From the NCBI GenBank assembly GCA_964416135.1, contig CAYQCU010000003.1:68815-132814 (forward strand): 64,000 nt of DNA. The letters are read 5' to 3'. The notes under the pieces were generated by a model that saw only the letters and a list, made by a program, of their open reading frames with translations, was not told the origin of the DNA and did no database searches. Shown one piece after another: positions 1 to 64,000 of this stretch; the first letter of the stretch is position 1; every line of letters starts with the position of its first letter. A program made the position numbers and the translations under genes. This stretch comes from an uncultured Bifidobacterium sp. (lineage in GTDB: Bacteria > Actinomycetota > Acidimicrobiia > Acidimicrobiales > Ilumatobacteraceae).

Positions 1-661
1 CGACCCTCGCCTCACGGTCGCCGAGACCCTCGCTGAGCCGTTGCGTGTGTGGAAGAAGGGATCAGAAGCCGAGATCCAGGCCAAGATCGACGACCTCTTG
101 ACGAATGTGAACCTCGATCCTGCCGTGGTGAGAGACCGCCGTTCGTACGAGTTCTCCGGTGGACAATGCCAACGCATCTCGATCGCCCGGTCGATGGCAC
201 TCGAGCCCACCATGATCATCTGCGACGAACCGGTGTCAGCACTGGATGTGTCGGTGCAGGCCCAGATTCTGAACCTGCTCCAGGACATGAAGGACCGCTA
301 CGGCTTGACCTTGGTCTTCATCTCGCACGACCTTGCGGTGGTCAAGGCCGTCTCCACGCGAGTGATGGTGATGTACCTCGGCAAGGTGTGTGAAGTGGCC
401 GAGCCCGAAGAGCTCTACCAGAACACCAAGCACCACTACACGAAGGCTCTCGTCGGCTCGGTTCCGATCCCGGACCCGACTCGCAAGCCGGTGGGCAACC
501 TCATCCAGGGCGAGCCCCCGTCACCGCTCAACCCGCCGAGCGGCTGCCGCTTCCGCACTCGCTGCCCGATGGCGAGCGAGAAGTGCGCCGCCGAAGAGCC
601 ACAGTTGCGCGAGGTGTCGAAGGGCCACTTCGTGGCGTGCCACCATCCCATCGGCGAGTGA
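1..661 (+). CDS. ABC transporter ATP-binding protein, oligopeptide/dipeptide (OppF/DppF-type); 5' end outside window
   Basis: The frame of ORF 41..661 stays open back to base 2. ABC signature 'FSGGQCQRISIARS', Walker B 'MIICDEPVSALD', H-loop 'FISHDLAVV' and the peptide-type C-terminal tail 'NPPSGCRFRTRCP' are present. Confidence 0.9.
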   Translation, partial: DPRLTVAETLAEPLRVWKKGSEAEIQAKIDDLLTNVNLDPAVVRDRRSYEFSGGQCQRISIARSMALEPTMIICDEPVSALDVSVQAQILNLLQDMKDRYGLTLVFISHDLAVVKAVSTRVMVMYLGKVCEVAEPEELYQNTKHHYTKALVGSVPIPDPTRKPVGNLIQGEPPSPLNPPSGCRFRTRCPMASEKCAAEEPQLREVSKGHFVACHHPIGE

Positions 662-1254
662 CCACACCCTTCGGGGATTCGACCGAACTGTTGCCCGGTG
701 ACGGGTCTGCGCGGCTGGTGCCGCGCATGTTCGGCCATGATGACGCCGAACTCCTCTTCGAGGCTCTGAAGCGGGCCGTGCCGTGGGAGACGACGCAGAT
801 CCCCATGTTCGGCCGCGAGGTGACCGAACCGCGCCTGTCCGCATGGATCGCCGACGAAGGCGTCGTCTACAGGTACTCGGGCCGCGACAGGGCGAGACAC
901 CCCTGGTCAGAGGCACTCACCGAGATCCGTCGACTGGCGGAACACATGTCGAGCGCGTCCTTCAACGGAGTACTGGCCAACCTGTATCGCACAGGCAACG
1001 ACCACATGGGGTGGCATGCCGACGACGAGAGGTCACTGGGTGCGAACCCGATCATCGCATCGGTGTCGCTCGGGGCAGAACGACGCTTCGACTTTCGTCA
1101 CCGCGAGTCGGGAGAACTCATCTCTACCGTTCTCCCCCACGGGTCGTTGCTCGTCATGAGCGGTGCGACGCAGCGGTGCTGGAAGCACCGAATTCCGCGA
1201 GCTGCGAAGGTGACAGAACCTCGCATCAATCTCACCTTCCGACGCCTCGTCTGA
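658..1254 (+). CDS. alkB: Alpha-ketoglutarate/Fe(II)-dependent dioxygenase AlkB (alkylated DNA/RNA repair)
   Basis: GTG at 658 overlaps the upstream stop (GTGA). Motifs 'MGWHADDE' (HxD), 'CWKHRIP' and the terminal 'RINLTFR' resemble the E. coli AlkB C-terminus. The longer track ORF from 583 overlaps the ABC gene and is unlikely. Confidence 0.85.
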   Translation: MTTPFGDSTELLPGDGSARLVPRMFGHDDAELLFEALKRAVPWETTQIPMFGREVTEPRLSAWIADEGVVYRYSGRDRARHPWSEALTEIRRLAEHMSSASFNGVLANLYRTGNDHMGWHADDERSLGANPIIASVSLGAERRFDFRHRESGELISTVLPHGSLLVMSGATQRCWKHRIPRAAKVTEPRINLTFRRLV

Positions 1255-1282
1255 GGTGTGCGAGACTCGCTCCGTGAACGAG

Positions 1283-2401
1283 ATGCCCGTACCGACGACC
1301 GCAGACGAACTCACGGCCGAGTGGCTCACCGAGGCTCTGAGACACGCAGGACACCTCCCGACGGGTTCAGTGTCGAACGTGCAACGTACCGTGATCGGCG
1401 AAGGAGTCGGCATGGTCGGCCAGTTGGTGCGACTCGAGATCGAATACACCGGCGAACACCCGAGTTTGCCTTCCACCATGATCGCCAAACTCCCCTCGCC
1501 GTACGAGGCCAACAGGGCCCAGATGCAGGCCTTCCGCTACTACGTGCGCGAAGCCCTCTTCTACCGCGAGGTCGCACACCGTGCGGGAGTGCGCACACCA
1601 CGCTGCTGGTGGAGCGCGATCGACACCGAGTCGAATCTGTCGGCCCTCCTCCTCGAGGACCTCGGTCACCTGGAGGTCTCCGACCAGATCGAGGGTATGT
1701 CACCCGAGCATGCCGAGCGGGCGATACGTGCGGTCGCACGCATGCACGCCACCTGGTGGGAAAGTCCCGACCTCGACGCTCTCGAGTGGATGGACTACGG
1801 CAACGGACCGGTCACCATGCAGGCCGTTCCGCTCTTCGAATTCGCCTGGCCGTTGTATCTGGCGAACGGATTCGGCGATCTCCTCACTCAGGAACAGATC
1901 AGCCTCGGCGAACGGGTGCGTGACCACTTCGAACGCTTGCTGAACGACTTCGGCGGCACCCACCGCACCATCTGCCACACAGACTTCCGCTCAGAGAACA
2001 TGTTCTTCGGTGCGCCGGGCTCCGACGACGACGTGGTGATCCTCGACTGGCAGCTCACCACCCGCTCGGGTGGACTCTACGATGTGGCGTACCTGTTGGC
2101 GCAGTCGCTCACCGTCGACGACCGCCGTGCACACGAAGTGCGCCTCCTGCGTGTGTACCACGAGTGTCTGCGCGACGCAGGACTCGACATCACCTTCGAC
2201 GACGTGCTCGAGTACTACAAGGTCGGTCTCATGGTCTGTCTCGTGATCCCGGTCAGCGTCGGGGGACTGCTCGACACCGCCAACGAACGGGGACGACGCC
2301 TCGGCGAAGTGATCACCGAGCGCACCTTCACCGCCGCCATCGACCAGAACTGTGGCGCAGTCCTCGACGCCCGTTACGGCACCAACGGAGCCGTCAGTTG
2401 A
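1283..2401 (+). CDS. Phosphotransferase-family kinase (APH/choline-kinase/EcKL-like fold)
   Basis: Catalytic loop 'ICHTDFRSENMFF' (HxDxxxxN) followed by 'VILDWQL'. Start taken at ATG 1283; 1256 is the alternative. It is a paralogue of 53754..54812. Confidence 0.8.
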   Translation: MPVPTTADELTAEWLTEALRHAGHLPTGSVSNVQRTVIGEGVGMVGQLVRLEIEYTGEHPSLPSTMIAKLPSPYEANRAQMQAFRYYVREALFYREVAHRAGVRTPRCWWSAIDTESNLSALLLEDLGHLEVSDQIEGMSPEHAERAIRAVARMHATWWESPDLDALEWMDYGNGPVTMQAVPLFEFAWPLYLANGFGDLLTQEQISLGERVRDHFERLLNDFGGTHRTICHTDFRSENMFFGAPGSDDDVVILDWQLTTRSGGLYDVAYLLAQSLTVDDRRAHEVRLLRVYHECLRDAGLDITFDDVLEYYKVGLMVCLVIPVSVGGLLDTANERGRRLGEVITERTFTAAIDQNCGAVLDARYGTNGAVS

Positions 2402-3923
2402 CTTGGCGGTCGCGCCCTTCCCAATAGGGCGCTCGTAACTTGAACTTCTGCAACTTGCCGGTCGAGGTCCTGGCCAGTTCGTCGCGGAATTCGACCCGCT
2501 TCGGACATTTGTACCCGGCCAGTTTCGACTTTGCGTGCGTGATCACGTCATCTTCGGTGAGCGGCGAGCCCGGCGTTCTCACGACGAGGGCGAGCACCAT
2601 CTCGCCCCACTTGTCGTCTGGAACACCGATCACTGCCACTTCTGCCACCTCGGGGTGAGAGAAGATCACGTCCTCCACTTCGATCGACGAGACGTTCTCG
2701 CCCCCGGAGACGATGACATCCTTCTTGCGGTCAGAGATCGTCAGATGATGATCCTCGCCGACCGTTCCGCCGTCGCCAGTGTGGAACCACCCGTCGACGA
2801 TGGCCTTGGCTGTCTCGTCGGGCTGGTTCCAGTAGCCCTCCATGACCATCGGAGCGCGTGCGAGCACCTCGCCTTGGGCGTCGACACGAATCTCGACCCC
2901 GAGTGCGGGGGCCCCTGCCGCACCGAGATGCCTGGCTCGGTCGGTCGCTGTCAGCGAGTCCCATTCGGCGCGACGTCGGTTCATCGTGAGCAGTGGGGCG
3001 GTCTCGGTGAGTCCGTAGATCTGGACGAACTCCCATCCGAGGTCGGTCTCGATTTTCTCGATGGTCGACGTGGGCGGCGGTGCGCCAGCGACCACCATGC
3101 GCACCTGCTCGCGCGACGTCGGCAACCCGGTGGCGGCCGCGTCGAGGATCATGTTCGCAACCGCTGGTGCCCCGCACAGAAGCGACACCCCGTGACGCTC
3201 GATGCGGGTGAGGATCTCGGCGCCGTCGACCTTGCGCAAGATGACGTGCGTACCACCCATCGCAGTCACCGCGTAGACCATTCCCCAGCCGTTCACATGG
3301 AACTGGGGCAAGGTGTGCAGGTACACGTCGCGGTCGTTCACTCCCAGTTGCCACCCGAAGACGGCCGAGTTCACCCACAAGTTCCGGTGCGGCTGCTCTA
3401 CTCCCTTTGGGCGCGCCGTGGTACCGCTCGTGTAGTTGATGGTCGCGGTCTGGTCCTCGTCGGGTTCCCAGGCACGTGGCTCGCGACCGAAGTCGTAGAG
3501 CACCTGGTCCGACTCGGCACCGATCACGAACCTGTGGCGTGCCGACACACCCGACAGTGCGTCGTCGAGTTCCGGGTCGACGATCAACACGTCGGCCCCG
3601 CAGTGGTCGACGATGTACGACACCTCGTCGGCGGCGAGTCGGAAGTTGATCGGCACCAGCACGCGGCCGAACCCGCTCACACCGAAGAACGATGTCAACA
3701 ATCGAGCAGAATTCTGGCTGACTACCGCTACCCGTGCCCCCTGGGGCACCCCGAGGGCATCGAGACCGGCCGCTTGGGCACGGGCGCGACGCGCCATCTC
3801 TGCGTACGTGATGGCTCCCCACGACTCGGCCGGCTGGTTGGGCTCGTCGATGATCGCCACTCTGTCGCCGTAGACCTGCTCTGCTCGGCGGAGATGATCG
3901 ACGATCGTCAACGGCACTTTCAT
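2394..3923 (-). CDS. AMP-dependent synthetase/ligase (acyl-CoA synthetase, FadD-like)
   Basis: Adenylate-forming motifs 'YTSGTTARPKGV', 'GYWNQPDET', 'WFHTGDGG' and 'SGGENVSSIEVE', plus the C-terminal 'PKRVEF...TSTGKLQK'. Start taken at 'MKVPLTIVDHL'. Confidence 0.9.
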   Translation of the reverse strand: MKVPLTIVDHLRRAEQVYGDRVAIIDEPNQPAESWGAITYAEMARRARAQAAGLDALGVPQGARVAVVSQNSARLLTSFFGVSGFGRVLVPINFRLAADEVSYIVDHCGADVLIVDPELDDALSGVSARHRFVIGAESDQVLYDFGREPRAWEPDEDQTATINYTSGTTARPKGVEQPHRNLWVNSAVFGWQLGVNDRDVYLHTLPQFHVNGWGMVYAVTAMGGTHVILRKVDGAEILTRIERHGVSLLCGAPAVANMILDAAATGLPTSREQVRMVVAGAPPPTSTIEKIETDLGWEFVQIYGLTETAPLLTMNRRRAEWDSLTATDRARHLGAAGAPALGVEIRVDAQGEVLARAPMVMEGYWNQPDETAKAIVDGWFHTGDGGTVGEDHHLTISDRKKDVIVSGGENVSSIEVEDVIFSHPEVAEVAVIGVPDDKWGEMVLALVVRTPGSPLTEDDVITHAKSKLAGYKCPKRVEFRDELARTSTGKLQKFKLRAPYWEGRDRQVN

Positions 3924-3958
3924 GTTCTCAACCGTAGTTCGGCCGACGAGGGACACTC

Positions 3959-4927
3959 TCAGCCTGCGATACCCCACACCCGCGTGGCACGGTCGCGAAA
4001 CTCGTTCACGGTCGACCAGAGAATGTCGGCGACCGGTCGCACCTCGGTGATACGTCCCGCAACCTGACCGGTGAGTGCAATTCCTGCCTCCAGGTCACCC
4101 CCGAAATACACATCCTGTGTACGTGCGAACTGGTCCATGCCCACCTGCTCCTCACGTTCGAGACGGCTCGTGCGCTCCGTGCGCAGGGCACGCAGTCCGG
4201 GGCGGCCGAAACGGTTCAAGAACACCGTGTCGGTCTCGGCCGCGCCGACGATCGCATTCTTCCAGTTCTCGTGCACGGGCGACTCGGCTGCCGAGACCAT
4301 GCGGGTTCCCATCTGCACCGCGTCGGCACCGAGCGCGAAGGCAGCCGCCATTCCGGCTCCGTCACAGATTCCCCCGGCCGCGACGATCGGCACGTCGACA
4401 TGCTCGGCCACCAGTGGCAACAGCACCATCGATGCGACATCGCGTGGATTCTTGAAGCCGCCTCCTTCGCCGCCCTCGACGACGAGACCGTCGACTCCGG
4501 CCTCGACAGCCTTGAGTGCCGCAGCGAGGGTCGGCACCACATGGAACACGGTGAGACCAGCGGCCTTGAGTTTCTCGGTGTACTTGGTGGGGTCTCCGGC
4601 CGAGGTCGTCACGAATCGCACCCCCTGGTCGACGACGAAGTCTGCGATCGCAGGGTCGCGTACGAAGGCCTGAGCGATGTTCACGCCGAAAGGTCTGCTG
4701 GTGAGGGTTCGCATGCGGGCGATCTCGACCTTGATGGCATCGAGTTCACCCGACGAGGTCTCGATGATCCCCATCCCGCCTGCATCCGACACGGCAGAGG
4801 CCAGCTGCGACCGCGCGATCCATCCCATGGGAGCCTGCACGATGGGGTAATCGATGCCGAGCAACTCGGTGACACGGGTGCGAACGGGCGCAGGACGATC
4901 GACAGCGTTGGAGCCAGAAGTTGACAT
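3959..4927 (-). CDS. Nitronate monooxygenase / FabK-like FMN-dependent oxidoreductase
   Basis: 'IDYPIVQAPMGWIA', 'GGMGIIE', 'VVEGGEGGGF' and 'PIVAAGGICDG' are typical of the NMO (2-nitropropane dioxygenase) TIM-barrel family. Confidence 0.85.
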   Translation of the reverse strand: MSTSGSNAVDRPAPVRTRVTELLGIDYPIVQAPMGWIARSQLASAVSDAGGMGIIETSSGELDAIKVEIARMRTLTSRPFGVNIAQAFVRDPAIADFVVDQGVRFVTTSAGDPTKYTEKLKAAGLTVFHVVPTLAAALKAVEAGVDGLVVEGGEGGGFKNPRDVASMVLLPLVAEHVDVPIVAAGGICDGAGMAAAFALGADAVQMGTRMVSAAESPVHENWKNAIVGAAETDTVFLNRFGRPGLRALRTERTSRLEREEQVGMDQFARTQDVYFGGDLEAGIALTGQVAGRITEVRPVADILWSTVNEFRDRATRVWGIAG

Positions 4928-4964
4928 GGCGGAACACTACGACAGAGCCGAGCCCGAGAATGCC

Positions 4965-5000
4965 GAAGGGGGCGGCGGCCGATCGGCCACCGCCCCCTTC
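4965..5000 (-). terminator. GC-rich hairpin, probable intrinsic terminator after the solute-binding-protein gene
   Basis: GAAGGGGGCGGcGGCC..GGCCaCCGCCCCCTTC forms a stem of about 15 bp with one mismatch, 28 nt downstream of the stop at 5028. There is no clear U-tract, which is common for actinobacterial I-shaped terminators. Confidence 0.55.
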
Positions 5001-5027
5001 ACGAGGCATCAGGTCATCTGACCGGGC

Positions 5028-6749
5028 TCAGCCCTTCCAGATTGCCGTCCACTCCTGACCCTTCAGGTCAGCGGTGGGTGCGAAGGTCTTGCCGTCAGGG
5101 TTCCTCAGAAGTCCGAAGCCCTTCAGGTTCGACTTGCGGTTGACGAAGGTCCATGCGCCCGAGTGCACCGAAGGAATCGCGATTGCTTCCTTCTGGAGGT
5201 ACTCGGTCACCTTCTTCCACGCCGCATCCTGCTTCTTCTTGTTGGTCTCGCCCATGGCGGCATAGACCAACGCGTCGAGGTTGGTGTCGGAGTGGTTTCC
5301 GAGCGCGATGACCTTGCCGAAGACCCGCAACGTGGTCACAGGGCTCTTCGAGTCGGCCGGGAAGGCGTTCGACATGAAGAACGGAACGACGTAGCCAGGT
5401 CCGGGGCCTTCCGCCGGGGTGCCCTGAGCGAAGTCGAAGGCATTTCCGTTGCGGTTGTAGATCTGCGGAATCAGCGCGTTGCTCTCCTGCTGGATGATCG
5501 GGTTGAACTGGATACCAGCCTTCTCCATCATGCCCTGCAGGGTCTTGACGTTGTTCAGCGACTGCGTGCTCTGGTCGGCGTACAGCGTGATCTTCATCGG
5601 TGCCGCGGCCCCGAGATCGGTGTTGCACTTTGCGAGCGCCTCACGAGCCAACTTCAGGCTGAACTTCGGCGCACCCTTCGTGGTGAAGAGCGTGTGTCCG
5701 TTGCCCACGATCGAGCCGTTGACCGTCGCGAGGTTGCGCAGACGCACCCTGTTGTAGGTCTTCCAGTCGATGGCGTGAGCAGCTGCGAGACGGCAGTTCT
5801 TGAACTTGAACGGCGAGCCAGCCTTGTTCTGGTTCGGCATCCACTGGCCCCACAGGTTGATTCCTGCCTTGAACTCCTGCACCACGCTCTTGCGCTTCAC
5901 GAGGTCGGAGATGAAGGTTGCGTCACCCACCGGGAAGTACGCCGCGTCGAGCGCGCCCTTGCGGACAGCGGCTGCTCGCTGCGAGCCTTCCTTCACCGTC
6001 TTGATGGTGATCTTGTCGAGGTACGGAAGCTGACGGCCTTTCGAGTCCTTGCGCCAGTAGAGATCGTTGCGCACGACCACGGTCTGGTCGGGAACGTACG
6101 ACTCGACCTTGAACGGACCGGTGCCGATCGGCTTGGTCGCACAGGTGGCCGAGTTCTTGATCTGCTCGGGTGCACGCATGACGTAACGACCAGCGCGGTA
6201 CATGAGACCGATGAACTGGTTGTCGGGCTTGTCGAGCGTGATCCGCAGGGTCTCTGCGTCGGGCGCCTCGACGAGCATGATGTTCGCGTTCACACCGATT
6301 CCGGTACCGGCGTACGACGCTGCCGGAATCACGTGACCGGCACCGATCTGGATGTTGGTCTTGGCGACGTCGGCGTTGAAGTCTTCACCATTCGAGAACT
6401 TGATTCCCGTGCGGATCTTGAAGGTCCACACCTTGTAGCCCTCGGTCGAACGCCACGAACGCGCGAGGTGCGGAATGAACCGTCCGCGCGAGTCACGCTC
6501 GACGAGGCTCTCGTACACCGTACGAGTCGCACCGAGGCTGTCGGCGTTCAACGCGTTTGCGAAGCACCAGCCTCCGATGTTGTTCGCGATGCCGTAGGTG
6601 ATCTCGCCACCGCTCTTCGGCGTCGACGACGTCTTGGACGCCGCCTGGCCCGTACTGGTCGCCACGACCGAACCAGCGACAGCGACGGCCACAGCCGCAC
6701 CCCATCGACGAATTCGCCGTGAACGAAGGGACATTGCCCTGTCTGTCAT
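5028..6749 (-). CDS. ABC transporter substrate-binding protein, family 5 (peptide/nickel type)
   Basis: RBS AGGGGGG lies 8 nt upstream of ATG 6749. The N-terminus 'RRIRRWGAAVAVAVAGSVVATSTGQAAS' looks like a signal peptide. The roughly 570-aa length and sequence character fit the DppA/OppA-like family. Confidence 0.85.
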   Translation of the reverse strand: MTDRAMSLRSRRIRRWGAAVAVAVAGSVVATSTGQAASKTSSTPKSGGEITYGIANNIGGWCFANALNADSLGATRTVYESLVERDSRGRFIPHLARSWRSTEGYKVWTFKIRTGIKFSNGEDFNADVAKTNIQIGAGHVIPAASYAGTGIGVNANIMLVEAPDAETLRITLDKPDNQFIGLMYRAGRYVMRAPEQIKNSATCATKPIGTGPFKVESYVPDQTVVVRNDLYWRKDSKGRQLPYLDKITIKTVKEGSQRAAAVRKGALDAAYFPVGDATFISDLVKRKSVVQEFKAGINLWGQWMPNQNKAGSPFKFKNCRLAAAHAIDWKTYNRVRLRNLATVNGSIVGNGHTLFTTKGAPKFSLKLAREALAKCNTDLGAAAPMKITLYADQSTQSLNNVKTLQGMMEKAGIQFNPIIQQESNALIPQIYNRNGNAFDFAQGTPAEGPGPGYVVPFFMSNAFPADSKSPVTTLRVFGKVIALGNHSDTNLDALVYAAMGETNKKKQDAAWKKVTEYLQKEAIAIPSVHSGAWTFVNRKSNLKGFGLLRNPDGKTFAPTADLKGQEWTAIWKG

Positions 6750-6918
6750 TCGGTTACCCCCCTGAATGTGCCACACACTTCATGTGACGAACGCCACCAT
6801 AGAACAGCGCTGTGCCGTGAGTCACCCTCGACGGGGGAAAATTCCCTTGTTTCGTGCAACTTCACAACGGCACGATCGCTACTCGCAGGTAACAGATCCT
6901 CACCGGATCATTGAGCAC

Positions 6919-7362
6919 CTACAGATAGTCGGCAGACCATCGTTCGCGGGCGGCGGCAATGATCTCAGCATCGGTGAGGGCCGGCAAGTTCGCCACCCCG
7001 GTTCCCACCACACGCCCGAGCAACGGCGAACGCGCCTCGGCCAAGTGGGCCATGAAGCGGTCGACCGTGTTGCTCCTCCCACGACCGTGTCCCACGAGGA
7101 CGACCTGGGACGAGTCACGCAACAGATCCTCGAGGTCGCCGAAGAAGACAGGCTCCTGGGTCTCGCTCGAATGCATCCGCCGAAACTGACCCTGTCGGAC
7201 ATGACGATGCGGCTTGTCGCTCGGTCGGCGCAGCCTGACGACAGGTTCTGCCCCGTCGGCCTCGAGCAACCAGATCCGAGCGTGGTCATGTGTCAACGCC
7301 GCCACGACAGCCCGCCCCGCCAGTTGTGGTTCTGATGCTCCGTGCGACGACCGTTCGACCAT
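6919..7362 (-). CDS. Hypothetical protein (147 aa); possibly host-attachment/baeRF-like
   Basis: The sequence looks protein-like ('VVLVGHGRGRSNTVDRFMAHLAE') and the gene is divergent from hsp20. The overlapping + ORF 6766..7335 looks like an antisense artefact. I recognise no firm motif. Confidence 0.5.
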   Translation of the reverse strand: MVERSSHGASEPQLAGRAVVAALTHDHARIWLLEADGAEPVVRLRRPSDKPHRHVRQGQFRRMHSSETQEPVFFGDLEDLLRDSSQVVLVGHGRGRSNTVDRFMAHLAEARSPLLGRVVGTGVANLPALTDAEIIAAARERWSADYL

Positions 7363-7524
7363 GTCAGCAACGTACGTACGCCCGTCGTCTCTGCGATGGG
7401 AGTTGCTTCCCTCTCTGCACGACTCACGTACCGTCCGCCCTTCCTGCGTTTCGGCGCCCCGTGCACCTCCCTACCGTGCGACACGTCGGACATGGTGCCC
7501 GACACACACGACAGGAGACAGACA

Positions 7525-7953
7525 ATGACACGACGCATATTCGACGTTCAGTGGCCCGGTTGGATGAGCGACAGAATGCCCGTCGACCGCTGGGACAGAT
7601 GGATGGACCTGGTCGGCGGATCCGCGATCAACGTGGAGGAGTTCGAAGAGAACGGTAACTACGTGATCCGCGCGGAGGTTCCCGGCATCGACCCCGACAA
7701 AGATGTCGATCTCAGCGTCGCCGACGGCGCGCTCCGACTCAAGGTGCACCGTATGCGCGAGTCGCACGACGGCGACCGGGCGCATTTCCGCAGCGAGTTC
7801 GAGTACGGCTCACTGCAACGACAGGTGTTGCTGCCCTCGACGGCTGCCGAGACAGACGTGAAAGCCACCTACAAAGACGGCATCTTGGAAGTGCGCCTGC
7901 CCATGAACGGCGCATCGACCCGCGAGCATCGCATCGCGATCGCCCGCTCCTGA
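7525..7953 (+). CDS. Hsp20/alpha-crystallin family small heat-shock protein
   Basis: AGGAGA RBS precedes ATG 7525. Alpha-crystallin domain: 'YVIRAEVPGIDPDKDVDLSVADGALRL', 'FEYGSLQRQVLLP', 'ATYKDGILEVRLP'. Confidence 0.85.
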   Translation: MTRRIFDVQWPGWMSDRMPVDRWDRWMDLVGGSAINVEEFEENGNYVIRAEVPGIDPDKDVDLSVADGALRLKVHRMRESHDGDRAHFRSEFEYGSLQRQVLLPSTAAETDVKATYKDGILEVRLPMNGASTREHRIAIARS

Positions 7954-7975
7954 CGCCTGCCGCGTCTCGAGTGGG

Positions 7976-9670
7976 TCAGCCCCGGGGCGCCGACTGGTAC
8001 GACTCGCGCAAGTCGCGCTTGAGCACCTTGCCGGTCGCGTTCCGGGGCAATTCGCCCGACTGCCAGAACACGGCACTGGGCACCTTGAACGCGGCGAGTT
8101 TGCCTCGCACGTAGTCGAGCACCGACTCGGTGTCGTCTGGCCCGTGACCGGGCTCAGGCACGATGATCGCGGCCACTTCCTCGCCGAGTGTCGCATGAGG
8201 AAGCCCGATGACGGCACAGTCGAGAACCGCCGGGTGCTCGAAGAGCACTGTTTCGACCTCGACGCAGTAGACGTTCTCGCCGCCTCGCAGCACCATGTCC
8301 TTGATGCGGTCGACGACGTAGATGTACCCGTCGGCATCCATGCGGGCGGCGTCGCCGGTGTGGAACCAACCGTCGGTGAAGGCAGCGGCCGTCTCTGCTG
8401 GTTTGTTCCAGTAACCACGCACGTTGCTCGGCCCGTACACCCACAGCTCCCCCGTGTCCCCCACTGCGACATCGTTGCCGTCTTCGTCGACGATCCGAAC
8501 GTCGCACCCGACTGCGGGCAGGCCCACCGACTCTTTCTTCGCGAAGTAACCGGCACCCGAGTTGGCGATCACCGCTGCCGTCGTCTCGGTGAGTCCGTAA
8601 CCGTTGCCAGGGCTCACCTTGCCCGCGAATTCGCTCTCGATGCGAGCGATGGTGTCGGGTGGAACAGGTGCCCCGCCCTGGCCGATCGACGAGATGCTGG
8701 ACAGGTCGTACTTGCCGAAGTCAGGATGCTCGAGCAGTGTCCGCACCACCGTCGGGACTCCACCGACGACATTGACACGGTGTTTCTCGATCAACTTCAG
8801 CGCCTCGCCGGCATCCCACTTGTACATCGAGTGGATGCAGGTGCCGGCCTTGGTGTTGTTGATCATTCCGCACAACCCGGCGATGTGGAAGAACGGAAAC
8901 GTCGACAGTGCCCGCACCTGTGGCTTCGAGACAGTGGGGTCAGCCGGTGGGGCGCCGGCCATCTTGGCCGCCGTCGCAGCCGCGAGGAGCGCGTTCCAGA
9001 CGTTCGTCATGTAGTTGCGGTGCGAACCCACCGCGCCCTTCGGGAAACCGGTCGTGCCGGATGTGTAGAGGATCGTCGCATCGTCGTCGGGGTCGATGTC
9101 GAGATCCGGGAGCACCGCCGAGCTGTCACCTGTGGCCTCGTCCCATGGGGTGATGCCAGTTCGGGCGGCGCCACGAGCCACCACGACGGCACGGATGCCG
9201 GTGGTGTGGAGCAATGCATCGGGCAGGCGTTCGAGGCGCTCCCCGTCCACGATGGCAGCCACGGCGCCCGAGTCTTCGAAGGCGTACCTCAACTCGTCGG
9301 TCGTCCACCAGGCGTTCAAGCTGACGGTCACCGCTCCCAGGCACTGTGTCGCCCAGAACGCCACCGGCCACTCGGGATAGTTGCGCATTCCGATCGCGAC
9401 ACGATCACCCTTCGTCACGCCCCGCGAGGCGAGCCACACTGCCAGCGACGTGGCGCGCTGACGAGCGTCTGCATATGTCAACTCGACGTCGTCGTAGACG
9501 AGATACGGCGTGTCACCGCCACGGGCGGTTGCGTCGAGCCACAGGTCGCGCAACGACCGGTGAGTGTGGGCGAACACCCTCAACGGGTTGCCCCACACGT
9601 TCTCGACACGCACCTCGAGCGGACTGCCCGGCGCCGTCAACTCTGCGATCACTTCATTTCTCGTCGCCAT
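7976..9670 (-). CDS. AMP-dependent synthetase/ligase (acyl-CoA synthetase)
   Basis: 'YTSGTTGFPKGA', 'GYWNKPAET', 'WFHTGDAA', 'RGGENVYCVEVE' and 'ATGKVLKR'. Start taken at 'MATRNEVIAEL'; the upstream extension is Arg/Gly-rich junk. Confidence 0.9.
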   Translation of the reverse strand: MATRNEVIAELTAPGSPLEVRVENVWGNPLRVFAHTHRSLRDLWLDATARGGDTPYLVYDDVELTYADARQRATSLAVWLASRGVTKGDRVAIGMRNYPEWPVAFWATQCLGAVTVSLNAWWTTDELRYAFEDSGAVAAIVDGERLERLPDALLHTTGIRAVVVARGAARTGITPWDEATGDSSAVLPDLDIDPDDDATILYTSGTTGFPKGAVGSHRNYMTNVWNALLAAATAAKMAGAPPADPTVSKPQVRALSTFPFFHIAGLCGMINNTKAGTCIHSMYKWDAGEALKLIEKHRVNVVGGVPTVVRTLLEHPDFGKYDLSSISSIGQGGAPVPPDTIARIESEFAGKVSPGNGYGLTETTAAVIANSGAGYFAKKESVGLPAVGCDVRIVDEDGNDVAVGDTGELWVYGPSNVRGYWNKPAETAAAFTDGWFHTGDAARMDADGYIYVVDRIKDMVLRGGENVYCVEVETVLFEHPAVLDCAVIGLPHATLGEEVAAIIVPEPGHGPDDTESVLDYVRGKLAAFKVPSAVFWQSGELPRNATGKVLKRDLRESYQSAPRG

Positions 9671-9687
9671 CGCGGCGACGGTATCAG

Positions 9688-10995
9688 TCACTCGTGCGGC
9701 GTCGGCGAACCGGAGCCTCGTCCGAGATGCCGCTCGAAGAACGCACCAGCCAGGTCTGCAACCTGCTCGAGTGCTCCGGGTTCTTCGAACAAGTGACCCG
9801 CCCCACCCACCACCGACACCTCGTGCGGCCCTGCGAGTCGCGAAGCGCAACGACGGTTGATGTCGAGCACTTCGATGTCGCGACCACCCACGATGAACAA
9901 TGTCGGTGCACTGACGTCGGGCAAGTGGTCCCATGCAAGATCAGGGCGTCCACCGCGCGAGACGACTGCCTGCACCTCGTTCGGCGTCGTTGCCGCTGTC
10001 GAGAGCGCCGCTGCCGCGCCCGTACTGGCACCGAACAAGCCGACCGGCAATTGTGCGGTCTCGCGTCGCTCGCGGGTCCATCCGACGACACCATCGAGAC
10101 GTTCGGTGAGAAGTTCGATGTCGAACACACGATGGTGCTCGAGTGCCTCGTCCTCGGTGAGCAGATCGAACAGCAACGTGGCGAACCCTCTTGCATTCAG
10201 CCGAGCCGCCACCCACACGTTTCGTCGGCTACGTCGACTGCTGCCACTGCCGTGGGCGAACACGACACAGCCCAGCGCACCTGTCGGCACGGTGAGATGG
10301 CCGCGCAGCGCGATGCCCTCGTGGGCGATCTGCACGTCGTCGTCGCACGTCGAGGCAGTCGTGTTGACCAGTGTGGCGACCACTTCGGAGTCGGCCACCT
10401 GGGTGAAGCGGTGATAGTGCTCCCCGACAGACGAGAAATCGTCCGGTGTGAGCGGACAGACCAGTTCGTCTGCAACGCCCCGTAGTCCCGCCTCCCAGCC
10501 CGCCGGGGCGACCGGGACCGCGAGAACAACATGGCGCGCCCCTCGCAGCCGTGCAACCTGGCAGGCAGCTCGCGCGGTGGCACCGGTGGCAAGCCCGTCA
10601 TCGACGATGATCGCGGTCTTGCCGTGCAAGTCGGGGGCGTCACGACCGCATCGATACAAGGTCGCGCGTTCCTCGATGACCCGTCGGGCGCGTTCCTCGG
10701 CCTCGTGGATCTGGTGCTCGGTGACCGCTGCTTCACGCACGATTTCGTCGTTCAACACCGTCACCCTGTCCTCACCGATCGCCCCCATCGCGAGCTCTGG
10801 CTGACCGGGCGACCCGAGTTTCCGCACGAGCAACACGTCGAACGGTGCATGCAGGTGGCGAGCCACCTCTGCAGCCACTGGCACACCGCCCCGCGGGAGA
10901 CCGAGCACGATCGAGCGTGATCCGCGATGATGATCGAGCATGCCTGCGAGCCGACGGCCGGCATCGATGCGATCGTGATACCGAAGTGCGAGCAT
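9688..10995 (-). CDS. Phosphoribosyltransferase domain fused to alpha/beta (dienelactone-hydrolase-like) hydrolase domain
   Basis: The N-terminal half has 'VLGLPRGGVPVA' and the PRPP loop 'AIIVDDGLATGAT'. The C-terminal half has 'CVVFAHGSGSSRRS' and 'GLFGASTGAAAAL'. The architecture matches my recollection of the mycobacterial Rv0571c family. Confidence 0.8.
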   Translation of the reverse strand: MLALRYHDRIDAGRRLAGMLDHHRGSRSIVLGLPRGGVPVAAEVARHLHAPFDVLLVRKLGSPGQPELAMGAIGEDRVTVLNDEIVREAAVTEHQIHEAEERARRVIEERATLYRCGRDAPDLHGKTAIIVDDGLATGATARAACQVARLRGARHVVLAVPVAPAGWEAGLRGVADELVCPLTPDDFSSVGEHYHRFTQVADSEVVATLVNTTASTCDDDVQIAHEGIALRGHLTVPTGALGCVVFAHGSGSSRRSRRNVWVAARLNARGFATLLFDLLTEDEALEHHRVFDIELLTERLDGVVGWTRERRETAQLPVGLFGASTGAAAALSTAATTPNEVQAVVSRGGRPDLAWDHLPDVSAPTLFIVGGRDIEVLDINRRCASRLAGPHEVSVVGGAGHLFEEPGALEQVADLAGAFFERHLGRGSGSPTPHE

Positions 10996-11073
10996 GCTCC
11001 GTACGGTACGGAGCGAGGCGCTCGACACTGAGCGAGCGAATGCCGAAGGTACGAGTGTTTCGTCCCTCGCAGA

Positions 11074-11700
11074 TCAACCCGTCGCCACACCGCCTTCGCG
11101 CATGAACAGCGCCGCGAGATGAGTACGGTTCCTCGCTCCCGATTCTGTGAGCAGACGACTCACCCTGTTGCGGATGCTCTGCACCGCGTAATGGAGAGTC
11201 TCGGCGATCTCGGGGTCACTCAAACCTTCGACGATTCCCGCCAGGACGTGAATGTCGGTCCTGTCGTGACAGATCGCGACCAGAGGAGCGCCCGTGCCGG
11301 ACAGCCGTGCAAATTCGATCGGGGACACAGTGTCGCCGAGCAGGTTGTCGACGACAGCCGAAGTACCGGCGAGATCGACGACACCGTCGAACCCCAACCA
11401 GATCGCGTGCGCGACGCTGAGGGCGCTCGGAGAGTCACCGAACAACACGCGACGATGCGGCACGTGGATGATGATGTCTTGTTCGATCACACGTCTGGTG
11501 ACCGACCTGCAGACAGGCAGCGAGGTGTGTCCGATCAAGTGCACGTCGTATTGATGCGACACGACCGCGTCCAGCACCTGGTCCTCGCCGTGCACGAAGT
11601 CGGCCCGCGCCACTCTCTCGTCGTGCCCCAATCTGTGTGCGAGGAACCGGCCGATCTCGGGCACCTGATGACTGAGCAAGACGTCCATGACCGCCTCCAC
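11074..11700 (-). CDS. LuxR/GerE-family transcriptional regulator with degenerate (pseudo-)receiver N-domain
   Basis: C-terminal HTH 'LSDPEIAETLHYAVQSIRNRVSRLLTESGARNRTHLAAL'. The N-domain has receiver-like length but lacks the DD pocket. 'YDVHLIGH' sits where the phospho-Asp is expected. Confidence 0.7.
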   Translation of the reverse strand: MEAVMDVLLSHQVPEIGRFLAHRLGHDERVARADFVHGEDQVLDAVVSHQYDVHLIGHTSLPVCRSVTRRVIEQDIIIHVPHRRVLFGDSPSALSVAHAIWLGFDGVVDLAGTSAVVDNLLGDTVSPIEFARLSGTGAPLVAICHDRTDIHVLAGIVEGLSDPEIAETLHYAVQSIRNRVSRLLTESGARNRTHLAALFMREGGVATG

Positions 11701-11820
11701 GACTGCCGACGCAAATTCACCGACATCGGGGACGGTACGGCACGACCAAATGCGTGTTCAACAGTGCAAATGTCCCTCGACGGATTCGAGTGGACTGCAT
11801 TCGCCCGTCAGGCAACAGAG

Positions 11821-11892
11821 AGGCGACGCCGGGAATCGAACCCGGATAAACGGCTTTGCAGGCCGCTGCGTAAGCCATTCCGCCACGTCGCC
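11821..11892 (-). tRNA. tRNA-Cys (anticodon GCA)
   Basis: The reverse complement GGCGACGTGGCGGAATGGCTTACGCAGCGGCCTGCAAAGCCGTTTATCCGGGTTCGATTCCCGGCGTCGCC(T) folds as a cloverleaf. It has a 7-bp acceptor stem, anticodon loop CUGCAAA, T-loop TTCGATT and discriminator U. Confidence 0.9.
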
Positions 11893-11924
11893 AGTCGCAG
11901 TGTCTCCACTGCCACGTCATGACT

Positions 11925-13199
11925 CTACCGGCGACCCGCCATGACCAGCCCAATCACCAGTCCTACCGCGACAATGACAGCCGACAATACGAGCGCATCA
12001 CGGTGCAGACGAAGCGCCAACATGACCGTGACGACAAAACCGAGAGCAGGGGCGACGGGAACCCGCCCGAGCAACCCCTTCACCCGGAACGGTCGATCGG
12101 CGTCGGGCAGGCGGAAGCGCAACACGACGAGAACCAAGTTCGTCACGAGGAACATCAAGAACACGAGTGCATCAGTGGCCTCTGCCAGCGTGGTGAGGCT
12201 GCCGACGACGACGAGGAGCACGGCTCCGGTCGTCGAAACGACGAGGGCCGGCAGCGGTGTGCGCGCGTCGCGCACCTGTGACAACTTGTCCGGCAGAAGA
12301 CCCGTACCGGCGAGTGAATAGATCATGCGCGCGCCAGCGGTGAGCGCCAGGATCACCGTGGAGAAGGTCGACACGAGGGCCAGCACCGTGATCACGTTGC
12401 TCGCCCCCGACCCGACAGCCGCCGCGGCGACATCTGCGAGCGGACGCGACGACGACGCGAGGCGATCGGCACCGAGCACACTGACCGCAACCACGGCCAC
12501 CGCCGCGTACACCACAGCCGAGATGACGAGCGAGAGGAACAGCGCACGAGGGATGGTACGGCGAGGATCACGGGTCTCTTCCGACAGCGTGATGACTTCG
12601 TCGAAACCGATGAAAGCGAAGAACACCAGCGCTGCACCCGACACGACGCCTGCGACACTGCCACCAGCGACCAGGGAATGGTCACCGACACTCGGTGCAC
12701 CCATCACCACCACCGCGAGGAGACCTGCGATCTGAATCGCAGCGAGGGCGACGATCAGCTTCGATGCGTCTCCCATGCCGCGCGACGAAATGAACCCAGC
12801 AGTCACCACCACCGTCACAGCAACCATGCGTTCGTCGAGGTCGGCGAACTCGCCGAGATACCTCGCAAAACCGAGCGCCACCGTCGCGGATGCAACCACG
12901 AGTGCCGATGCCATCGACCAACCGACAGCGAACGATGGAGCCGCAGGAAACACCTGGCGGGCGAACTCGTACTCACTACCGGCTCGCGGGAACATCGACG
13001 AGAGTTCCATGTAACTGAACGCAGTCAAGGCGCACAGCGCAGCTGCGACGATGAACGCCAGCCACACCTGACCACCGGCTTTGTCGGTGGCCGGACCGAG
13101 CAACACGAAGATCCCCGCACCGACGATGATGGCGACTCCGCTCGCCGTGGTCTGGACCAGCCCCATCGACCGCACGAAACGGTCGGGTTGATCACTCAT
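11925..13199 (-). CDS. APC-family amino acid/polyamine permease
   Basis: About 12 hydrophobic helices with 'IVGAGIFVLLG' in TM1 and 'FAFIGFDE'. Start taken at 'MSDQPDRF'. Confidence 0.85.
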   Translation of the reverse strand: MSDQPDRFVRSMGLVQTTASGVAIIVGAGIFVLLGPATDKAGGQVWLAFIVAAALCALTAFSYMELSSMFPRAGSEYEFARQVFPAAPSFAVGWSMASALVVASATVALGFARYLGEFADLDERMVAVTVVVTAGFISSRGMGDASKLIVALAAIQIAGLLAVVVMGAPSVGDHSLVAGGSVAGVVSGAALVFFAFIGFDEVITLSEETRDPRRTIPRALFLSLVISAVVYAAVAVVAVSVLGADRLASSSRPLADVAAAAVGSGASNVITVLALVSTFSTVILALTAGARMIYSLAGTGLLPDKLSQVRDARTPLPALVVSTTGAVLLVVVGSLTTLAEATDALVFLMFLVTNLVLVVLRFRLPDADRPFRVKGLLGRVPVAPALGFVVTVMLALRLHRDALVLSAVIVAVGLVIGLVMAGRR

Positions 13200-13237
13200 T
13201 GCTCCAGTGTCGCAGCCATCTGCCGCGACAAAGATCC

Positions 13238-14638
13238 TCAACCGCGTCGAACCGCGTGGAAGATCGTGCGGGTGCCGCCCGTCAGGGACATCCGTGCCTT
13301 GACGTCGAACCTCGTCGCGAGATGACGCTCGAAATCCTCGAGAGTGAAGTCCGAGTGGATGCCTTCGCGCTTGTTGCGCAACAACTTCTTGACCATCGGA
13401 TCGTCGGCGTGAGGCATCTCGATCACGATCTCGGGAGCAAGATCAGCGAGCATGTCGATCTGGGCCGCAACGGGCACGTTGAACGTGATCGCCAGGTGAT
13501 GAATGACCGCGAGATACAGAACCACATCGGGTCGGCCTCGCTCGAAGATGCCCGGTCGCTCGTGGCCGCGCCAACCGATGCCGCCACCGGCATCTGACAT
13601 GTCGACGTACAGCGGCAGGATCTTTCCGTTCCCCTCGGCCTTCAACGCACCGTAGAGGCGGTCGACCACGAGAGGATCGGCGTCCATCGCCACCACATGG
13701 TCGGCATGCGCAGCGGCGATGCGGGAGAACGCGCCGTCGTTGCAGCCGATGTCCCACACTTGACGGCGCGGAGCGGACGCCACGGCATCACGCACGAAGC
13801 GCTCCTTTTCGTCGAGGCTCGTCTCGACGTAGTGTCCACGCTCGGAATACTCGGACCACGTCGACTTCTTGTCTCCGAGCGACATCGCGCCGACCAGTGC
13901 CTCGAGCTTCTTGAGAGTGGCGTCGAGAACCTGCGGGTTCATGCCCGCCTTTGCCACCTCGCGCTTCACGTCGGCGTTCGAGTCGGCGAAGCGCTTCTGG
14001 GCGGCCGCATGCAGCACCACGTGAGTGAGGCGACCCTTGCGCGGCCGACGCAGACTGCGCGGGAACAACTTCGCCATCGTCTCGGGCGTGATGCCGTTCA
14101 CCGATCCGCGCAGGAACGGTTGAAACCCGACACCCAGGTGCGCCTGCAACATGAGCGGGTAGAGGTACATCTCGCAGAACTGCTTGTAGCCGTACCAGGG
14201 GTCGCCCTTGCGACGCACCTCGAATGATCCGGCGTCGATGAACTGTGCGCGAGACCCGATGAACTGCACGTTGTACGGGGTCGCGTCCTTCAGAGAGACA
14301 CCGTCGGCCAGCGTCGACCTGGTCAAAGCCAACTGCAACAACGCGGCGTCTTTCAACATGGAGAACGTCCACTCGAACGGATACGACACGAACGGCACTC
14401 GCGGGTGCACCATCGCCGACGTCCACGGTGCGCCGAGCCCCACTGACGACGGATCGACGACGCGCGAGTCGATCAGCACCCCGGAGGCGAGCGCATCCTG
14501 GATCGACTTCTTGTTCCACACCGCTTCGATGTCACGTGCGCCGTCCGAGGTGAACGCGCGCACCACCGTGTCGTCGCCGACGAAGACACGGCTCAAGGGG
14601 TCACGAAAGGAGCCGGCGTCCGGCCGGATGTCGCTCAT
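13238..14638 (-). CDS. Class I SAM-dependent methyltransferase with large N-terminal domain
   Basis: C-terminal Rossmann motif I 'VWDIGCNDGAFS' and post-I 'VVAMDAD'. The N-terminal part of about 270 aa begins 'SFRDPLSRVF' and has unknown function. Confidence 0.7.
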   Translation of the reverse strand: MSDIRPDAGSFRDPLSRVFVGDDTVVRAFTSDGARDIEAVWNKKSIQDALASGVLIDSRVVDPSSVGLGAPWTSAMVHPRVPFVSYPFEWTFSMLKDAALLQLALTRSTLADGVSLKDATPYNVQFIGSRAQFIDAGSFEVRRKGDPWYGYKQFCEMYLYPLMLQAHLGVGFQPFLRGSVNGITPETMAKLFPRSLRRPRKGRLTHVVLHAAAQKRFADSNADVKREVAKAGMNPQVLDATLKKLEALVGAMSLGDKKSTWSEYSERGHYVETSLDEKERFVRDAVASAPRRQVWDIGCNDGAFSRIAAAHADHVVAMDADPLVVDRLYGALKAEGNGKILPLYVDMSDAGGGIGWRGHERPGIFERGRPDVVLYLAVIHHLAITFNVPVAAQIDMLADLAPEIVIEMPHADDPMVKKLLRNKREGIHSDFTLEDFERHLATRFDVKARMSLTGGTRTIFHAVRRG

Positions 14639-14646
14639 GGGTGGGG

Positions 14647-14829
14647 TCAGTCGTGCGCGGAGCCGCGCTCGTCGTCTGCCGGAGCTTCCTGCTCGGGCAC
14701 CGGCTTGCCGGTGACCTTCGACCTGAGACGTGCCATGCCCATTTTTGCGGCGACCCCGATTCCGGCCACTCCGCCGGCAATGGCAGTGATGATCATGCTG
14801 CCCGTGCCCGGGTCAAGATACGAATACAT
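14647..14829 (-). CDS. Small (60 aa) single-pass membrane protein, hypothetical
   Basis: The ATG-started sub-ORF 'MYSYLDPGTGSMIITAIAGGVAGIGVAAKMGMARLRSK...' has one TM helix followed by a basic/acidic tail. It ends 8 nt before the methyltransferase start. The rest of track ORF 14647..15168 looks non-coding. Confidence 0.4.
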   Translation of the reverse strand: MYSYLDPGTGSMIITAIAGGVAGIGVAAKMGMARLRSKVTGKPVPEQEAPADDERGSAHD

Positions 14830-14930
14830 GGATCCAACACTAGTCAGACATGTCCAGTCGGTGTCTGATCTCTCCCACCCCGACACAAACCCCCGCTCCG
14901 ATCGTGACCCGACGTCATTAGCATCTCGGC

Positions 14931-16085
14931 GTGACTGAACGACCCGAGACCTCAGCGGTGACCGCGGGCCGAGACGAATCGAACGCACTGGCACCGGCCC
15001 TGTGGCCGTCGACGGTCTGGGAATCGGACGGTCTCGACGACGCCACACGCCGAGCCACGGGCAGCAGGTCTGCCGAGTTCTACAGCCGGTATGCGAACCC
15101 GACGGTGAATCAGTTCGAGCGTGCCGTCGCGCAACTCGAGGGAGCACCGGCTGCTCTTGCTTTTGCATCAGGCATGGGCGCGGTCGCCTCGGTGGTGCTG
15201 GCTCTGTGCGGCTCTGGCTCCCATGTCGTGGCGCAGAACAACCTCTACGGCGCCACTTTGTCGTTCCTCCTCGGCCCGTGCGCTCGCTTCGGGATCGAGA
15301 CGACGCTCGTCGACCCGACCGAGCCGGGTGCTTTCGTCGCCGCCGTGCGCCCCGGGTCGACAGCTCTCGTACTGGCCGAGACCCCGTCGAATCCGAAACT
15401 CGCCGTCACCAATCTCGCCGAGCTCGGCCAGATCAAAGGTCCGTTCACTGTCGTCGACTCGACCCTCGCCACGCCGCTCGGTCAGCGTCCACTCGATTTC
15501 GGTGTCGATCTCGTGTTGCACTCGGCCACCAAAGGCATCGGCGGGCACAACGATGCACTCCTCGGCGTGATCGCCGGAGACACAGATCTCGTCGACGCGG
15601 TGTGGCACTACGCGGTCATGCACGGTGCAGTTGCGTCACCGCACGATGCGCTCAACGGCTTGCGCGGCATCAAGACCCTCGGAGTGCGACTCAACCATCA
15701 GAACGTGTCGGCCCTCCGTCTTGCGCGCCGACTCGAATCGCACTCTGGCGTCACCGGCGTGTGGCACCCGTTCCTCGACTCACACCCGCAACACGAGTTG
15801 GCTCGTTCCCAGATGCGCCTCGGCGGAACGATGCTGGCCGTCGAAGTCGACGGCGGGGTCGAGAGATGCCGCCGTGTCCTGTCGGCGTTGCGATTGGCAC
15901 GCGTCGCGACGTCGTTCGGCGGACCGGAGACACTGGTCTGTCACCCGGCCACGTCGACACATGTCGGACTGTCCACCGACGCACAGGCAGCGATGGGCCT
16001 CACCGACGGCGTGATCAGGATCTCGGTCGGTCTCGAAGATCCCGACGACATCTGCGCAGACGTCGAGCAGGCGCTGTCGGCCTGA
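14931..16085 (+). CDS. Cys/Met-metabolism PLP-dependent enzyme (cystathionine gamma-synthase/beta-lyase family)
   Basis: 'YSRYANPT', 'ETPSNPKL' and the PLP-lysine motif 'HSATKGIGGHND', with the C-terminal 'IRISVGLED'. Confidence 0.9.
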   Translation: MTERPETSAVTAGRDESNALAPALWPSTVWESDGLDDATRRATGSRSAEFYSRYANPTVNQFERAVAQLEGAPAALAFASGMGAVASVVLALCGSGSHVVAQNNLYGATLSFLLGPCARFGIETTLVDPTEPGAFVAAVRPGSTALVLAETPSNPKLAVTNLAELGQIKGPFTVVDSTLATPLGQRPLDFGVDLVLHSATKGIGGHNDALLGVIAGDTDLVDAVWHYAVMHGAVASPHDALNGLRGIKTLGVRLNHQNVSALRLARRLESHSGVTGVWHPFLDSHPQHELARSQMRLGGTMLAVEVDGGVERCRRVLSALRLARVATSFGGPETLVCHPATSTHVGLSTDAQAAMGLTDGVIRISVGLEDPDDICADVEQALSA

Positions 16086-16095
16086 GCGGATCTTC

Positions 16096-16872
16096 TCAGA
16101 CGGCGCGCGGCGGACGCGGCACGAAAGCGCTCGTTCTCTTCACGTAGTCGGCGTACCCGGGACGACGCTTCGCCATCGAGTGCTCGAGCATCGGAACTCC
16201 CGACACCCTCGTGAGGAACACCGTCATCACCACGGGCCCGACGAACCCGATCACGCCCGAGCCGGTCTCGGCCCCGACGATTCCGATACCCCACCACAGG
16301 AGCGCATCACCGAAGTAGTTGGGGTGACGTGTGTAGCGCCACAGTCCCTTGTCCATCACCTGCCCGGCGTTGGCCGGATCAGCCTTGAACCGTGCGAGTT
16401 GGGCGTCGCCGACCACTTCGAAGCCGAGACCCACCGCCCACACGATGATGCCGATCACAGCGAGCGGCCCGAGCGGCGGTGTCGCATCACCGTTGCCAAA
16501 CTGCACGGGCAACGAGACCGTCCACATGATCACCCCCTGGAGACCGAACACCGTCACCAGACTCACGATCGGGAATTTGGCACCGTGCTTCTTGCGCATC
16601 AACACATAGCGCCAATCTTCGCCGTGACCGAGGTTGCGCTTGGCGAGGTACCCGCCGAGGCGCAGCCCCCACAGTCCCACCATCACCGCCAGCACCGCTT
16701 GTCGGGTGTTGTCGCCGTCGATGCGCCACCACAGCACCCACGACACAGCGACGAACCCGAGTCCCCAGACGATGTCGACGATCGAGGCGTTCTTGATCGC
16801 CACGCTCACGATCCACGTGGTCACCATCACGATCGCGATCGTGACGGCGGCGGTCAGCATTGCTTCACCCAT
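16096..16872 (-). CDS. DUF1295 / steroid-5-alpha-reductase-like (ICMT-fold) membrane protein
   Basis: Multi-TM protein with 'GLWRYTRHPNYFGDALLWWG'. It overlaps the upstream acyltransferase stop by 8 nt if M1 is the start; the alternative start is at 16860. Confidence 0.75.
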   Translation of the reverse strand: MGEAMLTAAVTIAIVMVTTWIVSVAIKNASIVDIVWGLGFVAVSWVLWWRIDGDNTRQAVLAVMVGLWGLRLGGYLAKRNLGHGEDWRYVLMRKKHGAKFPIVSLVTVFGLQGVIMWTVSLPVQFGNGDATPPLGPLAVIGIIVWAVGLGFEVVGDAQLARFKADPANAGQVMDKGLWRYTRHPNYFGDALLWWGIGIVGAETGSGVIGFVGPVVMTVFLTRVSGVPMLEHSMAKRRPGYADYVKRTSAFVPRPPRAV

Positions 16873-17857
16873 GGTTCATTCCTTCTCTGTTGATCGATCG
16901 AGCCACCATCTCGTCCATGTGCAGCCATCTGTCGTCGAGCCAGTCGGCGAACGCACCCGATCGCTCGATCTCGTCGCGCACGAAACGCTCCACCACCACG
17001 CGGGCGCGCGGTCGCCCCTCGCGCAAGCGGGCGAGGATCCCCTTGAAGGTGTCGAGTCCGTCGAAGCCGCTGTGCCACATCAACAACACGTCTGCTCGCG
17101 GCAATGACGCCAGGAGCGCAGCGGCGCCGGCGCTCTTGGGCGGGAGCAGGTGCTTGAGCCCGGCCATGCGCTCGGCGCGTGCCGGGTTGCGGGTTGCGAG
17201 ACGGTCCAGTTCACGTCGACGTTTCGTGTCGCTGGCACGGCTTCCTTCCGGAAAGATGACCGCCACTTGTTGACCGTCGAGACCGGCGGCCATCTGCTCG
17301 ATGCCCGCGAGTTCGGCCGCGACATTCGTCGAACGTCGCTCGACGAAGTAGTTCGGGAGGCGATGACCGAATATGTCGATCGACGGCATGGTCTTCAACT
17401 CTTTCTTCAACACGTAGCGGGGCTTGAGCCCGCCAGTCGATGACAACACCCAGCAACTCATGACCGCATCACCGAGGCTGGCATGACGACACAAGGCCAC
17501 GTACGGCCCGGTACCCCAGTCACTCGGCACTTCCACCGACACGTTCAACCCGACGGTCCAGCGCAGTGCCCCCATGATGCGTGCCGTCCACCACCTCTGC
17601 AGTCCGTAGTGCGCGTCCCATCGTCCGGCCCGCCCCGTCGCCCACAGCACGACAGCGGCGACCACGGCCACCACTTCGAGCCACGCCCATGCGAGAGCGA
17701 AAGCCACCAGTCGCAGCAACGGCAGGCGAAACTGCAACCGCACGAAGTCGACGACCACGAGCAGAGGCACCCACAGAGGCAACCCGACGGTGAGCACGCC
17801 AGCCAGCGCACTGACCCCGATCACGGTCACGGGGCGTCTCATCCAGGCCCTCTGCAC
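16865..17857 (-). CDS. Lysophospholipid (1-acyl-sn-glycerol-3-phosphate) acyltransferase family protein
   Basis: HX4D motif 'CRHASLGD' and 'VIFPEGSR', with N-terminal TM helices. Confidence 0.7.
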   Translation of the reverse strand: MQRAWMRRPVTVIGVSALAGVLTVGLPLWVPLLVVVDFVRLQFRLPLLRLVAFALAWAWLEVVAVVAAVVLWATGRAGRWDAHYGLQRWWTARIMGALRWTVGLNVSVEVPSDWGTGPYVALCRHASLGDAVMSCWVLSSTGGLKPRYVLKKELKTMPSIDIFGHRLPNYFVERRSTNVAAELAGIEQMAAGLDGQQVAVIFPEGSRASDTKRRRELDRLATRNPARAERMAGLKHLLPPKSAGAAALLASLPRADVLLMWHSGFDGLDTFKGILARLREGRPRARVVVERFVRDEIERSGAFADWLDDRWLHMDEMVARSINREGMNHG

Positions 17858-17950
17858 ACTCGCACCTTAGGTCGCCCGGGAGGCCCCCGTTGGACTGGAA
17901 CCCTTGATTCTTCGGCACTTCAGGTTGACAAATCGTATAAGTTGCCTGCC

Positions 17951-20542
17951 GTGACTGATCTTTCCACACCCACCCGCGTGTCGTTCCGGGTCAATGGTCG
18001 AGAGGTGTCTGTGGCTACTGACCACCCGAGTCTGCTGTCGGCACTGCGCGACGAACTCGACGTCACATCCGCCAAGGACGGCTGCTCGCCGTCGGGACAG
18101 TGCGGGTGCTGCACCGTGATGATCGACGGGAAGGCGCAGGTCTCGTGCCAATACCCGGTCGCAAAGGCCGAAGGACGCGAGATCACCACTCTCGAGGGGC
18201 TCGACGAGGCCGAACGCAGTCGCTACTCACAGGCGTTCGCAGCGTGCGGAGGCCTCCAGTGCGGATTCTGCATTCCCGGAATCGTGATGCGCGCGAAAGC
18301 ACAGATCGACAAGAAAGGCGCCGACCTGAAGCGCGACGACATGGCACGTCACCTCGGTGCACACCTGTGTCGCTGCACCGGATACGTGAAGGTTCTGGAA
18401 GCCATCGAGACCGTCGCCAAGGGCGAACCGGTCTCAGTCGAGTTGCCCGGTGGAGTGGGTTCGCGCGGCGCGAAATACGAAGCGGAAGCGCTCGCACTCG
18501 GCGACCGCGGCTACGTCGACGACATCCGTGTTCCCGGCATGCTGCACGCCGCACTTCATCTCACCGCGCACGCCCGTGCCGATGTGCTGCGAATCGACAC
18601 CAGCGAGGCAGCGGCCGCACCCGGCGTGGTGGCGGTGTACACAGCCGCCGACGTGCCCGGCGTGCGAAAGGTCGGCATCATCTACAAGGACTGGCCGGTG
18701 TTCATCGGCGAGGGCGAGCGCACGTCATACGCAGGTGACGTGATCGCCATCGTCGTGGCCGAAACGAGACGGCAGGCACGTGCAGCGGCCACACTCGTGA
18801 AGGTCGACTACGCCCCCTTGCGCCCCATCGTCGATGCAGTCACCGCGATCGACGACCCCGAGATCGCGGTGTGGGGCACCGACTCGAACGTGCTGTCACG
18901 GAGTGAATACAAGCGGGGCGACGTCGACTCTGCTCTCGCTGCGAGCGCGCACATCGTGACCGAGACCTTCCAGACGCAGCGCATCGAGCACGCCTTCTTG
19001 GAGCCCGAGTCGACGCTCGCAGTTCCCGACACCGAACACGGCACACTGCACGTGTATTCGGGTGGTCAGGGCGTGTGGGACGACCGTGACCAGATCTGCG
19101 CGATCCTCGACGTGCCGACCGACAAGGTGACAGTCGAACTGGTCTCGAACGGTGGCGCGTTCGGCGGCAAGGAAGACATGTCGAACCAGGGCCAGACCGC
19201 GCTCGCAGCGTGGCTGTTGCAGCGCCCGGTGAAGTGCACCTTGTCGCGCGAGGAGAGCCTGCTCATCCACGCCAAACGACACCCGATCCGCATGGAATAC
19301 ACCGTCGGATGCGACAACGAGGGCAAGCTCACGGCGGTACGTGCCCGCATGATCGGTGACTCCGGTTCGTACGCATCGGTCGGCATGAAGGTGCTCGAGC
19401 GCGCGGCCGGCCACGCCACAGGGCCGTACCACACCCCCGCTGTCGACGTGTCGTCGGTGGCGGTGCGCACCAACAACCCGGTGTGCGGCGCGTTCCGTGG
19501 ATTCGGAGCGAACCAGGCGCAGTTCGCAATGGAAGGTTGCCTCGACCGCCTCGCCGAACAGGCGGGTATCTCGGGCTGGGAGATCCGCAAGCGAAACGTG
19601 ATCCACCCCGGCGAGGTGTGGGGACCCGGCCAGATCATGGACGACGGCTGCGCCGGCGCCGAAGAGTGCCTCGATGCCATCAAGCCGCACTACGACGCGG
19701 CCGTTGCCGCCGGCAAAGCCGTCGGTCTCGGTCTCGGCCTCAAGAACTCAGGTCTCGGCAACGGCTTCCGCGAGGTGACACGTGCTGTCGTACGTTTCGA
19801 AGACGACGGCACCGTCGAGCTGCGTCACGGATGGACCGAGATGGGCCAGGGCGTGCACACGGTCGCACTCCAAGTGGCCGTGGAAGAACTGGGCATCGAT
19901 GCATCCCGAGTGCGCGTCGTGGTCGACACGACCCGCGAACTCGGGTTCGGCCAGACCACAGGCAGTCGCGGCACGCTCATGGCGGCAGCCAGCGTGCAGA
20001 AGGCGTGTGCCGCCGCCGAGGCCGACGGTCGCCGTACCGGCATCGACTACACGGGCGAACACGTCGTCGACTGGACCCAGCACCTCGGTGACCCGGGCGT
20101 CGAGAACCCGGTCATTCACGCCGCGTTCGGGTACGCCGCACAGTTGGTGGTGATGGAACCCGAGACACAGAACATCGAACGTGTCGTCGCGGTGCACGAC
20201 GTCGGGCGCGCGGTGAACCCGACGCTCTGCGAAGGCCAGATCGAAGGGGCGGTGCACATGGGGCTCGGCTACGCCCTCACCGAGGACTTCCCCAGCGACG
20301 AGCGGGGCTTCCCCACCAACATGACGTTGCGCTCGCTCGGCATCTTGCGAGCCAAAGACATGCCGCTTGTCGACGTGGTGCTCGTGGAGTGCCCTCAGCC
20401 GCGCAGTCCGTACGGCATCAAGGGTGTCGGCGAGATCGGACTGGTGCCGACCGCCCCCGCCGTCGCCGCCGCTCTGCGTGCCGCCGACGGCATCTGGCGC
20501 ACCACGTTGCCGATGAAGCCGAAGAACTCGAACGACGACTGA
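17951..20542 (+). CDS. Molybdopterin-dependent aldehyde oxidoreductase/xanthine-dehydrogenase-family enzyme with fused N-terminal 2x[2Fe-2S] domain and no FAD domain
   Basis: GTG 17951 ('VTDLSTPTRVSFRVNG'). Fe-S motifs 'CSPSGQCGCCTV' and 'CGFCIPG...CRCTGY'. MoCo-domain motifs 'GGAFGGKE', 'RGFGANQ' and 'YGIKGVGE'. The upstream 156 codons of the track ORF are antisense to the acyltransferase gene. Confidence 0.85.
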   Translation: MTDLSTPTRVSFRVNGREVSVATDHPSLLSALRDELDVTSAKDGCSPSGQCGCCTVMIDGKAQVSCQYPVAKAEGREITTLEGLDEAERSRYSQAFAACGGLQCGFCIPGIVMRAKAQIDKKGADLKRDDMARHLGAHLCRCTGYVKVLEAIETVAKGEPVSVELPGGVGSRGAKYEAEALALGDRGYVDDIRVPGMLHAALHLTAHARADVLRIDTSEAAAAPGVVAVYTAADVPGVRKVGIIYKDWPVFIGEGERTSYAGDVIAIVVAETRRQARAAATLVKVDYAPLRPIVDAVTAIDDPEIAVWGTDSNVLSRSEYKRGDVDSALAASAHIVTETFQTQRIEHAFLEPESTLAVPDTEHGTLHVYSGGQGVWDDRDQICAILDVPTDKVTVELVSNGGAFGGKEDMSNQGQTALAAWLLQRPVKCTLSREESLLIHAKRHPIRMEYTVGCDNEGKLTAVRARMIGDSGSYASVGMKVLERAAGHATGPYHTPAVDVSSVAVRTNNPVCGAFRGFGANQAQFAMEGCLDRLAEQAGISGWEIRKRNVIHPGEVWGPGQIMDDGCAGAEECLDAIKPHYDAAVAAGKAVGLGLGLKNSGLGNGFREVTRAVVRFEDDGTVELRHGWTEMGQGVHTVALQVAVEELGIDASRVRVVVDTTRELGFGQTTGSRGTLMAAASVQKACAAAEADGRRTGIDYTGEHVVDWTQHLGDPGVENPVIHAAFGYAAQLVVMEPETQNIERVVAVHDVGRAVNPTLCEGQIEGAVHMGLGYALTEDFPSDERGFPTNMTLRSLGILRAKDMPLVDVVLVECPQPRSPYGIKGVGEIGLVPTAPAVAAALRAADGIWRTTLPMKPKNSNDD

Positions 20543-20557
20543 GAACCGGAGACACAC

Positions 20558-21559
20558 ATGACAAGCCCAGCCGCCATCTATCTGCAGGACGCTCACCCGA
20601 TCGCCGAAGGCATGGACTACGTGCGCTACGCAGAACAGCAAGGGTTCGAGGCGGTGTGGCAGGCAGACAGTCGCCTCGTTCGCGATGCGATCGTGCCGAT
20701 GTCGGCGTTCGCGGCTGTCACCGACACCATCAAGATCGGCTCGGGTGTCGTCGACTGCTGGACACGCAACCCTGCACGACTTGCCGCCACGTTCTCCACC
20801 CTCGACGACCTCGCCCCCGGCCGCGTCATACTCGGCATCGGCGCCTGGTGGGATCCGCTCGCCTCGGCAGTGGGCATCAACAGGGCGAAGCCCTTGCGCG
20901 TGATGCGCGAGATCATCACCTCGGTGCGTGCGCTGCTCGCGAACGAGACCGTGACTTTCCACGGTGAGTTCGTGCATCTTGACGGCGTCGAACTCGACTA
21001 CGTGTACCAGGAACGACGCCCGAAAGACGTGCCGATCTACCTCGGTGCGACAGGCATGCAGATGATGGAACTGGCGGGCGAGATCGCCGACGGCGTGGTG
21101 CTGAACTACCTCGTCTCCCCCGACTACAACACGACGGCCATAGAACACCTCGCCAAGGGCGCCGAGAAAGCCGGGCGCCGATGGGAAGACATCGACCGTC
21201 CGCAGTTGGTGGTGTGCAGCGTGCACGAAGACCGCGAAACCGCCCTCGACATGGCACGACTCATGGTCACCCAGTACCTCGGACAACAGCCCCACATCAT
21301 GAAGGCCTCTGGCGTGCCGCAGTCGCTGCTCGACAAGGTGGGCGAAGTGCTGACGTGGCCCGCCACGCACGACCAGGTGGTGGCGGCGTCGAAGTTGGTG
21401 CCAGACGAGATCGTGCAGATGCTGACGGCGTCCGGAACTGCCGACGACGCACGAGCGAAGGTGCGTGAATACATGCGCGACGGCGCCACCTGCCCGATCC
21501 TCTACCCGCTGGGCGACGTGAAGGCGATGATCGACGCGTTCTCCGGCTGGCAAGCCTGA
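20558..21559 (+). CDS. Luciferase-like monooxygenase (LLM) family oxidoreductase, probably F420-dependent
   Basis: GGAGA RBS. TIM-barrel LLM features 'FEAVWQADS', 'IKIGSGV' and 'LGIGAWW'. The 333-aa size fits the Mer/F420-reductase-like class. Confidence 0.8.
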
Positions 21560-21579
21560 CGGCGCATTAGTTTGGCGGC

Positions 21580-22758
21580 GTGAACCGCTCGCCGCTCACC
21601 ACTCGTCTCGGAGGGTTCGGGGCATCGATCTTCGCCGAGATGACGGCGCTCGCGGTCGCCACCGACTCGGTCAATCTCGGACAAGGTTTCCCCGACTACG
21701 ACGGTCCTTCGTTGGTGCTCGACACCGCGCGAGATGCGATCGCTGCCGGCCACAACCAGTACCCTCCCGGAACCGGTGCACCTGATCTTCGTCTCGCGAT
21801 CACCGATCACCAGAGACGCTTCTGGGGTCTCGACGTCGACCCCGACACCGAAGTGCTCGTCACCGCCGGTGCAACCGAGGCGATCGCTGGCGCACTCCTC
21901 GGCATGCTGGATGCCGGAGACGAAGTGATCGTCTTCGAACCGTTGTTCGACACCTACGCGGGGTGTGTCGCACTCGCCGGCGCGATGCTCGCTCCTGTCA
22001 CGTTGCGGCCTGACGCGCGCGGGCGTTTCGGGTTCGACCCCGACGAGCTGCGCCGCGCCGTGACCCCACGCACGAAGGTCATTCTCCTGAACTCTCCCCA
22101 CAATCCGACAGGAACGGTGTTCTCGCGCGACGAGTTGTCGGCCATCGCCGAGGTCGCGTGCGCACACGACCTGATCGTGGTCTCCGACGAGGTCTACGAA
22201 CATCTCGTCTTCGACGAGGCACGTCATGTACCGATCGCCACGCTCCCCGGCATGGCCGAGCGGACGGTGACGATCTCATCGGGTGGCAAGACCTTCAACA
22301 CGACTGGATGGAAGATCGGGTGGGCCACGGGACCGGCCTCTCTGGTGCACGCAGTGCGAATGGCCAAGCAACTCTTCACGTTCGCCGGAGGTACGCCGTT
22401 CCAGCCTGCGATCGCCGCCGGGCTGCGGATGCCTGACGAGTACTTCACGCAACTCGCCGGTGACCTGCAGACCAAACGCGACGTGTTGGTGAACGCACTC
22501 GTCGACGCCGGACTTGCGCCTCACGTGACCGAAGGAACTTATTTCGTGATGTGCGACGTGCGCGGGCGTCAGCCAGACGGCGACGGCGAGGCTTTCTGTC
22601 GCCGCATGCCGCACGACTGTGGTGTCGTCGCCATCCCTGCCGGCGTTCTCTACGACCCGCGCCACACGAACGAGGGTCGACACATGGTTCGGTTCGCCTT
22701 CTGCAAACGCGACGACACGATCGAAGAGGCCGCACGACGCCTGAGGAATCTCGCATGA
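21580..22758 (+). CDS. Class I/II PLP-dependent aminotransferase (YbdL/kynurenine-glutamine transaminase-like)
   Basis: 'NLGQGFPD', 'NQYPPGTG', 'LNSPHNPTG' and the PLP-Lys 'SSGGKTFNTTGWKIGW'. Confidence 0.9.
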   Translation: MNRSPLTTRLGGFGASIFAEMTALAVATDSVNLGQGFPDYDGPSLVLDTARDAIAAGHNQYPPGTGAPDLRLAITDHQRRFWGLDVDPDTEVLVTAGATEAIAGALLGMLDAGDEVIVFEPLFDTYAGCVALAGAMLAPVTLRPDARGRFGFDPDELRRAVTPRTKVILLNSPHNPTGTVFSRDELSAIAEVACAHDLIVVSDEVYEHLVFDEARHVPIATLPGMAERTVTISSGGKTFNTTGWKIGWATGPASLVHAVRMAKQLFTFAGGTPFQPAIAAGLRMPDEYFTQLAGDLQTKRDVLVNALVDAGLAPHVTEGTYFVMCDVRGRQPDGDGEAFCRRMPHDCGVVAIPAGVLYDPRHTNEGRHMVRFAFCKRDDTIEEAARRLRNLA

Positions 22759-22777
22759 CCACATTCGGCATCACACG

Positions 22778-23536
22778 ATGAGAATCGCACTCGTCCAACA
22801 CGACATCGCCTGGGCCGACCGTGAGGCGAACTTCGCCGCACTGTCGCCGCGCATCTCGTCGGCGGCGGCGAGTGGGGCGCGACTGGTGCTCCTCACCGAG
22901 ATGTTCTCGACCGGTTTCGTGGTCGACCGCGACGACATCGGGGAGCCAGAGGGCGGCCCGTCGGGCACTTTCCTCGCACGAATGGCCGCCGACAACGGCG
23001 TGTGGGTGGGGGGAACGTGTCCCGAGACCGCACCCGACGATCCCCGACCGTGGAACTCGTTCGTACTCGCGGCGCCCGACGGAACCGTGCACCGCTACCA
23101 CAAGATGCACCGTTTCGCGTTCGGCGGAGAGAACGTGCACTTCAGACCGGGCAACTACTCGCTCACCGTCGACGTCGAGGGTGTGCGGGTCTCGATGTTC
23201 GTGTGTTACGACCTGCGTTTCGCCGACGACTTCTGGCACCTCGCACCCGACACCGACTTGTATCTCGTGCCCGCCAACTGGCCCGAGTCGCGACGCGAGC
23301 ACTGGCTCGCCCTGTTGCGTGCCCGCGCGATCGAGAACCAGGCATATGTCGCCGGATGCAACAGAGTCGGCGCCGGCGGAGGGTTGATCTACGCCGGTGA
23401 CAGCCGCATCTTCGACCCGCTCGGCCGGGTCGTCGCGGGTGCAGACGGCACCGAATGCACGGTGATCGCCGACGTCGATCCGACCACGGTGCGCGACGTG
23501 CGGGCACGTTTCCCTTTCATGTCTGACCGCGCCTGA
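22778..23536 (+). CDS. Carbon-nitrogen hydrolase family protein (omega-amidase/YafV-like)
   Basis: The nitrilase-superfamily E-K-C triad context is present: 'LVLLTEMF', 'YHKMHRF' and 'MFVCYDLRF'. Confidence 0.85.
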   Translation: MRIALVQHDIAWADREANFAALSPRISSAAASGARLVLLTEMFSTGFVVDRDDIGEPEGGPSGTFLARMAADNGVWVGGTCPETAPDDPRPWNSFVLAAPDGTVHRYHKMHRFAFGGENVHFRPGNYSLTVDVEGVRVSMFVCYDLRFADDFWHLAPDTDLYLVPANWPESRREHWLALLRARAIENQAYVAGCNRVGAGGGLIYAGDSRIFDPLGRVVAGADGTECTVIADVDPTTVRDVRARFPFMSDRA

Positions 23537-23554
23537 CAGCGCCCGGTCGCGGCG

Positions 23555-24958
23555 TCAGGAACGCGGATCGATGGGAGTGTCGAGGCCGAGTGCGGCTTCG
23601 ATCTGTTCGGCCACCGCCAGACAACGCAGATCGGTGTAGGCACCCCCCATCACCTGCACCCCCACCGGCAGATCGTCTGCCATGCCGGCCGGTACCACCG
23701 CACACGGCAGTCCGAGCAGATTTCCGGGCAACACCGGTCGCATCAACTCGAGCGTGCCGGTGGAACCTGCCTCACCGCTGATGTCCCAGTCTGCATGGAA
23801 CGCCGGCTGTGTCCATGTCGGCAACAGCACCACCTGGTGCTCGGCGAACCACATCGACCACTTGCGTGCGAGTTGATCCCGCTGAGCCTGGACGAGATAC
23901 CACTCGAGAGAGGACATCTTCGGGAACTGCTCCAGTGCCGCTGCGATGATCGCCTTTCCGCCTTCACCCATGACCATGTCGATCTGGTCGCGAATGTCGT
24001 GCAGTTCGGTGAACAACATCGCCGCCCACAACAGGTACGACACTTCCATGTCTGGCGGTGCGACCTCCACTACCTCGTGTCCTTCGTCGGCGAGCACGTC
24101 TGCCGCCGCACGCACCGCTGCCTGGATCCCGGGATGCGTCGAGCCACCTGGAGGATTCGGCAGCACCGCGACGGTGAGTCGCTCGCCGGGGTCGAGCCCG
24201 GTGAGACGCACGGGAAGGCTCACGGGGTCACGCGGGTCGACACCGGCGACGATGTCGAATCCGGCCCGCACGTCGGCAACCCGGCGCGCCATGACACCTT
24301 GGTTCAACATCACCTGCGACGCCAACGAGCGATCGGGCGTCGGGTACGTCTGCGTGTCGGGAACGACGCCCCGTGACGGTTTGATCGACGCCACACCGCA
24401 GGCGTGCGCGGGGTTGCGCAGCGAACCCCCGATGTCGTTGCCGAGCCCGATCGGGCTCATGCCGGTGGCAAGAGACGCCGCCTCACCGCCCGACGACCCG
24501 CCCGCGGTGCGGCCGTGCTTCCACGGGTTCTGTGTGCGTCCGTAGAGCGACGAGTCGGTGTCGATGCGAAGTCCCATGTCGGGCAGATTGGTCCGTCCGA
24601 TCGGGATCGCACCGGCGGCCAGCATGCGCTCGACCACCGGCGCGTGCACAGGAGCGATCGCCTCGGCAAAGACAGGCAGGCCGTTGGTGGTGGGCTGTCC
24701 GGCGACGTCGATGTTGTCCTTCACCGTGAACGGCACACCGTGCAGCGCGCCGAGTTCGACACCGCTCGCCACTGCCCGGTCGGCCTCGTCGGCCATGCGT
24801 CGCGCGTCGTCGGCCAGCACCCGCACGATCGCGTTCACGCGCGGGTTCACCTCTGCGATGCGTGCGAGATGTGCCTCCACCACCTCGCGGCTCGTCACCT
24901 TCTTGTCAGCGATGTCAGCTGCGATGTCCAGGGCGCTCTTCCGCCAGATCTCGTTCAT
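23555..24958 (-). CDS. Amidase (amidase-signature family)
   Basis: 'GGSSGGEAA' and 'GLGNDIGGSLRNPA' signature with 'PFTVKDN'. Confidence 0.9.
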   Translation of the reverse strand: MNEIWRKSALDIAADIADKKVTSREVVEAHLARIAEVNPRVNAIVRVLADDARRMADEADRAVASGVELGALHGVPFTVKDNIDVAGQPTTNGLPVFAEAIAPVHAPVVERMLAAGAIPIGRTNLPDMGLRIDTDSSLYGRTQNPWKHGRTAGGSSGGEAASLATGMSPIGLGNDIGGSLRNPAHACGVASIKPSRGVVPDTQTYPTPDRSLASQVMLNQGVMARRVADVRAGFDIVAGVDPRDPVSLPVRLTGLDPGERLTVAVLPNPPGGSTHPGIQAAVRAAADVLADEGHEVVEVAPPDMEVSYLLWAAMLFTELHDIRDQIDMVMGEGGKAIIAAALEQFPKMSSLEWYLVQAQRDQLARKWSMWFAEHQVVLLPTWTQPAFHADWDISGEAGSTGTLELMRPVLPGNLLGLPCAVVPAGMADDLPVGVQVMGGAYTDLRCLAVAEQIEAALGLDTPIDPRS

Positions 24959-25009
24959 GTCGTTGTCCTCACTTCTCTTCGTGTGTCTCTCGGTTGGTCT
25001 CGGGGGCGG

Positions 25010-26272
25010 TCAACCCATGGAGTACCTGACGGGGAGACGCTTCAGTCCGCCCACGAAGAGTGTCTTCATGAGTGCGGGCTCACCGGCGATCTCGATCGAC
25101 TCGAGCCGTGGCAGCAACTCGGCGAAGAACGCCTTCAGTTCCATGCGGGCAAGCATCGCCCCGAGGCAGTAGTGAACCCCGAACCCGAACGAGAGGTGTC
25201 TGTTGGGTGACCGAGCGACGTCGAACGTGAACGGATCGGCGAAGACGGCCTCGTCGCGGTTGGCCGAGGGGTAGCTGAGCAGAACGCTCTCCCCCGCCCG
25301 CACGGTGTGGCCGCTCGCGAGGGTGTAGTCGCAGGTGGCGGTGCGCATGAAGTGTTTGACCGGGGTCACCCATCGGATCATCTCGTCAGCCGCGGTCGCC
25401 ACCAAAGACGGATCGTTCTTCAGGCGCGCCATCTGATCCGGGTTCTCGATCAGCGCCTGCAGACCGCCCGCCATCGCCGACGCGGTCGTGTCGTGACCGG
25501 CGGTGGCAGTGATCACGTAGTACGAAATGGTCTGGATCATCGTCAGGTCTTCGCCGCCGATCTTGCCGTTCGCGACGGCCGAGGCGAGATCGTCGGTGGG
25601 GCGAGCCCTGCGGTCCTCGGTGATCGCCGTGAAGTAGGCGAAGAAATCCTGGATGACTGCCATCAGGTCAGCAGGCTTCTCGCCGCGACGCAGATCCTCG
25701 TCGGCGTTGCCGAAGAGTTCCTGTGTGAGTGTCAACATCCGCTCGTAGTCGCTCTCGGGCAACCCGAGAATGTCGAGGATCACGTTCAACGGCATCTGCA
25801 TCGCGATGTCGCGCGCGAAGTCGCACTCGCCGCCGTGCGACGCCATCTTGTCGACGTAGTGCCGGGCGAGTTCGGCGAGACGGGTCTCCAGCCGCGCGAG
25901 GTTCTTCGGCAAGAACCATTCACTGGTCACTTGTCGCAGTTCCCGGTGCTCAGGATCGTCGACGTGGATCAACGTGCGCAACATGTGGCCGTTCTCCGCG
26001 GTACGGCGGTCAGACGCGGCGTTGCCGAGCACCGGCCGTGGCTCGTTCAAGAAGATGTCGTTGTGCAGTTCGATCTCGAGCACGTCGGCATGACGCGTCG
26101 CGACCCAGAAAGGGTTGTACTCCCCTGTCGGGTCGGACACCCTCGGGAACGGATCGTCACGTCGCAGCAGAGCACATGCGGCGTGGAACCGCTCCTCGTC
26201 GGCGTACGCCGACGGGTCGATGAAAACCTTGTGGGCCTCGTCGAGAGTCATGTGCGTGGCGTCTGAACCCAT
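25010..26272 (-). CDS. Cytochrome P450
   Basis: Heme-thiolate loop 'FGFGVHYCLG', I-helix 'TAGHDTT' and ExxR 'DEMIRW'. Start taken at the internal ATG preceded by GGAGAGAG. The 120-codon upstream extension is implausible. Confidence 0.9.
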   Translation of the reverse strand: MGSDATHMTLDEAHKVFIDPSAYADEERFHAACALLRRDDPFPRVSDPTGEYNPFWVATRHADVLEIELHNDIFLNEPRPVLGNAASDRRTAENGHMLRTLIHVDDPEHRELRQVTSEWFLPKNLARLETRLAELARHYVDKMASHGGECDFARDIAMQMPLNVILDILGLPESDYERMLTLTQELFGNADEDLRRGEKPADLMAVIQDFFAYFTAITEDRRARPTDDLASAVANGKIGGEDLTMIQTISYYVITATAGHDTTASAMAGGLQALIENPDQMARLKNDPSLVATAADEMIRWVTPVKHFMRTATCDYTLASGHTVRAGESVLLSYPSANRDEAVFADPFTFDVARSPNRHLSFGFGVHYCLGAMLARMELKAFFAELLPRLESIEIAGEPALMKTLFVGGLKRLPVRYSMG

Positions 26273-26350
26273 CTCTCTCCCCACCATCGACGTGCGGCGA
26301 CACCGCAACGAACACCATTGTTGCCCATCCGGGCACCCTAGGCTCGCGAC

Positions 26351-27289
26351 GTGCCCCGACAGTCCCGTTTCGCGTTCGCCAAGCGGGTGGCACCGCTTCT
26401 CGGACTGGCGGTCGGTGTCGCCGGCCTCGCCTTCGTGGTTCGCACCCTCGTCGTGCGCTCCGACGAAGTGGCCGACGCCTTCGCGGCGATGGACGTCGTA
26501 CAACTCGCGGGAAGCGTCGGTCTCGGCCTGGCAGCGATGTGGTGGATCGGACGCAACTGGGTCGCGATGCTCACTGCGCGCGGACACAATGCACCACCGC
26601 GGCGAGCGATGAGTTGGTACTTCACGGGCCAACTCGGCAAGTACGTCCCCGGTGGCATCTGGCCGATCGTCGGTCGGGCAGAACTGGCGGTGCGCGGCGG
26701 AGTCGCACGACCCGCCGCCTACGGAGCAACGACAGCCTCGATGGCGGCCACCTACACCGCGGCAACTCTCGTCACCGGTGTCGCGTCACTCGCTGCCTGG
26801 TCGTACCCGGTGATCGGCACCGCCTTGTTGATCGGACTCGTCGCCGCCTCGGTGATCGTCTGGTCACCGCCGGTCCGCACGGCGACGATGCGCCTGGCGG
26901 CCCGCGTCGGCATCACGGTCTCGTCACTTCCCGGTCTTCGCCGGCTGGTGGCATCTGTCGCGGTGCACGTACCGGCGTGGTTGTTGGTGGCGGCATCGAC
27001 ATGGGTCACCGCGCGTGCATTCGGCGCCGACATCGGAGCCGTCGACCTGGTGTTCGCCTCGACTGCGTCGTGGCTCGCAGGCTTCGTGGTGGTCGGAGTA
27101 CCCGGAGGCATCGGGGTGAGAGAAGCCGTGTTCACCGCACTCGCTGCACCGGCGGCAGGGTCGTCGGTGGCCGTGGCCGTCGCACTGGCGAGTCGTGTCG
27201 TGTTCGTCGTGGTCGATCTCGCAGGCACCGCCCTCGCAGCGGCAGTCGCCGGCAGCGCCTCGGTGCGCGAACGCTCAGCGGAAACCTGA
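26351..27289 (+). CDS. Flippase-like membrane protein (LPG-synthase-TM/UPF0104-like)
   Basis: About 8 TM helices with 'YFTGQLGKYVPGGIWPIVGRAEL'. The 3' end overlaps the convergent FrhB-like gene by 15 nt. Confidence 0.7.
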   Translation: MPRQSRFAFAKRVAPLLGLAVGVAGLAFVVRTLVVRSDEVADAFAAMDVVQLAGSVGLGLAAMWWIGRNWVAMLTARGHNAPPRRAMSWYFTGQLGKYVPGGIWPIVGRAELAVRGGVARPAAYGATTASMAATYTAATLVTGVASLAAWSYPVIGTALLIGLVAASVIVWSPPVRTATMRLAARVGITVSSLPGLRRLVASVAVHVPAWLLVAASTWVTARAFGADIGAVDLVFASTASWLAGFVVVGVPGGIGVREAVFTALAAPAAGSSVAVAVALASRVVFVVVDLAGTALAAAVAGSASVRERSAET

Positions 27290-28630
27290 GAACCGTTCGC
27301 GCGGGATCTCCTTGCGTTGACCGGACAGACTCTTCACCCGCAGGATCCGCACCAAGAACCAGCGCACGTAGCGCATGACGTACGAACGCAACTCGAGCGT
27401 GGCCTTTCGCCACTTCATGTAGCGATAACGGCGCTGGGCCATGAGCGACTGTTTGCGCACCAGTTCGCGGTGGAACTTGGCGACCTGTCGGCGGGGCTTG
27501 AGCGTGCCGTGACCTTTGTTGGGGCCGCGCAGGTCGGGTACGTGACCGCCGAGTTCGGCGAGATGCCGGGCGTAGGCGTAGGCGAATTCGCCGAACACGA
27601 CCCTGTCGGTCTGTGATTCGCGGATCTCGTCGACTCCGACCTCGATCGACACACATGCGCCGTTCGACACGATGTCGGCGAGCACCTGCTCGGCGAAGGG
27701 CGTGCGGCAGATCACCAGACTCACCCCGGTCTTGGTGAACACCGTGCTCGGCAGCCACGCGTCACCGACGACGAAGTCGGCGAGGAAGTTCGAGTGGTTG
27801 ACGCACACGTGACAGCGTGTGGTGTTGAAGTGCCGGTCGAAGGCGACTTGGTAACCGAAGTCGACCCGACGACTGGCCGTGTGCACGGTGCCTTCGGTGG
27901 TGGTGACCGTGAGTTTTCCCACCGGTCCACCGCCCCTGTAGGAGATGTCGTCGATGGTCTCAGGGTCGTATCCGAGGTACTCACCCATCGCAGCGATGCT
28001 GTGGTGCGAATACTGCCAACCGCACAGCAGCCCGACGGTCAGTGCGACCTTGTCGCGCAACGCCGGTTCGGCGTTGCGGACCCACTGCCACATGCCCTCG
28101 AGTTGGCACGGAATACCGACCATCGCGAGACGACCGGGCGTGTCGCGCAACAACTCGAGCGCCCGTGTCTGTTTGAGGTTGTGGTAGATCGACCCCGGCA
28201 ACGAGTCGACGTCGTCTGGTTCGGTGACGAGCCGTGCGGCGAAGTCGACGCCCGCGACGTGGTCGAGAGCGATCACGCCGTCGATCTGCCCGGTGGCGAG
28301 CAAGTGCCGCAACACCTCTTTGATGAGACCCCCCGACGACGCACGAACGTTGCGTTCGTGGTCGGTGCTCTGGGCGAGATGGACCGACCGCACGGCGCCG
28401 TAGGGACCGACATCCTCGCCCGGAAAGAGCCACCTCTGGAGACCGGCGTAGTCGACCTTCACGGCCGGGCACACAGCGGCGGCCGCGGCGCCACCGGGCG
28501 ACTCGGGCTCGTAGACGAGACTCTTCGGGTTCAACGACACCCGCACCGAGCCGTCGGCCATCTCGCACGCGCCGCACCCGATGCACATGCCCGAAGAGAT
28601 GACTCCCGACAAGTCGCGATCGACGTTCAT
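27275..28630 (-). CDS. Coenzyme F420 hydrogenase/dehydrogenase beta-subunit (FrhB)-like Fe-S flavoprotein
   Basis: N-terminal ferredoxin motif 'CIGCGAC...VCPA' followed by the FrhB-like 'ASSGGLIKEVLRHLLATGQIDGVIAL'. ATGA start/stop overlap with the upstream pyruvyl transferase. Confidence 0.75.
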   Translation of the reverse strand: MNVDRDLSGVISSGMCIGCGACEMADGSVRVSLNPKSLVYEPESPGGAAAAAVCPAVKVDYAGLQRWLFPGEDVGPYGAVRSVHLAQSTDHERNVRASSGGLIKEVLRHLLATGQIDGVIALDHVAGVDFAARLVTEPDDVDSLPGSIYHNLKQTRALELLRDTPGRLAMVGIPCQLEGMWQWVRNAEPALRDKVALTVGLLCGWQYSHHSIAAMGEYLGYDPETIDDISYRGGGPVGKLTVTTTEGTVHTASRRVDFGYQVAFDRHFNTTRCHVCVNHSNFLADFVVGDAWLPSTVFTKTGVSLVICRTPFAEQVLADIVSNGACVSIEVGVDEIRESQTDRVVFGEFAYAYARHLAELGGHVPDLRGPNKGHGTLKPRRQVAKFHRELVRKQSLMAQRRYRYMKWRKATLELRSYVMRYVRWFLVRILRVKSLSGQRKEIPRERFSGFR

Positions 28631-29895
28631 GCCCGACCTCTGCCGACGACCCGGGCGATCTCGGCGAAGTTCCGCCGAGAGCGATCGCGCACCGGCGGCA
28701 ACGCGGCCTGAATCTGTCCCGAGATCTCGTCGCGACGGGCGAGCGACGCCACGACCAGTTCGACGATCGACGACGTGTTCGCAAGTTCTGCCGAATCACA
28801 CCCGAGCTCGGCCAAGCCGAAGTCTCCGAGCACCTCGCGGTACTTGTGACTCCAGCCCACCACGACCGTCGGTGTGGCGGTGGCCAGTCCAGAGATCATC
28901 GCGTGGAAACGGCTGGTCACGAGCAGTCGCGACCCCGCCACGAGGTGCCTCAATTCTCCGGCGGTGAGGTCGGCATCGACGAGCACCACCTTGTCGTCGC
29001 TGGTCAGTCGTGCCGCGATCTCCCGGCACACGGGACCGTCGTTCATGCGGCCCTCGGGTGCGCCGACGCGGTACGAGTGCGGGGCGATCACGACCGCAAG
29101 TCCGGTGCGTGTGCGCAGTTCTCTGACGAGACGAGCCATCGCACCCACGTAGTCGTGGTCGCCGGTCGATCCGTCTCGTTCGAAGAGTCTGCGCACCACT
29201 GCACTCGGCATCACCACCAGGTGGTCACCGGCGGCTTCGATCTGCCGCGTCACTGCGGCGGGCAAAGTGGCGGCCTCGTCGAGCGAGAACGCGAGATCTG
29301 CCACGTCGATGACGTTGGTGAGACCGATCGAGTCGAGATGCTCACGTGTGCGGGCACCACGTGCACAGACCGTGGCCAGACGTGGCAGCACCAGCCGCGA
29401 GAGCGTGCGGTTCGGCTGGGTGGAGAAAGGCCCGAGTGCCTGGGCGAGTTTCAACGTGGGCACACCGAGCAACAGCGGCAGCCCCGTCATCAACGCGTTG
29501 TAGACGGTGATCGGTGTCCCGCGGCCGTCAGCGAAGCTGATTCCGGCAACGTCGAGCGCCGCGTCAGAGTCGAGCAGAGCCCTGTTCGCGCGTGTGCGCA
29601 CCCAGCCACGAGGGATGCGCACCAGGGCGAGCAGGGCCGACAGCAACGCCACCGGAAACTCCACGAGTGCGAGACGCCACGGCTCGAGCCCCACCACGTC
29701 CACTCTCGCCCCGCGTGTCGGCACACGATCGGCGTCGGCCTTCGGGTAGGTGGTGAGGAGCGAGAATTCGCACGCACCGACGTGCTCAGGCGCTCTCGCA
29801 ACGACGCTCTCGACCATCGCTGCTGCCCCTTTGTTGGCGGACAGAGCCGCGCCGAGGAGCGACAGTCGCACCGGTCGGTCCATGGTGCTCGCCAC
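28627..29895 (-). CDS. Polysaccharide pyruvyl transferase family protein (CsaB/WcaK-like)
   Basis: 'NKGAAAMVES' at the N-terminus and 'LLVTSRFHAMISGLATATPTVVVGWSHKYREVL' at the C-terminus are typical of the PS_pyruv_trans family. Confidence 0.75.
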   Translation of the reverse strand: MASTMDRPVRLSLLGAALSANKGAAAMVESVVARAPEHVGACEFSLLTTYPKADADRVPTRGARVDVVGLEPWRLALVEFPVALLSALLALVRIPRGWVRTRANRALLDSDAALDVAGISFADGRGTPITVYNALMTGLPLLLGVPTLKLAQALGPFSTQPNRTLSRLVLPRLATVCARGARTREHLDSIGLTNVIDVADLAFSLDEAATLPAAVTRQIEAAGDHLVVMPSAVVRRLFERDGSTGDHDYVGAMARLVRELRTRTGLAVVIAPHSYRVGAPEGRMNDGPVCREIAARLTSDDKVVLVDADLTAGELRHLVAGSRLLVTSRFHAMISGLATATPTVVVGWSHKYREVLGDFGLAELGCDSAELANTSSIVELVVASLARRDEISGQIQAALPPVRDRSRRNFAEIARVVGRGRA

Positions 29896-29896
29896 T

Positions 29897-30802
29897 TCAG
29901 GAGGGAGGAACCGTCGACGAAGGCTTCGTGGCCCGCACCACGAGGTCGGCCAGCAGACCGACGGTGATCACCTGCAGCGATGCGAAGAAGATCAACAGCG
30001 TGTTGGCGGCGAGACGGAAGTCGCGTTCGGCCCAGTCGAAACCGAGCTTCACGAAGCCGAGCAGCAACAGCGTCAGGCCGATCGGCAGGAAGACCTTCAG
30101 CGGGTTGTACGACAGCGTCATGCGGATGACCTGGAGGATGTAGCGCCGCGTGTCACGCAACCAGTGGAACTTCGACCGGCCGGCACGCGGGAAGTACTCG
30201 ATCGGCTTGAATCCGATGGAGTAGCCGCCACCGAGGAACGACATGGTGAGAGTGGTCACGCACGAGAAACCCTTCGGCAACTCGTGCACGTACTGCATCG
30301 CGACGTCACGACGGAATGCACGCAGACCCGAGTTCAGGTCCTTGATGTCGGTCTCGGAGAGGTACGAGGCGAGTTTGCGAATGAGCCACTTGGCGGGCGT
30401 GCGCAGCAACTTGTGCGTTCCCTCCTCGGTCTGGCGCCATCCCACGACGTGGTCCCATCCCTGCATGGCGTCGACCAGTTCGGGGATCTCGTCGTTCGGA
30501 TAGGTCATGTCGACGTCGGTCCACACCACCACCCGACCCCGGGCGGCAGTGGTCCCCGTGCGGCGGGCGGCACCGCTGCCCTGGTTGCGGCGGTGCGTGA
30601 TGAGGGTGATCCCCGGGATGTGCTGCAACTCGGCCTCTGAGCCGTCGTTCGAGCCGTCGTCGACGACGATGATCTCGAATGAGTACTTCGAGGCGGTCAA
30701 AGCGGCGGCGATGCGGTCGATCTCGGCGCGAAGGTGTCCCTTCTCGTTGTAGATCGGGAGCACCACGCTCACGTCACAGGTGTCGGGTTCGTAAGTTCTC
30801 AT
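29897..30802 (-). CDS. GT2 glycosyltransferase, polyprenyl-phosphate hexose synthase type (GtrB/ArnC/Ppm1-like)
   Basis: 'VSVVLPIYNEKGHL', 'IIVVDDGSNDGS' and the DXD motif 'WTDVDMTYP', with two C-terminal TM helices. Confidence 0.9.
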   Translation of the reverse strand: MRTYEPDTCDVSVVLPIYNEKGHLRAEIDRIAAALTASKYSFEIIVVDDGSNDGSEAELQHIPGITLITHRRNQGSGAARRTGTTAARGRVVVWTDVDMTYPNDEIPELVDAMQGWDHVVGWRQTEEGTHKLLRTPAKWLIRKLASYLSETDIKDLNSGLRAFRRDVAMQYVHELPKGFSCVTTLTMSFLGGGYSIGFKPIEYFPRAGRSKFHWLRDTRRYILQVIRMTLSYNPLKVFLPIGLTLLLLGFVKLGFDWAERDFRLAANTLLIFFASLQVITVGLLADLVVRATKPSSTVPPS

Positions 30803-30828
30803 GTCGTCTCAGGGCTTCGCAACGGCTG

Positions 30829-32658
30829 TCAGCAACCGGTCGCACCGACCCTTCTGAACAGTACCCGGTCGTGTACCGGCTCCTCTGACACCTGCTCCCA
30901 CTGGCCGTCGCGCGGCGGGCTGCCGCGCCATCCGTAGACACACCTGTAGTCGCCGGAGACGGTGGCGCCTTCACTCGAGATGTCGAATCGGTCGAGAAGC
31001 ACGGGGTGGATCTTCTGACGAATGAAGTAGTACGCACGATCGTTGCGTGCGCCCTGGGCGAAGCCGATGCGCACCGGATCGCCTGCGAGGGCAACCTCGA
31101 AACTTGCGCCCGTCTCGGCGAAAATGGCCGCCTTCGGACGTTCGAGCACGCTCCGTTGGCCTGACACCACCGCGCTCACCGCGAGCAGCAGCACCATGAG
31201 CACCGGCGCCACTGCCCCTCTCCGCGCAGAGACGAACCACAACAGCAGCCCGACCGCCATGAACAACAGTCCGAAACTGACCAGACCCGGGCTGACGACG
31301 TACTGCGCGGCATCGACTCCGACGATGTTCGGGAACACGATGTTCTCGCGACTGAAGTGCCAACGACCCTTGAGGGCGTCACCACCGTCGGCGACCACGT
31401 AGACACCGGCGACGAAGAGAATGCCGAGCGCCGAGACCAACCACAGTCGTTGCGCCACACGGAACGTCTGCTCGAGCGCCACCAACGCGACGACCCACAG
31501 GGTGGGCACGAGTAGTTCTGCATACCGGCCGTAGATGAGGTGGTCGCCACGGCTGCCGTAGAGAAGCTGGAGTCCACCGGTGAAGATCAACGCCACGGTG
31601 CACGCGACCACCACGGTGAGTGCAAGACGGGCCGGGTCGCGTCGCAGCGGAGCGTCGCCCCCGCCCGGCCGCGCACGCCACAGAGACCACAACACCGCCA
31701 CCCCGGCGAGACCGAACGACGTGGCGAGCAGATACCACGACTGGCCAGTCATCGTGCGCAGCAACGCCGGCCACGTGTCGATGTCAAACAACCGACGCAA
31801 GAGCCTGTTCTCCTGGTCGTACGACGCCGCGTAGACCGAGTCTTTGACGAATTTGTTGAGCAGATACGACACCGCATATCCGCACGCGGCGACACCGACC
31901 GCGCCGATCGCGAGAATGCGCGACATGTCGCGCCTCCACCCCCACCACACCAACACCAGACACACGATGGGAAGCATCAAGGTGAATCGACCGTGCAATG
32001 CCGGCAACAGGCCCGCATAGGCACCGAGTCCCAGCACTGTCACCGGCGACAGCGACCGCGCGGCGACGATCACGAACCAGATGAGCCCGAGGAATGCGAG
32101 TCGCGCCAGAGTCTCGGGCCACGAAAACATCGCCGACACCACGGTGCCCGGTGCCACGAACACGAGGAGACCCGCCAAGTTCCCCGTCGAACGAGACGCT
32201 CCAAAGCCCCGAACGGCAAGGTGCCGGGCAACCAGACCCACGAGCAGCGCCACGATCATGTTCACGACGAGAGCGAAGCGGTACGCACCGCCGATCGACC
32301 CGGTGACGAGAGACCCGAGTCCCGTCACCACGCCGTATCCCGCCGGGTAGAAGCTCCCGGTCGGCACCTGGGCTTCGACATGGCCGATCAACACCTGACC
32401 GTTGGTGAGAAAACCGAACTCGTCGGGGTGGATGGTCGGGCCACTCAGGCGAAGCGCCACCGACACCATGAACACACCGCACACTGCGGCCGCCACTGTC
32501 GCGACGGCAATGAGGCGACTCGACGGCGTCGCGCTGTCGGCGTCGTGGACGAAATCGTCACCACGCTTCAGGATTCGTGCCACCGGAGCGAGAACCCTGC
32601 TGATCACCTGGTCAACCCTAGTGATCTCGGTGCACCGCCCCCGGTACACCGAGACCAC
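30829..32658 (-). CDS. Large polytopic membrane protein, GT-C-like glycosyltransferase candidate
   Basis: About 12-14 hydrophobic helices followed by a soluble C-terminal domain of about 110 aa. It sits next to a polyprenyl-P-sugar synthase, the classic GT2 plus GT-C pairing. GTG 32658 directly abuts the upstream stop; the true start may lie further downstream. Confidence 0.6.
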   Translation of the reverse strand: MVSVYRGRCTEITRVDQVISRVLAPVARILKRGDDFVHDADSATPSSRLIAVATVAAAVCGVFMVSVALRLSGPTIHPDEFGFLTNGQVLIGHVEAQVPTGSFYPAGYGVVTGLGSLVTGSIGGAYRFALVVNMIVALLVGLVARHLAVRGFGASRSTGNLAGLLVFVAPGTVVSAMFSWPETLARLAFLGLIWFVIVAARSLSPVTVLGLGAYAGLLPALHGRFTLMLPIVCLVLVWWGWRRDMSRILAIGAVGVAACGYAVSYLLNKFVKDSVYAASYDQENRLLRRLFDIDTWPALLRTMTGQSWYLLATSFGLAGVAVLWSLWRARPGGGDAPLRRDPARLALTVVVACTVALIFTGGLQLLYGSRGDHLIYGRYAELLVPTLWVVALVALEQTFRVAQRLWLVSALGILFVAGVYVVADGGDALKGRWHFSRENIVFPNIVGVDAAQYVVSPGLVSFGLLFMAVGLLLWFVSARRGAVAPVLMVLLLAVSAVVSGQRSVLERPKAAIFAETGASFEVALAGDPVRIGFAQGARNDRAYYFIRQKIHPVLLDRFDISSEGATVSGDYRCVYGWRGSPPRDGQWEQVSEEPVHDRVLFRRVGATGC

Positions 32659-34062
32659 TCAGAGATATCCGGGAAGCGAGACGCGGCTCATGTCACCACC
32701 GGCGAAGACACCGCCGTCGACCGGCAGGTGAGCGACATCGAGAAGTCGCAACGCATCGCCGGAGGTGATGCCGTCGCGCACCATCGCCGCGGCGTGTTCG
32801 GCGACTGCCGCATTGAACAGACGACGCACGTCGCGGGCGTTTCCGAAGGCTTCGTGACGTGGCCAGTTGGCCACGATCTCGGCGGCCGCGGCGCGCGACT
32901 CGGCAGTGAGCAGATAATCGTGCTCTGCGACCATGCCCTCGAACACCGCCAGAAGCTCGTGGTCTTCGAAGTCGGGAAAGTCGAGAGTGTGGTCGAACCT
33001 GCTCGCGAGCCCCGGGTTCTGACGCAGGAACTCGCTCATCTCGCCCGGGTACCCGGCCACCACGATTGCGATCTCGCCACGGTTGTTCTCCATGTAGGCA
33101 AGGATCGTCTCGATGGCCTCGGCGCCGTAGTCGTTGCGGTGATCTGAGTTCAACGTGTACGCCTCGTCGATGAACAGCACTCCACCCTTGGCCGTGTCGA
33201 GCACTTCGCGAGTCTTGAGTGCGGTCTGCCCGACGTACCCGGCCACGAGACCGGAGCGATCGACCTCCACCACGTGACCGGTGCTCAACAGGCCGAGTTC
33301 TTTGTAGAGGCGTCCGACGAGTCGCGCCACGGTGGTCTTACCCGTACCTGGGTTGCCCGTGAAGACCAGGTGCGGCGACGGAGTCACCGCACGCAGTCCC
33401 GCCCTCTGGCGGTGCTGTGCCACTTGCTGCACTGCCGTCAACTGACGAACAAGGCGCTTCACCGGCGCGAGACCGATCAGTGCGTCGAGTTCGGCCAGCA
33501 CCGCATCGGTACCGGTTGCGGCCGGAGCGGTGACCCTGATCGACGACGGGGTGCTGAACCTTTCGGAGTCGAACTTGTCACTGCGGCGCGAACTGGCCGC
33601 GACCCCGGCACCTTCTTCTTCGGCGGACGCCTCGCCACCCGCGTCACGCAGTTTCTCGGCCCACTTCTCGACGACATGGTCGATCGAACCGATGGCCTGC
33701 TCGATCTCGGCCTCGGTCACCTCCTCGGCCAGGAACGAGTGCGTGGCGAACACCTGGAGCCGGCGAGCACCGACGCGTTCGGTACGGGTCTGCACGAACG
33801 GCATCCACCCGGTGCGGGTGGCCAACCACCGAAGCACCTCGTCGGTCTCGTCGAATTCGCCCACTTCGGCGTCGATGCGCAAAACCACGGTGTCGTTGAA
33901 GCGCTCGTAGAGCTTCGCAGTGCACACCACCATGTTCTCGTGGGTCATGAACTCGACCGGGAACCCGACGTAGTCGGTGTCGTCGTCGCCCGAGAGCACC
34001 ATCGCATGTTTGGCGATGAACCCGGCGATCTTTTGTTCGAGCTCGAGCATGCTGACTGTCAT
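32659..34062 (-). CDS. AAA+ ATPase of SpoVK/CbxX/EccA type with YbjN-like N-terminal domain
   Basis: AAGGAGG RBS before ATG 34062. Walker A 'GNPGTGKTT', Walker B 'VLFIDEAY', 'IVVAGYPGEM' and 'ASRFDHTLDFPDF'. The N-terminal 130 aa resemble a YbjN/T3SS-chaperone-like fold (low confidence). Confidence 0.85.
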   Translation of the reverse strand: MTVSMLELEQKIAGFIAKHAMVLSGDDDTDYVGFPVEFMTHENMVVCTAKLYERFNDTVVLRIDAEVGEFDETDEVLRWLATRTGWMPFVQTRTERVGARRLQVFATHSFLAEEVTEAEIEQAIGSIDHVVEKWAEKLRDAGGEASAEEEGAGVAASSRRSDKFDSERFSTPSSIRVTAPAATGTDAVLAELDALIGLAPVKRLVRQLTAVQQVAQHRQRAGLRAVTPSPHLVFTGNPGTGKTTVARLVGRLYKELGLLSTGHVVEVDRSGLVAGYVGQTALKTREVLDTAKGGVLFIDEAYTLNSDHRNDYGAEAIETILAYMENNRGEIAIVVAGYPGEMSEFLRQNPGLASRFDHTLDFPDFEDHELLAVFEGMVAEHDYLLTAESRAAAAEIVANWPRHEAFGNARDVRRLFNAAVAEHAAAMVRDGITSGDALRLLDVAHLPVDGGVFAGGDMSRVSLPGYL

Positions 34063-35567
34063 TCGGCCTCCTTGCCGTTCACGGGAGCGGAATGCCACGT
34101 ACCGGCATGCCATTCGTTGTCGAGGAAATCGTTGAAGCGCCGGTTCCACGGGTCGTAGAGGGGCCACTCGGCCGACACCCAGTGGTGTGCTGTGGCGTGG
34201 TCGACCCCGTTGGTGCGCATGTACCACGCACGCAGCGCGAGTGTTGTGCGGCTCGCACCGCCATGACAGTGCACCAGTACCTCGCGACCGTCGGCGAGGA
34301 ACGCATCGATGGTGTCGACCACGTCGAGCACCGCGGAGTGCAGACTCGGGTTGTGGTCACCATGATCGTCGATCAAGTACACCTGGCGACGCAACGCGCG
34401 GTCGTCGAGTCGACCCTCGGTGTGGCACATTGACACGACAGCCAAGTGCGCTGGCGCATCCTCGGCACCGCCGAGATTCGCCGCCCACACTCCCGCTGGG
34501 TGCAACTTGCCGAACTTGCGGTGCGCCTGCGGCGGGTTCGGTTTCGAGACACCGAGACCGAGCAGCACACGACCGAGATCGACCAGGTCTTGCGAGGTGT
34601 AGTGACGACGACCCGTCGGCGAGTCGACCGTTCCGTGCACGTATGTCGACCAGCGCGAGGGAATGGCTTGGAAACCGAACCTGGCACCGGCCATGACACC
34701 TGCGATCGCAGCCACCGTGTCGGTGTCACCGCCCAGGTCGACGGCGGCCACGATCGCATCGTGGAACGAGTCGGCGTGGCGCACAGCCCACAATGCCTGT
34801 GCCGTGGCGGTACGTGCCGAGCCGTTGGACGGCCCGTCGTCGGTCTCGGGCGACCACGACTCGTCGAGCGCCGGAGCCAACTGGGTTGCGAAGACATCTG
34901 CGAACCGCGTGGACGGCATCATCTCGGTCGCATCGTGCACGGCAGCCGCGAAGTCGCCGTGAACCACCGTGGCACGCGCCACCTCGGCGACGAACACGGC
35001 CGCCGCGGCCGCTACCTGATCGAAGTGAGTGAGCGCGGCCTGCGCTGCTGCCAGTTCGACCGTGGCATCGCGGCCGAGCCGCACCCCACACACCGCCACC
35101 GGCGCAATGCGCATGACTGCTCCGTTCGACCCGCTGCGTCCACCTGTCTTGTCGTGAGCGATCTTTGCGGCACCTTCGTGCGATTCGTTCGACAACGCAT
35201 AACGCGTGGTGATGCCGACATCGACTGCACCCTTGGCCCACACGGTGAAATGGCGCCACACGACGGCGGGATCGAAACCACCGGCCTCGACGAGCGCGGC
35301 CGCCAGCGCCAGTGCCATCTGTGTGTCGTCGGTGAATTCACCGGGAGCCCACCCGAAACCACCGCCACCCACCATTTCGCCGACACCTGACAGCACCGGT
35401 CGGGGGAACTCGTCGGAGTACATGCCCGGGTCGCCGAATTCGAACGGTCCGCCGAGAGCATCGCCCACGGCTGATCCGATGATGATGCCGATCGCTCGGT
35501 CGCGCTGGGCCCTGGTGAGCCCGCGGGTGAGTGCTGCAATGTGGTCTGAGATGGGTCGTGGGGTCAT
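34059..35567 (-). CDS. ADP-ribosylglycohydrolase (ARH/DraG family) fused to C-terminal Cys-based (dual-specificity/PTP-like) phosphatase domain
   Basis: AGGAGA RBS before ATG 35567. ARH motifs 'GSAVGDALGGPFEF', 'FTDDTQMAL', 'GSNGAVMRIAP' and 'LGGDTDTVAAIAGVMAGA'. The C-terminal 'VLVHCHGGASRTT' is an HCX5R(S/T) P-loop. Confidence 0.8.
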   Translation of the reverse strand: MTPRPISDHIAALTRGLTRAQRDRAIGIIIGSAVGDALGGPFEFGDPGMYSDEFPRPVLSGVGEMVGGGGFGWAPGEFTDDTQMALALAAALVEAGGFDPAVVWRHFTVWAKGAVDVGITTRYALSNESHEGAAKIAHDKTGGRSGSNGAVMRIAPVAVCGVRLGRDATVELAAAQAALTHFDQVAAAAAVFVAEVARATVVHGDFAAAVHDATEMMPSTRFADVFATQLAPALDESWSPETDDGPSNGSARTATAQALWAVRHADSFHDAIVAAVDLGGDTDTVAAIAGVMAGARFGFQAIPSRWSTYVHGTVDSPTGRRHYTSQDLVDLGRVLLGLGVSKPNPPQAHRKFGKLHPAGVWAANLGGAEDAPAHLAVVSMCHTEGRLDDRALRRQVYLIDDHGDHNPSLHSAVLDVVDTIDAFLADGREVLVHCHGGASRTTLALRAWYMRTNGVDHATAHHWVSAEWPLYDPWNRRFNDFLDNEWHAGTWHSAPVNGKEAE

Positions 35568-35610
35568 GTATCTCCTGTTCTCGACCGGAGCATCCGGCCG
35601 CTCGTGCACA

Positions 35611-35670
35611 GTTGTACCAAGCCGGTGTCTCACCGTTTCGGGTACAACAGACCAGTATACATTCCTGTAT
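35611..35670. promoter_or_regulatory. Two inverted repeats in the divergent ARH-phosphatase / Nudix-regulator spacer (candidate operators)
   Basis: GTTGTACC (35611-35618) pairs with GGTACAAC (35641-35648). ATACA-ttcc-TGTAT spans 35657-35670. Both lie in a locally AT-rich 194-bp intergenic region. Confidence 0.4.
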
Positions 35671-35761
35671 TTTTGACCTTCTCGAGCGTCCTCAGACCAG
35701 AAGTGACGAAAAATGTGGGGAAATAGATGTGTTTTCGTCCCGAATCTGACAGGATTTGCCC

Positions 35762-36517
35762 ATGACCCCCACACGTCGCACCGTCCAGAAGGACTTCTAC
35801 GTCTACGTCGACACCGTCGTCTTCACGATCAACCAAGCCCGCTCGCTCGCCGCCAAAGATCGTCTCGAGGTTCTCGTGATGCGCCGTCCGGGCACCGCCA
35901 AGGGCCGGTGGGCACTCCCGGGGGGCCTCGTGGGCGACAGCGAGCGCTTCGAAGAGACAGCCGTCCGCAAGGTCGCCGAAGAGACGGGCATTCGCCTCAA
36001 CCGACGCGACCTGCTCCAGGTACGCGCGTACGGCGACCCCGACCGGGACTCGCGCTGGCGTGCGTTCTCGATCGCCTACCTGGCGTTGTTGCCGCACCCA
36101 GGAGCACTGCGACCCGACCAGCACTCCGAACATGCCGAGTTCGTGCGTTTCGTCGACCTGCAGCCCAAGGGCGTACTCGAGTTCGACCACGCCAAGATCA
36201 TCGACGATGCGAGACGACTGGCAACCAAGATGCTCGAAGACACGAGCGTCGCGATCGGATTCTGCAGGCCGAAGTTCACGATCAGCGAACTCCGTGGTGT
36301 CTACGAAGCCTTCCTGCAGTCGGAAGTCGACCCGGCGAACTTCAGACGCAAGGTGGAGAAGGTTCCCGGTTTCGTGGAACCGCTCGAGGAGTACGCCGAC
36401 TTCGGTTCCTCCCCCGGACGACCGGCACAGATGTACAGAGCCGGTCGCGGGCTACGTTCGAGCAACAGCCTCGAAGTTCCGATCAGATTCAGACTCTCGT
36501 CGGGCAAGACCAAGTAG
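35762..36517 (+). CDS. Nudix hydrolase domain + C-terminal winged-helix protein (NrtR-like ADP-ribose-responsive regulator architecture)
   Basis: The Nudix box 'GGLVGDSERFEETAVRKVAEETGI' is nearly canonical, with RE changed to RK. The C-terminal part 'FTISELRGVYEAFLQSEVDPANFRRKVEKVPGFVEPL' resembles the NrtR wHTH domain. Confidence 0.75.
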   Translation: MTPTRRTVQKDFYVYVDTVVFTINQARSLAAKDRLEVLVMRRPGTAKGRWALPGGLVGDSERFEETAVRKVAEETGIRLNRRDLLQVRAYGDPDRDSRWRAFSIAYLALLPHPGALRPDQHSEHAEFVRFVDLQPKGVLEFDHAKIIDDARRLATKMLEDTSVAIGFCRPKFTISELRGVYEAFLQSEVDPANFRRKVEKVPGFVEPLEEYADFGSSPGRPAQMYRAGRGLRSSNSLEVPIRFRLSSGKTK

Positions 36518-36556
36518 TCGGGGGCTGCGCCGTCGGGTGCCCTACAGGGCGCTGGT

Positions 36557-37774
36557 TCAGCGCTGCTTCGACGGATCGGGCTCTTTGGGAAGGCCGAGAA
36601 CCCGCTCGCCCACGATGTTGCGTTGCACCTGGGCGGTGCCACCCCAGATCGTCGACGAACGATGCTGGAAGAACATCGACGTCCACCGGTCAGCCACGTA
36701 CTTGCCGTTGGTGCCGTCTTCGATGAGCATCGCCTCGGCCCCGCGCGCGTTCATCATGCGCTCGGTGAACTTCTGGGCGTACTCCGACCAGAACATCTTG
36801 TTGATCGACGCCGCCGGACCCGGCTCCTTGCGCGCGATGACCTCCGACAAGAGTTTGAGACCCTGGAAGCGCATGATCTCGACGTGGCTGTAGGCCCACG
36901 CGAGCTCTTGGCGGATCACCGGATCGGAGGTCTTGCCCGACTTCTTCAGCATCTCGACTGCTTCCCAGAACTGCTTCGTGTACTCGACGTGCTGGGTGGT
37001 GGCATGTCCGCCGCGCTCGTTGCCGAGCGTGGTCATGGTGACACGCCATCCGTTGTTCATGCCGCCGATGATGTTGGCGACCGGCGCGCGCGACTCGGTG
37101 AGGAACGTCTCGGTGAAGTGCGAGACACCGTGCGGCTGCTTGATCGGTCGGAGCTCGATGCCGTTCGACGAACCCTCGTCGGTGAACATCGGCAACAGCA
37201 CGTACGAGATTCCCGCGTGCTTCGGTGCGTTGTCGTCGGTTCGCGCGAGACAGAACATCATGTTGGCGGCCTGTGCGCCGGAGGTCCACACCTTCTGACC
37301 GGTGATGACGATCTCTTCGCCGTCGATGACACCCTTGGTCTTCAACGATGCAAGATCGGAACCCGCATCGGGTTCGGAGAAGCCTTGACAGTAGCGATCG
37401 GTGCCGTCGATGATCCGGGGCAGGAACTTCTTCTTCTGTTCCTCGGACCCCCACACGATGATCGAAGGACCCACCAGCCACTCGCCCATTCCACGGGTGA
37501 CGCGCGGAACCCGGGCGCGTGCGAACTCCTCGTTCAACACCGCGACTTCGACCCCGGTGAGACCTGCGCCGCCGTACTCCTTCGGCCACGACACGCACAT
37601 GTAGCCGGCGGCCGTCAACGTGTCAGCCCATTCACGCACCGCGGGAATGTCGCTGCGCTGTGCCATGTCTGACGACATGCCGATCAATTCAGCCGGCTTG
37701 TTCGCCTCCAACCAGTCGCGCAATTCGGCGCGGAACTTGGTCGCTGCAGGTCCGAGATCGAGTTCGAGCGGCAC
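36557..37774 (-). CDS. Acyl-CoA dehydrogenase
   Basis: 'CQGFSEPDAGSDLASLKT', 'GQKVWTSGA' and the C-terminal 'STIWGGTAQVQRNIVGERVLGLP'. Confidence 0.9.
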   Translation of the reverse strand: MPLELDLGPAATKFRAELRDWLEANKPAELIGMSSDMAQRSDIPAVREWADTLTAAGYMCVSWPKEYGGAGLTGVEVAVLNEEFARARVPRVTRGMGEWLVGPSIIVWGSEEQKKKFLPRIIDGTDRYCQGFSEPDAGSDLASLKTKGVIDGEEIVITGQKVWTSGAQAANMMFCLARTDDNAPKHAGISYVLLPMFTDEGSSNGIELRPIKQPHGVSHFTETFLTESRAPVANIIGGMNNGWRVTMTTLGNERGGHATTQHVEYTKQFWEAVEMLKKSGKTSDPVIRQELAWAYSHVEIMRFQGLKLLSEVIARKEPGPAASINKMFWSEYAQKFTERMMNARGAEAMLIEDGTNGKYVADRWTSMFFQHRSSTIWGGTAQVQRNIVGERVLGLPKEPDPSKQR

Positions 37775-37842
37775 GACGGCACCTCACCCTTCGTGTGTGG
37801 ACGGGTCCCCCGTGGCCCGTCGCTGTGCGGTCATTCTCCCAG

Positions 37843-38619
37843 TCAGGAGAGTCCGGACAAGAACCGGAGAATCGCCTCGTTCACGGGCCCCGGGTGAGTC
37901 ATGTTGGCGGCGTGAGGACCGCCGTCGATCGCCACCAAGGTGGTCGGCCCGGCGATCTGGTCACGCAGAATCTCGGCCTTCTCCATCGGAATGGCGATGT
38001 CGGCGGTGCCGTGGATGATCAGGGCCGGGCAGGTGATCTCGCCCAATCGGGGCGTGATGTCGTCACGGTGCATGAGGCAGTGGAAGGCGGCGGTGAACTG
38101 GTCTGGCTGCATGGTCGACCATTTGTCGAACCACGAGCCCCACTCGCCCGGCCCGAGGATGATGCTCGCGATCACGTCCTGCACCGCCGCCGACCCGTGC
38201 TCCACCCATGCGGCATGCAACTGGTTGTACGGCTCGACCGTGGCCGGGTCTTCGGTTCCCGCCTGGGTGTCGATGAGCACGAGAGCCGTCACACGATCGG
38301 GAGCAGTGAGCGCGACGCGCAGACTGAGAAAGCCGCCCTGCGACATACCGCCGACCACGGCCGAGTCGATCCCGAGATGATCCATGAGCGCAAGCACGTC
38401 GTTCGCCGAATCCCAGTAGGTGAACTCGCCGGTGGCCCGGGTGCCGCCGAAACCGCGTTCGTCCCAGGTGATGACACGGTGTGTCGCGCGCAGTGCCTCG
38501 ACTTGTGCATCGAACATGGAGTGATCCATCAAGAACCCGTGCGACAAGACGACAGGCGGCAGGTTGCCGCCTGTGTCGTCGTAGGCGACCGTCGTTCCGT
38601 TGATCTGGGCTGTCTTCAT
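37843..38619 (-). CDS. Alpha/beta hydrolase (3-oxoadipate enol-lactonase-like)
   Basis: 'VVLSHGFLMD', nucleophile elbow 'GGMSQGG' and the C-terminal 'GGPHAANMTHP'. Confidence 0.85.
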   Translation of the reverse strand: MKTAQINGTTVAYDDTGGNLPPVVLSHGFLMDHSMFDAQVEALRATHRVITWDERGFGGTRATGEFTYWDSANDVLALMDHLGIDSAVVGGMSQGGFLSLRVALTAPDRVTALVLIDTQAGTEDPATVEPYNQLHAAWVEHGSAAVQDVIASIILGPGEWGSWFDKWSTMQPDQFTAAFHCLMHRDDITPRLGEITCPALIIHGTADIAIPMEKAEILRDQIAGPTTLVAIDGGPHAANMTHPGPVNEAILRFLSGLS

Positions 38620-38628
38620 GTGCGGACC

Positions 38629-39432
38629 TTAGTGTCGAAATCGGGCGAGGTCGCCAGAGAGAGTCATCGTCCACTTCGGTGCGCGCTTTTCGAAGAACGC
38701 CCTGACTCCTTCTGCGGCATCGGGGCTGCGTGCCATGTCGGCGATGATGCGGCCCTCGGCTGCGATCATGTCGTCGAGACCGGACGTGATTCCCTCCCAC
38801 AGCATCTGCTTCGAGAGCGCAGCCGACACCGGCGCTACGTTGACGGCGATGTCGCGAGCAATCTCGAGCGCAGCAGCAAGTACTTCTGCGGCCGGCAGAG
38901 CACGTGACACGAGCCCGAGAGCCGCAGCCTCGTCGCCCGACATCAGCGTGCCAGTGAGCAGCAGTTCAGCGGCACGGGAGAACCCGACGACGCGGGGCAA
39001 CATGACGTGCGATCCGAGCTCGGGAAGAATTCCCCGTCGCACCATGGCGAACTGGATCTTCGCCTCGCTCGCGGCGATCCGGATGTCGCACAACATCGGA
39101 TACGTGATGCCGACACCGACCGCGTGACCGTTGATGGCCGCTATGACCGGCTTCCTCACCTTGTAGGGCATGAGTCGGGGCGCGTCGTCGGCTCGTCTGG
39201 CACCGGGGGCGAACCCGCCCTCGCCCCCGCTCAGGTCGGCACCTGCGCAGAAGGCACGCCCCGCGCCGGTCACGACCACCGCCCGGACGTCATCGTCGGC
39301 GTCGGCTGCCCCCATGGCCAGCGCCAAGTCATCGGCGAGTTGAGCAGTCCACGCGTTCATCGCCTCCGGGCGGTTCAACGTGACGGTGGCGACGCCGTCG
39401 CTCACCCCGTAGAGAACGGTCTCGAAGTCCAT
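38629..39432 (-). CDS. Enoyl-CoA hydratase/isomerase (crotonase) family protein
   Basis: 'VATVTLNRPEAMNA', 'VVVTGAGRAFCAGADL' and 'PVIAAINGHAVGVG'. Confidence 0.9.
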   Translation of the reverse strand: MDFETVLYGVSDGVATVTLNRPEAMNAWTAQLADDLALAMGAADADDDVRAVVVTGAGRAFCAGADLSGGEGGFAPGARRADDAPRLMPYKVRKPVIAAINGHAVGVGITYPMLCDIRIAASEAKIQFAMVRRGILPELGSHVMLPRVVGFSRAAELLLTGTLMSGDEAAALGLVSRALPAAEVLAAALEIARDIAVNVAPVSAALSKQMLWEGITSGLDDMIAAEGRIIADMARSPDAAEGVRAFFEKRAPKWTMTLSGDLARFRH

Positions 39433-39503
39433 GATCCCCCCTACCCACGCGGCTGTGTCGTGGTGATGTCACGAACCGTAGTCGCGCACCGACACCGCGT
39501 GAC

Positions 39504-40253
39504 TCAGCGGGACGCGAGCGCCTTCTCGACCGATGTCAGATCGAACGGAGCCCCCAACATCACGATCACGTGATCTGCACCGGCATCTTCGAACGCTGCC
39601 ACAGACCCGAGTTCATCCGGACGCACGGCGACCGTTCGTTCGATCTCGCGGGGGTTCCGCCCGATTTCTGCACACCAACGGTCGAGCACCTCCATCTTGT
39701 GACGGAAGTTCTCCACCGGCCCGAACGCGTTGTGCGCATCGGCATGCTCGGCCGTGAGGCGCAACGTGATCTTTTCGCCACTTCCGCCGATCATCAACGG
39801 AATGGACCCGTTCACCGGCCCGGGGTTGAGACGCGCGAGACGCTCCTTGATGACGGGGATTCCTGCTTCGAGTGCACGCAGACGACCCACCGCCGTGCCG
39901 AACTCGTAGCCGTATTCGGTGTAGTCGCGCTCGAACCACCCCGAGCCGATACCGAGAATGAAGCGACCGTTCGACAGATGGTCGATGGTGCGCGACATGT
40001 CGGCGAGCAGGTTCGCATTGCGATAGGAGAAACAGGTGACGAGGGCACCGATCTGTGAGTGACAGGTATCGGCCGCCATGGCTGCGAGCAGCGTGTACGC
40101 CTCGAAGTGAGCCGCATCGCCATCTCCGTAGAGCGGATAGAAGTGGTCCCATACAAAGATCGAGTCGGCACCCATCGCGTCGGCGGCACGCCACGCCGCG
40201 CGCAGTTCGTCGACCGTGGTGGCTTGTGGGTGCAGTTGAACGCCGATCTTCAT
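39504..40253 (-). CDS. LLM-class (luciferase-like) oxidoreductase, short form, probably F420-dependent
   Basis: 'MKIGVQLHPQ', 'DSIFVWDHF' and 'GRFILGIGSGWFERDY'. Confidence 0.8.
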   Translation of the reverse strand: MKIGVQLHPQATTVDELRAAWRAADAMGADSIFVWDHFYPLYGDGDAAHFEAYTLLAAMAADTCHSQIGALVTCFSYRNANLLADMSRTIDHLSNGRFILGIGSGWFERDYTEYGYEFGTAVGRLRALEAGIPVIKERLARLNPGPVNGSIPLMIGGSGEKITLRLTAEHADAHNAFGPVENFRHKMEVLDRWCAEIGRNPREIERTVAVRPDELGSVAAFEDAGADHVIVMLGAPFDLTSVEKALASR

Positions 40254-40292
40254 CGATGACGAGCCTACGAGCGATTCATCGTGACCGTTCGA

Positions 40293-41228
40293 TCACCCGA
40301 ACTCTTTGCGCATTGCCGGCACAACCGTCTCGACGTACTCAGCGAGAAGGTCCGCGTCCCACGGCGGCCGAATGGCGATGTTCACCAGCGTTGCGCCGGC
40401 GTCGACGAACCGTGCAATTTGTTCGACGGCATCAGACGGCCGACCGAGCAATGAGCCGGAGATGATGCGATCAGCCGCGTCGCCCCATTGATTCCTCAAC
40501 TGTTGCGTGACCACACCGATGTCGTCGCGAGAGACGCCCCACGACAAGTTGATGCTTCTTTCCACTGCCGACGGATCACGACCAGCCTCGGTACACCAGC
40601 CGTCCAAGATGCTGTTCAACTCGCGATACGAATCGCTGCTCACATATGCCGCGTTCCATCCGTCGGCGTGGGCACCGGCGAACCGCAGTGTCTTGGTCTT
40701 GCCTGTGCCTCCGATCCACAACGGGAGCCGACCGACCGCCCCGGGAACCATCGCCGCATCGCGCAACTCGACACCCGGCGACGACTGGGTCACGCGTTCG
40801 CCGCGCCTCCATGCGTCGATTGCGTGCAACTGAGACTCGAGCACCTTGAAGCGCTCACCCACTGACGGAAAATCGATGCCGAATGAGGTCGCCTCCTGGT
40901 CGTGCCAGCCGCTCCCCATGCCGAGTTCGAAGCGACCGCCGCTCAGGTGGTCGACCGAGATTGCGCCCTTCATGAGAACGCCGATGTTGCGGTACTGCGA
41001 ACAGAACACGAGACATCCGAGACGGGCCCGCGACGTGTCGACTGCGAGCGCGCCGAGCATCGAGAACGCCTCGAAGTGTGGCTGCGTACCGCCGGCGGGT
41101 GGCGCTTCGTAGAGGTGGTCCCACAACGAGATCCAGTCGATGCCCGTTGCGTCGAGCCACTTCCACAATTCACGCAGTTCTCCGACACTCGCGTTCTGCG
41201 GACCGATGTGAACTCCGAACTGCACCAT
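40293..41228 (-). CDS. LLM-class (luciferase-like) oxidoreductase
   Basis: Start taken at 'MVQFGVHIGPQ'. 'DWISLWDHL' and 'GRFELGMGSGWHDQE' mark it as a paralogue of the adjacent gene. Confidence 0.8.
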   Translation of the reverse strand: MVQFGVHIGPQNASVGELRELWKWLDATGIDWISLWDHLYEAPPAGGTQPHFEAFSMLGALAVDTSRARLGCLVFCSQYRNIGVLMKGAISVDHLSGGRFELGMGSGWHDQEATSFGIDFPSVGERFKVLESQLHAIDAWRRGERVTQSSPGVELRDAAMVPGAVGRLPLWIGGTGKTKTLRFAGAHADGWNAAYVSSDSYRELNSILDGWCTEAGRDPSAVERSINLSWGVSRDDIGVVTQQLRNQWGDAADRIISGSLLGRPSDAVEQIARFVDAGATLVNIAIRPPWDADLLAEYVETVVPAMRKEFG

Positions 41229-41301
41229 GATGACCCCCGACTGACCCTCGTCGTACGATGTGACACGACGCACGAAAACTAGTGCGGTGGGGGTGTACGA
41301 A

Positions 41302-43068
41302 ATGGCGAACCGTCTTGCGCGTGTGGCGATCGTCCTGGCAGCAGTGATGTCGAGTGCAATTGTCGCACAGGTCGCGAGCGGGTCGACCGAGTTCGACGAC
41401 AATCAAGTACCGCTCGGAGATCATGCCGAGTCCGGCAGCCTTCACCTCTTCAGTGATGATTCATTGGAAGACGAACGCGTCGACCCACCGTCGATGTTGA
41501 CCATTGCGCAGACTTTCGTTCCTGGCCAGCCGTTCTGTTCGGGCCCCACCGACCCCGGCTGCGCCGGAAGGAGCATGTGGTTTGTCGCGCACTTGCCTGT
41601 GTGCACGACGACAACCGAGGTCGACTGCATCGACTCGGTCTCGGCTGCGACAGCAACCGGGAACACTGAAGGCACCTTCGACCGGTACTACCCCGACACC
41701 GGTCCACACAGCTACACCGGTGACCCGTCTCTTGCACTCCCCACCGGACGAGCACCCAGTGTGTGGAAGATTCCCGGCGCTCCGCACGTTGGAGGCGACA
41801 TGTACATGGTGGTTGCACGACTCCGTGGATCGACTGCCCGTCGCGCAGCCGCCACCTTCCAGATTGTCCTGACACCGGTGTCGTTCAAGGCTGACGCTGA
41901 TCCGCGTCCGGAATACGAAATGGCGAAGTGGGCGGAGCCAGGGCGCATCACCGGTCCGGCCTACGACCGCGGTCGGTTTCGCTGTGCTTACTGGGGAGAG
42001 TCGGGCTCGTGCATGCTCGGCCGATCATTTCCCGCCGACACCCGCTTCACCGTCAAAGTTCGTCTGCACACCGAGCCGGCCGGTTGGTTGCACGGTCGGA
42101 TCAACGAGCCGTCGATCACGTTCACCAAGAACGGCAGTACCACTGAGGTCACCGTGAGCGCGGCCCCGGTGCAAGTGCCCGCATTCCAGGTCGCCCAGCA
42201 ACACTCGGCGTACTCAGAGAACTTACGGACTGCGTTCGGACCGAACGGCCCGTACGGACGAGGCGGCTCTCGTCAACCGGGGGGCCAAGACCTGACCGAC
42301 CTCACCCGACGCAATGCCGAGTACGGATTCAAGTCGTACGCAGACGAGGCGTTCGCCCAGTTGGCCCTGGTCAAGGATCTGATCGACGACAAAGCCGACT
42401 ACGCGCCATGGATCTGGCGAGTTCGCACTCTCGAAGACGTCGAAATGAACAAGGCCGGCAAGTGCCTCACCGATGGCTCGGGCGTGAAGGGAATCGTCAC
42501 GACGAACGCCATGATCTACGGCAGTGGACCTCCGGCATTCAATGCAGAGACCAAGAGCATCGACTACAAGGTCGCCGCACCGCACTACACCCGCACTGGT
42601 GACGTGTTCAGGGGTGCGTACCACCTGCACATGCGATCTGACGTGGCGCGCTGCTTCTACGGGTTCACCGATGCCCCGGTGACCGGACTGGTCTCGGTGG
42701 TCGAAGAAGACGGAGACACGGGGACAGCCGTCACGAACGTGCGCGAGACTGACGGGTGGTTGAAGGTCGCCGCCACCGGTTTCACCCACTCGGCACCGAC
42801 GGTCAAGGTGGCTCTCAGCCAACGTGTCGCGACCGCCAAGGTGAGGCGCAACCGGGCAGTGTCCGGCGCCGCACTCGCGCGAGCCGCGAGGTTGACCGTT
42901 CCACGGGGCGCAAAGGTGAGTGTTTCGGTGTCGACGCGACATCGCAAAGTGTGCAGAGTCGTGAAGACCTCGGTACAAGGCCTGAAGAAGGGCAAGTGCA
43001 CCGCCACGGTGACTGTCTCGTCGAAAGGTAAGAAATCGAAGCGAACGGTGACGATCACAGTCACGTGA
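41302..43068 (+). CDS. Secreted protein of unknown function (~588 aa)
   Basis: Signal peptide 'MANRLARVAIVLAAVMSSAIVAQVASG'. It has several Cys pairs and a Lys/Arg-rich beta-like C-terminal tail. I recognise no domain. Confidence 0.6.
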   Translation: MANRLARVAIVLAAVMSSAIVAQVASGSTEFDDNQVPLGDHAESGSLHLFSDDSLEDERVDPPSMLTIAQTFVPGQPFCSGPTDPGCAGRSMWFVAHLPVCTTTTEVDCIDSVSAATATGNTEGTFDRYYPDTGPHSYTGDPSLALPTGRAPSVWKIPGAPHVGGDMYMVVARLRGSTARRAAATFQIVLTPVSFKADADPRPEYEMAKWAEPGRITGPAYDRGRFRCAYWGESGSCMLGRSFPADTRFTVKVRLHTEPAGWLHGRINEPSITFTKNGSTTEVTVSAAPVQVPAFQVAQQHSAYSENLRTAFGPNGPYGRGGSRQPGGQDLTDLTRRNAEYGFKSYADEAFAQLALVKDLIDDKADYAPWIWRVRTLEDVEMNKAGKCLTDGSGVKGIVTTNAMIYGSGPPAFNAETKSIDYKVAAPHYTRTGDVFRGAYHLHMRSDVARCFYGFTDAPVTGLVSVVEEDGDTGTAVTNVRETDGWLKVAATGFTHSAPTVKVALSQRVATAKVRRNRAVSGAALARAARLTVPRGAKVSVSVSTRHRKVCRVVKTSVQGLKKGKCTATVTVSSKGKKSKRTVTITVT

Positions 43069-43119
43069 GAGTGAGACCGACCCGTACCGTGCTCTGCTCA
43101 CAGCGTGAAGGAGCACTCA

Positions 43120-43602
43120 ATGAGCCGACTCAAAGACCACATCACCGCAGAGCACTCGCATCTGAGACCACACGTGGAGGCCATACGAACGGCAGCCGAT
43201 GCCGTCGGCGAGGTGCCGAACCATGTCCTGCGCGACCTCACCGAATCGGCCGTGGGATTCCTCCTGCACGAACTGATTCCGCATGCGCACAGCGAGAACG
43301 AGATCCTCTACCGGGCGTTCGAACAGTCGCTCCACGCACCCGGCGCCGCGCGCACCATGCAACATGAACACACCGAGATCGCCCGTTACACCGACGAACT
43401 CACGTCACTGAACGCCGCCATCACCGACGGTCACGACCTGGGCGAACACACGATCCGCGAACTGCGCCGCGTTCTCTACGGTCTCTACGCACTGGTGATG
43501 TCTCACTTCGCCAAGGAAGACCACGTTCTCGCATCGATTCTCGAGGCCAAGATGCCGGCTGGGGAACTCGACCAACTGCTCTCAGATCTCACTCGGCACT
43601 GA
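43120..43602 (+). CDS. Hemerythrin (HHE cation-binding) domain protein
   Basis: GAAGGAG RBS 5 nt before ATG 43120. Spaced His/Glu ligand motifs 'HITAEH', 'HAHSENEILY', 'MQHEHTEI' and 'MSHFAKEDHVL'. Confidence 0.7.
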   Translation: MSRLKDHITAEHSHLRPHVEAIRTAADAVGEVPNHVLRDLTESAVGFLLHELIPHAHSENEILYRAFEQSLHAPGAARTMQHEHTEIARYTDELTSLNAAITDGHDLGEHTIRELRRVLYGLYALVMSHFAKEDHVLASILEAKMPAGELDQLLSDLTRH

Positions 43603-43658
43603 CCCAACGAAATCGACTCGACGGAGTCGACACGGCGTCTCTCCCCGAGAACTGCCTG

Positions 43659-44327
43659 TCACGTCGCGTCATCGAGGAGTTGGTATGCCTGGCCGACTTT
43701 CTCCGCCCATGTGGTGACATCGAAGTCCAGGTCGCTCACCGACGTGCCGAATGTCCCCCACTGCATGACGATGACCATCTCGCCTTTGCTGACGACGCTC
43801 ACGCGCCCCACGGATGCGAACTTGTCATCGCTGTCCGACGGGGGAAGCGTGGCGACAGACCAATGGACCGAGGAATCGCCGATCTCTGGTCCGTCGACGT
43901 TCTCGAACGTGTTCGACGTTCCGAACTGATCCGACCACTCGGAGCCGGCGCACGCGGCGGCTGCACCGACGATGACCTCGGCGAAGTCTGCCGCATCCGC
44001 ACTGCTCCATGCCTGCAGTCGGACAGCGGCCGAGCCGTCCTTCTTCTGGAATTCGACGTCGGCACCCGACTGACCGGCGAGGCTCTCGAGTTCTGCGACG
44101 TCGACCTCGGCGGCCGGACAGAACACCCCCGCATCGAGCACCGGATTCTCGACCTCTCGCTGGTCGAACACGTCGCGTTGCGTCTCCTGCCAGTCGGTTC
44201 CCATGTCGGTGACCGTCAGCAACGCATCGCCGATCTCCGTCGGGGTCAGCGCGTCGTTCGAAGTCCGGCAACCACCGACGAGCAGTGCTGCGGTGATGAC
44301 AACCGAGGATGTCTTCGTGCATCGCAT
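43659..44327 (-). CDS. Lipoprotein, unknown function (possibly PknH-like extracellular sensor fold)
   Basis: Lipobox 'AALLVGGC' after 'MRCTKTSSVVIT', and two further Cys residues. The fold suggestion is tentative. Confidence 0.6.
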   Translation of the reverse strand: MRCTKTSSVVITAALLVGGCRTSNDALTPTEIGDALLTVTDMGTDWQETQRDVFDQREVENPVLDAGVFCPAAEVDVAELESLAGQSGADVEFQKKDGSAAVRLQAWSSADAADFAEVIVGAAAACAGSEWSDQFGTSNTFENVDGPEIGDSSVHWSVATLPPSDSDDKFASVGRVSVVSKGEMVIVMQWGTFGTSVSDLDFDVTTWAEKVGQAYQLLDDAT

Positions 44328-44515
44328 CTCGCCATCGAAGCGGAGCGTGGGTGTTCGAGCCCGGGCGATGTGTACCTCTTCGGGTACGCAGTTGTTCGCC
44401 CCGCAACAGACAGGAGTCACTCGCGCCCCATCTAGATACCGAGTCGTCTCCGGAGGTGTGAACTCCGGCTCTTACGGCCTATCCATGGCATTCCCCAACG
44501 ACCAAGGAGGCACAC

Positions 44516-44911
44516 ATGACAAGCAGACCCACACGGCGGCGAGTCGCCAAGAAAGTTGCAACAGCGATGTTCGGGCTGGTGGCGATTCCCCTCGCTGTCG
44601 CAGCCTACGACGCACTCACTGTCGAAAACCCGATCATGCCAGCCGTCGGCGAAACCGCCGTCGGTGCATGCGACTCAGACGGTGTGACCACTTCGTACAC
44701 CTACGGAACGACGAGGAACAACGGTGTCAAGATCACTGCCGTGACCATCACTGGAATCGCAGCGGCATGCACCAACGGCACGTTCAGTTTCATGAACGGC
44801 ACGACCGAAGTCGCCGCCTACACCGGCCAGGTCGCGTCGGGGGCGCTGACACTTGCCACCAACGTCTGGACCAACGACTTCACCTCCGTCAGGGTCGCCC
44901 TCTATCCCTGA
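44516..44911 (+). CDS. Small (131 aa) N-terminally anchored/secreted Thr/Gly-rich protein, unknown function
   Basis: Strong RBS AAGGAGG before ATG 44516. The basic N-terminus plus TM 'RRRVAKKVATAMFGLVAIPLAVAAY' is followed by a beta-rich region with two Cys residues. Confidence 0.6.
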   Translation: MTSRPTRRRVAKKVATAMFGLVAIPLAVAAYDALTVENPIMPAVGETAVGACDSDGVTTSYTYGTTRNNGVKITAVTITGIAAACTNGTFSFMNGTTEVAAYTGQVASGALTLATNVWTNDFTSVRVALYP

Positions 44912-44976
44912 GCAGCGACGGCAATGAGCACTAGTGTCAGTCATCGGGATTCGGCCCGACCCAGATTCGGAGGTTC

Positions 44977-45621
44977 GTGGCAGTGATCAGACTTTTCGCC
45001 GCGACAGCAGCGACCGAACGCCTCTCGGCACTGGTTGACGACCTGAAGTCGCACCCCCAGGTGGAGGTCATCGGAAAGGCGCACACCGGACGCGACACGT
45101 TCGAGGCTGTTCGCACCCAGAACTTTGATGCGCTCGTCATGTCCGAGCATCTCTCCGACGTCGCACGGGCATTGCGACTCTCGGGGGCCCTGCCGGAAGA
45201 AGTTCCGCCGGCACTCGTCGCCGCTTCCGAATCGCCCACCCCGGCGGCGATCGTGAGGTCGCTCGCCTACGGCTTCGACAGCATCTTGCCGGTACGAGAC
45301 GACTCCAACGCGGTCGTCAAGAGGCTGACGGAGATCGTCGATGGACGTCATCGCCTGGCTGAGGACTCGATCGTCGCCGATCTCGGAGTTCCTCATGCTC
45401 TTCTGGCCCGCACACTCGTCGTCGACGAGATGATCGACGGCCAGATCGCCGACCTGGTCGGGGCAGGTCTCGACGATCACAACATCGCACTGGTGACCTC
45501 CCGTTCCATCCAGGAAATTCGCAACCGAATCGAAGGTCTCCTGGTCACGAACGACCTCGCGACTCGCACACATCTCGCCGTGGTGAGAGCCGCACAGATC
45601 GTCGTGCCCGATCTTGCGTGA
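44977..45621 (+). CDS. LuxR/GerE-family regulator with pseudo-receiver domain
   Basis: GTG start. C-terminal HTH 'LDDHNIALVTSRSIQEIRNRIEGLLVTNDLATRTHLAVV'. The N-domain has 'RLFAATAAT' where the DD pocket is expected and 'FDALVMSEH' where the phospho-Asp is expected. It is a paralogue of 11074..11700. Confidence 0.7.
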   Translation: MAVIRLFAATAATERLSALVDDLKSHPQVEVIGKAHTGRDTFEAVRTQNFDALVMSEHLSDVARALRLSGALPEEVPPALVAASESPTPAAIVRSLAYGFDSILPVRDDSNAVVKRLTEIVDGRHRLAEDSIVADLGVPHALLARTLVVDEMIDGQIADLVGAGLDDHNIALVTSRSIQEIRNRIEGLLVTNDLATRTHLAVVRAAQIVVPDLA

Positions 45622-45643
45622 GATCTGAAGTCGAGATACGACG

Positions 45644-45916
45644 GTGACTGACCGCTGGTTTCGCATTCTCTCGGAAGCTTTCGACGCATTCTCGGTGATC
45701 GACGACCTTGACTTCACGGAGGTGTCACCAGATGGCGAGATCTACACCCGCTACCGCGTGGTGAGGATCACCCACGAGGCTGACAACCACCCCGACGGTT
45801 GGACCCACATGGCCAATGTCGTGAGGGTCAGGAAACACGCTCTCGGAGTTGCGTTGCTTCGCGTGACGGACCGCATCATCGAAGACGCCCGCGTGACCCT
45901 TGCACCCTTTACTTGA
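45644..45916 (+). CDS. Hypothetical protein (90 aa)
   Basis: GTG-started ORF 22 nt after the regulator, with protein-like composition and no recognisable motif. Confidence 0.4.
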   Translation: MTDRWFRILSEAFDAFSVIDDLDFTEVSPDGEIYTRYRVVRITHEADNHPDGWTHMANVVRVRKHALGVALLRVTDRIIEDARVTLAPFT

Positions 45917-45946
45917 CAGTGTCTAGGTAGTCCGTTAGACACTGTC
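45913..45946 (+). promoter_or_regulatory. Perfect 11-bp inverted repeat overlapping a TTGACA box, immediately upstream of the carotenoid oxygenase ATG
   Basis: TTGACA spans 45913-45918. GACAGTGTCTA (45915-45925), a 10-nt spacer and TAGACACTGTC (45936-45946) follow. TAGACA sits 17 nt after TTGACA, and the ATG at 45949 is 2 nt after the repeat. Confidence 0.5.
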
Positions 45947-45948
45947 TC

Positions 45949-47310
45949 ATGACTGACACCATCGACGCACAATCGGCCAACTTGTACCTGACCGGCAACT
46001 ACGCCCCGGTCGCCGAGGAAGTCACCGCATTCGATCTGCCGGTCATCGGCGAGTTGCCTCTCGACCTCAACGGTCGGTATCTGCGCAACGGTCCGAACCC
46101 GATGGAAGTCACCGACTCGGCCAGCTATCACTGGTTCATCGGGGACGGAATGGTGCACGGCATCCGTCTGCGAGAAGGACGAGCCGAGTGGTACCGCAAT
46201 CGCTATGTCGGCTCGTCGACCGTGAGTGCTGCTCGCGGACTGCCAGACATTCCGGGCCGCAACTGGAACAACTCACCAAGCGGCCCGAACACCAACGTCG
46301 GCGGATTCGCAGGAACGACGTGGGCCATGGTGGAAGCCGGCGGGTGCCCCGTCGAGCTCACATATGAACTCGAGACGGTCGGCCGCAACGACTTCTTCGG
46401 CACCCTGCCCGGTGCCTTCACTGCACACCCGAAAGTCGACCCCGCAACGGGCGAGATGCACGCCATCGCATACGCCTGGGCACAGTGGTTGGACCATGTT
46501 CAGTACGTACGGGTCGGCACCGACGGACGAGTGAACCGCACCGTCGACATTCCGCTGCCAGGTATGACGATGGCACACGATGTCTCGATCACCGAAAAGT
46601 ACATCGTGATCTACGACCAGCCGGTGTTGGTCGATCTTGACGCCGCATTCTCCGGTCGCCGATTCCCGTTCAAATGGGACGACAACTACGGCAATCGCAT
46701 CGGGCTCATGCCGCGCGAGGGAACAGCAGCCGACATCGTGTGGATCGATGTTCCGGTGGGCTACGTCTTCCACCCGATGAACGCCTACGACACCACGTCG
46801 GGCACGGTGATCCTCGACGTGTGTTTCTACGACACGATGATGCGCAACGACCTGAACGGCCCATTCGGCGATTCTCTCCCCCGCCTCGTGCGTTGGGAGG
46901 CGAACCCTGCAACACGCACCGTCAGCGTGACCACCATCGACGACAAGGTCAACGAGTTCCCCCGACACCGTGGCGCACTCACCGGCAAGCCCTACCGGTA
47001 CGGCTACTGCGCCCGGGTCGACTCGGCCAGCATGCACTGGCCGACCGTCAAGCATGACCTTGTCACCGGACGCCGCGAGGAATTCGACCATGGCCCCCAC
47101 CGGGCAGCCGGCGAGCCGGTCTTCGTGGGTCGCCCTGGCAGCACCGACGAAGATGACGGATGGCTGCTGACCTTCGTGCACGACGGCAGCGACGACTCGG
47201 CCGAGTTTGTGGTGATCGACGCACAGGATTTCTCGCGCGGCTATGTCGCCCGGGTCAAGCTGCCTCAGCGCGTGCCGTTCGGCTTCCACGGCAACTGGGT
47301 CCGCGACTGA
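45949..47310 (+). CDS. Carotenoid/apocarotenoid (or stilbene) cleavage oxygenase family protein
   Basis: 'NYAPVAEE' N-terminus with four His-ligand contexts: 'FTAHPKVDP', 'MAHDVSITE', 'YVFHPMNAY' and 'FGFHGNWV'. Confidence 0.9.
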   Translation: MTDTIDAQSANLYLTGNYAPVAEEVTAFDLPVIGELPLDLNGRYLRNGPNPMEVTDSASYHWFIGDGMVHGIRLREGRAEWYRNRYVGSSTVSAARGLPDIPGRNWNNSPSGPNTNVGGFAGTTWAMVEAGGCPVELTYELETVGRNDFFGTLPGAFTAHPKVDPATGEMHAIAYAWAQWLDHVQYVRVGTDGRVNRTVDIPLPGMTMAHDVSITEKYIVIYDQPVLVDLDAAFSGRRFPFKWDDNYGNRIGLMPREGTAADIVWIDVPVGYVFHPMNAYDTTSGTVILDVCFYDTMMRNDLNGPFGDSLPRLVRWEANPATRTVSVTTIDDKVNEFPRHRGALTGKPYRYGYCARVDSASMHWPTVKHDLVTGRREEFDHGPHRAAGEPVFVGRPGSTDEDDGWLLTFVHDGSDDSAEFVVIDAQDFSRGYVARVKLPQRVPFGFHGNWVRD

Positions 47311-47323
47311 CCTTTACCGCATC

Positions 47324-47399
47324 TGGAGCGGACGACGGGATTCGAACCCGCGACCCTCACCTTGGCAAGGTGATGCTCTACCAACTGAGCCACGTCCGC
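47324..47399 (-). tRNA. tRNA-Gly (anticodon GCC), CCA encoded
   Basis: The reverse complement GCGGACGTGGCTCAGTTGGTAGAGCATCACCTTGCCAAGGTGAGGGTCGCGGGTTCGAATCCCGTCGTCCGCTCCA forms a cloverleaf with anticodon loop UUGCCAA and T-loop TTCGAAT. Confidence 0.9.
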
Positions 47400-47451
47400 G
47401 TAGGACATGGAGTCTAGCGAGCGACATCCCGCCCGCAACGGGGCGCGATTC

Positions 47452-48378
47452 CTACAGCTGTTCGGGTGTCGCCGCGGCCTCAGCGGTCGGGCCCCGCTGG
47501 TCTCGCACGAGCATCGTGAGCGAGCCGATGACGATGCCGGCCCCCACGATCTGTAGCGCCGTCAGTGACTCACCGAACACCACCCATGCGAGTGCTGTCG
47601 AGACCACCGGACTCAAGAGACCGAGAATGGACGCCAGCGTCACGTCGAGATGACTCTGAGACCACGTCATCAGACCGTGTCCGACCACTCCCGGGCCTAT
47701 CGCCATTCCGATGACGCACCACCAGTCGAGTGCAGTCATCGCCCCGAGGTCATTCGATGCCACGAGCCCGAACGGCAAGACGACCGCCGCAGCCCACAGG
47801 AACACACCGGCAAGGAACGACCACGAATCGACACCGTCGACTCGCTGACGTTTGGCCAACAGGAAGTAACCGGTCCACAGCACCACGTTGGCGACCGCCA
47901 TCAGGTCGCCCGTCCAGTTCGCACCCGACGTCGACGCGGCCGCCAGCACCACCACGAGCACGCCGCCCATCGACACCGCACCCAGTCCGAGTTGTCGGGC
48001 CTGGAGACGCTCACCGAACAGTCTCGGCGCGACGAAGAGCACCAGCACCGGCTGGAGGTTCGTCACCAAGGTCGCATTGGCGATCGACGTCATCTTCACC
48101 GATGCGAAACCGGTGATGAACGAGAGCGAGAACAACAACCCCGGAAGCGCTGTGCGGCGCAGCACGTCACGCGACAGACCGCCGCCGACGCGTTGGGCCA
48201 TGAAGAACATGAGCGGCACGCCGACCGCCATGCGCCAGAACACGATGGCCGGCGTGTCCACCGTCATCGCCTTGTTCATGATCGGCCCGACACCCCATGC
48301 CACCACCGCCGTCACCGCGGCGATGACGTGAATGTCGTCGCGTTGGCGAAGTCGCTGACGTGCAGTGGAGGTGCTCAA
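47452..48378 (-). CDS. EamA/DMT-family transporter
   Basis: Ten hydrophobic helices in two repeats, typical of the drug/metabolite transporter superfamily. Confidence 0.85.
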   Translation of the reverse strand: MSTSTARQRLRQRDDIHVIAAVTAVVAWGVGPIMNKAMTVDTPAIVFWRMAVGVPLMFFMAQRVGGGLSRDVLRRTALPGLLFSLSFITGFASVKMTSIANATLVTNLQPVLVLFVAPRLFGERLQARQLGLGAVSMGGVLVVVLAAASTSGANWTGDLMAVANVVLWTGYFLLAKRQRVDGVDSWSFLAGVFLWAAAVVLPFGLVASNDLGAMTALDWWCVIGMAIGPGVVGHGLMTWSQSHLDVTLASILGLLSPVVSTALAWVVFGESLTALQIVGAGIVIGSLTMLVRDQRGPTAEAAATPEQL

Positions 48379-48385
48379 CTGTCGG

Positions 48386-48604
48386 TCACTTCTTGGCGTT
48401 CAGATCGACACGCAAGGTGAGTACACCGTCTTCGAGAGTGGCGGTCGCATCGCCGATGATCGCGAAATCCATGAAGTCGGTCTCGGCCTGGGCAATGAAG
48501 AGCTGACGCTCCTCTCCGGCAACCGGCGGCAACGGTCGTCGCCGCACAGCCGCGGCCCGCTCGCGGTAGCGGGCGATCATCTCGTCGGGGTCGAATGCTG
48601 CCAT
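48386..48604 (-). CDS. Hypothetical protein (72 aa)
   Basis: Compact ATG ORF ending 7 nt before the EamA start, with balanced composition ('MAAFDPDEMIARYRERAAAV...'). No motif recognised. Confidence 0.45.
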   Translation of the reverse strand: MAAFDPDEMIARYRERAAAVRRRPLPPVAGEERQLFIAQAETDFMDFAIIGDATATLEDGVLTLRVDLNAKK

Positions 48605-48644
48605 TGGTCTCTCCTTTGTGGTCTGGGGTTGGTGTTGTCGCGTC

Positions 48645-49064
48645 TCACAATGAGTCTGGGTCGTCGGCGGTGTCTGCCACCGGTCGACGCTGGCTCAACA
48701 ACGGGTCGATGATGTCGGGCACGACCGGACGCGGTCGGTCCACCACGTCGACCGCATCATCGTCGTGCGGGAACGGGTCACGGAACGGCCGTACGGGCTC
48801 GGACACCGGTTCGCGCACCAGAACAGGAGGCGCAGCACTCGCCGACACGGTCTCGGCTCCGGCTGGACGTGCATCGTTCAGGTATTCGATGCGCCGTTCG
48901 TCGTCGGCGCGAGCGAACCGTCTGTCTCCCATCACCTCGAGCGGCGCGAGCACGTCCGGGTCTTCCACCGCCGACCGCCAGAAAGCGACCGTGACGAAGA
49001 TCAGCACCACACCGATCACGACGAGACCCACACCGATCACGTTCACCAGCAGGCTCGAGGCCAT
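48645..49064 (-). CDS. Membrane-anchored hypothetical protein
   Basis: 'MASSLLVNVIGVGLVVIGVVLIFVTVAFW' forms a TM anchor, followed by an acidic/Pro-rich tail. Confidence 0.5.
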   Translation of the reverse strand: MASSLLVNVIGVGLVVIGVVLIFVTVAFWRSAVEDPDVLAPLEVMGDRRFARADDERRIEYLNDARPAGAETVSASAAPPVLVREPVSEPVRPFRDPFPHDDDAVDVVDRPRPVVPDIIDPLLSQRRPVADTADDPDSL

Positions 49065-49137
49065 CACAGGGGCGGGCTGCACCCCCTCATTCTCTCACGC
49101 ATCTCGGACAAGGACCCGGCTCTGCGACAATGGCCCT

Positions 49138-49509
49138 GTGTGGAATGCTGTCACGTCGCTCGGATTCATCGGGCTTCTCGTGGCAGCCACCGTCTGGCTC
49201 GCACCGCGCCAGCCCCAGTGGGTCTCGCGTGACAAACGCCGCTTCATCACCTTTGCCTGTCGGCTCGACGACGGACACGGCCGGCCGGGGCGCTGGGTAC
49301 GGGTTCACGGGCGAATCTCGGGCGACCGTGTCGCCCTCCGGCAGTCGTCGCTGGCACTCGGACGCCTCTCGGGCGAGTGGATCGTGGCCGGCGTCGACCG
49401 AGACGAGACGCACTCGGTGTACACGCTCGGGCCGCATGACCCGGTGCTGGTGCGCACCCGCCGCGACGGCCCGCTGGCTTCGATCCTCGACGACCGGCTT
49501 CCGAACTGA
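49138..49509 (+). CDS. Hypothetical membrane-anchored protein (DUF2550-like impression)
   Basis: The GTG-started tail of track ORF 48595..49509 has the TM 'WNAVTSLGFIGLLVAATVWLA' followed by 'RRFITFACRL...GRWVRVHGRISGDRVAL'. The upstream part of that ORF is antisense junk. Confidence 0.45.
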   Translation: MWNAVTSLGFIGLLVAATVWLAPRQPQWVSRDKRRFITFACRLDDGHGRPGRWVRVHGRISGDRVALRQSSLALGRLSGEWIVAGVDRDETHSVYTLGPHDPVLVRTRRDGPLASILDDRLPN

Positions 49510-49530
49510 GGCGACGCGAACGACGGGTGT

Positions 49531-50712
49531 TCAGAGCCTGTCGAGGAAGTCAGAAATCGCCGATCCGATCGCACCGGTCTCGATCAGGAAGCCGTCATGT
49601 CCTTCGGGGCTCGACACCTCCACGTGCGTCGTGCGAGGGTCACGCGACGCGAGTCGGGAGTGGATCATCTCCTGTTGGTACTTCGGATACAGAATGTCGG
49701 AATCGATCGACACGGTCAGAGTCGGCGCTGCGATGCGAGCCAGGGCCTTGTCGAGCCCGCCGCGACCACGGGCCACGTCGTGCAGATCCATCGCCTTGCC
49801 GATGTAGAGATAACTGTTCGCATCGAACCGACGCACGAGTTTGTCACCGTGGTAGTCGAGATACCCCTCCACGTCGAAGACCGAGAACAAGTCGATGCCG
49901 TCTTCGAACAAGCTGTCGCGCGCGAGATTGCGTCCGAATTTCTCGTTGAACTTGGTGTCGCTGCGGAACGTGACCTGTGCGATCTGACGTGCGATCGCAA
50001 GACCACGCCACGGACCGCCGTCCGGGCCCGCGTCGTAGTAGTCACCGCCGTGGTAGTTCGGGTCCATCCACAGCGCGCGACGACCGATCGCACCCCATGC
50101 GATCTGTTGGGCGCTCGCTTCGGCGCTGGTGGCGATCGCCAGCAGCGCACCGACACGGTCAGGGAACATGATCGCCCACTCGAGTGCCTGCATGCCGCCC
50201 ATCGATCCGCCGACGACGGCGTGCCACCGTGCAACTCCGAGATGATCGGCGAGGTGCGCTTGTGCGCGAACCATGTCACGGATCGTGACCACCGGGAAAC
50301 GGAGTCCGTACGGGCGACCGTCGTCGGGGTGCGGCGACGCCGGGCCGGTCGAGCCCTGACACCCGCCCAGCACGTTCACACAGACGATGAACAACTGTTC
50401 CGGGTCGATGGCATGCCCCCTGCCGACCACTCCTTCCCACCATCCGGGCGTCGGATGTCCGACACCGGCCGGACCCGACGCGTGGCTGTCACCGGTCCAT
50501 GCGTGACACACCAGCACGGCGTTCGATGCGTCGGAGTTCAGTGTGCCCCACGTCTCGTACGCCAGGGTCACATTCGTGAGACGCTCGCCACACTCCAACG
50601 AGAACGGGCGTTGGGTCGCGAACGAGAAGAACTTGCGGTCGCCGGTCGGTTGGTCGGGCGTCCACGCACCACTCGCCGGGTAGGGACCATCACCGTGGTA
50701 CGGCGTGTACAT
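49531..50712 (-). CDS. metX: Homoserine O-acetyltransferase
   Basis: GAAGGAGGG RBS 6 nt before ATG 50712. 'VLVCHAWTGDSHA', 'VVGGSMGGMQALEW' and the C-terminal 'GHDGFLIE'. Confidence 0.9.
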   Translation of the reverse strand: MYTPYHGDGPYPASGAWTPDQPTGDRKFFSFATQRPFSLECGERLTNVTLAYETWGTLNSDASNAVLVCHAWTGDSHASGPAGVGHPTPGWWEGVVGRGHAIDPEQLFIVCVNVLGGCQGSTGPASPHPDDGRPYGLRFPVVTIRDMVRAQAHLADHLGVARWHAVVGGSMGGMQALEWAIMFPDRVGALLAIATSAEASAQQIAWGAIGRRALWMDPNYHGGDYYDAGPDGGPWRGLAIARQIAQVTFRSDTKFNEKFGRNLARDSLFEDGIDLFSVFDVEGYLDYHGDKLVRRFDANSYLYIGKAMDLHDVARGRGGLDKALARIAAPTLTVSIDSDILYPKYQQEMIHSRLASRDPRTTHVEVSSPEGHDGFLIETGAIGSAISDFLDRL

Positions 50713-50755
50713 GGTTGTCCCTCCTTCGAGCATCGGCGTCTGTTGATGCGCACTC

Positions 50756-50861
50756 GGGAGAGTCGGCCGGCCTGTTGCCCCTTCGGGACCACATCCCCCG
50801 TTTTGCGACGGGGAGGCACCGTGCGGCTTTCACCCCGGTTGCCGGACCTGACGGTCTCTCC
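50756..50861 (-). promoter_or_regulatory. Structured 5' leader of metX; candidate SAM-responsive riboswitch (SAM-IV or SAM-I/IV-like)
   Basis: The minus-strand RNA reads GGAGAGACCGUCAGGUCCGGCAACCGGGGUGAAAGCCGCACGGUGCCUCCCCGUCGCAAAACGGGGG...GACUCUCC. It contains the 'CCGGCAACC' and 'GGUGCC' core-like elements, and GGAGAG/CUCUCC form a closing helix. The metX context is typical for actinobacterial SAM riboswitches. Confidence 0.4.
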
Positions 50862-50878
50862 TAATGCTTTGCCGAAGG

Positions 50879-51736
50879 CTAGCGGTCGTGGGGGTCGTTG
50901 GCGAGGTGTTTCTCGAGCCCGACAAGGGACGTGAAGTCGTTGAACGACACGTGGGTGTCGGGGTGGCCGCGCAATGTGCCCTCGCGCCGCAGACGCACGT
51001 AGGCATCGCCGAGGGCCTTGGCGGCCGACAACAGACCTGACAGCGGTGAGACCACCAGCCGAAAGCCCATCTCGGCCAACTCTTCGGGGGTGAGAAGGGG
51101 CGTCCTGCCCGCTTCCACCATGTTCGCGACGAGAGTGACACCCGCGAGCGACGAGGCGATCTGCTCCATCTCTTCGATCGACTCCGGTGCTTCCACGAAC
51201 ACAGCGTCGACACCGAGGTCGCGGGCCATCTTGGCCCGCTCGATTGCGTCGTCGAGACCGTGCACTGCTCGTGCGTCGGTGCGCGCGGTGACATGGAGGT
51301 CGGATCGCTCCGACAGAGCCGCACGGAGCGATGCGATCCAGTCGCGCGCCTCGACCACTTCTTTGCCGGACATGTGTCCGCACCGTTTCGGCCACACCTG
51401 GTCTTCGAGGAAGATGCCAGCAGCACCGCTCTCTTCCCACAGAGCGACGGTGCGGCGCACCTCAGATTCGTCGCCGTATCCGGTGTCGGCATCGACCACC
51501 ACCGACACCTCCGGAACCTGGGTACTGATGCGTCTGGCCGCATCGGCCACCTCGGCGCGGCCGAGAATGCCGATGTCGGGAACGCCGAGCAACGTGCCTG
51601 CGAGTGCGAACCCCGACACGAACACGGTGTCGAACCCGGCTTGTTCGGCGAGCAACGCAGACAACGGGTCCCACACACCCGGCATCAACACCGTCCCCGA
51701 CGCGATGCGCTCGCGCAGCACGTCGGAGTTGTTCAC
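50879..51736 (-). CDS. Isocitrate lyase/PEP mutase superfamily enzyme (methylisocitrate-lyase PrpB-like)
   Basis: GTG 51736 overlaps the upstream stop (GTGA). 'MPGVWDPLSA', 'VDADTGYG' and the 'FLEDQVWPKRCGHMSGK' active-site loop are present. The longer track ORF to 52051 overlaps the ligase gene. Confidence 0.85.
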   Translation of the reverse strand: MNNSDVLRERIASGTVLMPGVWDPLSALLAEQAGFDTVFVSGFALAGTLLGVPDIGILGRAEVADAARRISTQVPEVSVVVDADTGYGDESEVRRTVALWEESGAAGIFLEDQVWPKRCGHMSGKEVVEARDWIASLRAALSERSDLHVTARTDARAVHGLDDAIERAKMARDLGVDAVFVEAPESIEEMEQIASSLAGVTLVANMVEAGRTPLLTPEELAEMGFRLVVSPLSGLLSAAKALGDAYVRLRREGTLRGHPDTHVSFNDFTSLVGLEKHLANDPHDR

Positions 51737-53355
51737 TCGACCCCGAGCGTGTCGAGCGCGTGCTGCTTGAGGCGCTTGTAGTCGACCTTGCCGTTCGGCG
51801 CGCGACCGATGGTGGGCACGAGCACCAGGTGGCGCGGCGCCTTGTACCCGGCGAGGTGCGACTTCACGTGCTCGGCCAACTCCTCGAGCGTGGGCGTCGC
51901 ATCGCCTTCGGTCTCGACGACGGCACAGATCGTCTCCATGAAACGAGGGTCGGGAATGCCCACCGCGACCGCGTCGCGCACCGACGGGTGTTTCTTGAGA
52001 GTCTCTTCCACTTCCTCGGGGAACACCTTCTCTCCGCCGGTGTTGATGCACACCGAACCGCGGCCGAGCAGGTGCAACGTGCCGTCTGCATTCACTTCAG
52101 CCCAGTCGCCCGGCACCGTCCAACGTCGACCTTCGAAGGTGCGGAACGTCGCGGCGGTCTTCTCAGGGTCTTTGTAGTAGCCGAGCGGAATCGCGCCGCC
52201 CACTGCCACCAATCCGCGTTCGCCAGAGCCGGGCTCCACACGACGACCATCCTCGGTGAAGACCACACAGCGTGGACCGAGCTGGAACTGGGCTGTCTTG
52301 ACGGGCGCACCCTTGACCGACACAGATGCACCCATGCCGACTGCTTCCGACGACCCGAACGAGTCGGTGATCGCCATCTGCGGCACGTGCTCGAGGAGAC
52401 CTTGCTTGTTCTCCTGGCTCCACATGACTCCCGACGAACCCATCTGCACGACGCTCGAGAGGTCGTAGCGACCGGGGTTCTGGTCGAGGTGCTCGAGCAT
52501 CGGCCCGGCGAACGCCTGACCCACGATCACGATTGCGTTCGCTTTGCGTCTCTCGACCGTCGACCAGATGGCTTCGGGGTCGAGGTTCCTGTTCGGGAGC
52601 GTGATGACAGCACCGCCGGTGGCGAAATTGATGAAGGCCGAGAACTGACCCGTGCCGTGCATCAACGGACAGCACACGAGACTGCGCGGCCCTTCCTCGC
52701 CCGGCTTCATGCGAGATGCGATCTCGGCGATGTCGGCAGCCGGCGGAATTCCCATCAGGGCGTTGCCGCCGAATCCGAGAACTTCCACGAGATCGCCGTG
52801 GCGCCACATGACACCTTTGGGCATGCCGGTGGTGCCGCCGGTGTAGAGGAACAACATGTTGTCGTCGGTCAACGGCGCCGGCGGCACGACGTCGGGCACC
52901 GAACGATCGGCGACACTTTCGTACGGCACCGCCCACGAGGGCACCTCGGTCACCTCGTCTGAGACCATGTACCAGCGCTTCACCTTCGGCAGCCGTCCGC
53001 GCACCTGGTCGACGAGTGGCGCGAAGACGCCGTGGAAGACGACCGCTTCGGCGTCGGCATTGTCGAAGAGGTAGACGATCTCTTCCGGCCCGTAGCGGTA
53101 GTTGGTGTTGACCGGCACGAACCCCGCGAGGAACGAAGCGAACACACTCTCTGAGTACTCGGGGCTGTTGTAGAGGTACTGGGCGACCTTGGAGTCCTTG
53201 CCGAGACCGGCTGCGAGCATGTCGGCCGCGAGTGCGTTCGCCCGACGGTGGTAGTCACCCCAGGTGCGCACCATGTCGCCGTGCACGAGTGCAGTCCGCT
53301 GCGGTGACGCCTCGGCGATCGCTTTCCACATCAGTCCGTAGTTCCACGTGGTCAT
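51733..53355 (-). CDS. AMP-dependent synthetase/ligase (fatty-acyl-CoA synthetase-like)
   Basis: 'YTGGTTGMPKGV', 'VPGDWAEVNADG', 'NTGGEKVFPEEVE' and 'APNGKVDYK'. Start taken at 'MTTWNYGLMW'. Confidence 0.9.
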   Translation of the reverse strand: MTTWNYGLMWKAIAEASPQRTALVHGDMVRTWGDYHRRANALAADMLAAGLGKDSKVAQYLYNSPEYSESVFASFLAGFVPVNTNYRYGPEEIVYLFDNADAEAVVFHGVFAPLVDQVRGRLPKVKRWYMVSDEVTEVPSWAVPYESVADRSVPDVVPPAPLTDDNMLFLYTGGTTGMPKGVMWRHGDLVEVLGFGGNALMGIPPAADIAEIASRMKPGEEGPRSLVCCPLMHGTGQFSAFINFATGGAVITLPNRNLDPEAIWSTVERRKANAIVIVGQAFAGPMLEHLDQNPGRYDLSSVVQMGSSGVMWSQENKQGLLEHVPQMAITDSFGSSEAVGMGASVSVKGAPVKTAQFQLGPRCVVFTEDGRRVEPGSGERGLVAVGGAIPLGYYKDPEKTAATFRTFEGRRWTVPGDWAEVNADGTLHLLGRGSVCINTGGEKVFPEEVEETLKKHPSVRDAVAVGIPDPRFMETICAVVETEGDATPTLEELAEHVKSHLAGYKAPRHLVLVPTIGRAPNGKVDYKRLKQHALDTLGVE

Positions 53356-53510
53356 ATGCCCCCCCGACGCACGTCGGCACCCCCCGCCGACCGCCAAACC
53401 GTAGCAAGACACGGCAAGGCATTGCCGAGCCGGTTGGCAGCACGCCACTTGCTCGCTACGGTGTGTCGTCTTCCAGCGGGCGGAGTTGGAGCTGGCACAG
53501 GGAGTGGTCT

Positions 53511-53708
53511 GTGGCGCGTCTGTCGAAGCGTGACGTCGAACAGTTGCTCGACGACTACGACGCAGACCCCCTGGGAGCGCTGAACAAGGCGCTAGCGGCC
53601 GTCGGGGCGGAATCGGCCCTCATCGCCTCTGTCCAGACCATGAGTGAGCCGGAGCGCGACTCGTTGGTGCGTGATCTCGTGGAATGGCGAGGACTCACCG
53701 CCCCGTGA
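53511..53708 (+). CDS. Hypothetical small protein (65 aa)
   Basis: GTG sub-ORF with a GGGAG RBS: 'VARLSKRDVEQLLDDYDADPLGALNKALAAV...'. The upstream part of the track ORF overlaps the ligase antisense. Confidence 0.4.
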   Translation: MARLSKRDVEQLLDDYDADPLGALNKALAAVGAESALIASVQTMSEPERDSLVRDLVEWRGLTAP

Positions 53709-53753
53709 CGCGGTGTGAGATGACGCGACGAAGCGGAAAGCCCCACTCGACGT

Positions 53754-54812
53754 TCAGCCGCACAATGACAATGAGTCGTGATCAAGTGCTTGCAGCACGT
53801 GACGTGTCGCCATCGCGGCGAACATCTGGTCGCCACGATCAGTGCGTTGCACGATCTGCGACGCGACGACAGCCATGACGAGCCCGGAGAGCGACTCGCG
53901 CCTGTAGTGCTCGCGCACCCAGCCCCGATCGAGCACATGACCGTACGACTCGACACCGACGCAGTACTGCTCGACGAGGTCCCATTCGTGTCGGCGGCGA
54001 TCATCGGGCAGCAGTCCCGCCCCGATGAAGTACGCGAGGTCGGAGATGCCGTTGCCGTGCCCGGGTGTCTGCCAGTCGACGACTGCGCAGGCAGCCCCTC
54101 CGGCCGACGTACCGAAGAGCATGTTGTCGAGACGGTAGTCACCGTGGGTCACGGTGTAGGGCTCGCTCTTCGCAGCCACGTACCCGGGCAGTTTCTGACC
54201 CAGTTCGTCGACCATCGCGACGCCCGTGTCTCCGGCAACGCCGCGCAGTGCGTCACCGAATGTCTCCAAGAAACCGGCTTGGACCGCGCGATAGATGCCG
54301 ACGAGTTGCGCAGAGTCGTCGGCCGTCTCACGCCGGCCGAGCCAATCGATCTCGCGGAGGGTCGCATCGTTCCACCGCGGACCGTGCAGTCGAGCGAGTT
54401 CGTCCACCGCGAGACGAGCGTGATCGAGCGAACAACCGGTGATCTGGTTTCCCTGTTCGGCCGGCGCCATGTCTTCGAGAACGATCACGAAGTCACCGGT
54501 GGCCTGGTTCCAGTCGGCATGGTGGCAACGCGGCACCCTGATGTCGACTGTCGATGCAATCTCTCGGTAGAAGCGCACTTCCCGCTCGTAGTTGCGCAGC
54601 GCGATTCCCGTCGCACGACTGGTCGGGTCGGTGGAGGCCAGTTTCACCACGACGCTCGCGGGCACACCGTCGCCGTCGAGTTCGAACCGCAGGTTCATAC
54701 CCACAAGACCGTCACCGATCCGTGTCGGGTCGCTCGCCCGCACGGCGGTGCCGAACACCTCCGACCACCACGGGTCAGTCAACGTGTCGACACTCCAGTT
54801 GGTCTCCCCCAC
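53754..54812 (-). CDS. Phosphotransferase-family kinase (APH/EcKL-like)
   Basis: 'VTHGDYRLDNMLF' catalytic loop and 'AVVDWQTPG'. Paralogue of 1283..2401. Confidence 0.8.
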   Translation of the reverse strand: MGETNWSVDTLTDPWWSEVFGTAVRASDPTRIGDGLVGMNLRFELDGDGVPASVVVKLASTDPTSRATGIALRNYEREVRFYREIASTVDIRVPRCHHADWNQATGDFVIVLEDMAPAEQGNQITGCSLDHARLAVDELARLHGPRWNDATLREIDWLGRRETADDSAQLVGIYRAVQAGFLETFGDALRGVAGDTGVAMVDELGQKLPGYVAAKSEPYTVTHGDYRLDNMLFGTSAGGAACAVVDWQTPGHGNGISDLAYFIGAGLLPDDRRRHEWDLVEQYCVGVESYGHVLDRGWVREHYRRESLSGLVMAVVASQIVQRTDRGDQMFAAMATRHVLQALDHDSLSLCG

Positions 54813-54859
54813 CAGGGCAACGGTACTGCCCGCGAGACCAGCGGTAGCGTTCGTGTCGC

Positions 54860-55630
54860 ATGCGGCGTCTCCTCACCCCCCGCTGGATCGGGCTCCACCT
54901 GCTGGTGGTCGCCGTGGTCGCGGTCATGATGAACCTCGGCCTCTGGCAACTCTCGCGCCTCGACGAGAAGCGAGCCACCAACGCGGTCATCGAGGCACGC
55001 GCCGCCGAGGCACCTCTCGACATTTCAGATGTCCGGGGCGGCGGCGACCTCGACCCGGACGAGCACGAGTGGCGTCCGGTGATCGTTCGCGGCGCCTACG
55101 ACCCGGCGCGCGCCGTCACCGTGCTGAACCGATCGGCCGAGGGCATCGCCGGAACCCACCAGGTCGTTCCGTTCCGCGCCGAGGACGGGCGTTGGATCTT
55201 CGTCAACCGTGGCTTCGTGCCCCTCGTCGAACAAGCACCCGCCGTGCCGTCGGCGCCGATGACCGTTGTCGGCTTCCTCAAAGAGAGCGAGAAACGGGGA
55301 ACCCTCGGTGCAGTCGACTCGGTCGATGCGGGAACGGTCGAGTTCCAACGTCTCGACATACCGCTCATCGCACGACCGATCACCGAGTCGGGCGGCACTG
55401 TCGAGACGATGTTTCTGTTGCTGGCCCAGGAGGCGCCAGAGACCCCGGGGACCTGGCCGGCGCGGATTCCTCTCCCGCCACTCGACGAAGGGTCACACCA
55501 GTCGTATGCGGGACAGTGGTTCTTGTTCTCACTCGTGGCAGTCGGCGGGTGGATCGTGATCGTACGCCGCACGCTCCGTTCGACGGCCCACGACCCAGAA
55601 CCGGCGCCGCACGACGTCGCCGCTCAGTGA
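54860..55630 (+). CDS. SURF1-family protein (cytochrome oxidase assembly)
   Basis: N-terminal TM 'WIGLHLLVVAVVAVMMNLGLWQLSRL', 'NRGFVP', and the C-terminal 'HQSYAGQWFLFSLVAV' TM. Confidence 0.8.
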   Translation: MRRLLTPRWIGLHLLVVAVVAVMMNLGLWQLSRLDEKRATNAVIEARAAEAPLDISDVRGGGDLDPDEHEWRPVIVRGAYDPARAVTVLNRSAEGIAGTHQVVPFRAEDGRWIFVNRGFVPLVEQAPAVPSAPMTVVGFLKESEKRGTLGAVDSVDAGTVEFQRLDIPLIARPITESGGTVETMFLLLAQEAPETPGTWPARIPLPPLDEGSHQSYAGQWFLFSLVAVGGWIVIVRRTLRSTAHDPEPAPHDVAAQ

Positions 55631-56556
55631 CCGGCTGACTCCATGGCGTGCATGCGCCTGAACTGTTCCACCACGTCCGGACTCCTGTGTGACGGGTCGA
55701 GCGTGCGGTACACCGCGTCGACGTTCACCGCGAGACGGCCGAACTCACCCCAGTCGGCGAACCCGTTCAGTGCGATGTCGCGTGCCGCATCCCATGCGTC
55801 CATGCCGCCGCGTTGTCGCTCGGTCGCCTCGCGCTCGACGAACGACAGGTAGTCACGGATCGCCACGACTCCTGCCTTGTCGGTGAGCGGACCGTGTCCG
55901 GGCACGATGTGGTCGACATCGGCCTCACAGATCAGGTCACAGGCTGCGATCCAATTCGACAACGGCCCTGCCCACACGATCGGTGTGCCTCCGATGAAGA
56001 GAATGTCGCCGGTGTAGACCACCTTGGCATCGGGAACGAAGACCAATGCATCACCTCGCGTATGTGCCGGACCGACCTCCACGAGTTCGACTGCACGTCC
56101 GCCCACCTCGAAGTCGTACCTGCCGGTGAACGTGCGGCTCGGCAACACCGGGTCGATGCCGTCGAAGTCGAAGGCCCCGAAGAACGACCGGAACAGGTCG
56201 CCGACCTCGCCGGGCGCTTTGTTGAGAGCAGCCAGCATGGCCGGTGGCACCTCGCGCATCTCTTCTGCGGCTGACTCGGTGGCGATGATCTCGGCGTCGC
56301 GCACCAGTTGATTGCCGTAGCAATGGTCGCCGTTCGCGTGAGTGTTGACGACAGTCGAGATGGGAGATGCACCCGTGAGCGGCACCATCGCATCGAGCAT
56401 GCGCTGGGTGATCTTGAGGTCGAACAACGTGTCGACGAGGAGCGACTGACCGTCGCCCACCACGAGACCGGCGTTCGACCAACCCCAGCCGCCGTCGGGC
56501 TGCAACCACGCGTGGCAGCCGTCTCCCAGTTCGTGCAGTCCGAGTGTGTAGGTCAT
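55624..56556 (-). CDS. MBL-fold metallo-hydrolase
   Basis: 'VVNTHANGDHCYGN' (HxHxDH-type), 'GPAHTRGD' and 'VPGHGP'. ATGA overlap with the upstream GMC gene. Confidence 0.85.
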   Translation of the reverse strand: MTYTLGLHELGDGCHAWLQPDGGWGWSNAGLVVGDGQSLLVDTLFDLKITQRMLDAMVPLTGASPISTVVNTHANGDHCYGNQLVRDAEIIATESAAEEMREVPPAMLAALNKAPGEVGDLFRSFFGAFDFDGIDPVLPSRTFTGRYDFEVGGRAVELVEVGPAHTRGDALVFVPDAKVVYTGDILFIGGTPIVWAGPLSNWIAACDLICEADVDHIVPGHGPLTDKAGVVAIRDYLSFVEREATERQRGGMDAWDAARDIALNGFADWGEFGRLAVNVDAVYRTLDPSHRSPDVVEQFRRMHAMESAGH

Positions 56557-57677
56557 GTCAACTCCTCCCCCAGGGTCGCAGCAATCCGCAACGCCTCCAT
56601 TGTGACAGCCGCAGCCGGCGTTTCCGGCGGCACCGTTCCGAGCACCGATGCATCAGCAACGGTCACGTTGTCGGTGCCGTGCAGACGCCCAGCCCGGTTG
56701 ACGGCCGTGACACACGACGATGCCGCGTGTGACACCATCGCCGGCGCCGCGAGCCCGTGCACCATGAATCCGCACTCATCGGCGAGGTCGACGAGACGGC
56801 GGCCCATCTCGGTGTGGGCGACACGGTCGCCCGTGGTCGACAGGTCGCCGAAGTCGAATTTCAATTCTCCGTCGTCGAGCATCACCCGCCCGCGCGACTC
56901 GACATCCATCAACGACGACATCAAGAGTCCGACGTCCGGGTCATGGGCCGAGGCTCGTTCATAGGCGATCGTGAGAATGCGTCGACCGTTCGACGTCACC
57001 GCGTCGTGCACGACACTGGCATCGAAGCGAGCTCCGCCGGCCAGCGCGTGGAACACCACCGCGAGACTGGGGTGGTTCTGGAGACCCACACCGATCGTGG
57101 GAGCAAGACGATCGAGCCCCGAGCGCAGCAACAATGCAGGCGTCAAGATGGCCCCGGCTGTCACCACCACCTGGTCACACGGAATCTCCCCGTCTCGGGT
57201 GACCACGGCTGCGGCGCGTCCGTTCCGCACGTCGATTCGCTCGGCCGCGGTGCGACGATGCTCGATGCGTCCCTCGTCGACCAGATGAGCGACCGCACGA
57301 CCCGGATTCCACCGACCACCGTTCCACCAGAGCCTCGTCGCGCGTCCCCCGGCGGCCAGCAGTGCGCGCGCTGCCGGCCCCATGTCGGCGTCGGTCGCCA
57401 TTCGCGTGAGCCCTGCAAGATGCGGTGGTGCCTCGCCAGACAGCACCATTGCGTTCACCGCACTTCCACCTCCGACGACACGCGGTTGTTGGTAGCCGTC
57501 GAGCGGCCACGTGTCGGCGCCGGTGAGCACGTCGAAGAAGCCCGGTGTGTCGTCTGATTCGGACACGGTGCCCGGTTCCACGAGCACGATCTCCCATGTT
57601 GTCGCAGCCGCGAGGTGCGCAGCGACCGTCGACCCCGCCGTCCCTGCGCCGATCACGACGAGAACTCCCGAGCTCAT
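56553..57677 (-). CDS. GMC-family FAD oxidoreductase, unusually compact (374 aa)
   Basis: N-terminal dinucleotide fold 'VVIGAGTAGSTVA'. C-terminal 'SHAASSCV...RLHGTDNVTVADASVL' resembles the GMC C-domain. Confidence 0.7.
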   Translation of the reverse strand: MSSGVLVVIGAGTAGSTVAAHLAAATTWEIVLVEPGTVSESDDTPGFFDVLTGADTWPLDGYQQPRVVGGGSAVNAMVLSGEAPPHLAGLTRMATDADMGPAARALLAAGGRATRLWWNGGRWNPGRAVAHLVDEGRIEHRRTAAERIDVRNGRAAAVVTRDGEIPCDQVVVTAGAILTPALLLRSGLDRLAPTIGVGLQNHPSLAVVFHALAGGARFDASVVHDAVTSNGRRILTIAYERASAHDPDVGLLMSSLMDVESRGRVMLDDGELKFDFGDLSTTGDRVAHTEMGRRLVDLADECGFMVHGLAAPAMVSHAASSCVTAVNRAGRLHGTDNVTVADASVLGTVPPETPAAAVTMEALRIAATLGEELT

Positions 57678-57680
57678 CGC

Positions 57681-59123
57681 TCAGGCCAGCTTCTCGACGA
57701 AGGCCTCCAGTTGCCGCAGGTTGCGGCACTCATAGACACCGTCGGTGTGCGTGCCGTACTCGCTGACGATCGAGTCACCGGTGTCCCAATAGGAGCGCGG
57801 TTCGGGGTTCAACCAGTACACATGGCGGGCCTTCTGGCGCATCTCCTTGATGACCCAGGCCTGTGATGCGTGATAGTTGTTGCGCGCGTCGCCGAGGAGA
57901 ATGACCGTCGACTTCGGACTGATCTCCTTGCCCCACTTGTCCCAGAACACCTCGAAAGCGTGGCCGTAGTCGCTGTGGCCGTCGACCCAGATGACGTCTG
58001 CCTCGGTGTTGATGCGATGGATCGCCTCCGAGATGTCCTCGGTCTTCTTGAAGTAGTCGGTCACCTCGTCGATGCCGTCGATGAAGACGAATGCCCGCAC
58101 CTTCGAGAACTGGTTCGAGATCGCGTACACCAGCATCAACGTGAACCGTGCGAAGGCCGCGACACTGCCGGAGATGTCGGCCACCACGATCAGCTCGGGC
58201 TTGGCCGGGCGCGGGTACTTGAACTTCGGCTCGGCCGGTACGCCGCCGTAGGCGAGGCTGTGGCGCACAGTGTTGCGGAAGTCGAGGGGGCCTTTGCGTC
58301 CGTGACGTCGCTTGCGGGCGAGCCGGGCCGCGAGCTTTCGTGTCAGCGGCTGCAGAGCCTTCTTCAGGTTCTGCATCTCGTCGCGGCTCGCGTGCATGAA
58401 CTCGACGTCTTCGGGCAACGGCTTGCGCAGAGTCTTGGCCATGGCCTCGGCCCCGCGATCAGCCACCAGGCGACGCCTGATCTCGGCCTCGACTTCCTGC
58501 TTGAACTTCTCGATGCGGTCCTGGTATTCGTCGCGCTCGAGTCGCTCCTCGAGCGACGTGAGATCTCCCGTCGCCTGCTGGCGACTCTGATCCATGAGCT
58601 TCTCGAGCATTCCGTCGAGGTCGAGATTGCGCAGCGTGCGGTACAGGTAATAGGTGCCGCCCACCGGTCGACCCGGCTCCATACCGGCGAAGCGCTGCAC
58701 CGCCTGGCGCGCGAGCGCACGCATCATGGCCTGGTCGCCGTTCATGAGCGCGTTCATGAGAATGCTCATCAACTCTTCGGGCGTCAGCTGGTCCATCGCG
58801 CCACCCGAGCCCTCGCCGGCGCCCTGGCGCATCTGATCCATCTGCTCCTGCATCTGGCGGAAGAAGTCGTCGAGGTCACCTTCGGAGCCGTCGATCTTGT
58901 ACTCGGGGCCGCGGAGACTGAAGTACACCTCGAACACCGTCTCGAACGACCGCCAGTGGGCGTGGTTCTTCACCAGCGTCGCGCCGAGGGCGTACTTGAA
59001 GGCCTCGCGGTCTTCGAGCGGGATGTGCTGGATCGCCTCCATCGCGTCGAGGTTCTCGGTCAGGCTCACGGGCAGACCCGCGTTGCGCAACTCGACGATG
59101 AAACCGGAGATCAGATCGAGCAT
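57681..59123 (-). CDS. VWA domain-containing CoxE-like protein
   Basis: C-terminal VWA with MIDAS 'VVADISGSVAAF' and a long helical N-region. Positioned 3 nt after a MoxR/CoxD-like ATPase. Confidence 0.85.
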   Translation of the reverse strand: MLDLISGFIVELRNAGLPVSLTENLDAMEAIQHIPLEDREAFKYALGATLVKNHAHWRSFETVFEVYFSLRGPEYKIDGSEGDLDDFFRQMQEQMDQMRQGAGEGSGGAMDQLTPEELMSILMNALMNGDQAMMRALARQAVQRFAGMEPGRPVGGTYYLYRTLRNLDLDGMLEKLMDQSRQQATGDLTSLEERLERDEYQDRIEKFKQEVEAEIRRRLVADRGAEAMAKTLRKPLPEDVEFMHASRDEMQNLKKALQPLTRKLAARLARKRRHGRKGPLDFRNTVRHSLAYGGVPAEPKFKYPRPAKPELIVVADISGSVAAFARFTLMLVYAISNQFSKVRAFVFIDGIDEVTDYFKKTEDISEAIHRINTEADVIWVDGHSDYGHAFEVFWDKWGKEISPKSTVILLGDARNNYHASQAWVIKEMRQKARHVYWLNPEPRSYWDTGDSIVSEYGTHTDGVYECRNLRQLEAFVEKLA

Positions 59124-59126
59124 GAC

Positions 59127-59990
59127 TCAGTCGTCCGAGAGTTCCTTGGCGGCCTTCGTGATGTCGCTCTGGTACTTCAGCAAGATGTGCAGGGTCTCCT
59201 TGGCCTTCTCGGCGTCGATCGAGTCGATACCGAGCAACACGAGCGTGCGTGCCCAGTCGAGGGTCTCGCTGACCGACGGCGCCTTCTTGAGGTCGAGCTG
59301 ACGGATGCTGCGCACGATCCGTGCCACCTGGTCGGCCAGCATCTCACTGATGCCCGGCACCTTGGTGAGCACGATCTCTTTCTCGCGGTCCATCTGCGGG
59401 TAGTCCACGTGGAGGAACAGACAGCGACGCTTGAGGGCCTCGGAGAGTTCGCGCGTGTTGTTCGAGGTGAGGAACACCAACGGCACCTGCTTGGCGTTGA
59501 TCGTTCCCAGTTCGGGAATCGACACCTGGTACTCCGAGAGAATCTCGAGCAGCAGCGCCTCTGTCTCCACTTCCACGCGGTCGACTTCGTCGATGAGCAG
59601 CACCACCGGGTCTTCGGCCGTGATCGCCTCCAGCAACGGGCGCGTCAGCAAGAACTCGGGGCCGAAGATGTCATCGTGGATCTCGGTCCACGAGTCGGCG
59701 CTGCGGTCTGCCTGGATGCGCAGCAACTGCTTCTTGTAGTTCCACTCGTAGAGCGCCTTCGACTCGTCGAGACCCTCGTAGCACTGCAAGCGAATGAGCC
59801 GTGCACCGGTCATCTCGGCGATGCTCTTTGCGAGCTGGGTCTTTCCGGTGCCGGCCGGGCCTTCCACCAGGATCGGCTTGCCGAGCCTGTCAGCGAGGAA
59901 CGCCACACCGGCGATGCCCTCGTCGGCGAGATAATTGACAGCCTTCAGACCATCTCGGACCTGCTGGACGGATTCGAAGCGTGGAGCCAT
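59127..59990 (-). CDS. MoxR/CoxD-like AAA+ ATPase
   Basis: 'LVEGPAGTGKTQLAK', 'RLQCYEGLDESKALYEW', Walker B 'VLLIDEVDR' and 'LFLTSNNTRELSEALKRRC'. Start taken at 'MAPRFESV'. Confidence 0.9.
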   Translation of the reverse strand: MAPRFESVQQVRDGLKAVNYLADEGIAGVAFLADRLGKPILVEGPAGTGKTQLAKSIAEMTGARLIRLQCYEGLDESKALYEWNYKKQLLRIQADRSADSWTEIHDDIFGPEFLLTRPLLEAITAEDPVVLLIDEVDRVEVETEALLLEILSEYQVSIPELGTINAKQVPLVFLTSNNTRELSEALKRRCLFLHVDYPQMDREKEIVLTKVPGISEMLADQVARIVRSIRQLDLKKAPSVSETLDWARTLVLLGIDSIDAEKAKETLHILLKYQSDITKAAKELSDD

Positions 59991-60117
59991 AAGGCTTCCA
60001 CCGTACTCGCCGGGAACCGATCGCACGCAGTGGAACCACATCGACCCGGGTCGGCTCCGCCTGGCGCAGTTCCCTCGATCAAGGTCCAGAGACAGTCGCT
60101 GCTCCTAGTGTTGAACC

Positions 60118-61710
60118 ATGTTCCGCGACACCCTTGTGGTTGCCCTCGGCACCCTCATGTCGCGTCTCACCGGCCTGCTGCGCGTGATGGTGTTCGGGGT
60201 GGTCATCGGCCAGACCGCCCTCGCCGACGCCTTCGACGGTGCGAACAACAGCCCGAACTCGATCTACGAGCTCTTGGTGGGCGGGTTGCTCGCCGCCAGC
60301 CTCGTGCCGATGTTCACCCGTTTCGCCGAAGACGACGACCAGGAATCGATCGACACGGTCATCTCCACGACCCTCTTCATGTTGGTCATCGCGACGGTTC
60401 TCGCCATCATCGCGGCTCCGCTCATCTTCCGCCTCTATTCGCTCCAGCCGAGCGACCTCGTCTACGCACCCGACTTCCGCAACGCCGGCACGCTCATGAC
60501 CCGTGTCGCACTGATCCAGATCTTCTTCTACGGGCTCTCTGCTCTCGGGTCGGCGCTGTTGAATTCGCGTCGTCACTTCTTCGCCGCGGCATGGTCACCG
60601 GTGCTCTCGAACGTCATCACGATCACGCTGCTGCTCGTCATACCCTTCACCCGCGACGGAATCCCCGAACTCGCCGACATCTACGCGGCGAACTCGTTCT
60701 TCTGGCTGCTCACCATGTCGGCCACCGGCGGTGTCATGGCGATGGGCCTGGTGTTGATTCCGGCTCTCCGGCGAGCCGAGATTCCGTTTCGCTTCCGGTT
60801 CCGACCGAACTTCTCCCACCCCGCGGTGCGTTCAATGGTGCGGCTGTCGTCGTGGACCTTCGGCTTCGTGGTCACGAACCAGGTGTCGCTGATCGTCATC
60901 AAGAACCTCGCTGAACCCGGCAGCGGAAACCAGGACGCGTACGCGAAAGCCTTCATCTTCTTCATGCTTCCGCACGGTCTGCTCGCGATCTCGATCGCCA
61001 CGACGTTCGTACCCGAACTCGTTCGACGCGTGCGAGCGGGCGACCCCGACGGGTTCGCCACGTGGATGACGGCCGGTGTCCGCTGGATCGGACTTCTCAC
61101 CATCCCGTCGTCGGTGGCCATCTGGGTTCTCGCGCGACCGATCATCGCCTCGCTGCTCGAGCACGGAAACTTCACCTCGGACGCCACCGAGAACACTGCG
61201 CGTGCCCTGATGGGTTTCTCGGTGGGGTTGCTCGGGTTTTCTCTCTACATTTTCTGCCTGCGCGCCTTCTACGCCCACGAAGACACGCGCACGCCGTTCA
61301 TGGTGAACCTGTTCCAGAACGCACTGAACATCGTGCTCGCCCTCGTGCTCGGCCGCGGCGGAGACGTGCTCGGACTGGGACTCGCATTCGGCCTGTCGTA
61401 CATGGTTGCTGCCGGTGTCGTGCTGGTGCTCCTGCACCGGAAGTACCGCGCCGTGCGCTGGCTGAACATGACACACCTGTTGTGGCGCGTGACGCTCGCG
61501 AGCGCGGTCATGGGAGTGGCGCTGTGGCGGCTCGAGCACCTGCTCGAGCCTCAGTCTGATCTCGCTCAGTTGGCAGAGCTGTTCCTCACCGTCGGGGCAG
61601 GACTGGCGATCTTCGTCGTCCTGGTGGTTGCGTTCCGCGTTCCAGAGATCACGAACCTGCGCTCGTTGTTACCGAAGCGCAGCACCGACGTCGGCACTCA
61701 CATCGATTGA
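60118..61710 (+). CDS. murJ: Lipid II flippase MurJ (MviN)
   Basis: 'LMSRLTGLLRVMVFGVVIG', 'FDGANNSPNSIYELLVGG' and about 14 TM helices. Confidence 0.9.
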   Translation: MFRDTLVVALGTLMSRLTGLLRVMVFGVVIGQTALADAFDGANNSPNSIYELLVGGLLAASLVPMFTRFAEDDDQESIDTVISTTLFMLVIATVLAIIAAPLIFRLYSLQPSDLVYAPDFRNAGTLMTRVALIQIFFYGLSALGSALLNSRRHFFAAAWSPVLSNVITITLLLVIPFTRDGIPELADIYAANSFFWLLTMSATGGVMAMGLVLIPALRRAEIPFRFRFRPNFSHPAVRSMVRLSSWTFGFVVTNQVSLIVIKNLAEPGSGNQDAYAKAFIFFMLPHGLLAISIATTFVPELVRRVRAGDPDGFATWMTAGVRWIGLLTIPSSVAIWVLARPIIASLLEHGNFTSDATENTARALMGFSVGLLGFSLYIFCLRAFYAHEDTRTPFMVNLFQNALNIVLALVLGRGGDVLGLGLAFGLSYMVAAGVVLVLLHRKYRAVRWLNMTHLLWRVTLASAVMGVALWRLEHLLEPQSDLAQLAELFLTVGAGLAIFVVLVVAFRVPEITNLRSLLPKRSTDVGTHID

Positions 61711-61720
61711 ACCGAAACGA

Positions 61721-61740
61721 CCTGACCAGATCAGGTCAGG
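61721..61740. terminator. Hairpin between convergent murJ and proB (possible bidirectional terminator)
   Basis: CCTGACC-agatca-GGTCAGG forms the stem-loop. The right arm is part of a short tandem (CAGGT)x3-4 run extending into the proB stop. Confidence 0.35.
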
Positions 61741-62826
61741 TCAGGTCAGCACCACCAGGTCGTCGCGGTGCACGACCTCGACGACCCCCATGTCGGCGAT
61801 GTCGGCGGTGCGCTTGCCCATCGCCGAGCGAACCTGGCCGGCCGACATCGCAGACAACCCGCGTGCGACGAGCGCACCCGACTCGTCACGCACCTCGACC
61901 ACGGCGTCTGCCTCGAAGTCGCCCTCACATGCGGTGACCCCGGCCGGCAGCAACGAAGTTCCTCGTTCGGTCAGGGCTCGGATCGCACCTGCGTCGCAGG
62001 TGACCGCGCCCTCGGCCTCGGCGGCGAATGCGATCCAGAGTTTTCTCGCCGACAACTGGCGATCGTGAGGGGCGAAGCGCGTTCCGGCACTCTCGCCACG
62101 GACAGCAGCCACCACGGCTCCGTCGCGCGCCGCCGCTGCGATCACCGCCTCGACCCCCGACCACGACGCGATGCGTGCGGCCGCCAACTTCGACGCCATT
62201 CCGCCGGAGCCACGATCGGTACCGGCGCCGCCGGTGACGATGCTCAACAGCGGGTCGTCCGCCACGACGTGTTCGATGCGCGTGGCTGACGCGTTCGAAC
62301 GCGGGTCGTCTGTGTAGAGACCGTCGGTGTCGGTGAGGAGCACGAGCAAGTCGGCCTGCACCAGGTGCGCGAGCAGCGCCGAGAGACGGTCGTTGTCGCC
62401 GTAGCGAATCTCGTTCGCGGCGATCGCATCGTTTTCGTTGACGATCGGCACGCAGCCCAACTCGAGGAGTCTCAGCACGGTTGCCCGGGCGTGCAGATAC
62501 TGGCGACGATCGACGAAGTCGTGCGCCACCAAGAGAACCTGGGCTCCCGTGAGACCATGAGACGCGAGTGCTCGCTCGTAGGCGGCCATCAGACGGGGCT
62601 GACCGACGGCAGACAGTGCCTGCAGGGTGAGCACGTCGCCCGGGCGACGGTCGAGCCCGAGACCCGCCACACCGGAGGCAACCGCACCGGAGGTGACCAC
62701 GAGCACCTCGTGTCCGTCGGCGCGAACATCGGCCACCTGGGACACGACAGAGTCGATGACTCCGGTGCGCAGTGCTCCTGCGTCGTCGGTGAGTGACGAC
62801 GACCCGATCTTCACCACGACCCTCAT
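61741..62826 (-). CDS. proB: Glutamate 5-kinase (with PUA domain)
   Basis: 'VVKIGSSSLT', 'VLVVTSGAVASG', 'VPIVNENDA' and a C-terminal PUA-like segment. Confidence 0.9.
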   Translation of the reverse strand: MRVVVKIGSSSLTDDAGALRTGVIDSVVSQVADVRADGHEVLVVTSGAVASGVAGLGLDRRPGDVLTLQALSAVGQPRLMAAYERALASHGLTGAQVLLVAHDFVDRRQYLHARATVLRLLELGCVPIVNENDAIAANEIRYGDNDRLSALLAHLVQADLLVLLTDTDGLYTDDPRSNASATRIEHVVADDPLLSIVTGGAGTDRGSGGMASKLAAARIASWSGVEAVIAAAARDGAVVAAVRGESAGTRFAPHDRQLSARKLWIAFAAEAEGAVTCDAGAIRALTERGTSLLPAGVTACEGDFEADAVVEVRDESGALVARGLSAMSAGQVRSAMGKRTADIADMGVVEVVHRDDLVVLT

Positions 62827-62863
62827 CAGACGTCACCGTCGCTCGTGCTCACGGCGACAAGCA

Positions 62864-64000
62864 TCACAGGTCGGGCACGTAGTCGAAACTGAATTCGGCT
62901 ATCCAGACCACGTCTCCTTCGGTGGCACCGGCGCGAGCCAACATGCGGGGAACACCCAGTTTGTTGAGCCGCTCGTCGATGTAGTTGAGAGCTTCCGGCG
63001 AGGTCACGTCGTTGAGCGCGACGACACGCTCGGCTGACCGACCGTGCACACGGAATTCGTTGTCTCCCGTGCGCTCGACCCAGGCGTGCTCAGGTTCGGG
63101 CCGCACGATGACCGTCGCCTCCCTCTCGGGCTCGGCTTGACGGGCGCGCTGCACTTCACGCGCGAGCGCGAACAGCACCTCGCGCACGTTCGACATCGTC
63201 ACCGCACTCATCGTCATGTGCGGCCACGCGGCCACCACGTCGGCGTCGGCACTGTCCGTCTTTGTGCCGACCACCAGAGAAGGTCTCTCGAGCAGTTCGG
63301 GCCGGTAGTTGCCCACTTCGTGCCGGAGAATGCGCAACTGCTCGTCGGGCGAGATGCCGTCGAGTGCGACCAGGTCGACCAGGTAGCAGAGAACCCGGGC
63401 ACGTTCGACGTGCCGCAGGAACTTGTGTCCGAGTCCCCGCCCCTCGCTCGCACCTTCGATCAGCCCGGGAATGTCTGCCATCACGAACTCGGTCGCGTCG
63501 TCGAGCCGCACGACACCGAGGTGTGGTTCGAGTGTGGTGAAGGGATAGTTCGCGATCTTCGGTTTCGCAGCCGACACGACGCTGATGAACGTGCTCTTGC
63601 CGGCATTCGGAAAACCCACGAGCGCGACATCTGCCATCAGCCGCAACTCGAGTGCGAGCCACCTCTCTTGACCCTCTTCGCCTTGCTCGGCGAACGACGG
63701 TGCACGTCGTCTGTTGGTGAGGAACTTCGCGTTGCCCCGACCTCCGCGGCCACCTCCGGCGGCCAGCCACTTGTCGCCGTGGTGCACGAGATCGGCGAGA
63801 ACTTCCCCGGTGTACATGTCGCGCGCGACGGTTCCCTCTGGCACCGCCACCACCAGGTCTTCGCCGCGCCTGCCGTGGAGATCTTTTCCCTTCCCGTGGA
63901 CACCGTTCGATGCCTTGCGGTGCGGGTGGTCCCGGAACGCGAGCAGAGACGCAACGTTGCGGTCTGCGACCAGCCACACGTCGCCGCCCTTGCCGCCGTC
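62864..64000 (-). CDS. obg: GTPase Obg/CgtA; N-terminus lies beyond window end
   Basis: Obg fold 'GGKGGDVWLVAD...FRDHPH', G1 'GFPNAGKST', G3 'DIPGLIEGA', G4 'GTKTD' and a C-terminal OCT domain. The frame is open to base 64000. Confidence 0.9.
   Translation of the reverse strand, partial: DGGKGGDVWLVADRNVASLLAFRDHPHRKASNGVHGKGKDLHGRRGEDLVVAVPEGTVARDMYTGEVLADLVHHGDKWLAAGGGRGGRGNAKFLTNRRRAPSFAEQGEEGQERWLALELRLMADVALVGFPNAGKSTFISVVSAAKPKIANYPFTTLEPHLGVVRLDDATEFVMADIPGLIEGASEGRGLGHKFLRHVERARVLCYLVDLVALDGISPDEQLRILRHEVGNYRPELLERPSLVVGTKTDSADADVVAAWPHMTMSAVTMSNVREVLFALAREVQRARQAEPEREATVIVRPEPEHAWVERTGDNEFRVHGRSAERVVALNDVTSPEALNYIDERLNKLGVPRMLARAGATEGDVVWIAEFSFDYVPDL

Follow-up and report, generated by a model that had tools for sequence, protein, structure and literature searches.

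A three-gene locus in the 64 kb stretch of DNA analyzed here (hereinafter the window) codes for an ADP-ribosylglycohydrolase (ARH) domain fused to a dual-specificity phosphatase (DSP) domain, an AAA+ ATPase combining a YbjN-fold domain with a CbbX-like module, and a divergently transcribed Nudix/NrtR winged-helix regulator (Table 1). The trio is a variant of the predicted 'ARG-centric' system. The interpretation we favor, with moderate confidence, is that the locus is an Ilumatobacteraceae-type, regulator-controlled member of these ADP-ribose-reversal systems acting by the steps proposed below, as the published system matches it feature by feature and orthologous fusions adjoin its markers ARPP-1 and an HD phosphatase.

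Table 1. Coordinates of the genes, domains and spacer elements of the locus (window numbering)
Feature	Position	Strand	Description
AAA+ gene	32659-34062	-	467 aa
CbbX/SpoVK/EccA-type AAA+ module	32737-33495	-	~aa 190-442; Walker A GNPGTGKT, pore-loop-like GYVGQT, Walker B VLFIDEAY, SRF arginine
ATPase N-terminal domain	33607-34062	-	~aa 1-152; predicted YbjN/type-III-secretion-chaperone ('TY-chaperone') fold
ARH-DSP fusion gene	34059-35567	-	502 aa; DraG/Tri1-like ADP-ribosylhydrolase with C-terminal Cys-based dual-specificity-phosphatase domain
DSP/PTP-fold phosphatase domain	34110-34505	-	~aa 355-486; P-loop HCHGGASRT, C434, R440; candidate general acid D400
ARH domain	34653-35489	-	aa 27-305; Pfam ADP_ribosyl_GH, E 2e-60
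Divergent promoter/operator region	35568-35761		194 bp between regulator gene and ARH-DSP operon; conserved blocks across 11 aligned orthologous spacers
Perfect 8-nt inverted repeat GTTGTACC-N22-GGTACAAC	35611-35648		44-81 nt upstream of ARH-DSP start
Candidate operator CGTCCCGAATCTGACA	35736-35751	+	Imperfect palindrome, type TGWC-N8-GWCA, 10 nt upstream of regulator ATG
Nudix-wHTH regulator gene	35762-36517	+	251 aa; NrtR-family one-component regulator with Nudix sensor domain and NrtR winged-helix DNA-binding domain

Relationship to Previously Predicted Systems

The sequence-only reading had taken this combination of genes to be undescribed, a claim that does not stand: the architecture appears in Iyer, Burroughs, Anantharaman and Aravind 2022 (Viruses 14:1977, section 3.8 and Fig. 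7; PMC9503650), and, in Streptomyces, Rodionov et al. 2008 had earlier connected nrtR with a draG-like hydrolase, predicting an nrtR1-draG regulon for 'reversible protein ADP-ribosylation' (PMC2330246). The ARG-centric systems of the former study combine an ARH to which no transferase is linked with a regulator of the Nudix-HTH or WYL kind, a rhodanese/PTP-type phosphatase fused to the ARH, and a chaperone that binds peptides, which is either a vWA or a T3SS/YbjN-type "TY-Chap" domain (PMC9503650); the Pfam families ARPP-1 and TY-Chap1 are now named after them. The locus shares the ARH core lacking a linked ART, the Nudix-HTH one-component regulator, the phosphatase of the rhodanese/PTP superfamily fused to that core, the chaperone partner (of the T3SS/YbjN fold, or vWA in sister loci), the variation of accessories among close relatives, and the ARPP-1 and HD phosphatase genes adjoining orthologues of the fusion. 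It differs in being vertically stable within one acidimicrobial clade and not obviously mobile and, compared with the paper's text, in the fusion of the chaperone-fold domain to a CbbX-type AAA+ ATPase. AAA+ has zero occurrences in that text (PMC9503650), and an ATP-driven chaperone partner is apparently the sole new feature here. The ARG-centric system is itself a computational prediction, and the literature searched contained no experimental work on any part of it. Hence, of the reservation attached to the sequence-only reading, that the genes might belong to an already characterized pathway, only half applies: the trio matches a described system, but one that is predicted and not characterized.

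Gene Organization and Conserved Synteny

The three open reading frames proposed earlier, their coordinates and the motifs quoted from them were all located on the window sequence, each motif at its expected residue. The ATPase gene is translationally coupled to the fusion gene, whose stop overlaps the ATPase start as ATGA (34059-34062; reverse complement ...GCCGAATGACAGTC), and the spacer is AT-rich as proposed (51% GC against 64.4% for the window). Downstream, no nucleotide separates the ATPase stop from the GTG of an ORF encoding a 609-aa membrane protein (TGA directly followed by GTG at 32659/32658), beyond which lie genes for a GT2, a pyruvyl transferase and an FrhB-like protein. Pfam scans of the called genes of the 64 kb, covering all but a few short or doubtful ORFs, recovered no ART, sirtuin, DarT or macro domain, in agreement with the earlier observation that the window lacks an ART. 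Of the sequence-only reading, the assigned domains, the common ADP-ribose theme and a functional link between the three genes are supported.

The divergent pair formed by the regulator and the fusion occupies a constant chromosomal site and is present in all syntenic loci in which that side of the contig is visible (among ~29 non-identical Ilumatobacteraceae-like loci). Outside this synteny, the pair is found again in Geodermatophilus and Modestobacter (L037, L063) and in two MAG loci (L059 and L019). The ATPase gene lies directly downstream of the fusion in 17/17 metagenome loci having upstream sequence, but four loci of the syntenic set lack it (L005, L006, L015 and L030), which counts against the ARG-centric reading. 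Thus, of the proposed three-gene synteny, the pair is always kept, but the ATPase is not obligate. Also variable in sister loci is an accessory gene adjoining the regulator, whose product matches vWA weakly (E 3e-4 and 2e-3). Orthologous fusions with ~42-46% identity occur in canonical ARG-centric contexts: in L037 the Nudix-WHD gene diverges from an ARPP-1 gene (E 7e-59) followed by the fusion; in L025 the order is fusion, TY-AAA+ and ARPP-1 (E 2e-72); and L043 and L059 have an HD_4 gene. Relative to the window, the module proteins have median identities of 53-63%, with the adjacent membrane protein at 50% and the pyruvyl transferase at 64.5%; the module proteins are not uniquely fast-evolving, which also speaks against the ARG-centric reading.

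The Nudix Regulator and Its Candidate Operator

The regulator matches the Pfam NUDIX (E 2e-17) and NrtR_WHD (E 1e-13) families and shows full-length similarity to the solved structures of AraR (5bs6, E 3e-21), 2fml and Shewanella NrtR (3gz5, E 1e-15). Its Nudix box, G-x5-E-x7-RKVAEETGI, has RK in place of the canonical catalytic RE, a substitution kept across the clade and consistent with sensing rather than catalysis; the EE pair is degraded further in L003 and L011. AraR, the best solved relative, binds arabinose and not ADP-ribose, a point against the ARG-centric reading.

In the aligned syntenic loci, a motif related to the candidate operator lies ~10-25 nt upstream of the Nudix start. Its half-sites covary: some loci have GTCC..TGAC, others GACC..TGTC. 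With up to 3 mismatches allowed, the window contains it a single time. The inverted repeat on the other side of the spacer might serve as a further operator or form a hairpin in the 5' leader; it is partly retained in the closest relative, L003, as GTACC..GGTAC and was not seen in more distant spacers. Comparison with the Streptomyces nrtR1-draG-SCO1765 locus and the divergons of nrtR2 with nrtX-nrtY (Rodionov et al. 2008, PMC2330246) reveals a common Nudix plus winged-helix architecture, a regulator gene adjoining or diverging from that of an ADP-ribosylglycohydrolase, and a palindromic box in the shared spacer. Unlike in those systems, the hydrolase bears a phosphatase domain, NAD genes are absent from the neighborhood, the regulator scores only 80 bits against a cut-off of 400 with the NCBIfam NtrR model, and the TGWC-N8-GWCA box departs from the published GT-N7-AC core, the last also telling against the ARG-centric reading.

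The ARH-DSP Fusion

At least 120 full-length homologues share the two-domain architecture. The ARH domain is closest among solved structures to DraG (2woc, E 8e-31) and Tri1 (6dre, E 5e-29), i.e., the dinitrogenase reductase-activating glycohydrolase and the immunity hydrolase against the Tre1 ART toxin. Every metal-binding or catalytic residue in the alignment is retained: among 16 homologues, E43, T79, D80, D81, D116, D281 and D283 do not vary and T284 hardly does, and these positions align with the EF, TDDT, VDVG and GGDADT motifs of DraG. However, the scores fall far under the equivalog cut-offs for DraG and Tri1 (134 against 337 and 133 against 490), DraT, nitrogenase and Tre1 are absent from the context, and neither relative carries the DSP fusion. 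Tri1 is an earlier example of an ARH guarding against an ART with which it is not genetically paired.

The isolated C-terminal domain matches DSPc in Pfam (35.4 bits; cut-off 33.5) and, less strongly, Tc-R-P and PTP-SAK. Its AF2 model (pLDDT 90.8) recovered 205 PDB matches at E<=1e-3 in Foldseek; nearly all of the top 50 are DUSPs (DUSP1, MKP5, DUSP22, DUSP28; TMt, the target-normalized TM-score, up to 0.78), and a baculovirus RNA 5'-phosphatase is also among the matches. The H, C, G, G, S, R and T of the active site and the Asp are invariant in 31 homologues. Pfam, residue conservation and fold thus agree with the earlier assignment of an ARH/DraG-type hydrolase with intact motifs fused to an HCX5R phosphatase. 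As regards the DSP substrate, the resemblance to protein-directed DUSPs counts against the ARG-centric reading.

The TY-Chaperone-AAA+ ATPase

The YbjN-like character proposed for the N-terminal domain has almost no sequence support, with Pfam TY-Chap1 giving E 0.026 (2/28 homologues match) and the PDB sequence-profile search coming back empty, but is borne out by the predicted fold. The top 26 PDB matches of the AF2 model (pLDDT 83) in Foldseek are all YbjN-family proteins (2plg, 5fr7, 6vu7, 4h5b) or T3SS chaperones (SycH, VecA, ExsC, SycT, SycE), with probability ~1 and TMt 0.45-0.68. The remainder matches Pfam AAA and AAA_lid_6 and, among solved structures, CbbX (3syk, E 1e-59) and EccA1 (9lur, E 8e-47). 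It belongs to the same AAA+ clade as the red-type Rubisco activase CbbX and the type VII secretion ATPase EccA, each of which remodels or hands over specific protein clients, and shares their lid domain, Walker motifs and aromatic pore loop. It differs in its N-domain (EccA has TPR repeats and CbbX no such domain), in lacking a Rubisco or ESX context, and in scoring under the equivalog cut-offs of the NCBIfam SpoVK, CbbX and EccA models. The combination defines a narrow family, with 34 clusters among 1.84 billion proteins, and the N-domain nearly always occurs in proteins the size of the AAA+ fusion (446-498 aa).

Alternative Interpretations

The same genes might instead constitute a housekeeping eraser of endogenous regulatory ADP-ribosylation, comparable to the DraT/DraG or Streptomyces systems, that resets ADP-ribosylated and perhaps phosphorylated host proteins in stress or nutrient shifts, with the writer ART encoded elsewhere in the genome and no anti-phage or anti-toxin role. 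We regard this as a possible but lesser candidate. In its favor, the module is fixed between acyl-CoA dehydrogenase and glycan-synthesis genes in all related genomes (51-69% GC), its GC content is identical to that of its flanks, mobile-element genes are absent nearby and PADLOC returned zero matches. Given this fixed site between core genes, the flank-like GC and the empty PADLOC result, the locus does not look like a mobile defense island, which also weighs against the ARG-centric reading. DraG being the closest solved relative and the role assigned to nrtR1-draG by Rodionov et al. (PMC2330246) point the same way. Conversely, no ART was found within the 64 kb; the fusion is sporadic and in shifting contexts among other actinobacteria; and the accessories (vWA and AAA+; ARPP or HD elsewhere) differ among close relatives, which Iyer et al. 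take as the signature of conflict systems (PMC9503650).

NrtR proteins classically govern NAD metabolism and respond to ADP-ribose (PMC2330246), and a glycohydrolase-phosphatase fusion would suit a phosphorylated sugar-nucleotide. It is conceivable, although unlikely, that ARH and DSP degrade a soluble ADP-ribose derivative (e.g., O-acetyl-ADP-ribose, ADP-ribose-1''-phosphate, 2'-phospho-ADP-ribose or a cyclic ADP-ribose signal) under a regulator tying them to NAD/ADP-ribose homeostasis. The weak PTP-SAK matches and the baculovirus phosphatase are compatible with this, as is the suggestion of Iyer et al. that the phosphatase acts on released ADP-ribose (PMC9503650). Yet the coupled partners, the TY-chaperone-AAA+ with its pore loop and the vWA of sister loci, are protein-binding or protein-remodeling modules, the ARH domain is nearest to protein-arginine hydrolases, and the neighborhood is devoid of genes for NAD biosynthesis or salvage. 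Far more remote is a cell-envelope function, in which the fusion and the ATPase would belong to the downstream operon, with a ribosyl- or phosphoribosyl-lipid or glycan intermediate as their substrate. The abutting membrane-protein ORF and the one-strand co-linearity of the ATPase, membrane protein, GT2 and pyruvyl transferase genes in most related loci would fit it. Nevertheless, an RPE65 gene intervenes between the first two in L083, L087 and L088, and alignments of the membrane protein start 30-66 residues into the ORF, making a real intergenic gap likely. Moreover, such neighbors are absent beside the orthologous fusions of L025, Geodermatophilaceae and Kineococcus, and those of L025, L037 and L043 are instead accompanied by ARPP-1, an HD phosphatase or a Nudix regulator.

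Proposed Mode of Action

Under the ARG-centric reading, we propose that the regulator represses the divergon via the conserved palindrome-like box beside its own start. Processing of proteins ADP-ribosylated by an unlinked enzyme, which could be endogenous or else the ART of a phage or toxin, would free ADP-ribose or a phosphorylated derivative, which would bind the Nudix domain and lift repression, in line with the idea of Iyer et al. that freed ADP-ribose derepresses the Nudix regulator (PMC9503650). The induced ARH domain would then strip arginine-linked ADP-ribose, while the DSP domain might dephosphorylate either the ribose/ADP-ribose product so freed or the target protein itself. The chaperone-AAA+ protein could recognize a peptide segment of the modified substrate and use ATP to remodel or present it; in sister genomes, the regulator-adjacent vWA protein may replace it or act alongside it.

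Gene Architecture and Relationship to the ARG-Centric Systems

The three genes in the table below form a functional unit. Judging by sequence, this unit is one lineage's own variant of an ADP-ribose-reversal system that has been predicted computationally. The text of Iyer, Burroughs, Anantharaman and Aravind 2022 (PMC9503650) predicts such systems, termed ARG-centric (ARG being the ARH family), as combining an ARG that has no linked ADP-ribosyltransferase (ART) with a Nudix-HTH or WYL regulator (in >42% of the systems), an ARG-fused or adjacent phosphatase, usually of the rhodanese/PTP superfamily (in ~55%), and a chaperone, which can be a vWA, an SseB or a TY-Chap1-3 domain of the T3SS/YbjN fold. 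Variable extras, namely ARPP, Macro, NADAR, REase, and HD or other phosphatases, are optional, and the same text proposes that freed ADP-ribose derepresses the operon to reverse ADP-ribosylation by viral enzymes. Earlier, Rodionov et al. 2008 (PMC2330246) described nrtR adjoining a draG-like gene in Streptomyces and assigned this regulon to reversible protein ADP-ribosylation.

Features of the ADP-ribose module, by position in the window
Feature	Position	Strand	Description
AAA+ ATPase (TY-AAA+)	32659-34062	-	467 aa; ARH-DSP stop overlaps its start as ATGA
ARH-DSP	34059-35567	-	502 aa; ADP-ribosylglycohydrolase domain (Pfam PF03747, E 2e-60); C-terminal DSP domain
Spacer	35568-35761		194 bp, 51% GC
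Inverted repeat	35611-35648		Perfect, 8 nt; upstream of ARH-DSP; partly kept in nearest relative only
Candidate operator	35736-35751		CGTCCCGAATCTGACA; 16-nt imperfect palindrome, 10 nt upstream of regulator ATG
Nudix-wHTH regulator	35762-36517	+	NUDIX + NrtR_WHD (Pfam); divergent from ARH-DSP

All these core features are present in the window: an ARG, a Cys phosphatase fused to it, a Nudix-HTH regulator and a TY-fold chaperone, with no linked ART or sirtuin turning up when the called genes of the 64 kb were scanned with Pfam, just as the sequence-only reading had stated. That reading further took the module for a candidate undescribed system, a view that we do not retain, since the 2022 prediction covers each core feature and nrtR had been linked to a draG-like gene in 2008. 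Where the locus departs from the systems as set out in the text of Iyer et al. 2022 is in the fusion of an AAA+ module to the chaperone-fold domain, that text nowhere using the term AAA+. No ATP-driven AAA+ remodeller tied to de-ADP-ribosylation is described in the literature searched, and within that literature the chaperone-AAA+ fusion is the sole element of the module for which we found no description. The same searches returned no experimental study of the ARG-centric systems or their components.

None of the ARPP, Macro, NADAR, REase, or HD/other phosphatase accessories is found in the window. Either ARPP-1 (E 7e-59, 2e-72), a marker gene family of these systems, or HD_4 adjoins orthologous fusions in L037, L025, L043 and L059, four related loci; the orthologues beside such marker genes are more distant, with ~42-46% identity. 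In Geodermatophilus tzadiensis (L037) the Nudix-WHD gene is divergent from ARPP-1 (E 7e-59), which is followed by ARH-DSP, and in L043 and L059 HD_4 genes flank the fusion. The pairing of a Nudix-wHTH regulator with an ARG recurs in L037, L063, L059 and L019. L025 comes from an Acidimicrobiales MAG of Lake Mendota; its neighborhood is otherwise unrelated, but ARH-DSP, TY-AAA+ and ARPP-1 again lie within 6 kb, and the locus is a different, richer version of the system. In this order, L025:11166-15597 codes for ARH-DSP, an ECF-sigma-like protein, an unknown 247-aa gene product, TY-AAA+, an RNase_T-BRCT exonuclease and ARPP-1. Table 1 of Rodionov et al. (PMC2330246) contains unexplained "nrtR2<>nrtX-nrtY" divergons from Kineococcus, Frankia, Proteus and Hahella; as given there, their layout is that of the L037 locus and they may belong to the same system.

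The Hydrolase-Phosphatase Fusion

The gene first read as an ARH-phosphatase fusion proved to be one, its coordinates and all the motifs quoted for it having been verified. Both domains are recovered by Pfam, with the C-terminal one, when scanned alone, matching DSPc at 35.4 bits (cut-off 33.5). The nearest solved structures of the ARH domain are DraG (2woc, E 8e-31) and Tri1 (6dre, E 5e-29), which are both arginine-specific hydrolases, and the residues matching the EF, TDDT, VDVG and GGDADT motifs of DraG show no or almost no variation among 16 homologues. The protein falls far under the NCBIfam equivalog cut-offs for both DraG (134.3 versus 337) and Tri1 (132.7 versus 490), and is hence a relative rather than an orthologue of these enzymes. 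The AlphaFold model of the C-terminal domain (pLDDT 90.8) displays a classical dual-specificity-phosphatase (DUSP) fold: it obtained 205 PDB matches at E ≤ 1e-3 in Foldseek, the top 50 of which are almost all DUSPs, with TMt up to 0.78. The HCxGGxSRT loop (HCX5R) and the upstream Asp of this domain are invariant in 31 homologues. In the phage collection searched, the homologues are ARH-only and the fusion is absent.

The Regulator and Its Candidate Operator

The regulator had been read as a protein of NrtR architecture divergent across a 194-bp spacer, and its gene, coordinates and domains were confirmed; the spacer, then called AT-rich, has 51% GC. It shares with the NrtR family an N-terminal Nudix domain and a C-terminal NrtR-type winged helix, and its alignments to AraR, 2fml and the Shewanella NrtR span the whole protein. 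The NCBIfam NtrR equivalog gives it 80 bits against a cut-off of 400. Release from DNA by ADP-ribose is a trait of the NrtR family; the best solved relative of the regulator is AraR, whose ligand is arabinose. Moreover, unlike the classical NrtR regulon, the window is devoid of NAD biosynthesis or salvage genes in Pfam scans. Across the clade the Nudix box reads RKVxEETG in place of REUxEE, with further erosion in L003 and L011 and a canonical form in the more distant L059 and L019. This alteration is consistent with ligand sensing rather than catalysis.

The candidate operator has related boxes at the equivalent spot in sister loci, with covarying half-sites. Its TGWC-N8-GWCA form differs in spacing from the published NrtR operator, given in PMC2330246 as a 21-bp palindrome with the core GT-N7-AC. 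The window has no further copy at ≤3 mismatches, and one match is no more than expected by chance. Another inverted repeat, GACGAAAA-N19-TTTTCGTC (35705-35739), was dropped as a functional part as it is not conserved in L003, and a scan for consensus promoters and terminators yielded nothing informative.

The Chaperone-Fold AAA+ ATPase

The C-terminal 280 residues of the ATPase are a AAA+ module related to CbbX (E 1e-59) and EccA1 (E 8e-47), with Walker A and B motifs, a YVG pore loop and an SRF arginine. It scores below the NCBIfam equivalog cut-offs of CbbX (268 versus 423), SpoVK (244 versus 459) and EccA (207 versus 467), and its N-terminal domain has a TY-chaperone fold, i.e., the T3SS/YbjN type, instead of TPR repeats like those of EccA. 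The sequence relatives of this domain (the N-terminal 150 residues) are almost undetectable: Pfam TY-Chap1 matches it at E 0.026 and only two of 28 homologues at E ≤ 0.1, a word-indexed sequence search gave five matches, and a sequence-profile search of the PDB gave none. With sequence evidence thus weak or absent, the assignment was made by fold comparison alone, wherein the top 26 Foldseek matches of the AlphaFold model (pLDDT 83) are solely YbjN-family proteins and type-III-secretion chaperones. The original description of the domain as YbjN-like is thus right at the level of the fold.

An exhaustive profile search recovered the N-domain family in 34 clusters among 1.84 billion representatives, and nearly all its full-length members are 446-498 aa long, as expected of the AAA+ fusion. 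When metagenomes were scanned with the N-domain as seed, 17 loci were found, with ARH-DSP directly ahead of the AAA+ gene in each that has upstream sequence.

Synteny and Genomic Neighborhood

The window comes from the genome of an Ilumatobacteraceae-like acidimicrobial, and its synteny was studied in ~29 related loci, no two identical, taken from genomes and metagenomes (51-69% GC). Synteny statements are based on tblastn, since gene calling by GC3 left out or stretched part of the genes. The order seen is an acyl-CoA dehydrogenase (ACAD), a vWA-like gene in some loci, the Nudix regulator, the divergent ARH-DSP and, co-directional with the latter, the AAA+ gene where present, a membrane protein, a GT2 glycosyltransferase and a pyruvyl transferase. 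The three genes had been proposed as a linked set: this holds for the Nudix/ARH-DSP pair, which is found in every locus with that side of the contig visible, and for the place of the AAA+ gene behind ARH-DSP, but the AAA+ gene is missing from L005, L006, L015 and L030. The module proteins show 53-63% median identity, as against 85-89% for ACAD and GT2, with the membrane protein (50%) and the pyruvyl transferase (64.5%) being equally divergent. In Iyer et al. 2022 the hallmarks of a conflict system are rapid evolution and a turnover of modules among close relatives. Here the AAA+ and vWA genes come and go from one close relative to another, and the module is fixed in position and native in GC.

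The small gene beside the regulator matches vWA weakly (E 3e-4 and 2e-3); it is present in 17 sister loci, not in the window. Such vWA-like genes code for 223-259 aa, are co-directional with and downstream of the regulator (e.g., L083:4863-5534, -), and were recorded in L005, L006, L009, L011, L013, L015, L030, L054, L083-L087, L095-L098, L101 and L102; the window has only 39 nt between the Nudix stop (36517) and the ACAD stop (36557). We do not claim that the AAA+ and vWA genes compensate for each other so as never to be both missing: none of ~23 loci lacks both, but ~1.4 would be expected to by chance, and the metagenome loci were found via AAA+.

The conserved envelope-glycan block directly downstream of the module (27275-32658, -) codes for a multi-pass membrane protein of 609 aa that Pfam does not match, GT2, a polysaccharide pyruvyl transferase and an FrhB/FdhB-like protein; within the clade GT2 has ~89% and the membrane protein ~50% identity. 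The membrane-protein/GT2/pyruvyl-transferase set was considered as part of the module and rejected: in L083, L087 and L088 an RPE65 gene is inserted between AAA+ and the membrane protein, indicating that the envelope genes are neighbors and not members, and the block is missing in distant loci. This RPE65-type carotenoid oxygenase lies at L083:9479-10849, and the window has an RPE65 gene ~12 kb off (45949-47310, +).

Elsewhere in the window, a MoxR-type AAA+ (AAA_5) and VWA_CoxE pair (57681-60041, -; E 4e-45), separate from the module, adjoins MurJ, ProB and Obg. There are two EcKL/APH-family kinase-like genes (1256-2401, +, and 53754-54812, -), of which the latter directly adjoins an AMP-binding acyl-CoA-synthetase-like gene and the former is in a region with such genes. 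A cluster without family assignment (41260-45621) codes for a 602-aa protein, hydrophobic over a stretch near its N-terminus, and three smaller ones (253, 131 and 214 aa), and includes a hemerythrin-domain protein (43105-43602). The aldehyde-oxidase/xanthine-dehydrogenase-type ORF (Fer2_2 and MoCoBD) at 17483-20542 (+) has, from the first start codon, a ~155-aa His/Pro/Gln-rich N-terminal extension; it is probably over-extended, with the true start likely near residue 157.

Proposed Mechanism and Biological Role

Alongside what is directly seen at the locus (the gene architecture, intact catalytic motifs, folds, co-occurrence, the conserved box by the regulator start and the lack of a linked transferase), we posit a scheme in which the Nudix-wHTH protein would act as a repressor, with an ADP-ribose species as its inducer. 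The ARH domain would then remove arginine-linked ADP-ribose, the DSP domain might take phosphate from either the released product or a client protein, and the chaperone-AAA+ protein could recognize or remodel the client at the expense of ATP. The mark might be written by an enzyme of phage or toxin origin or by one of the host's own.

Two readings of the biological role bear on this choice. In PADLOC 2.0 the three module proteins and the membrane protein had no specific match, with ARH-DSP lacking any defence-model match and the ATPase hitting only generic AAA entries (IetA and TRIP13, E 1e-5 to 1e-9). Together with the stable chromosomal site and native GC, this favours a resident function passed on vertically; a role in biological conflict is favoured by the variable accessories and the shifting contexts in other actinobacteria. 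A more specific version of the resident function, which we advance as less likely than not, is that the protein joining the YbjN/T3SS-chaperone fold to a CbbX-like AAA+ module serves a post-translational-modification eraser as its dedicated, ATP-driven partner. It would seize ADP-ribosylated, and perhaps phosphorylated, clients by a peptide segment and thread or remodel them for ARH-DSP to strip both marks. On this proposal the module would not be a mobile defence island but a housekeeping repair machine, inherited vertically in freshwater Acidimicrobiia, that could in part be exchanged for a vWA chaperone.

Significance

The practical value of this locus is limited as its host is known from metagenomes only; culturable Geodermatophilaceae and Kineococcus carry orthologues better suited to experiments. 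If the prediction for the ARG-centric systems is true, such modules would be a means by which bacteria undo ADP-ribosylation by enzymes not encoded nearby, such as phage Alt/Mod-type ARTs and interbacterial toxins. The response would be switched on only upon the appearance of ADP-ribose, a plausible logic for immunity or repair. To this the locus adds that, in one abundant lineage of freshwater actinobacteria, the core pair is stably fixed in the chromosome. It also brings in a chaperone-AAA+ partner dependent on ATP, suggesting that the clients are proteins and not small molecules.
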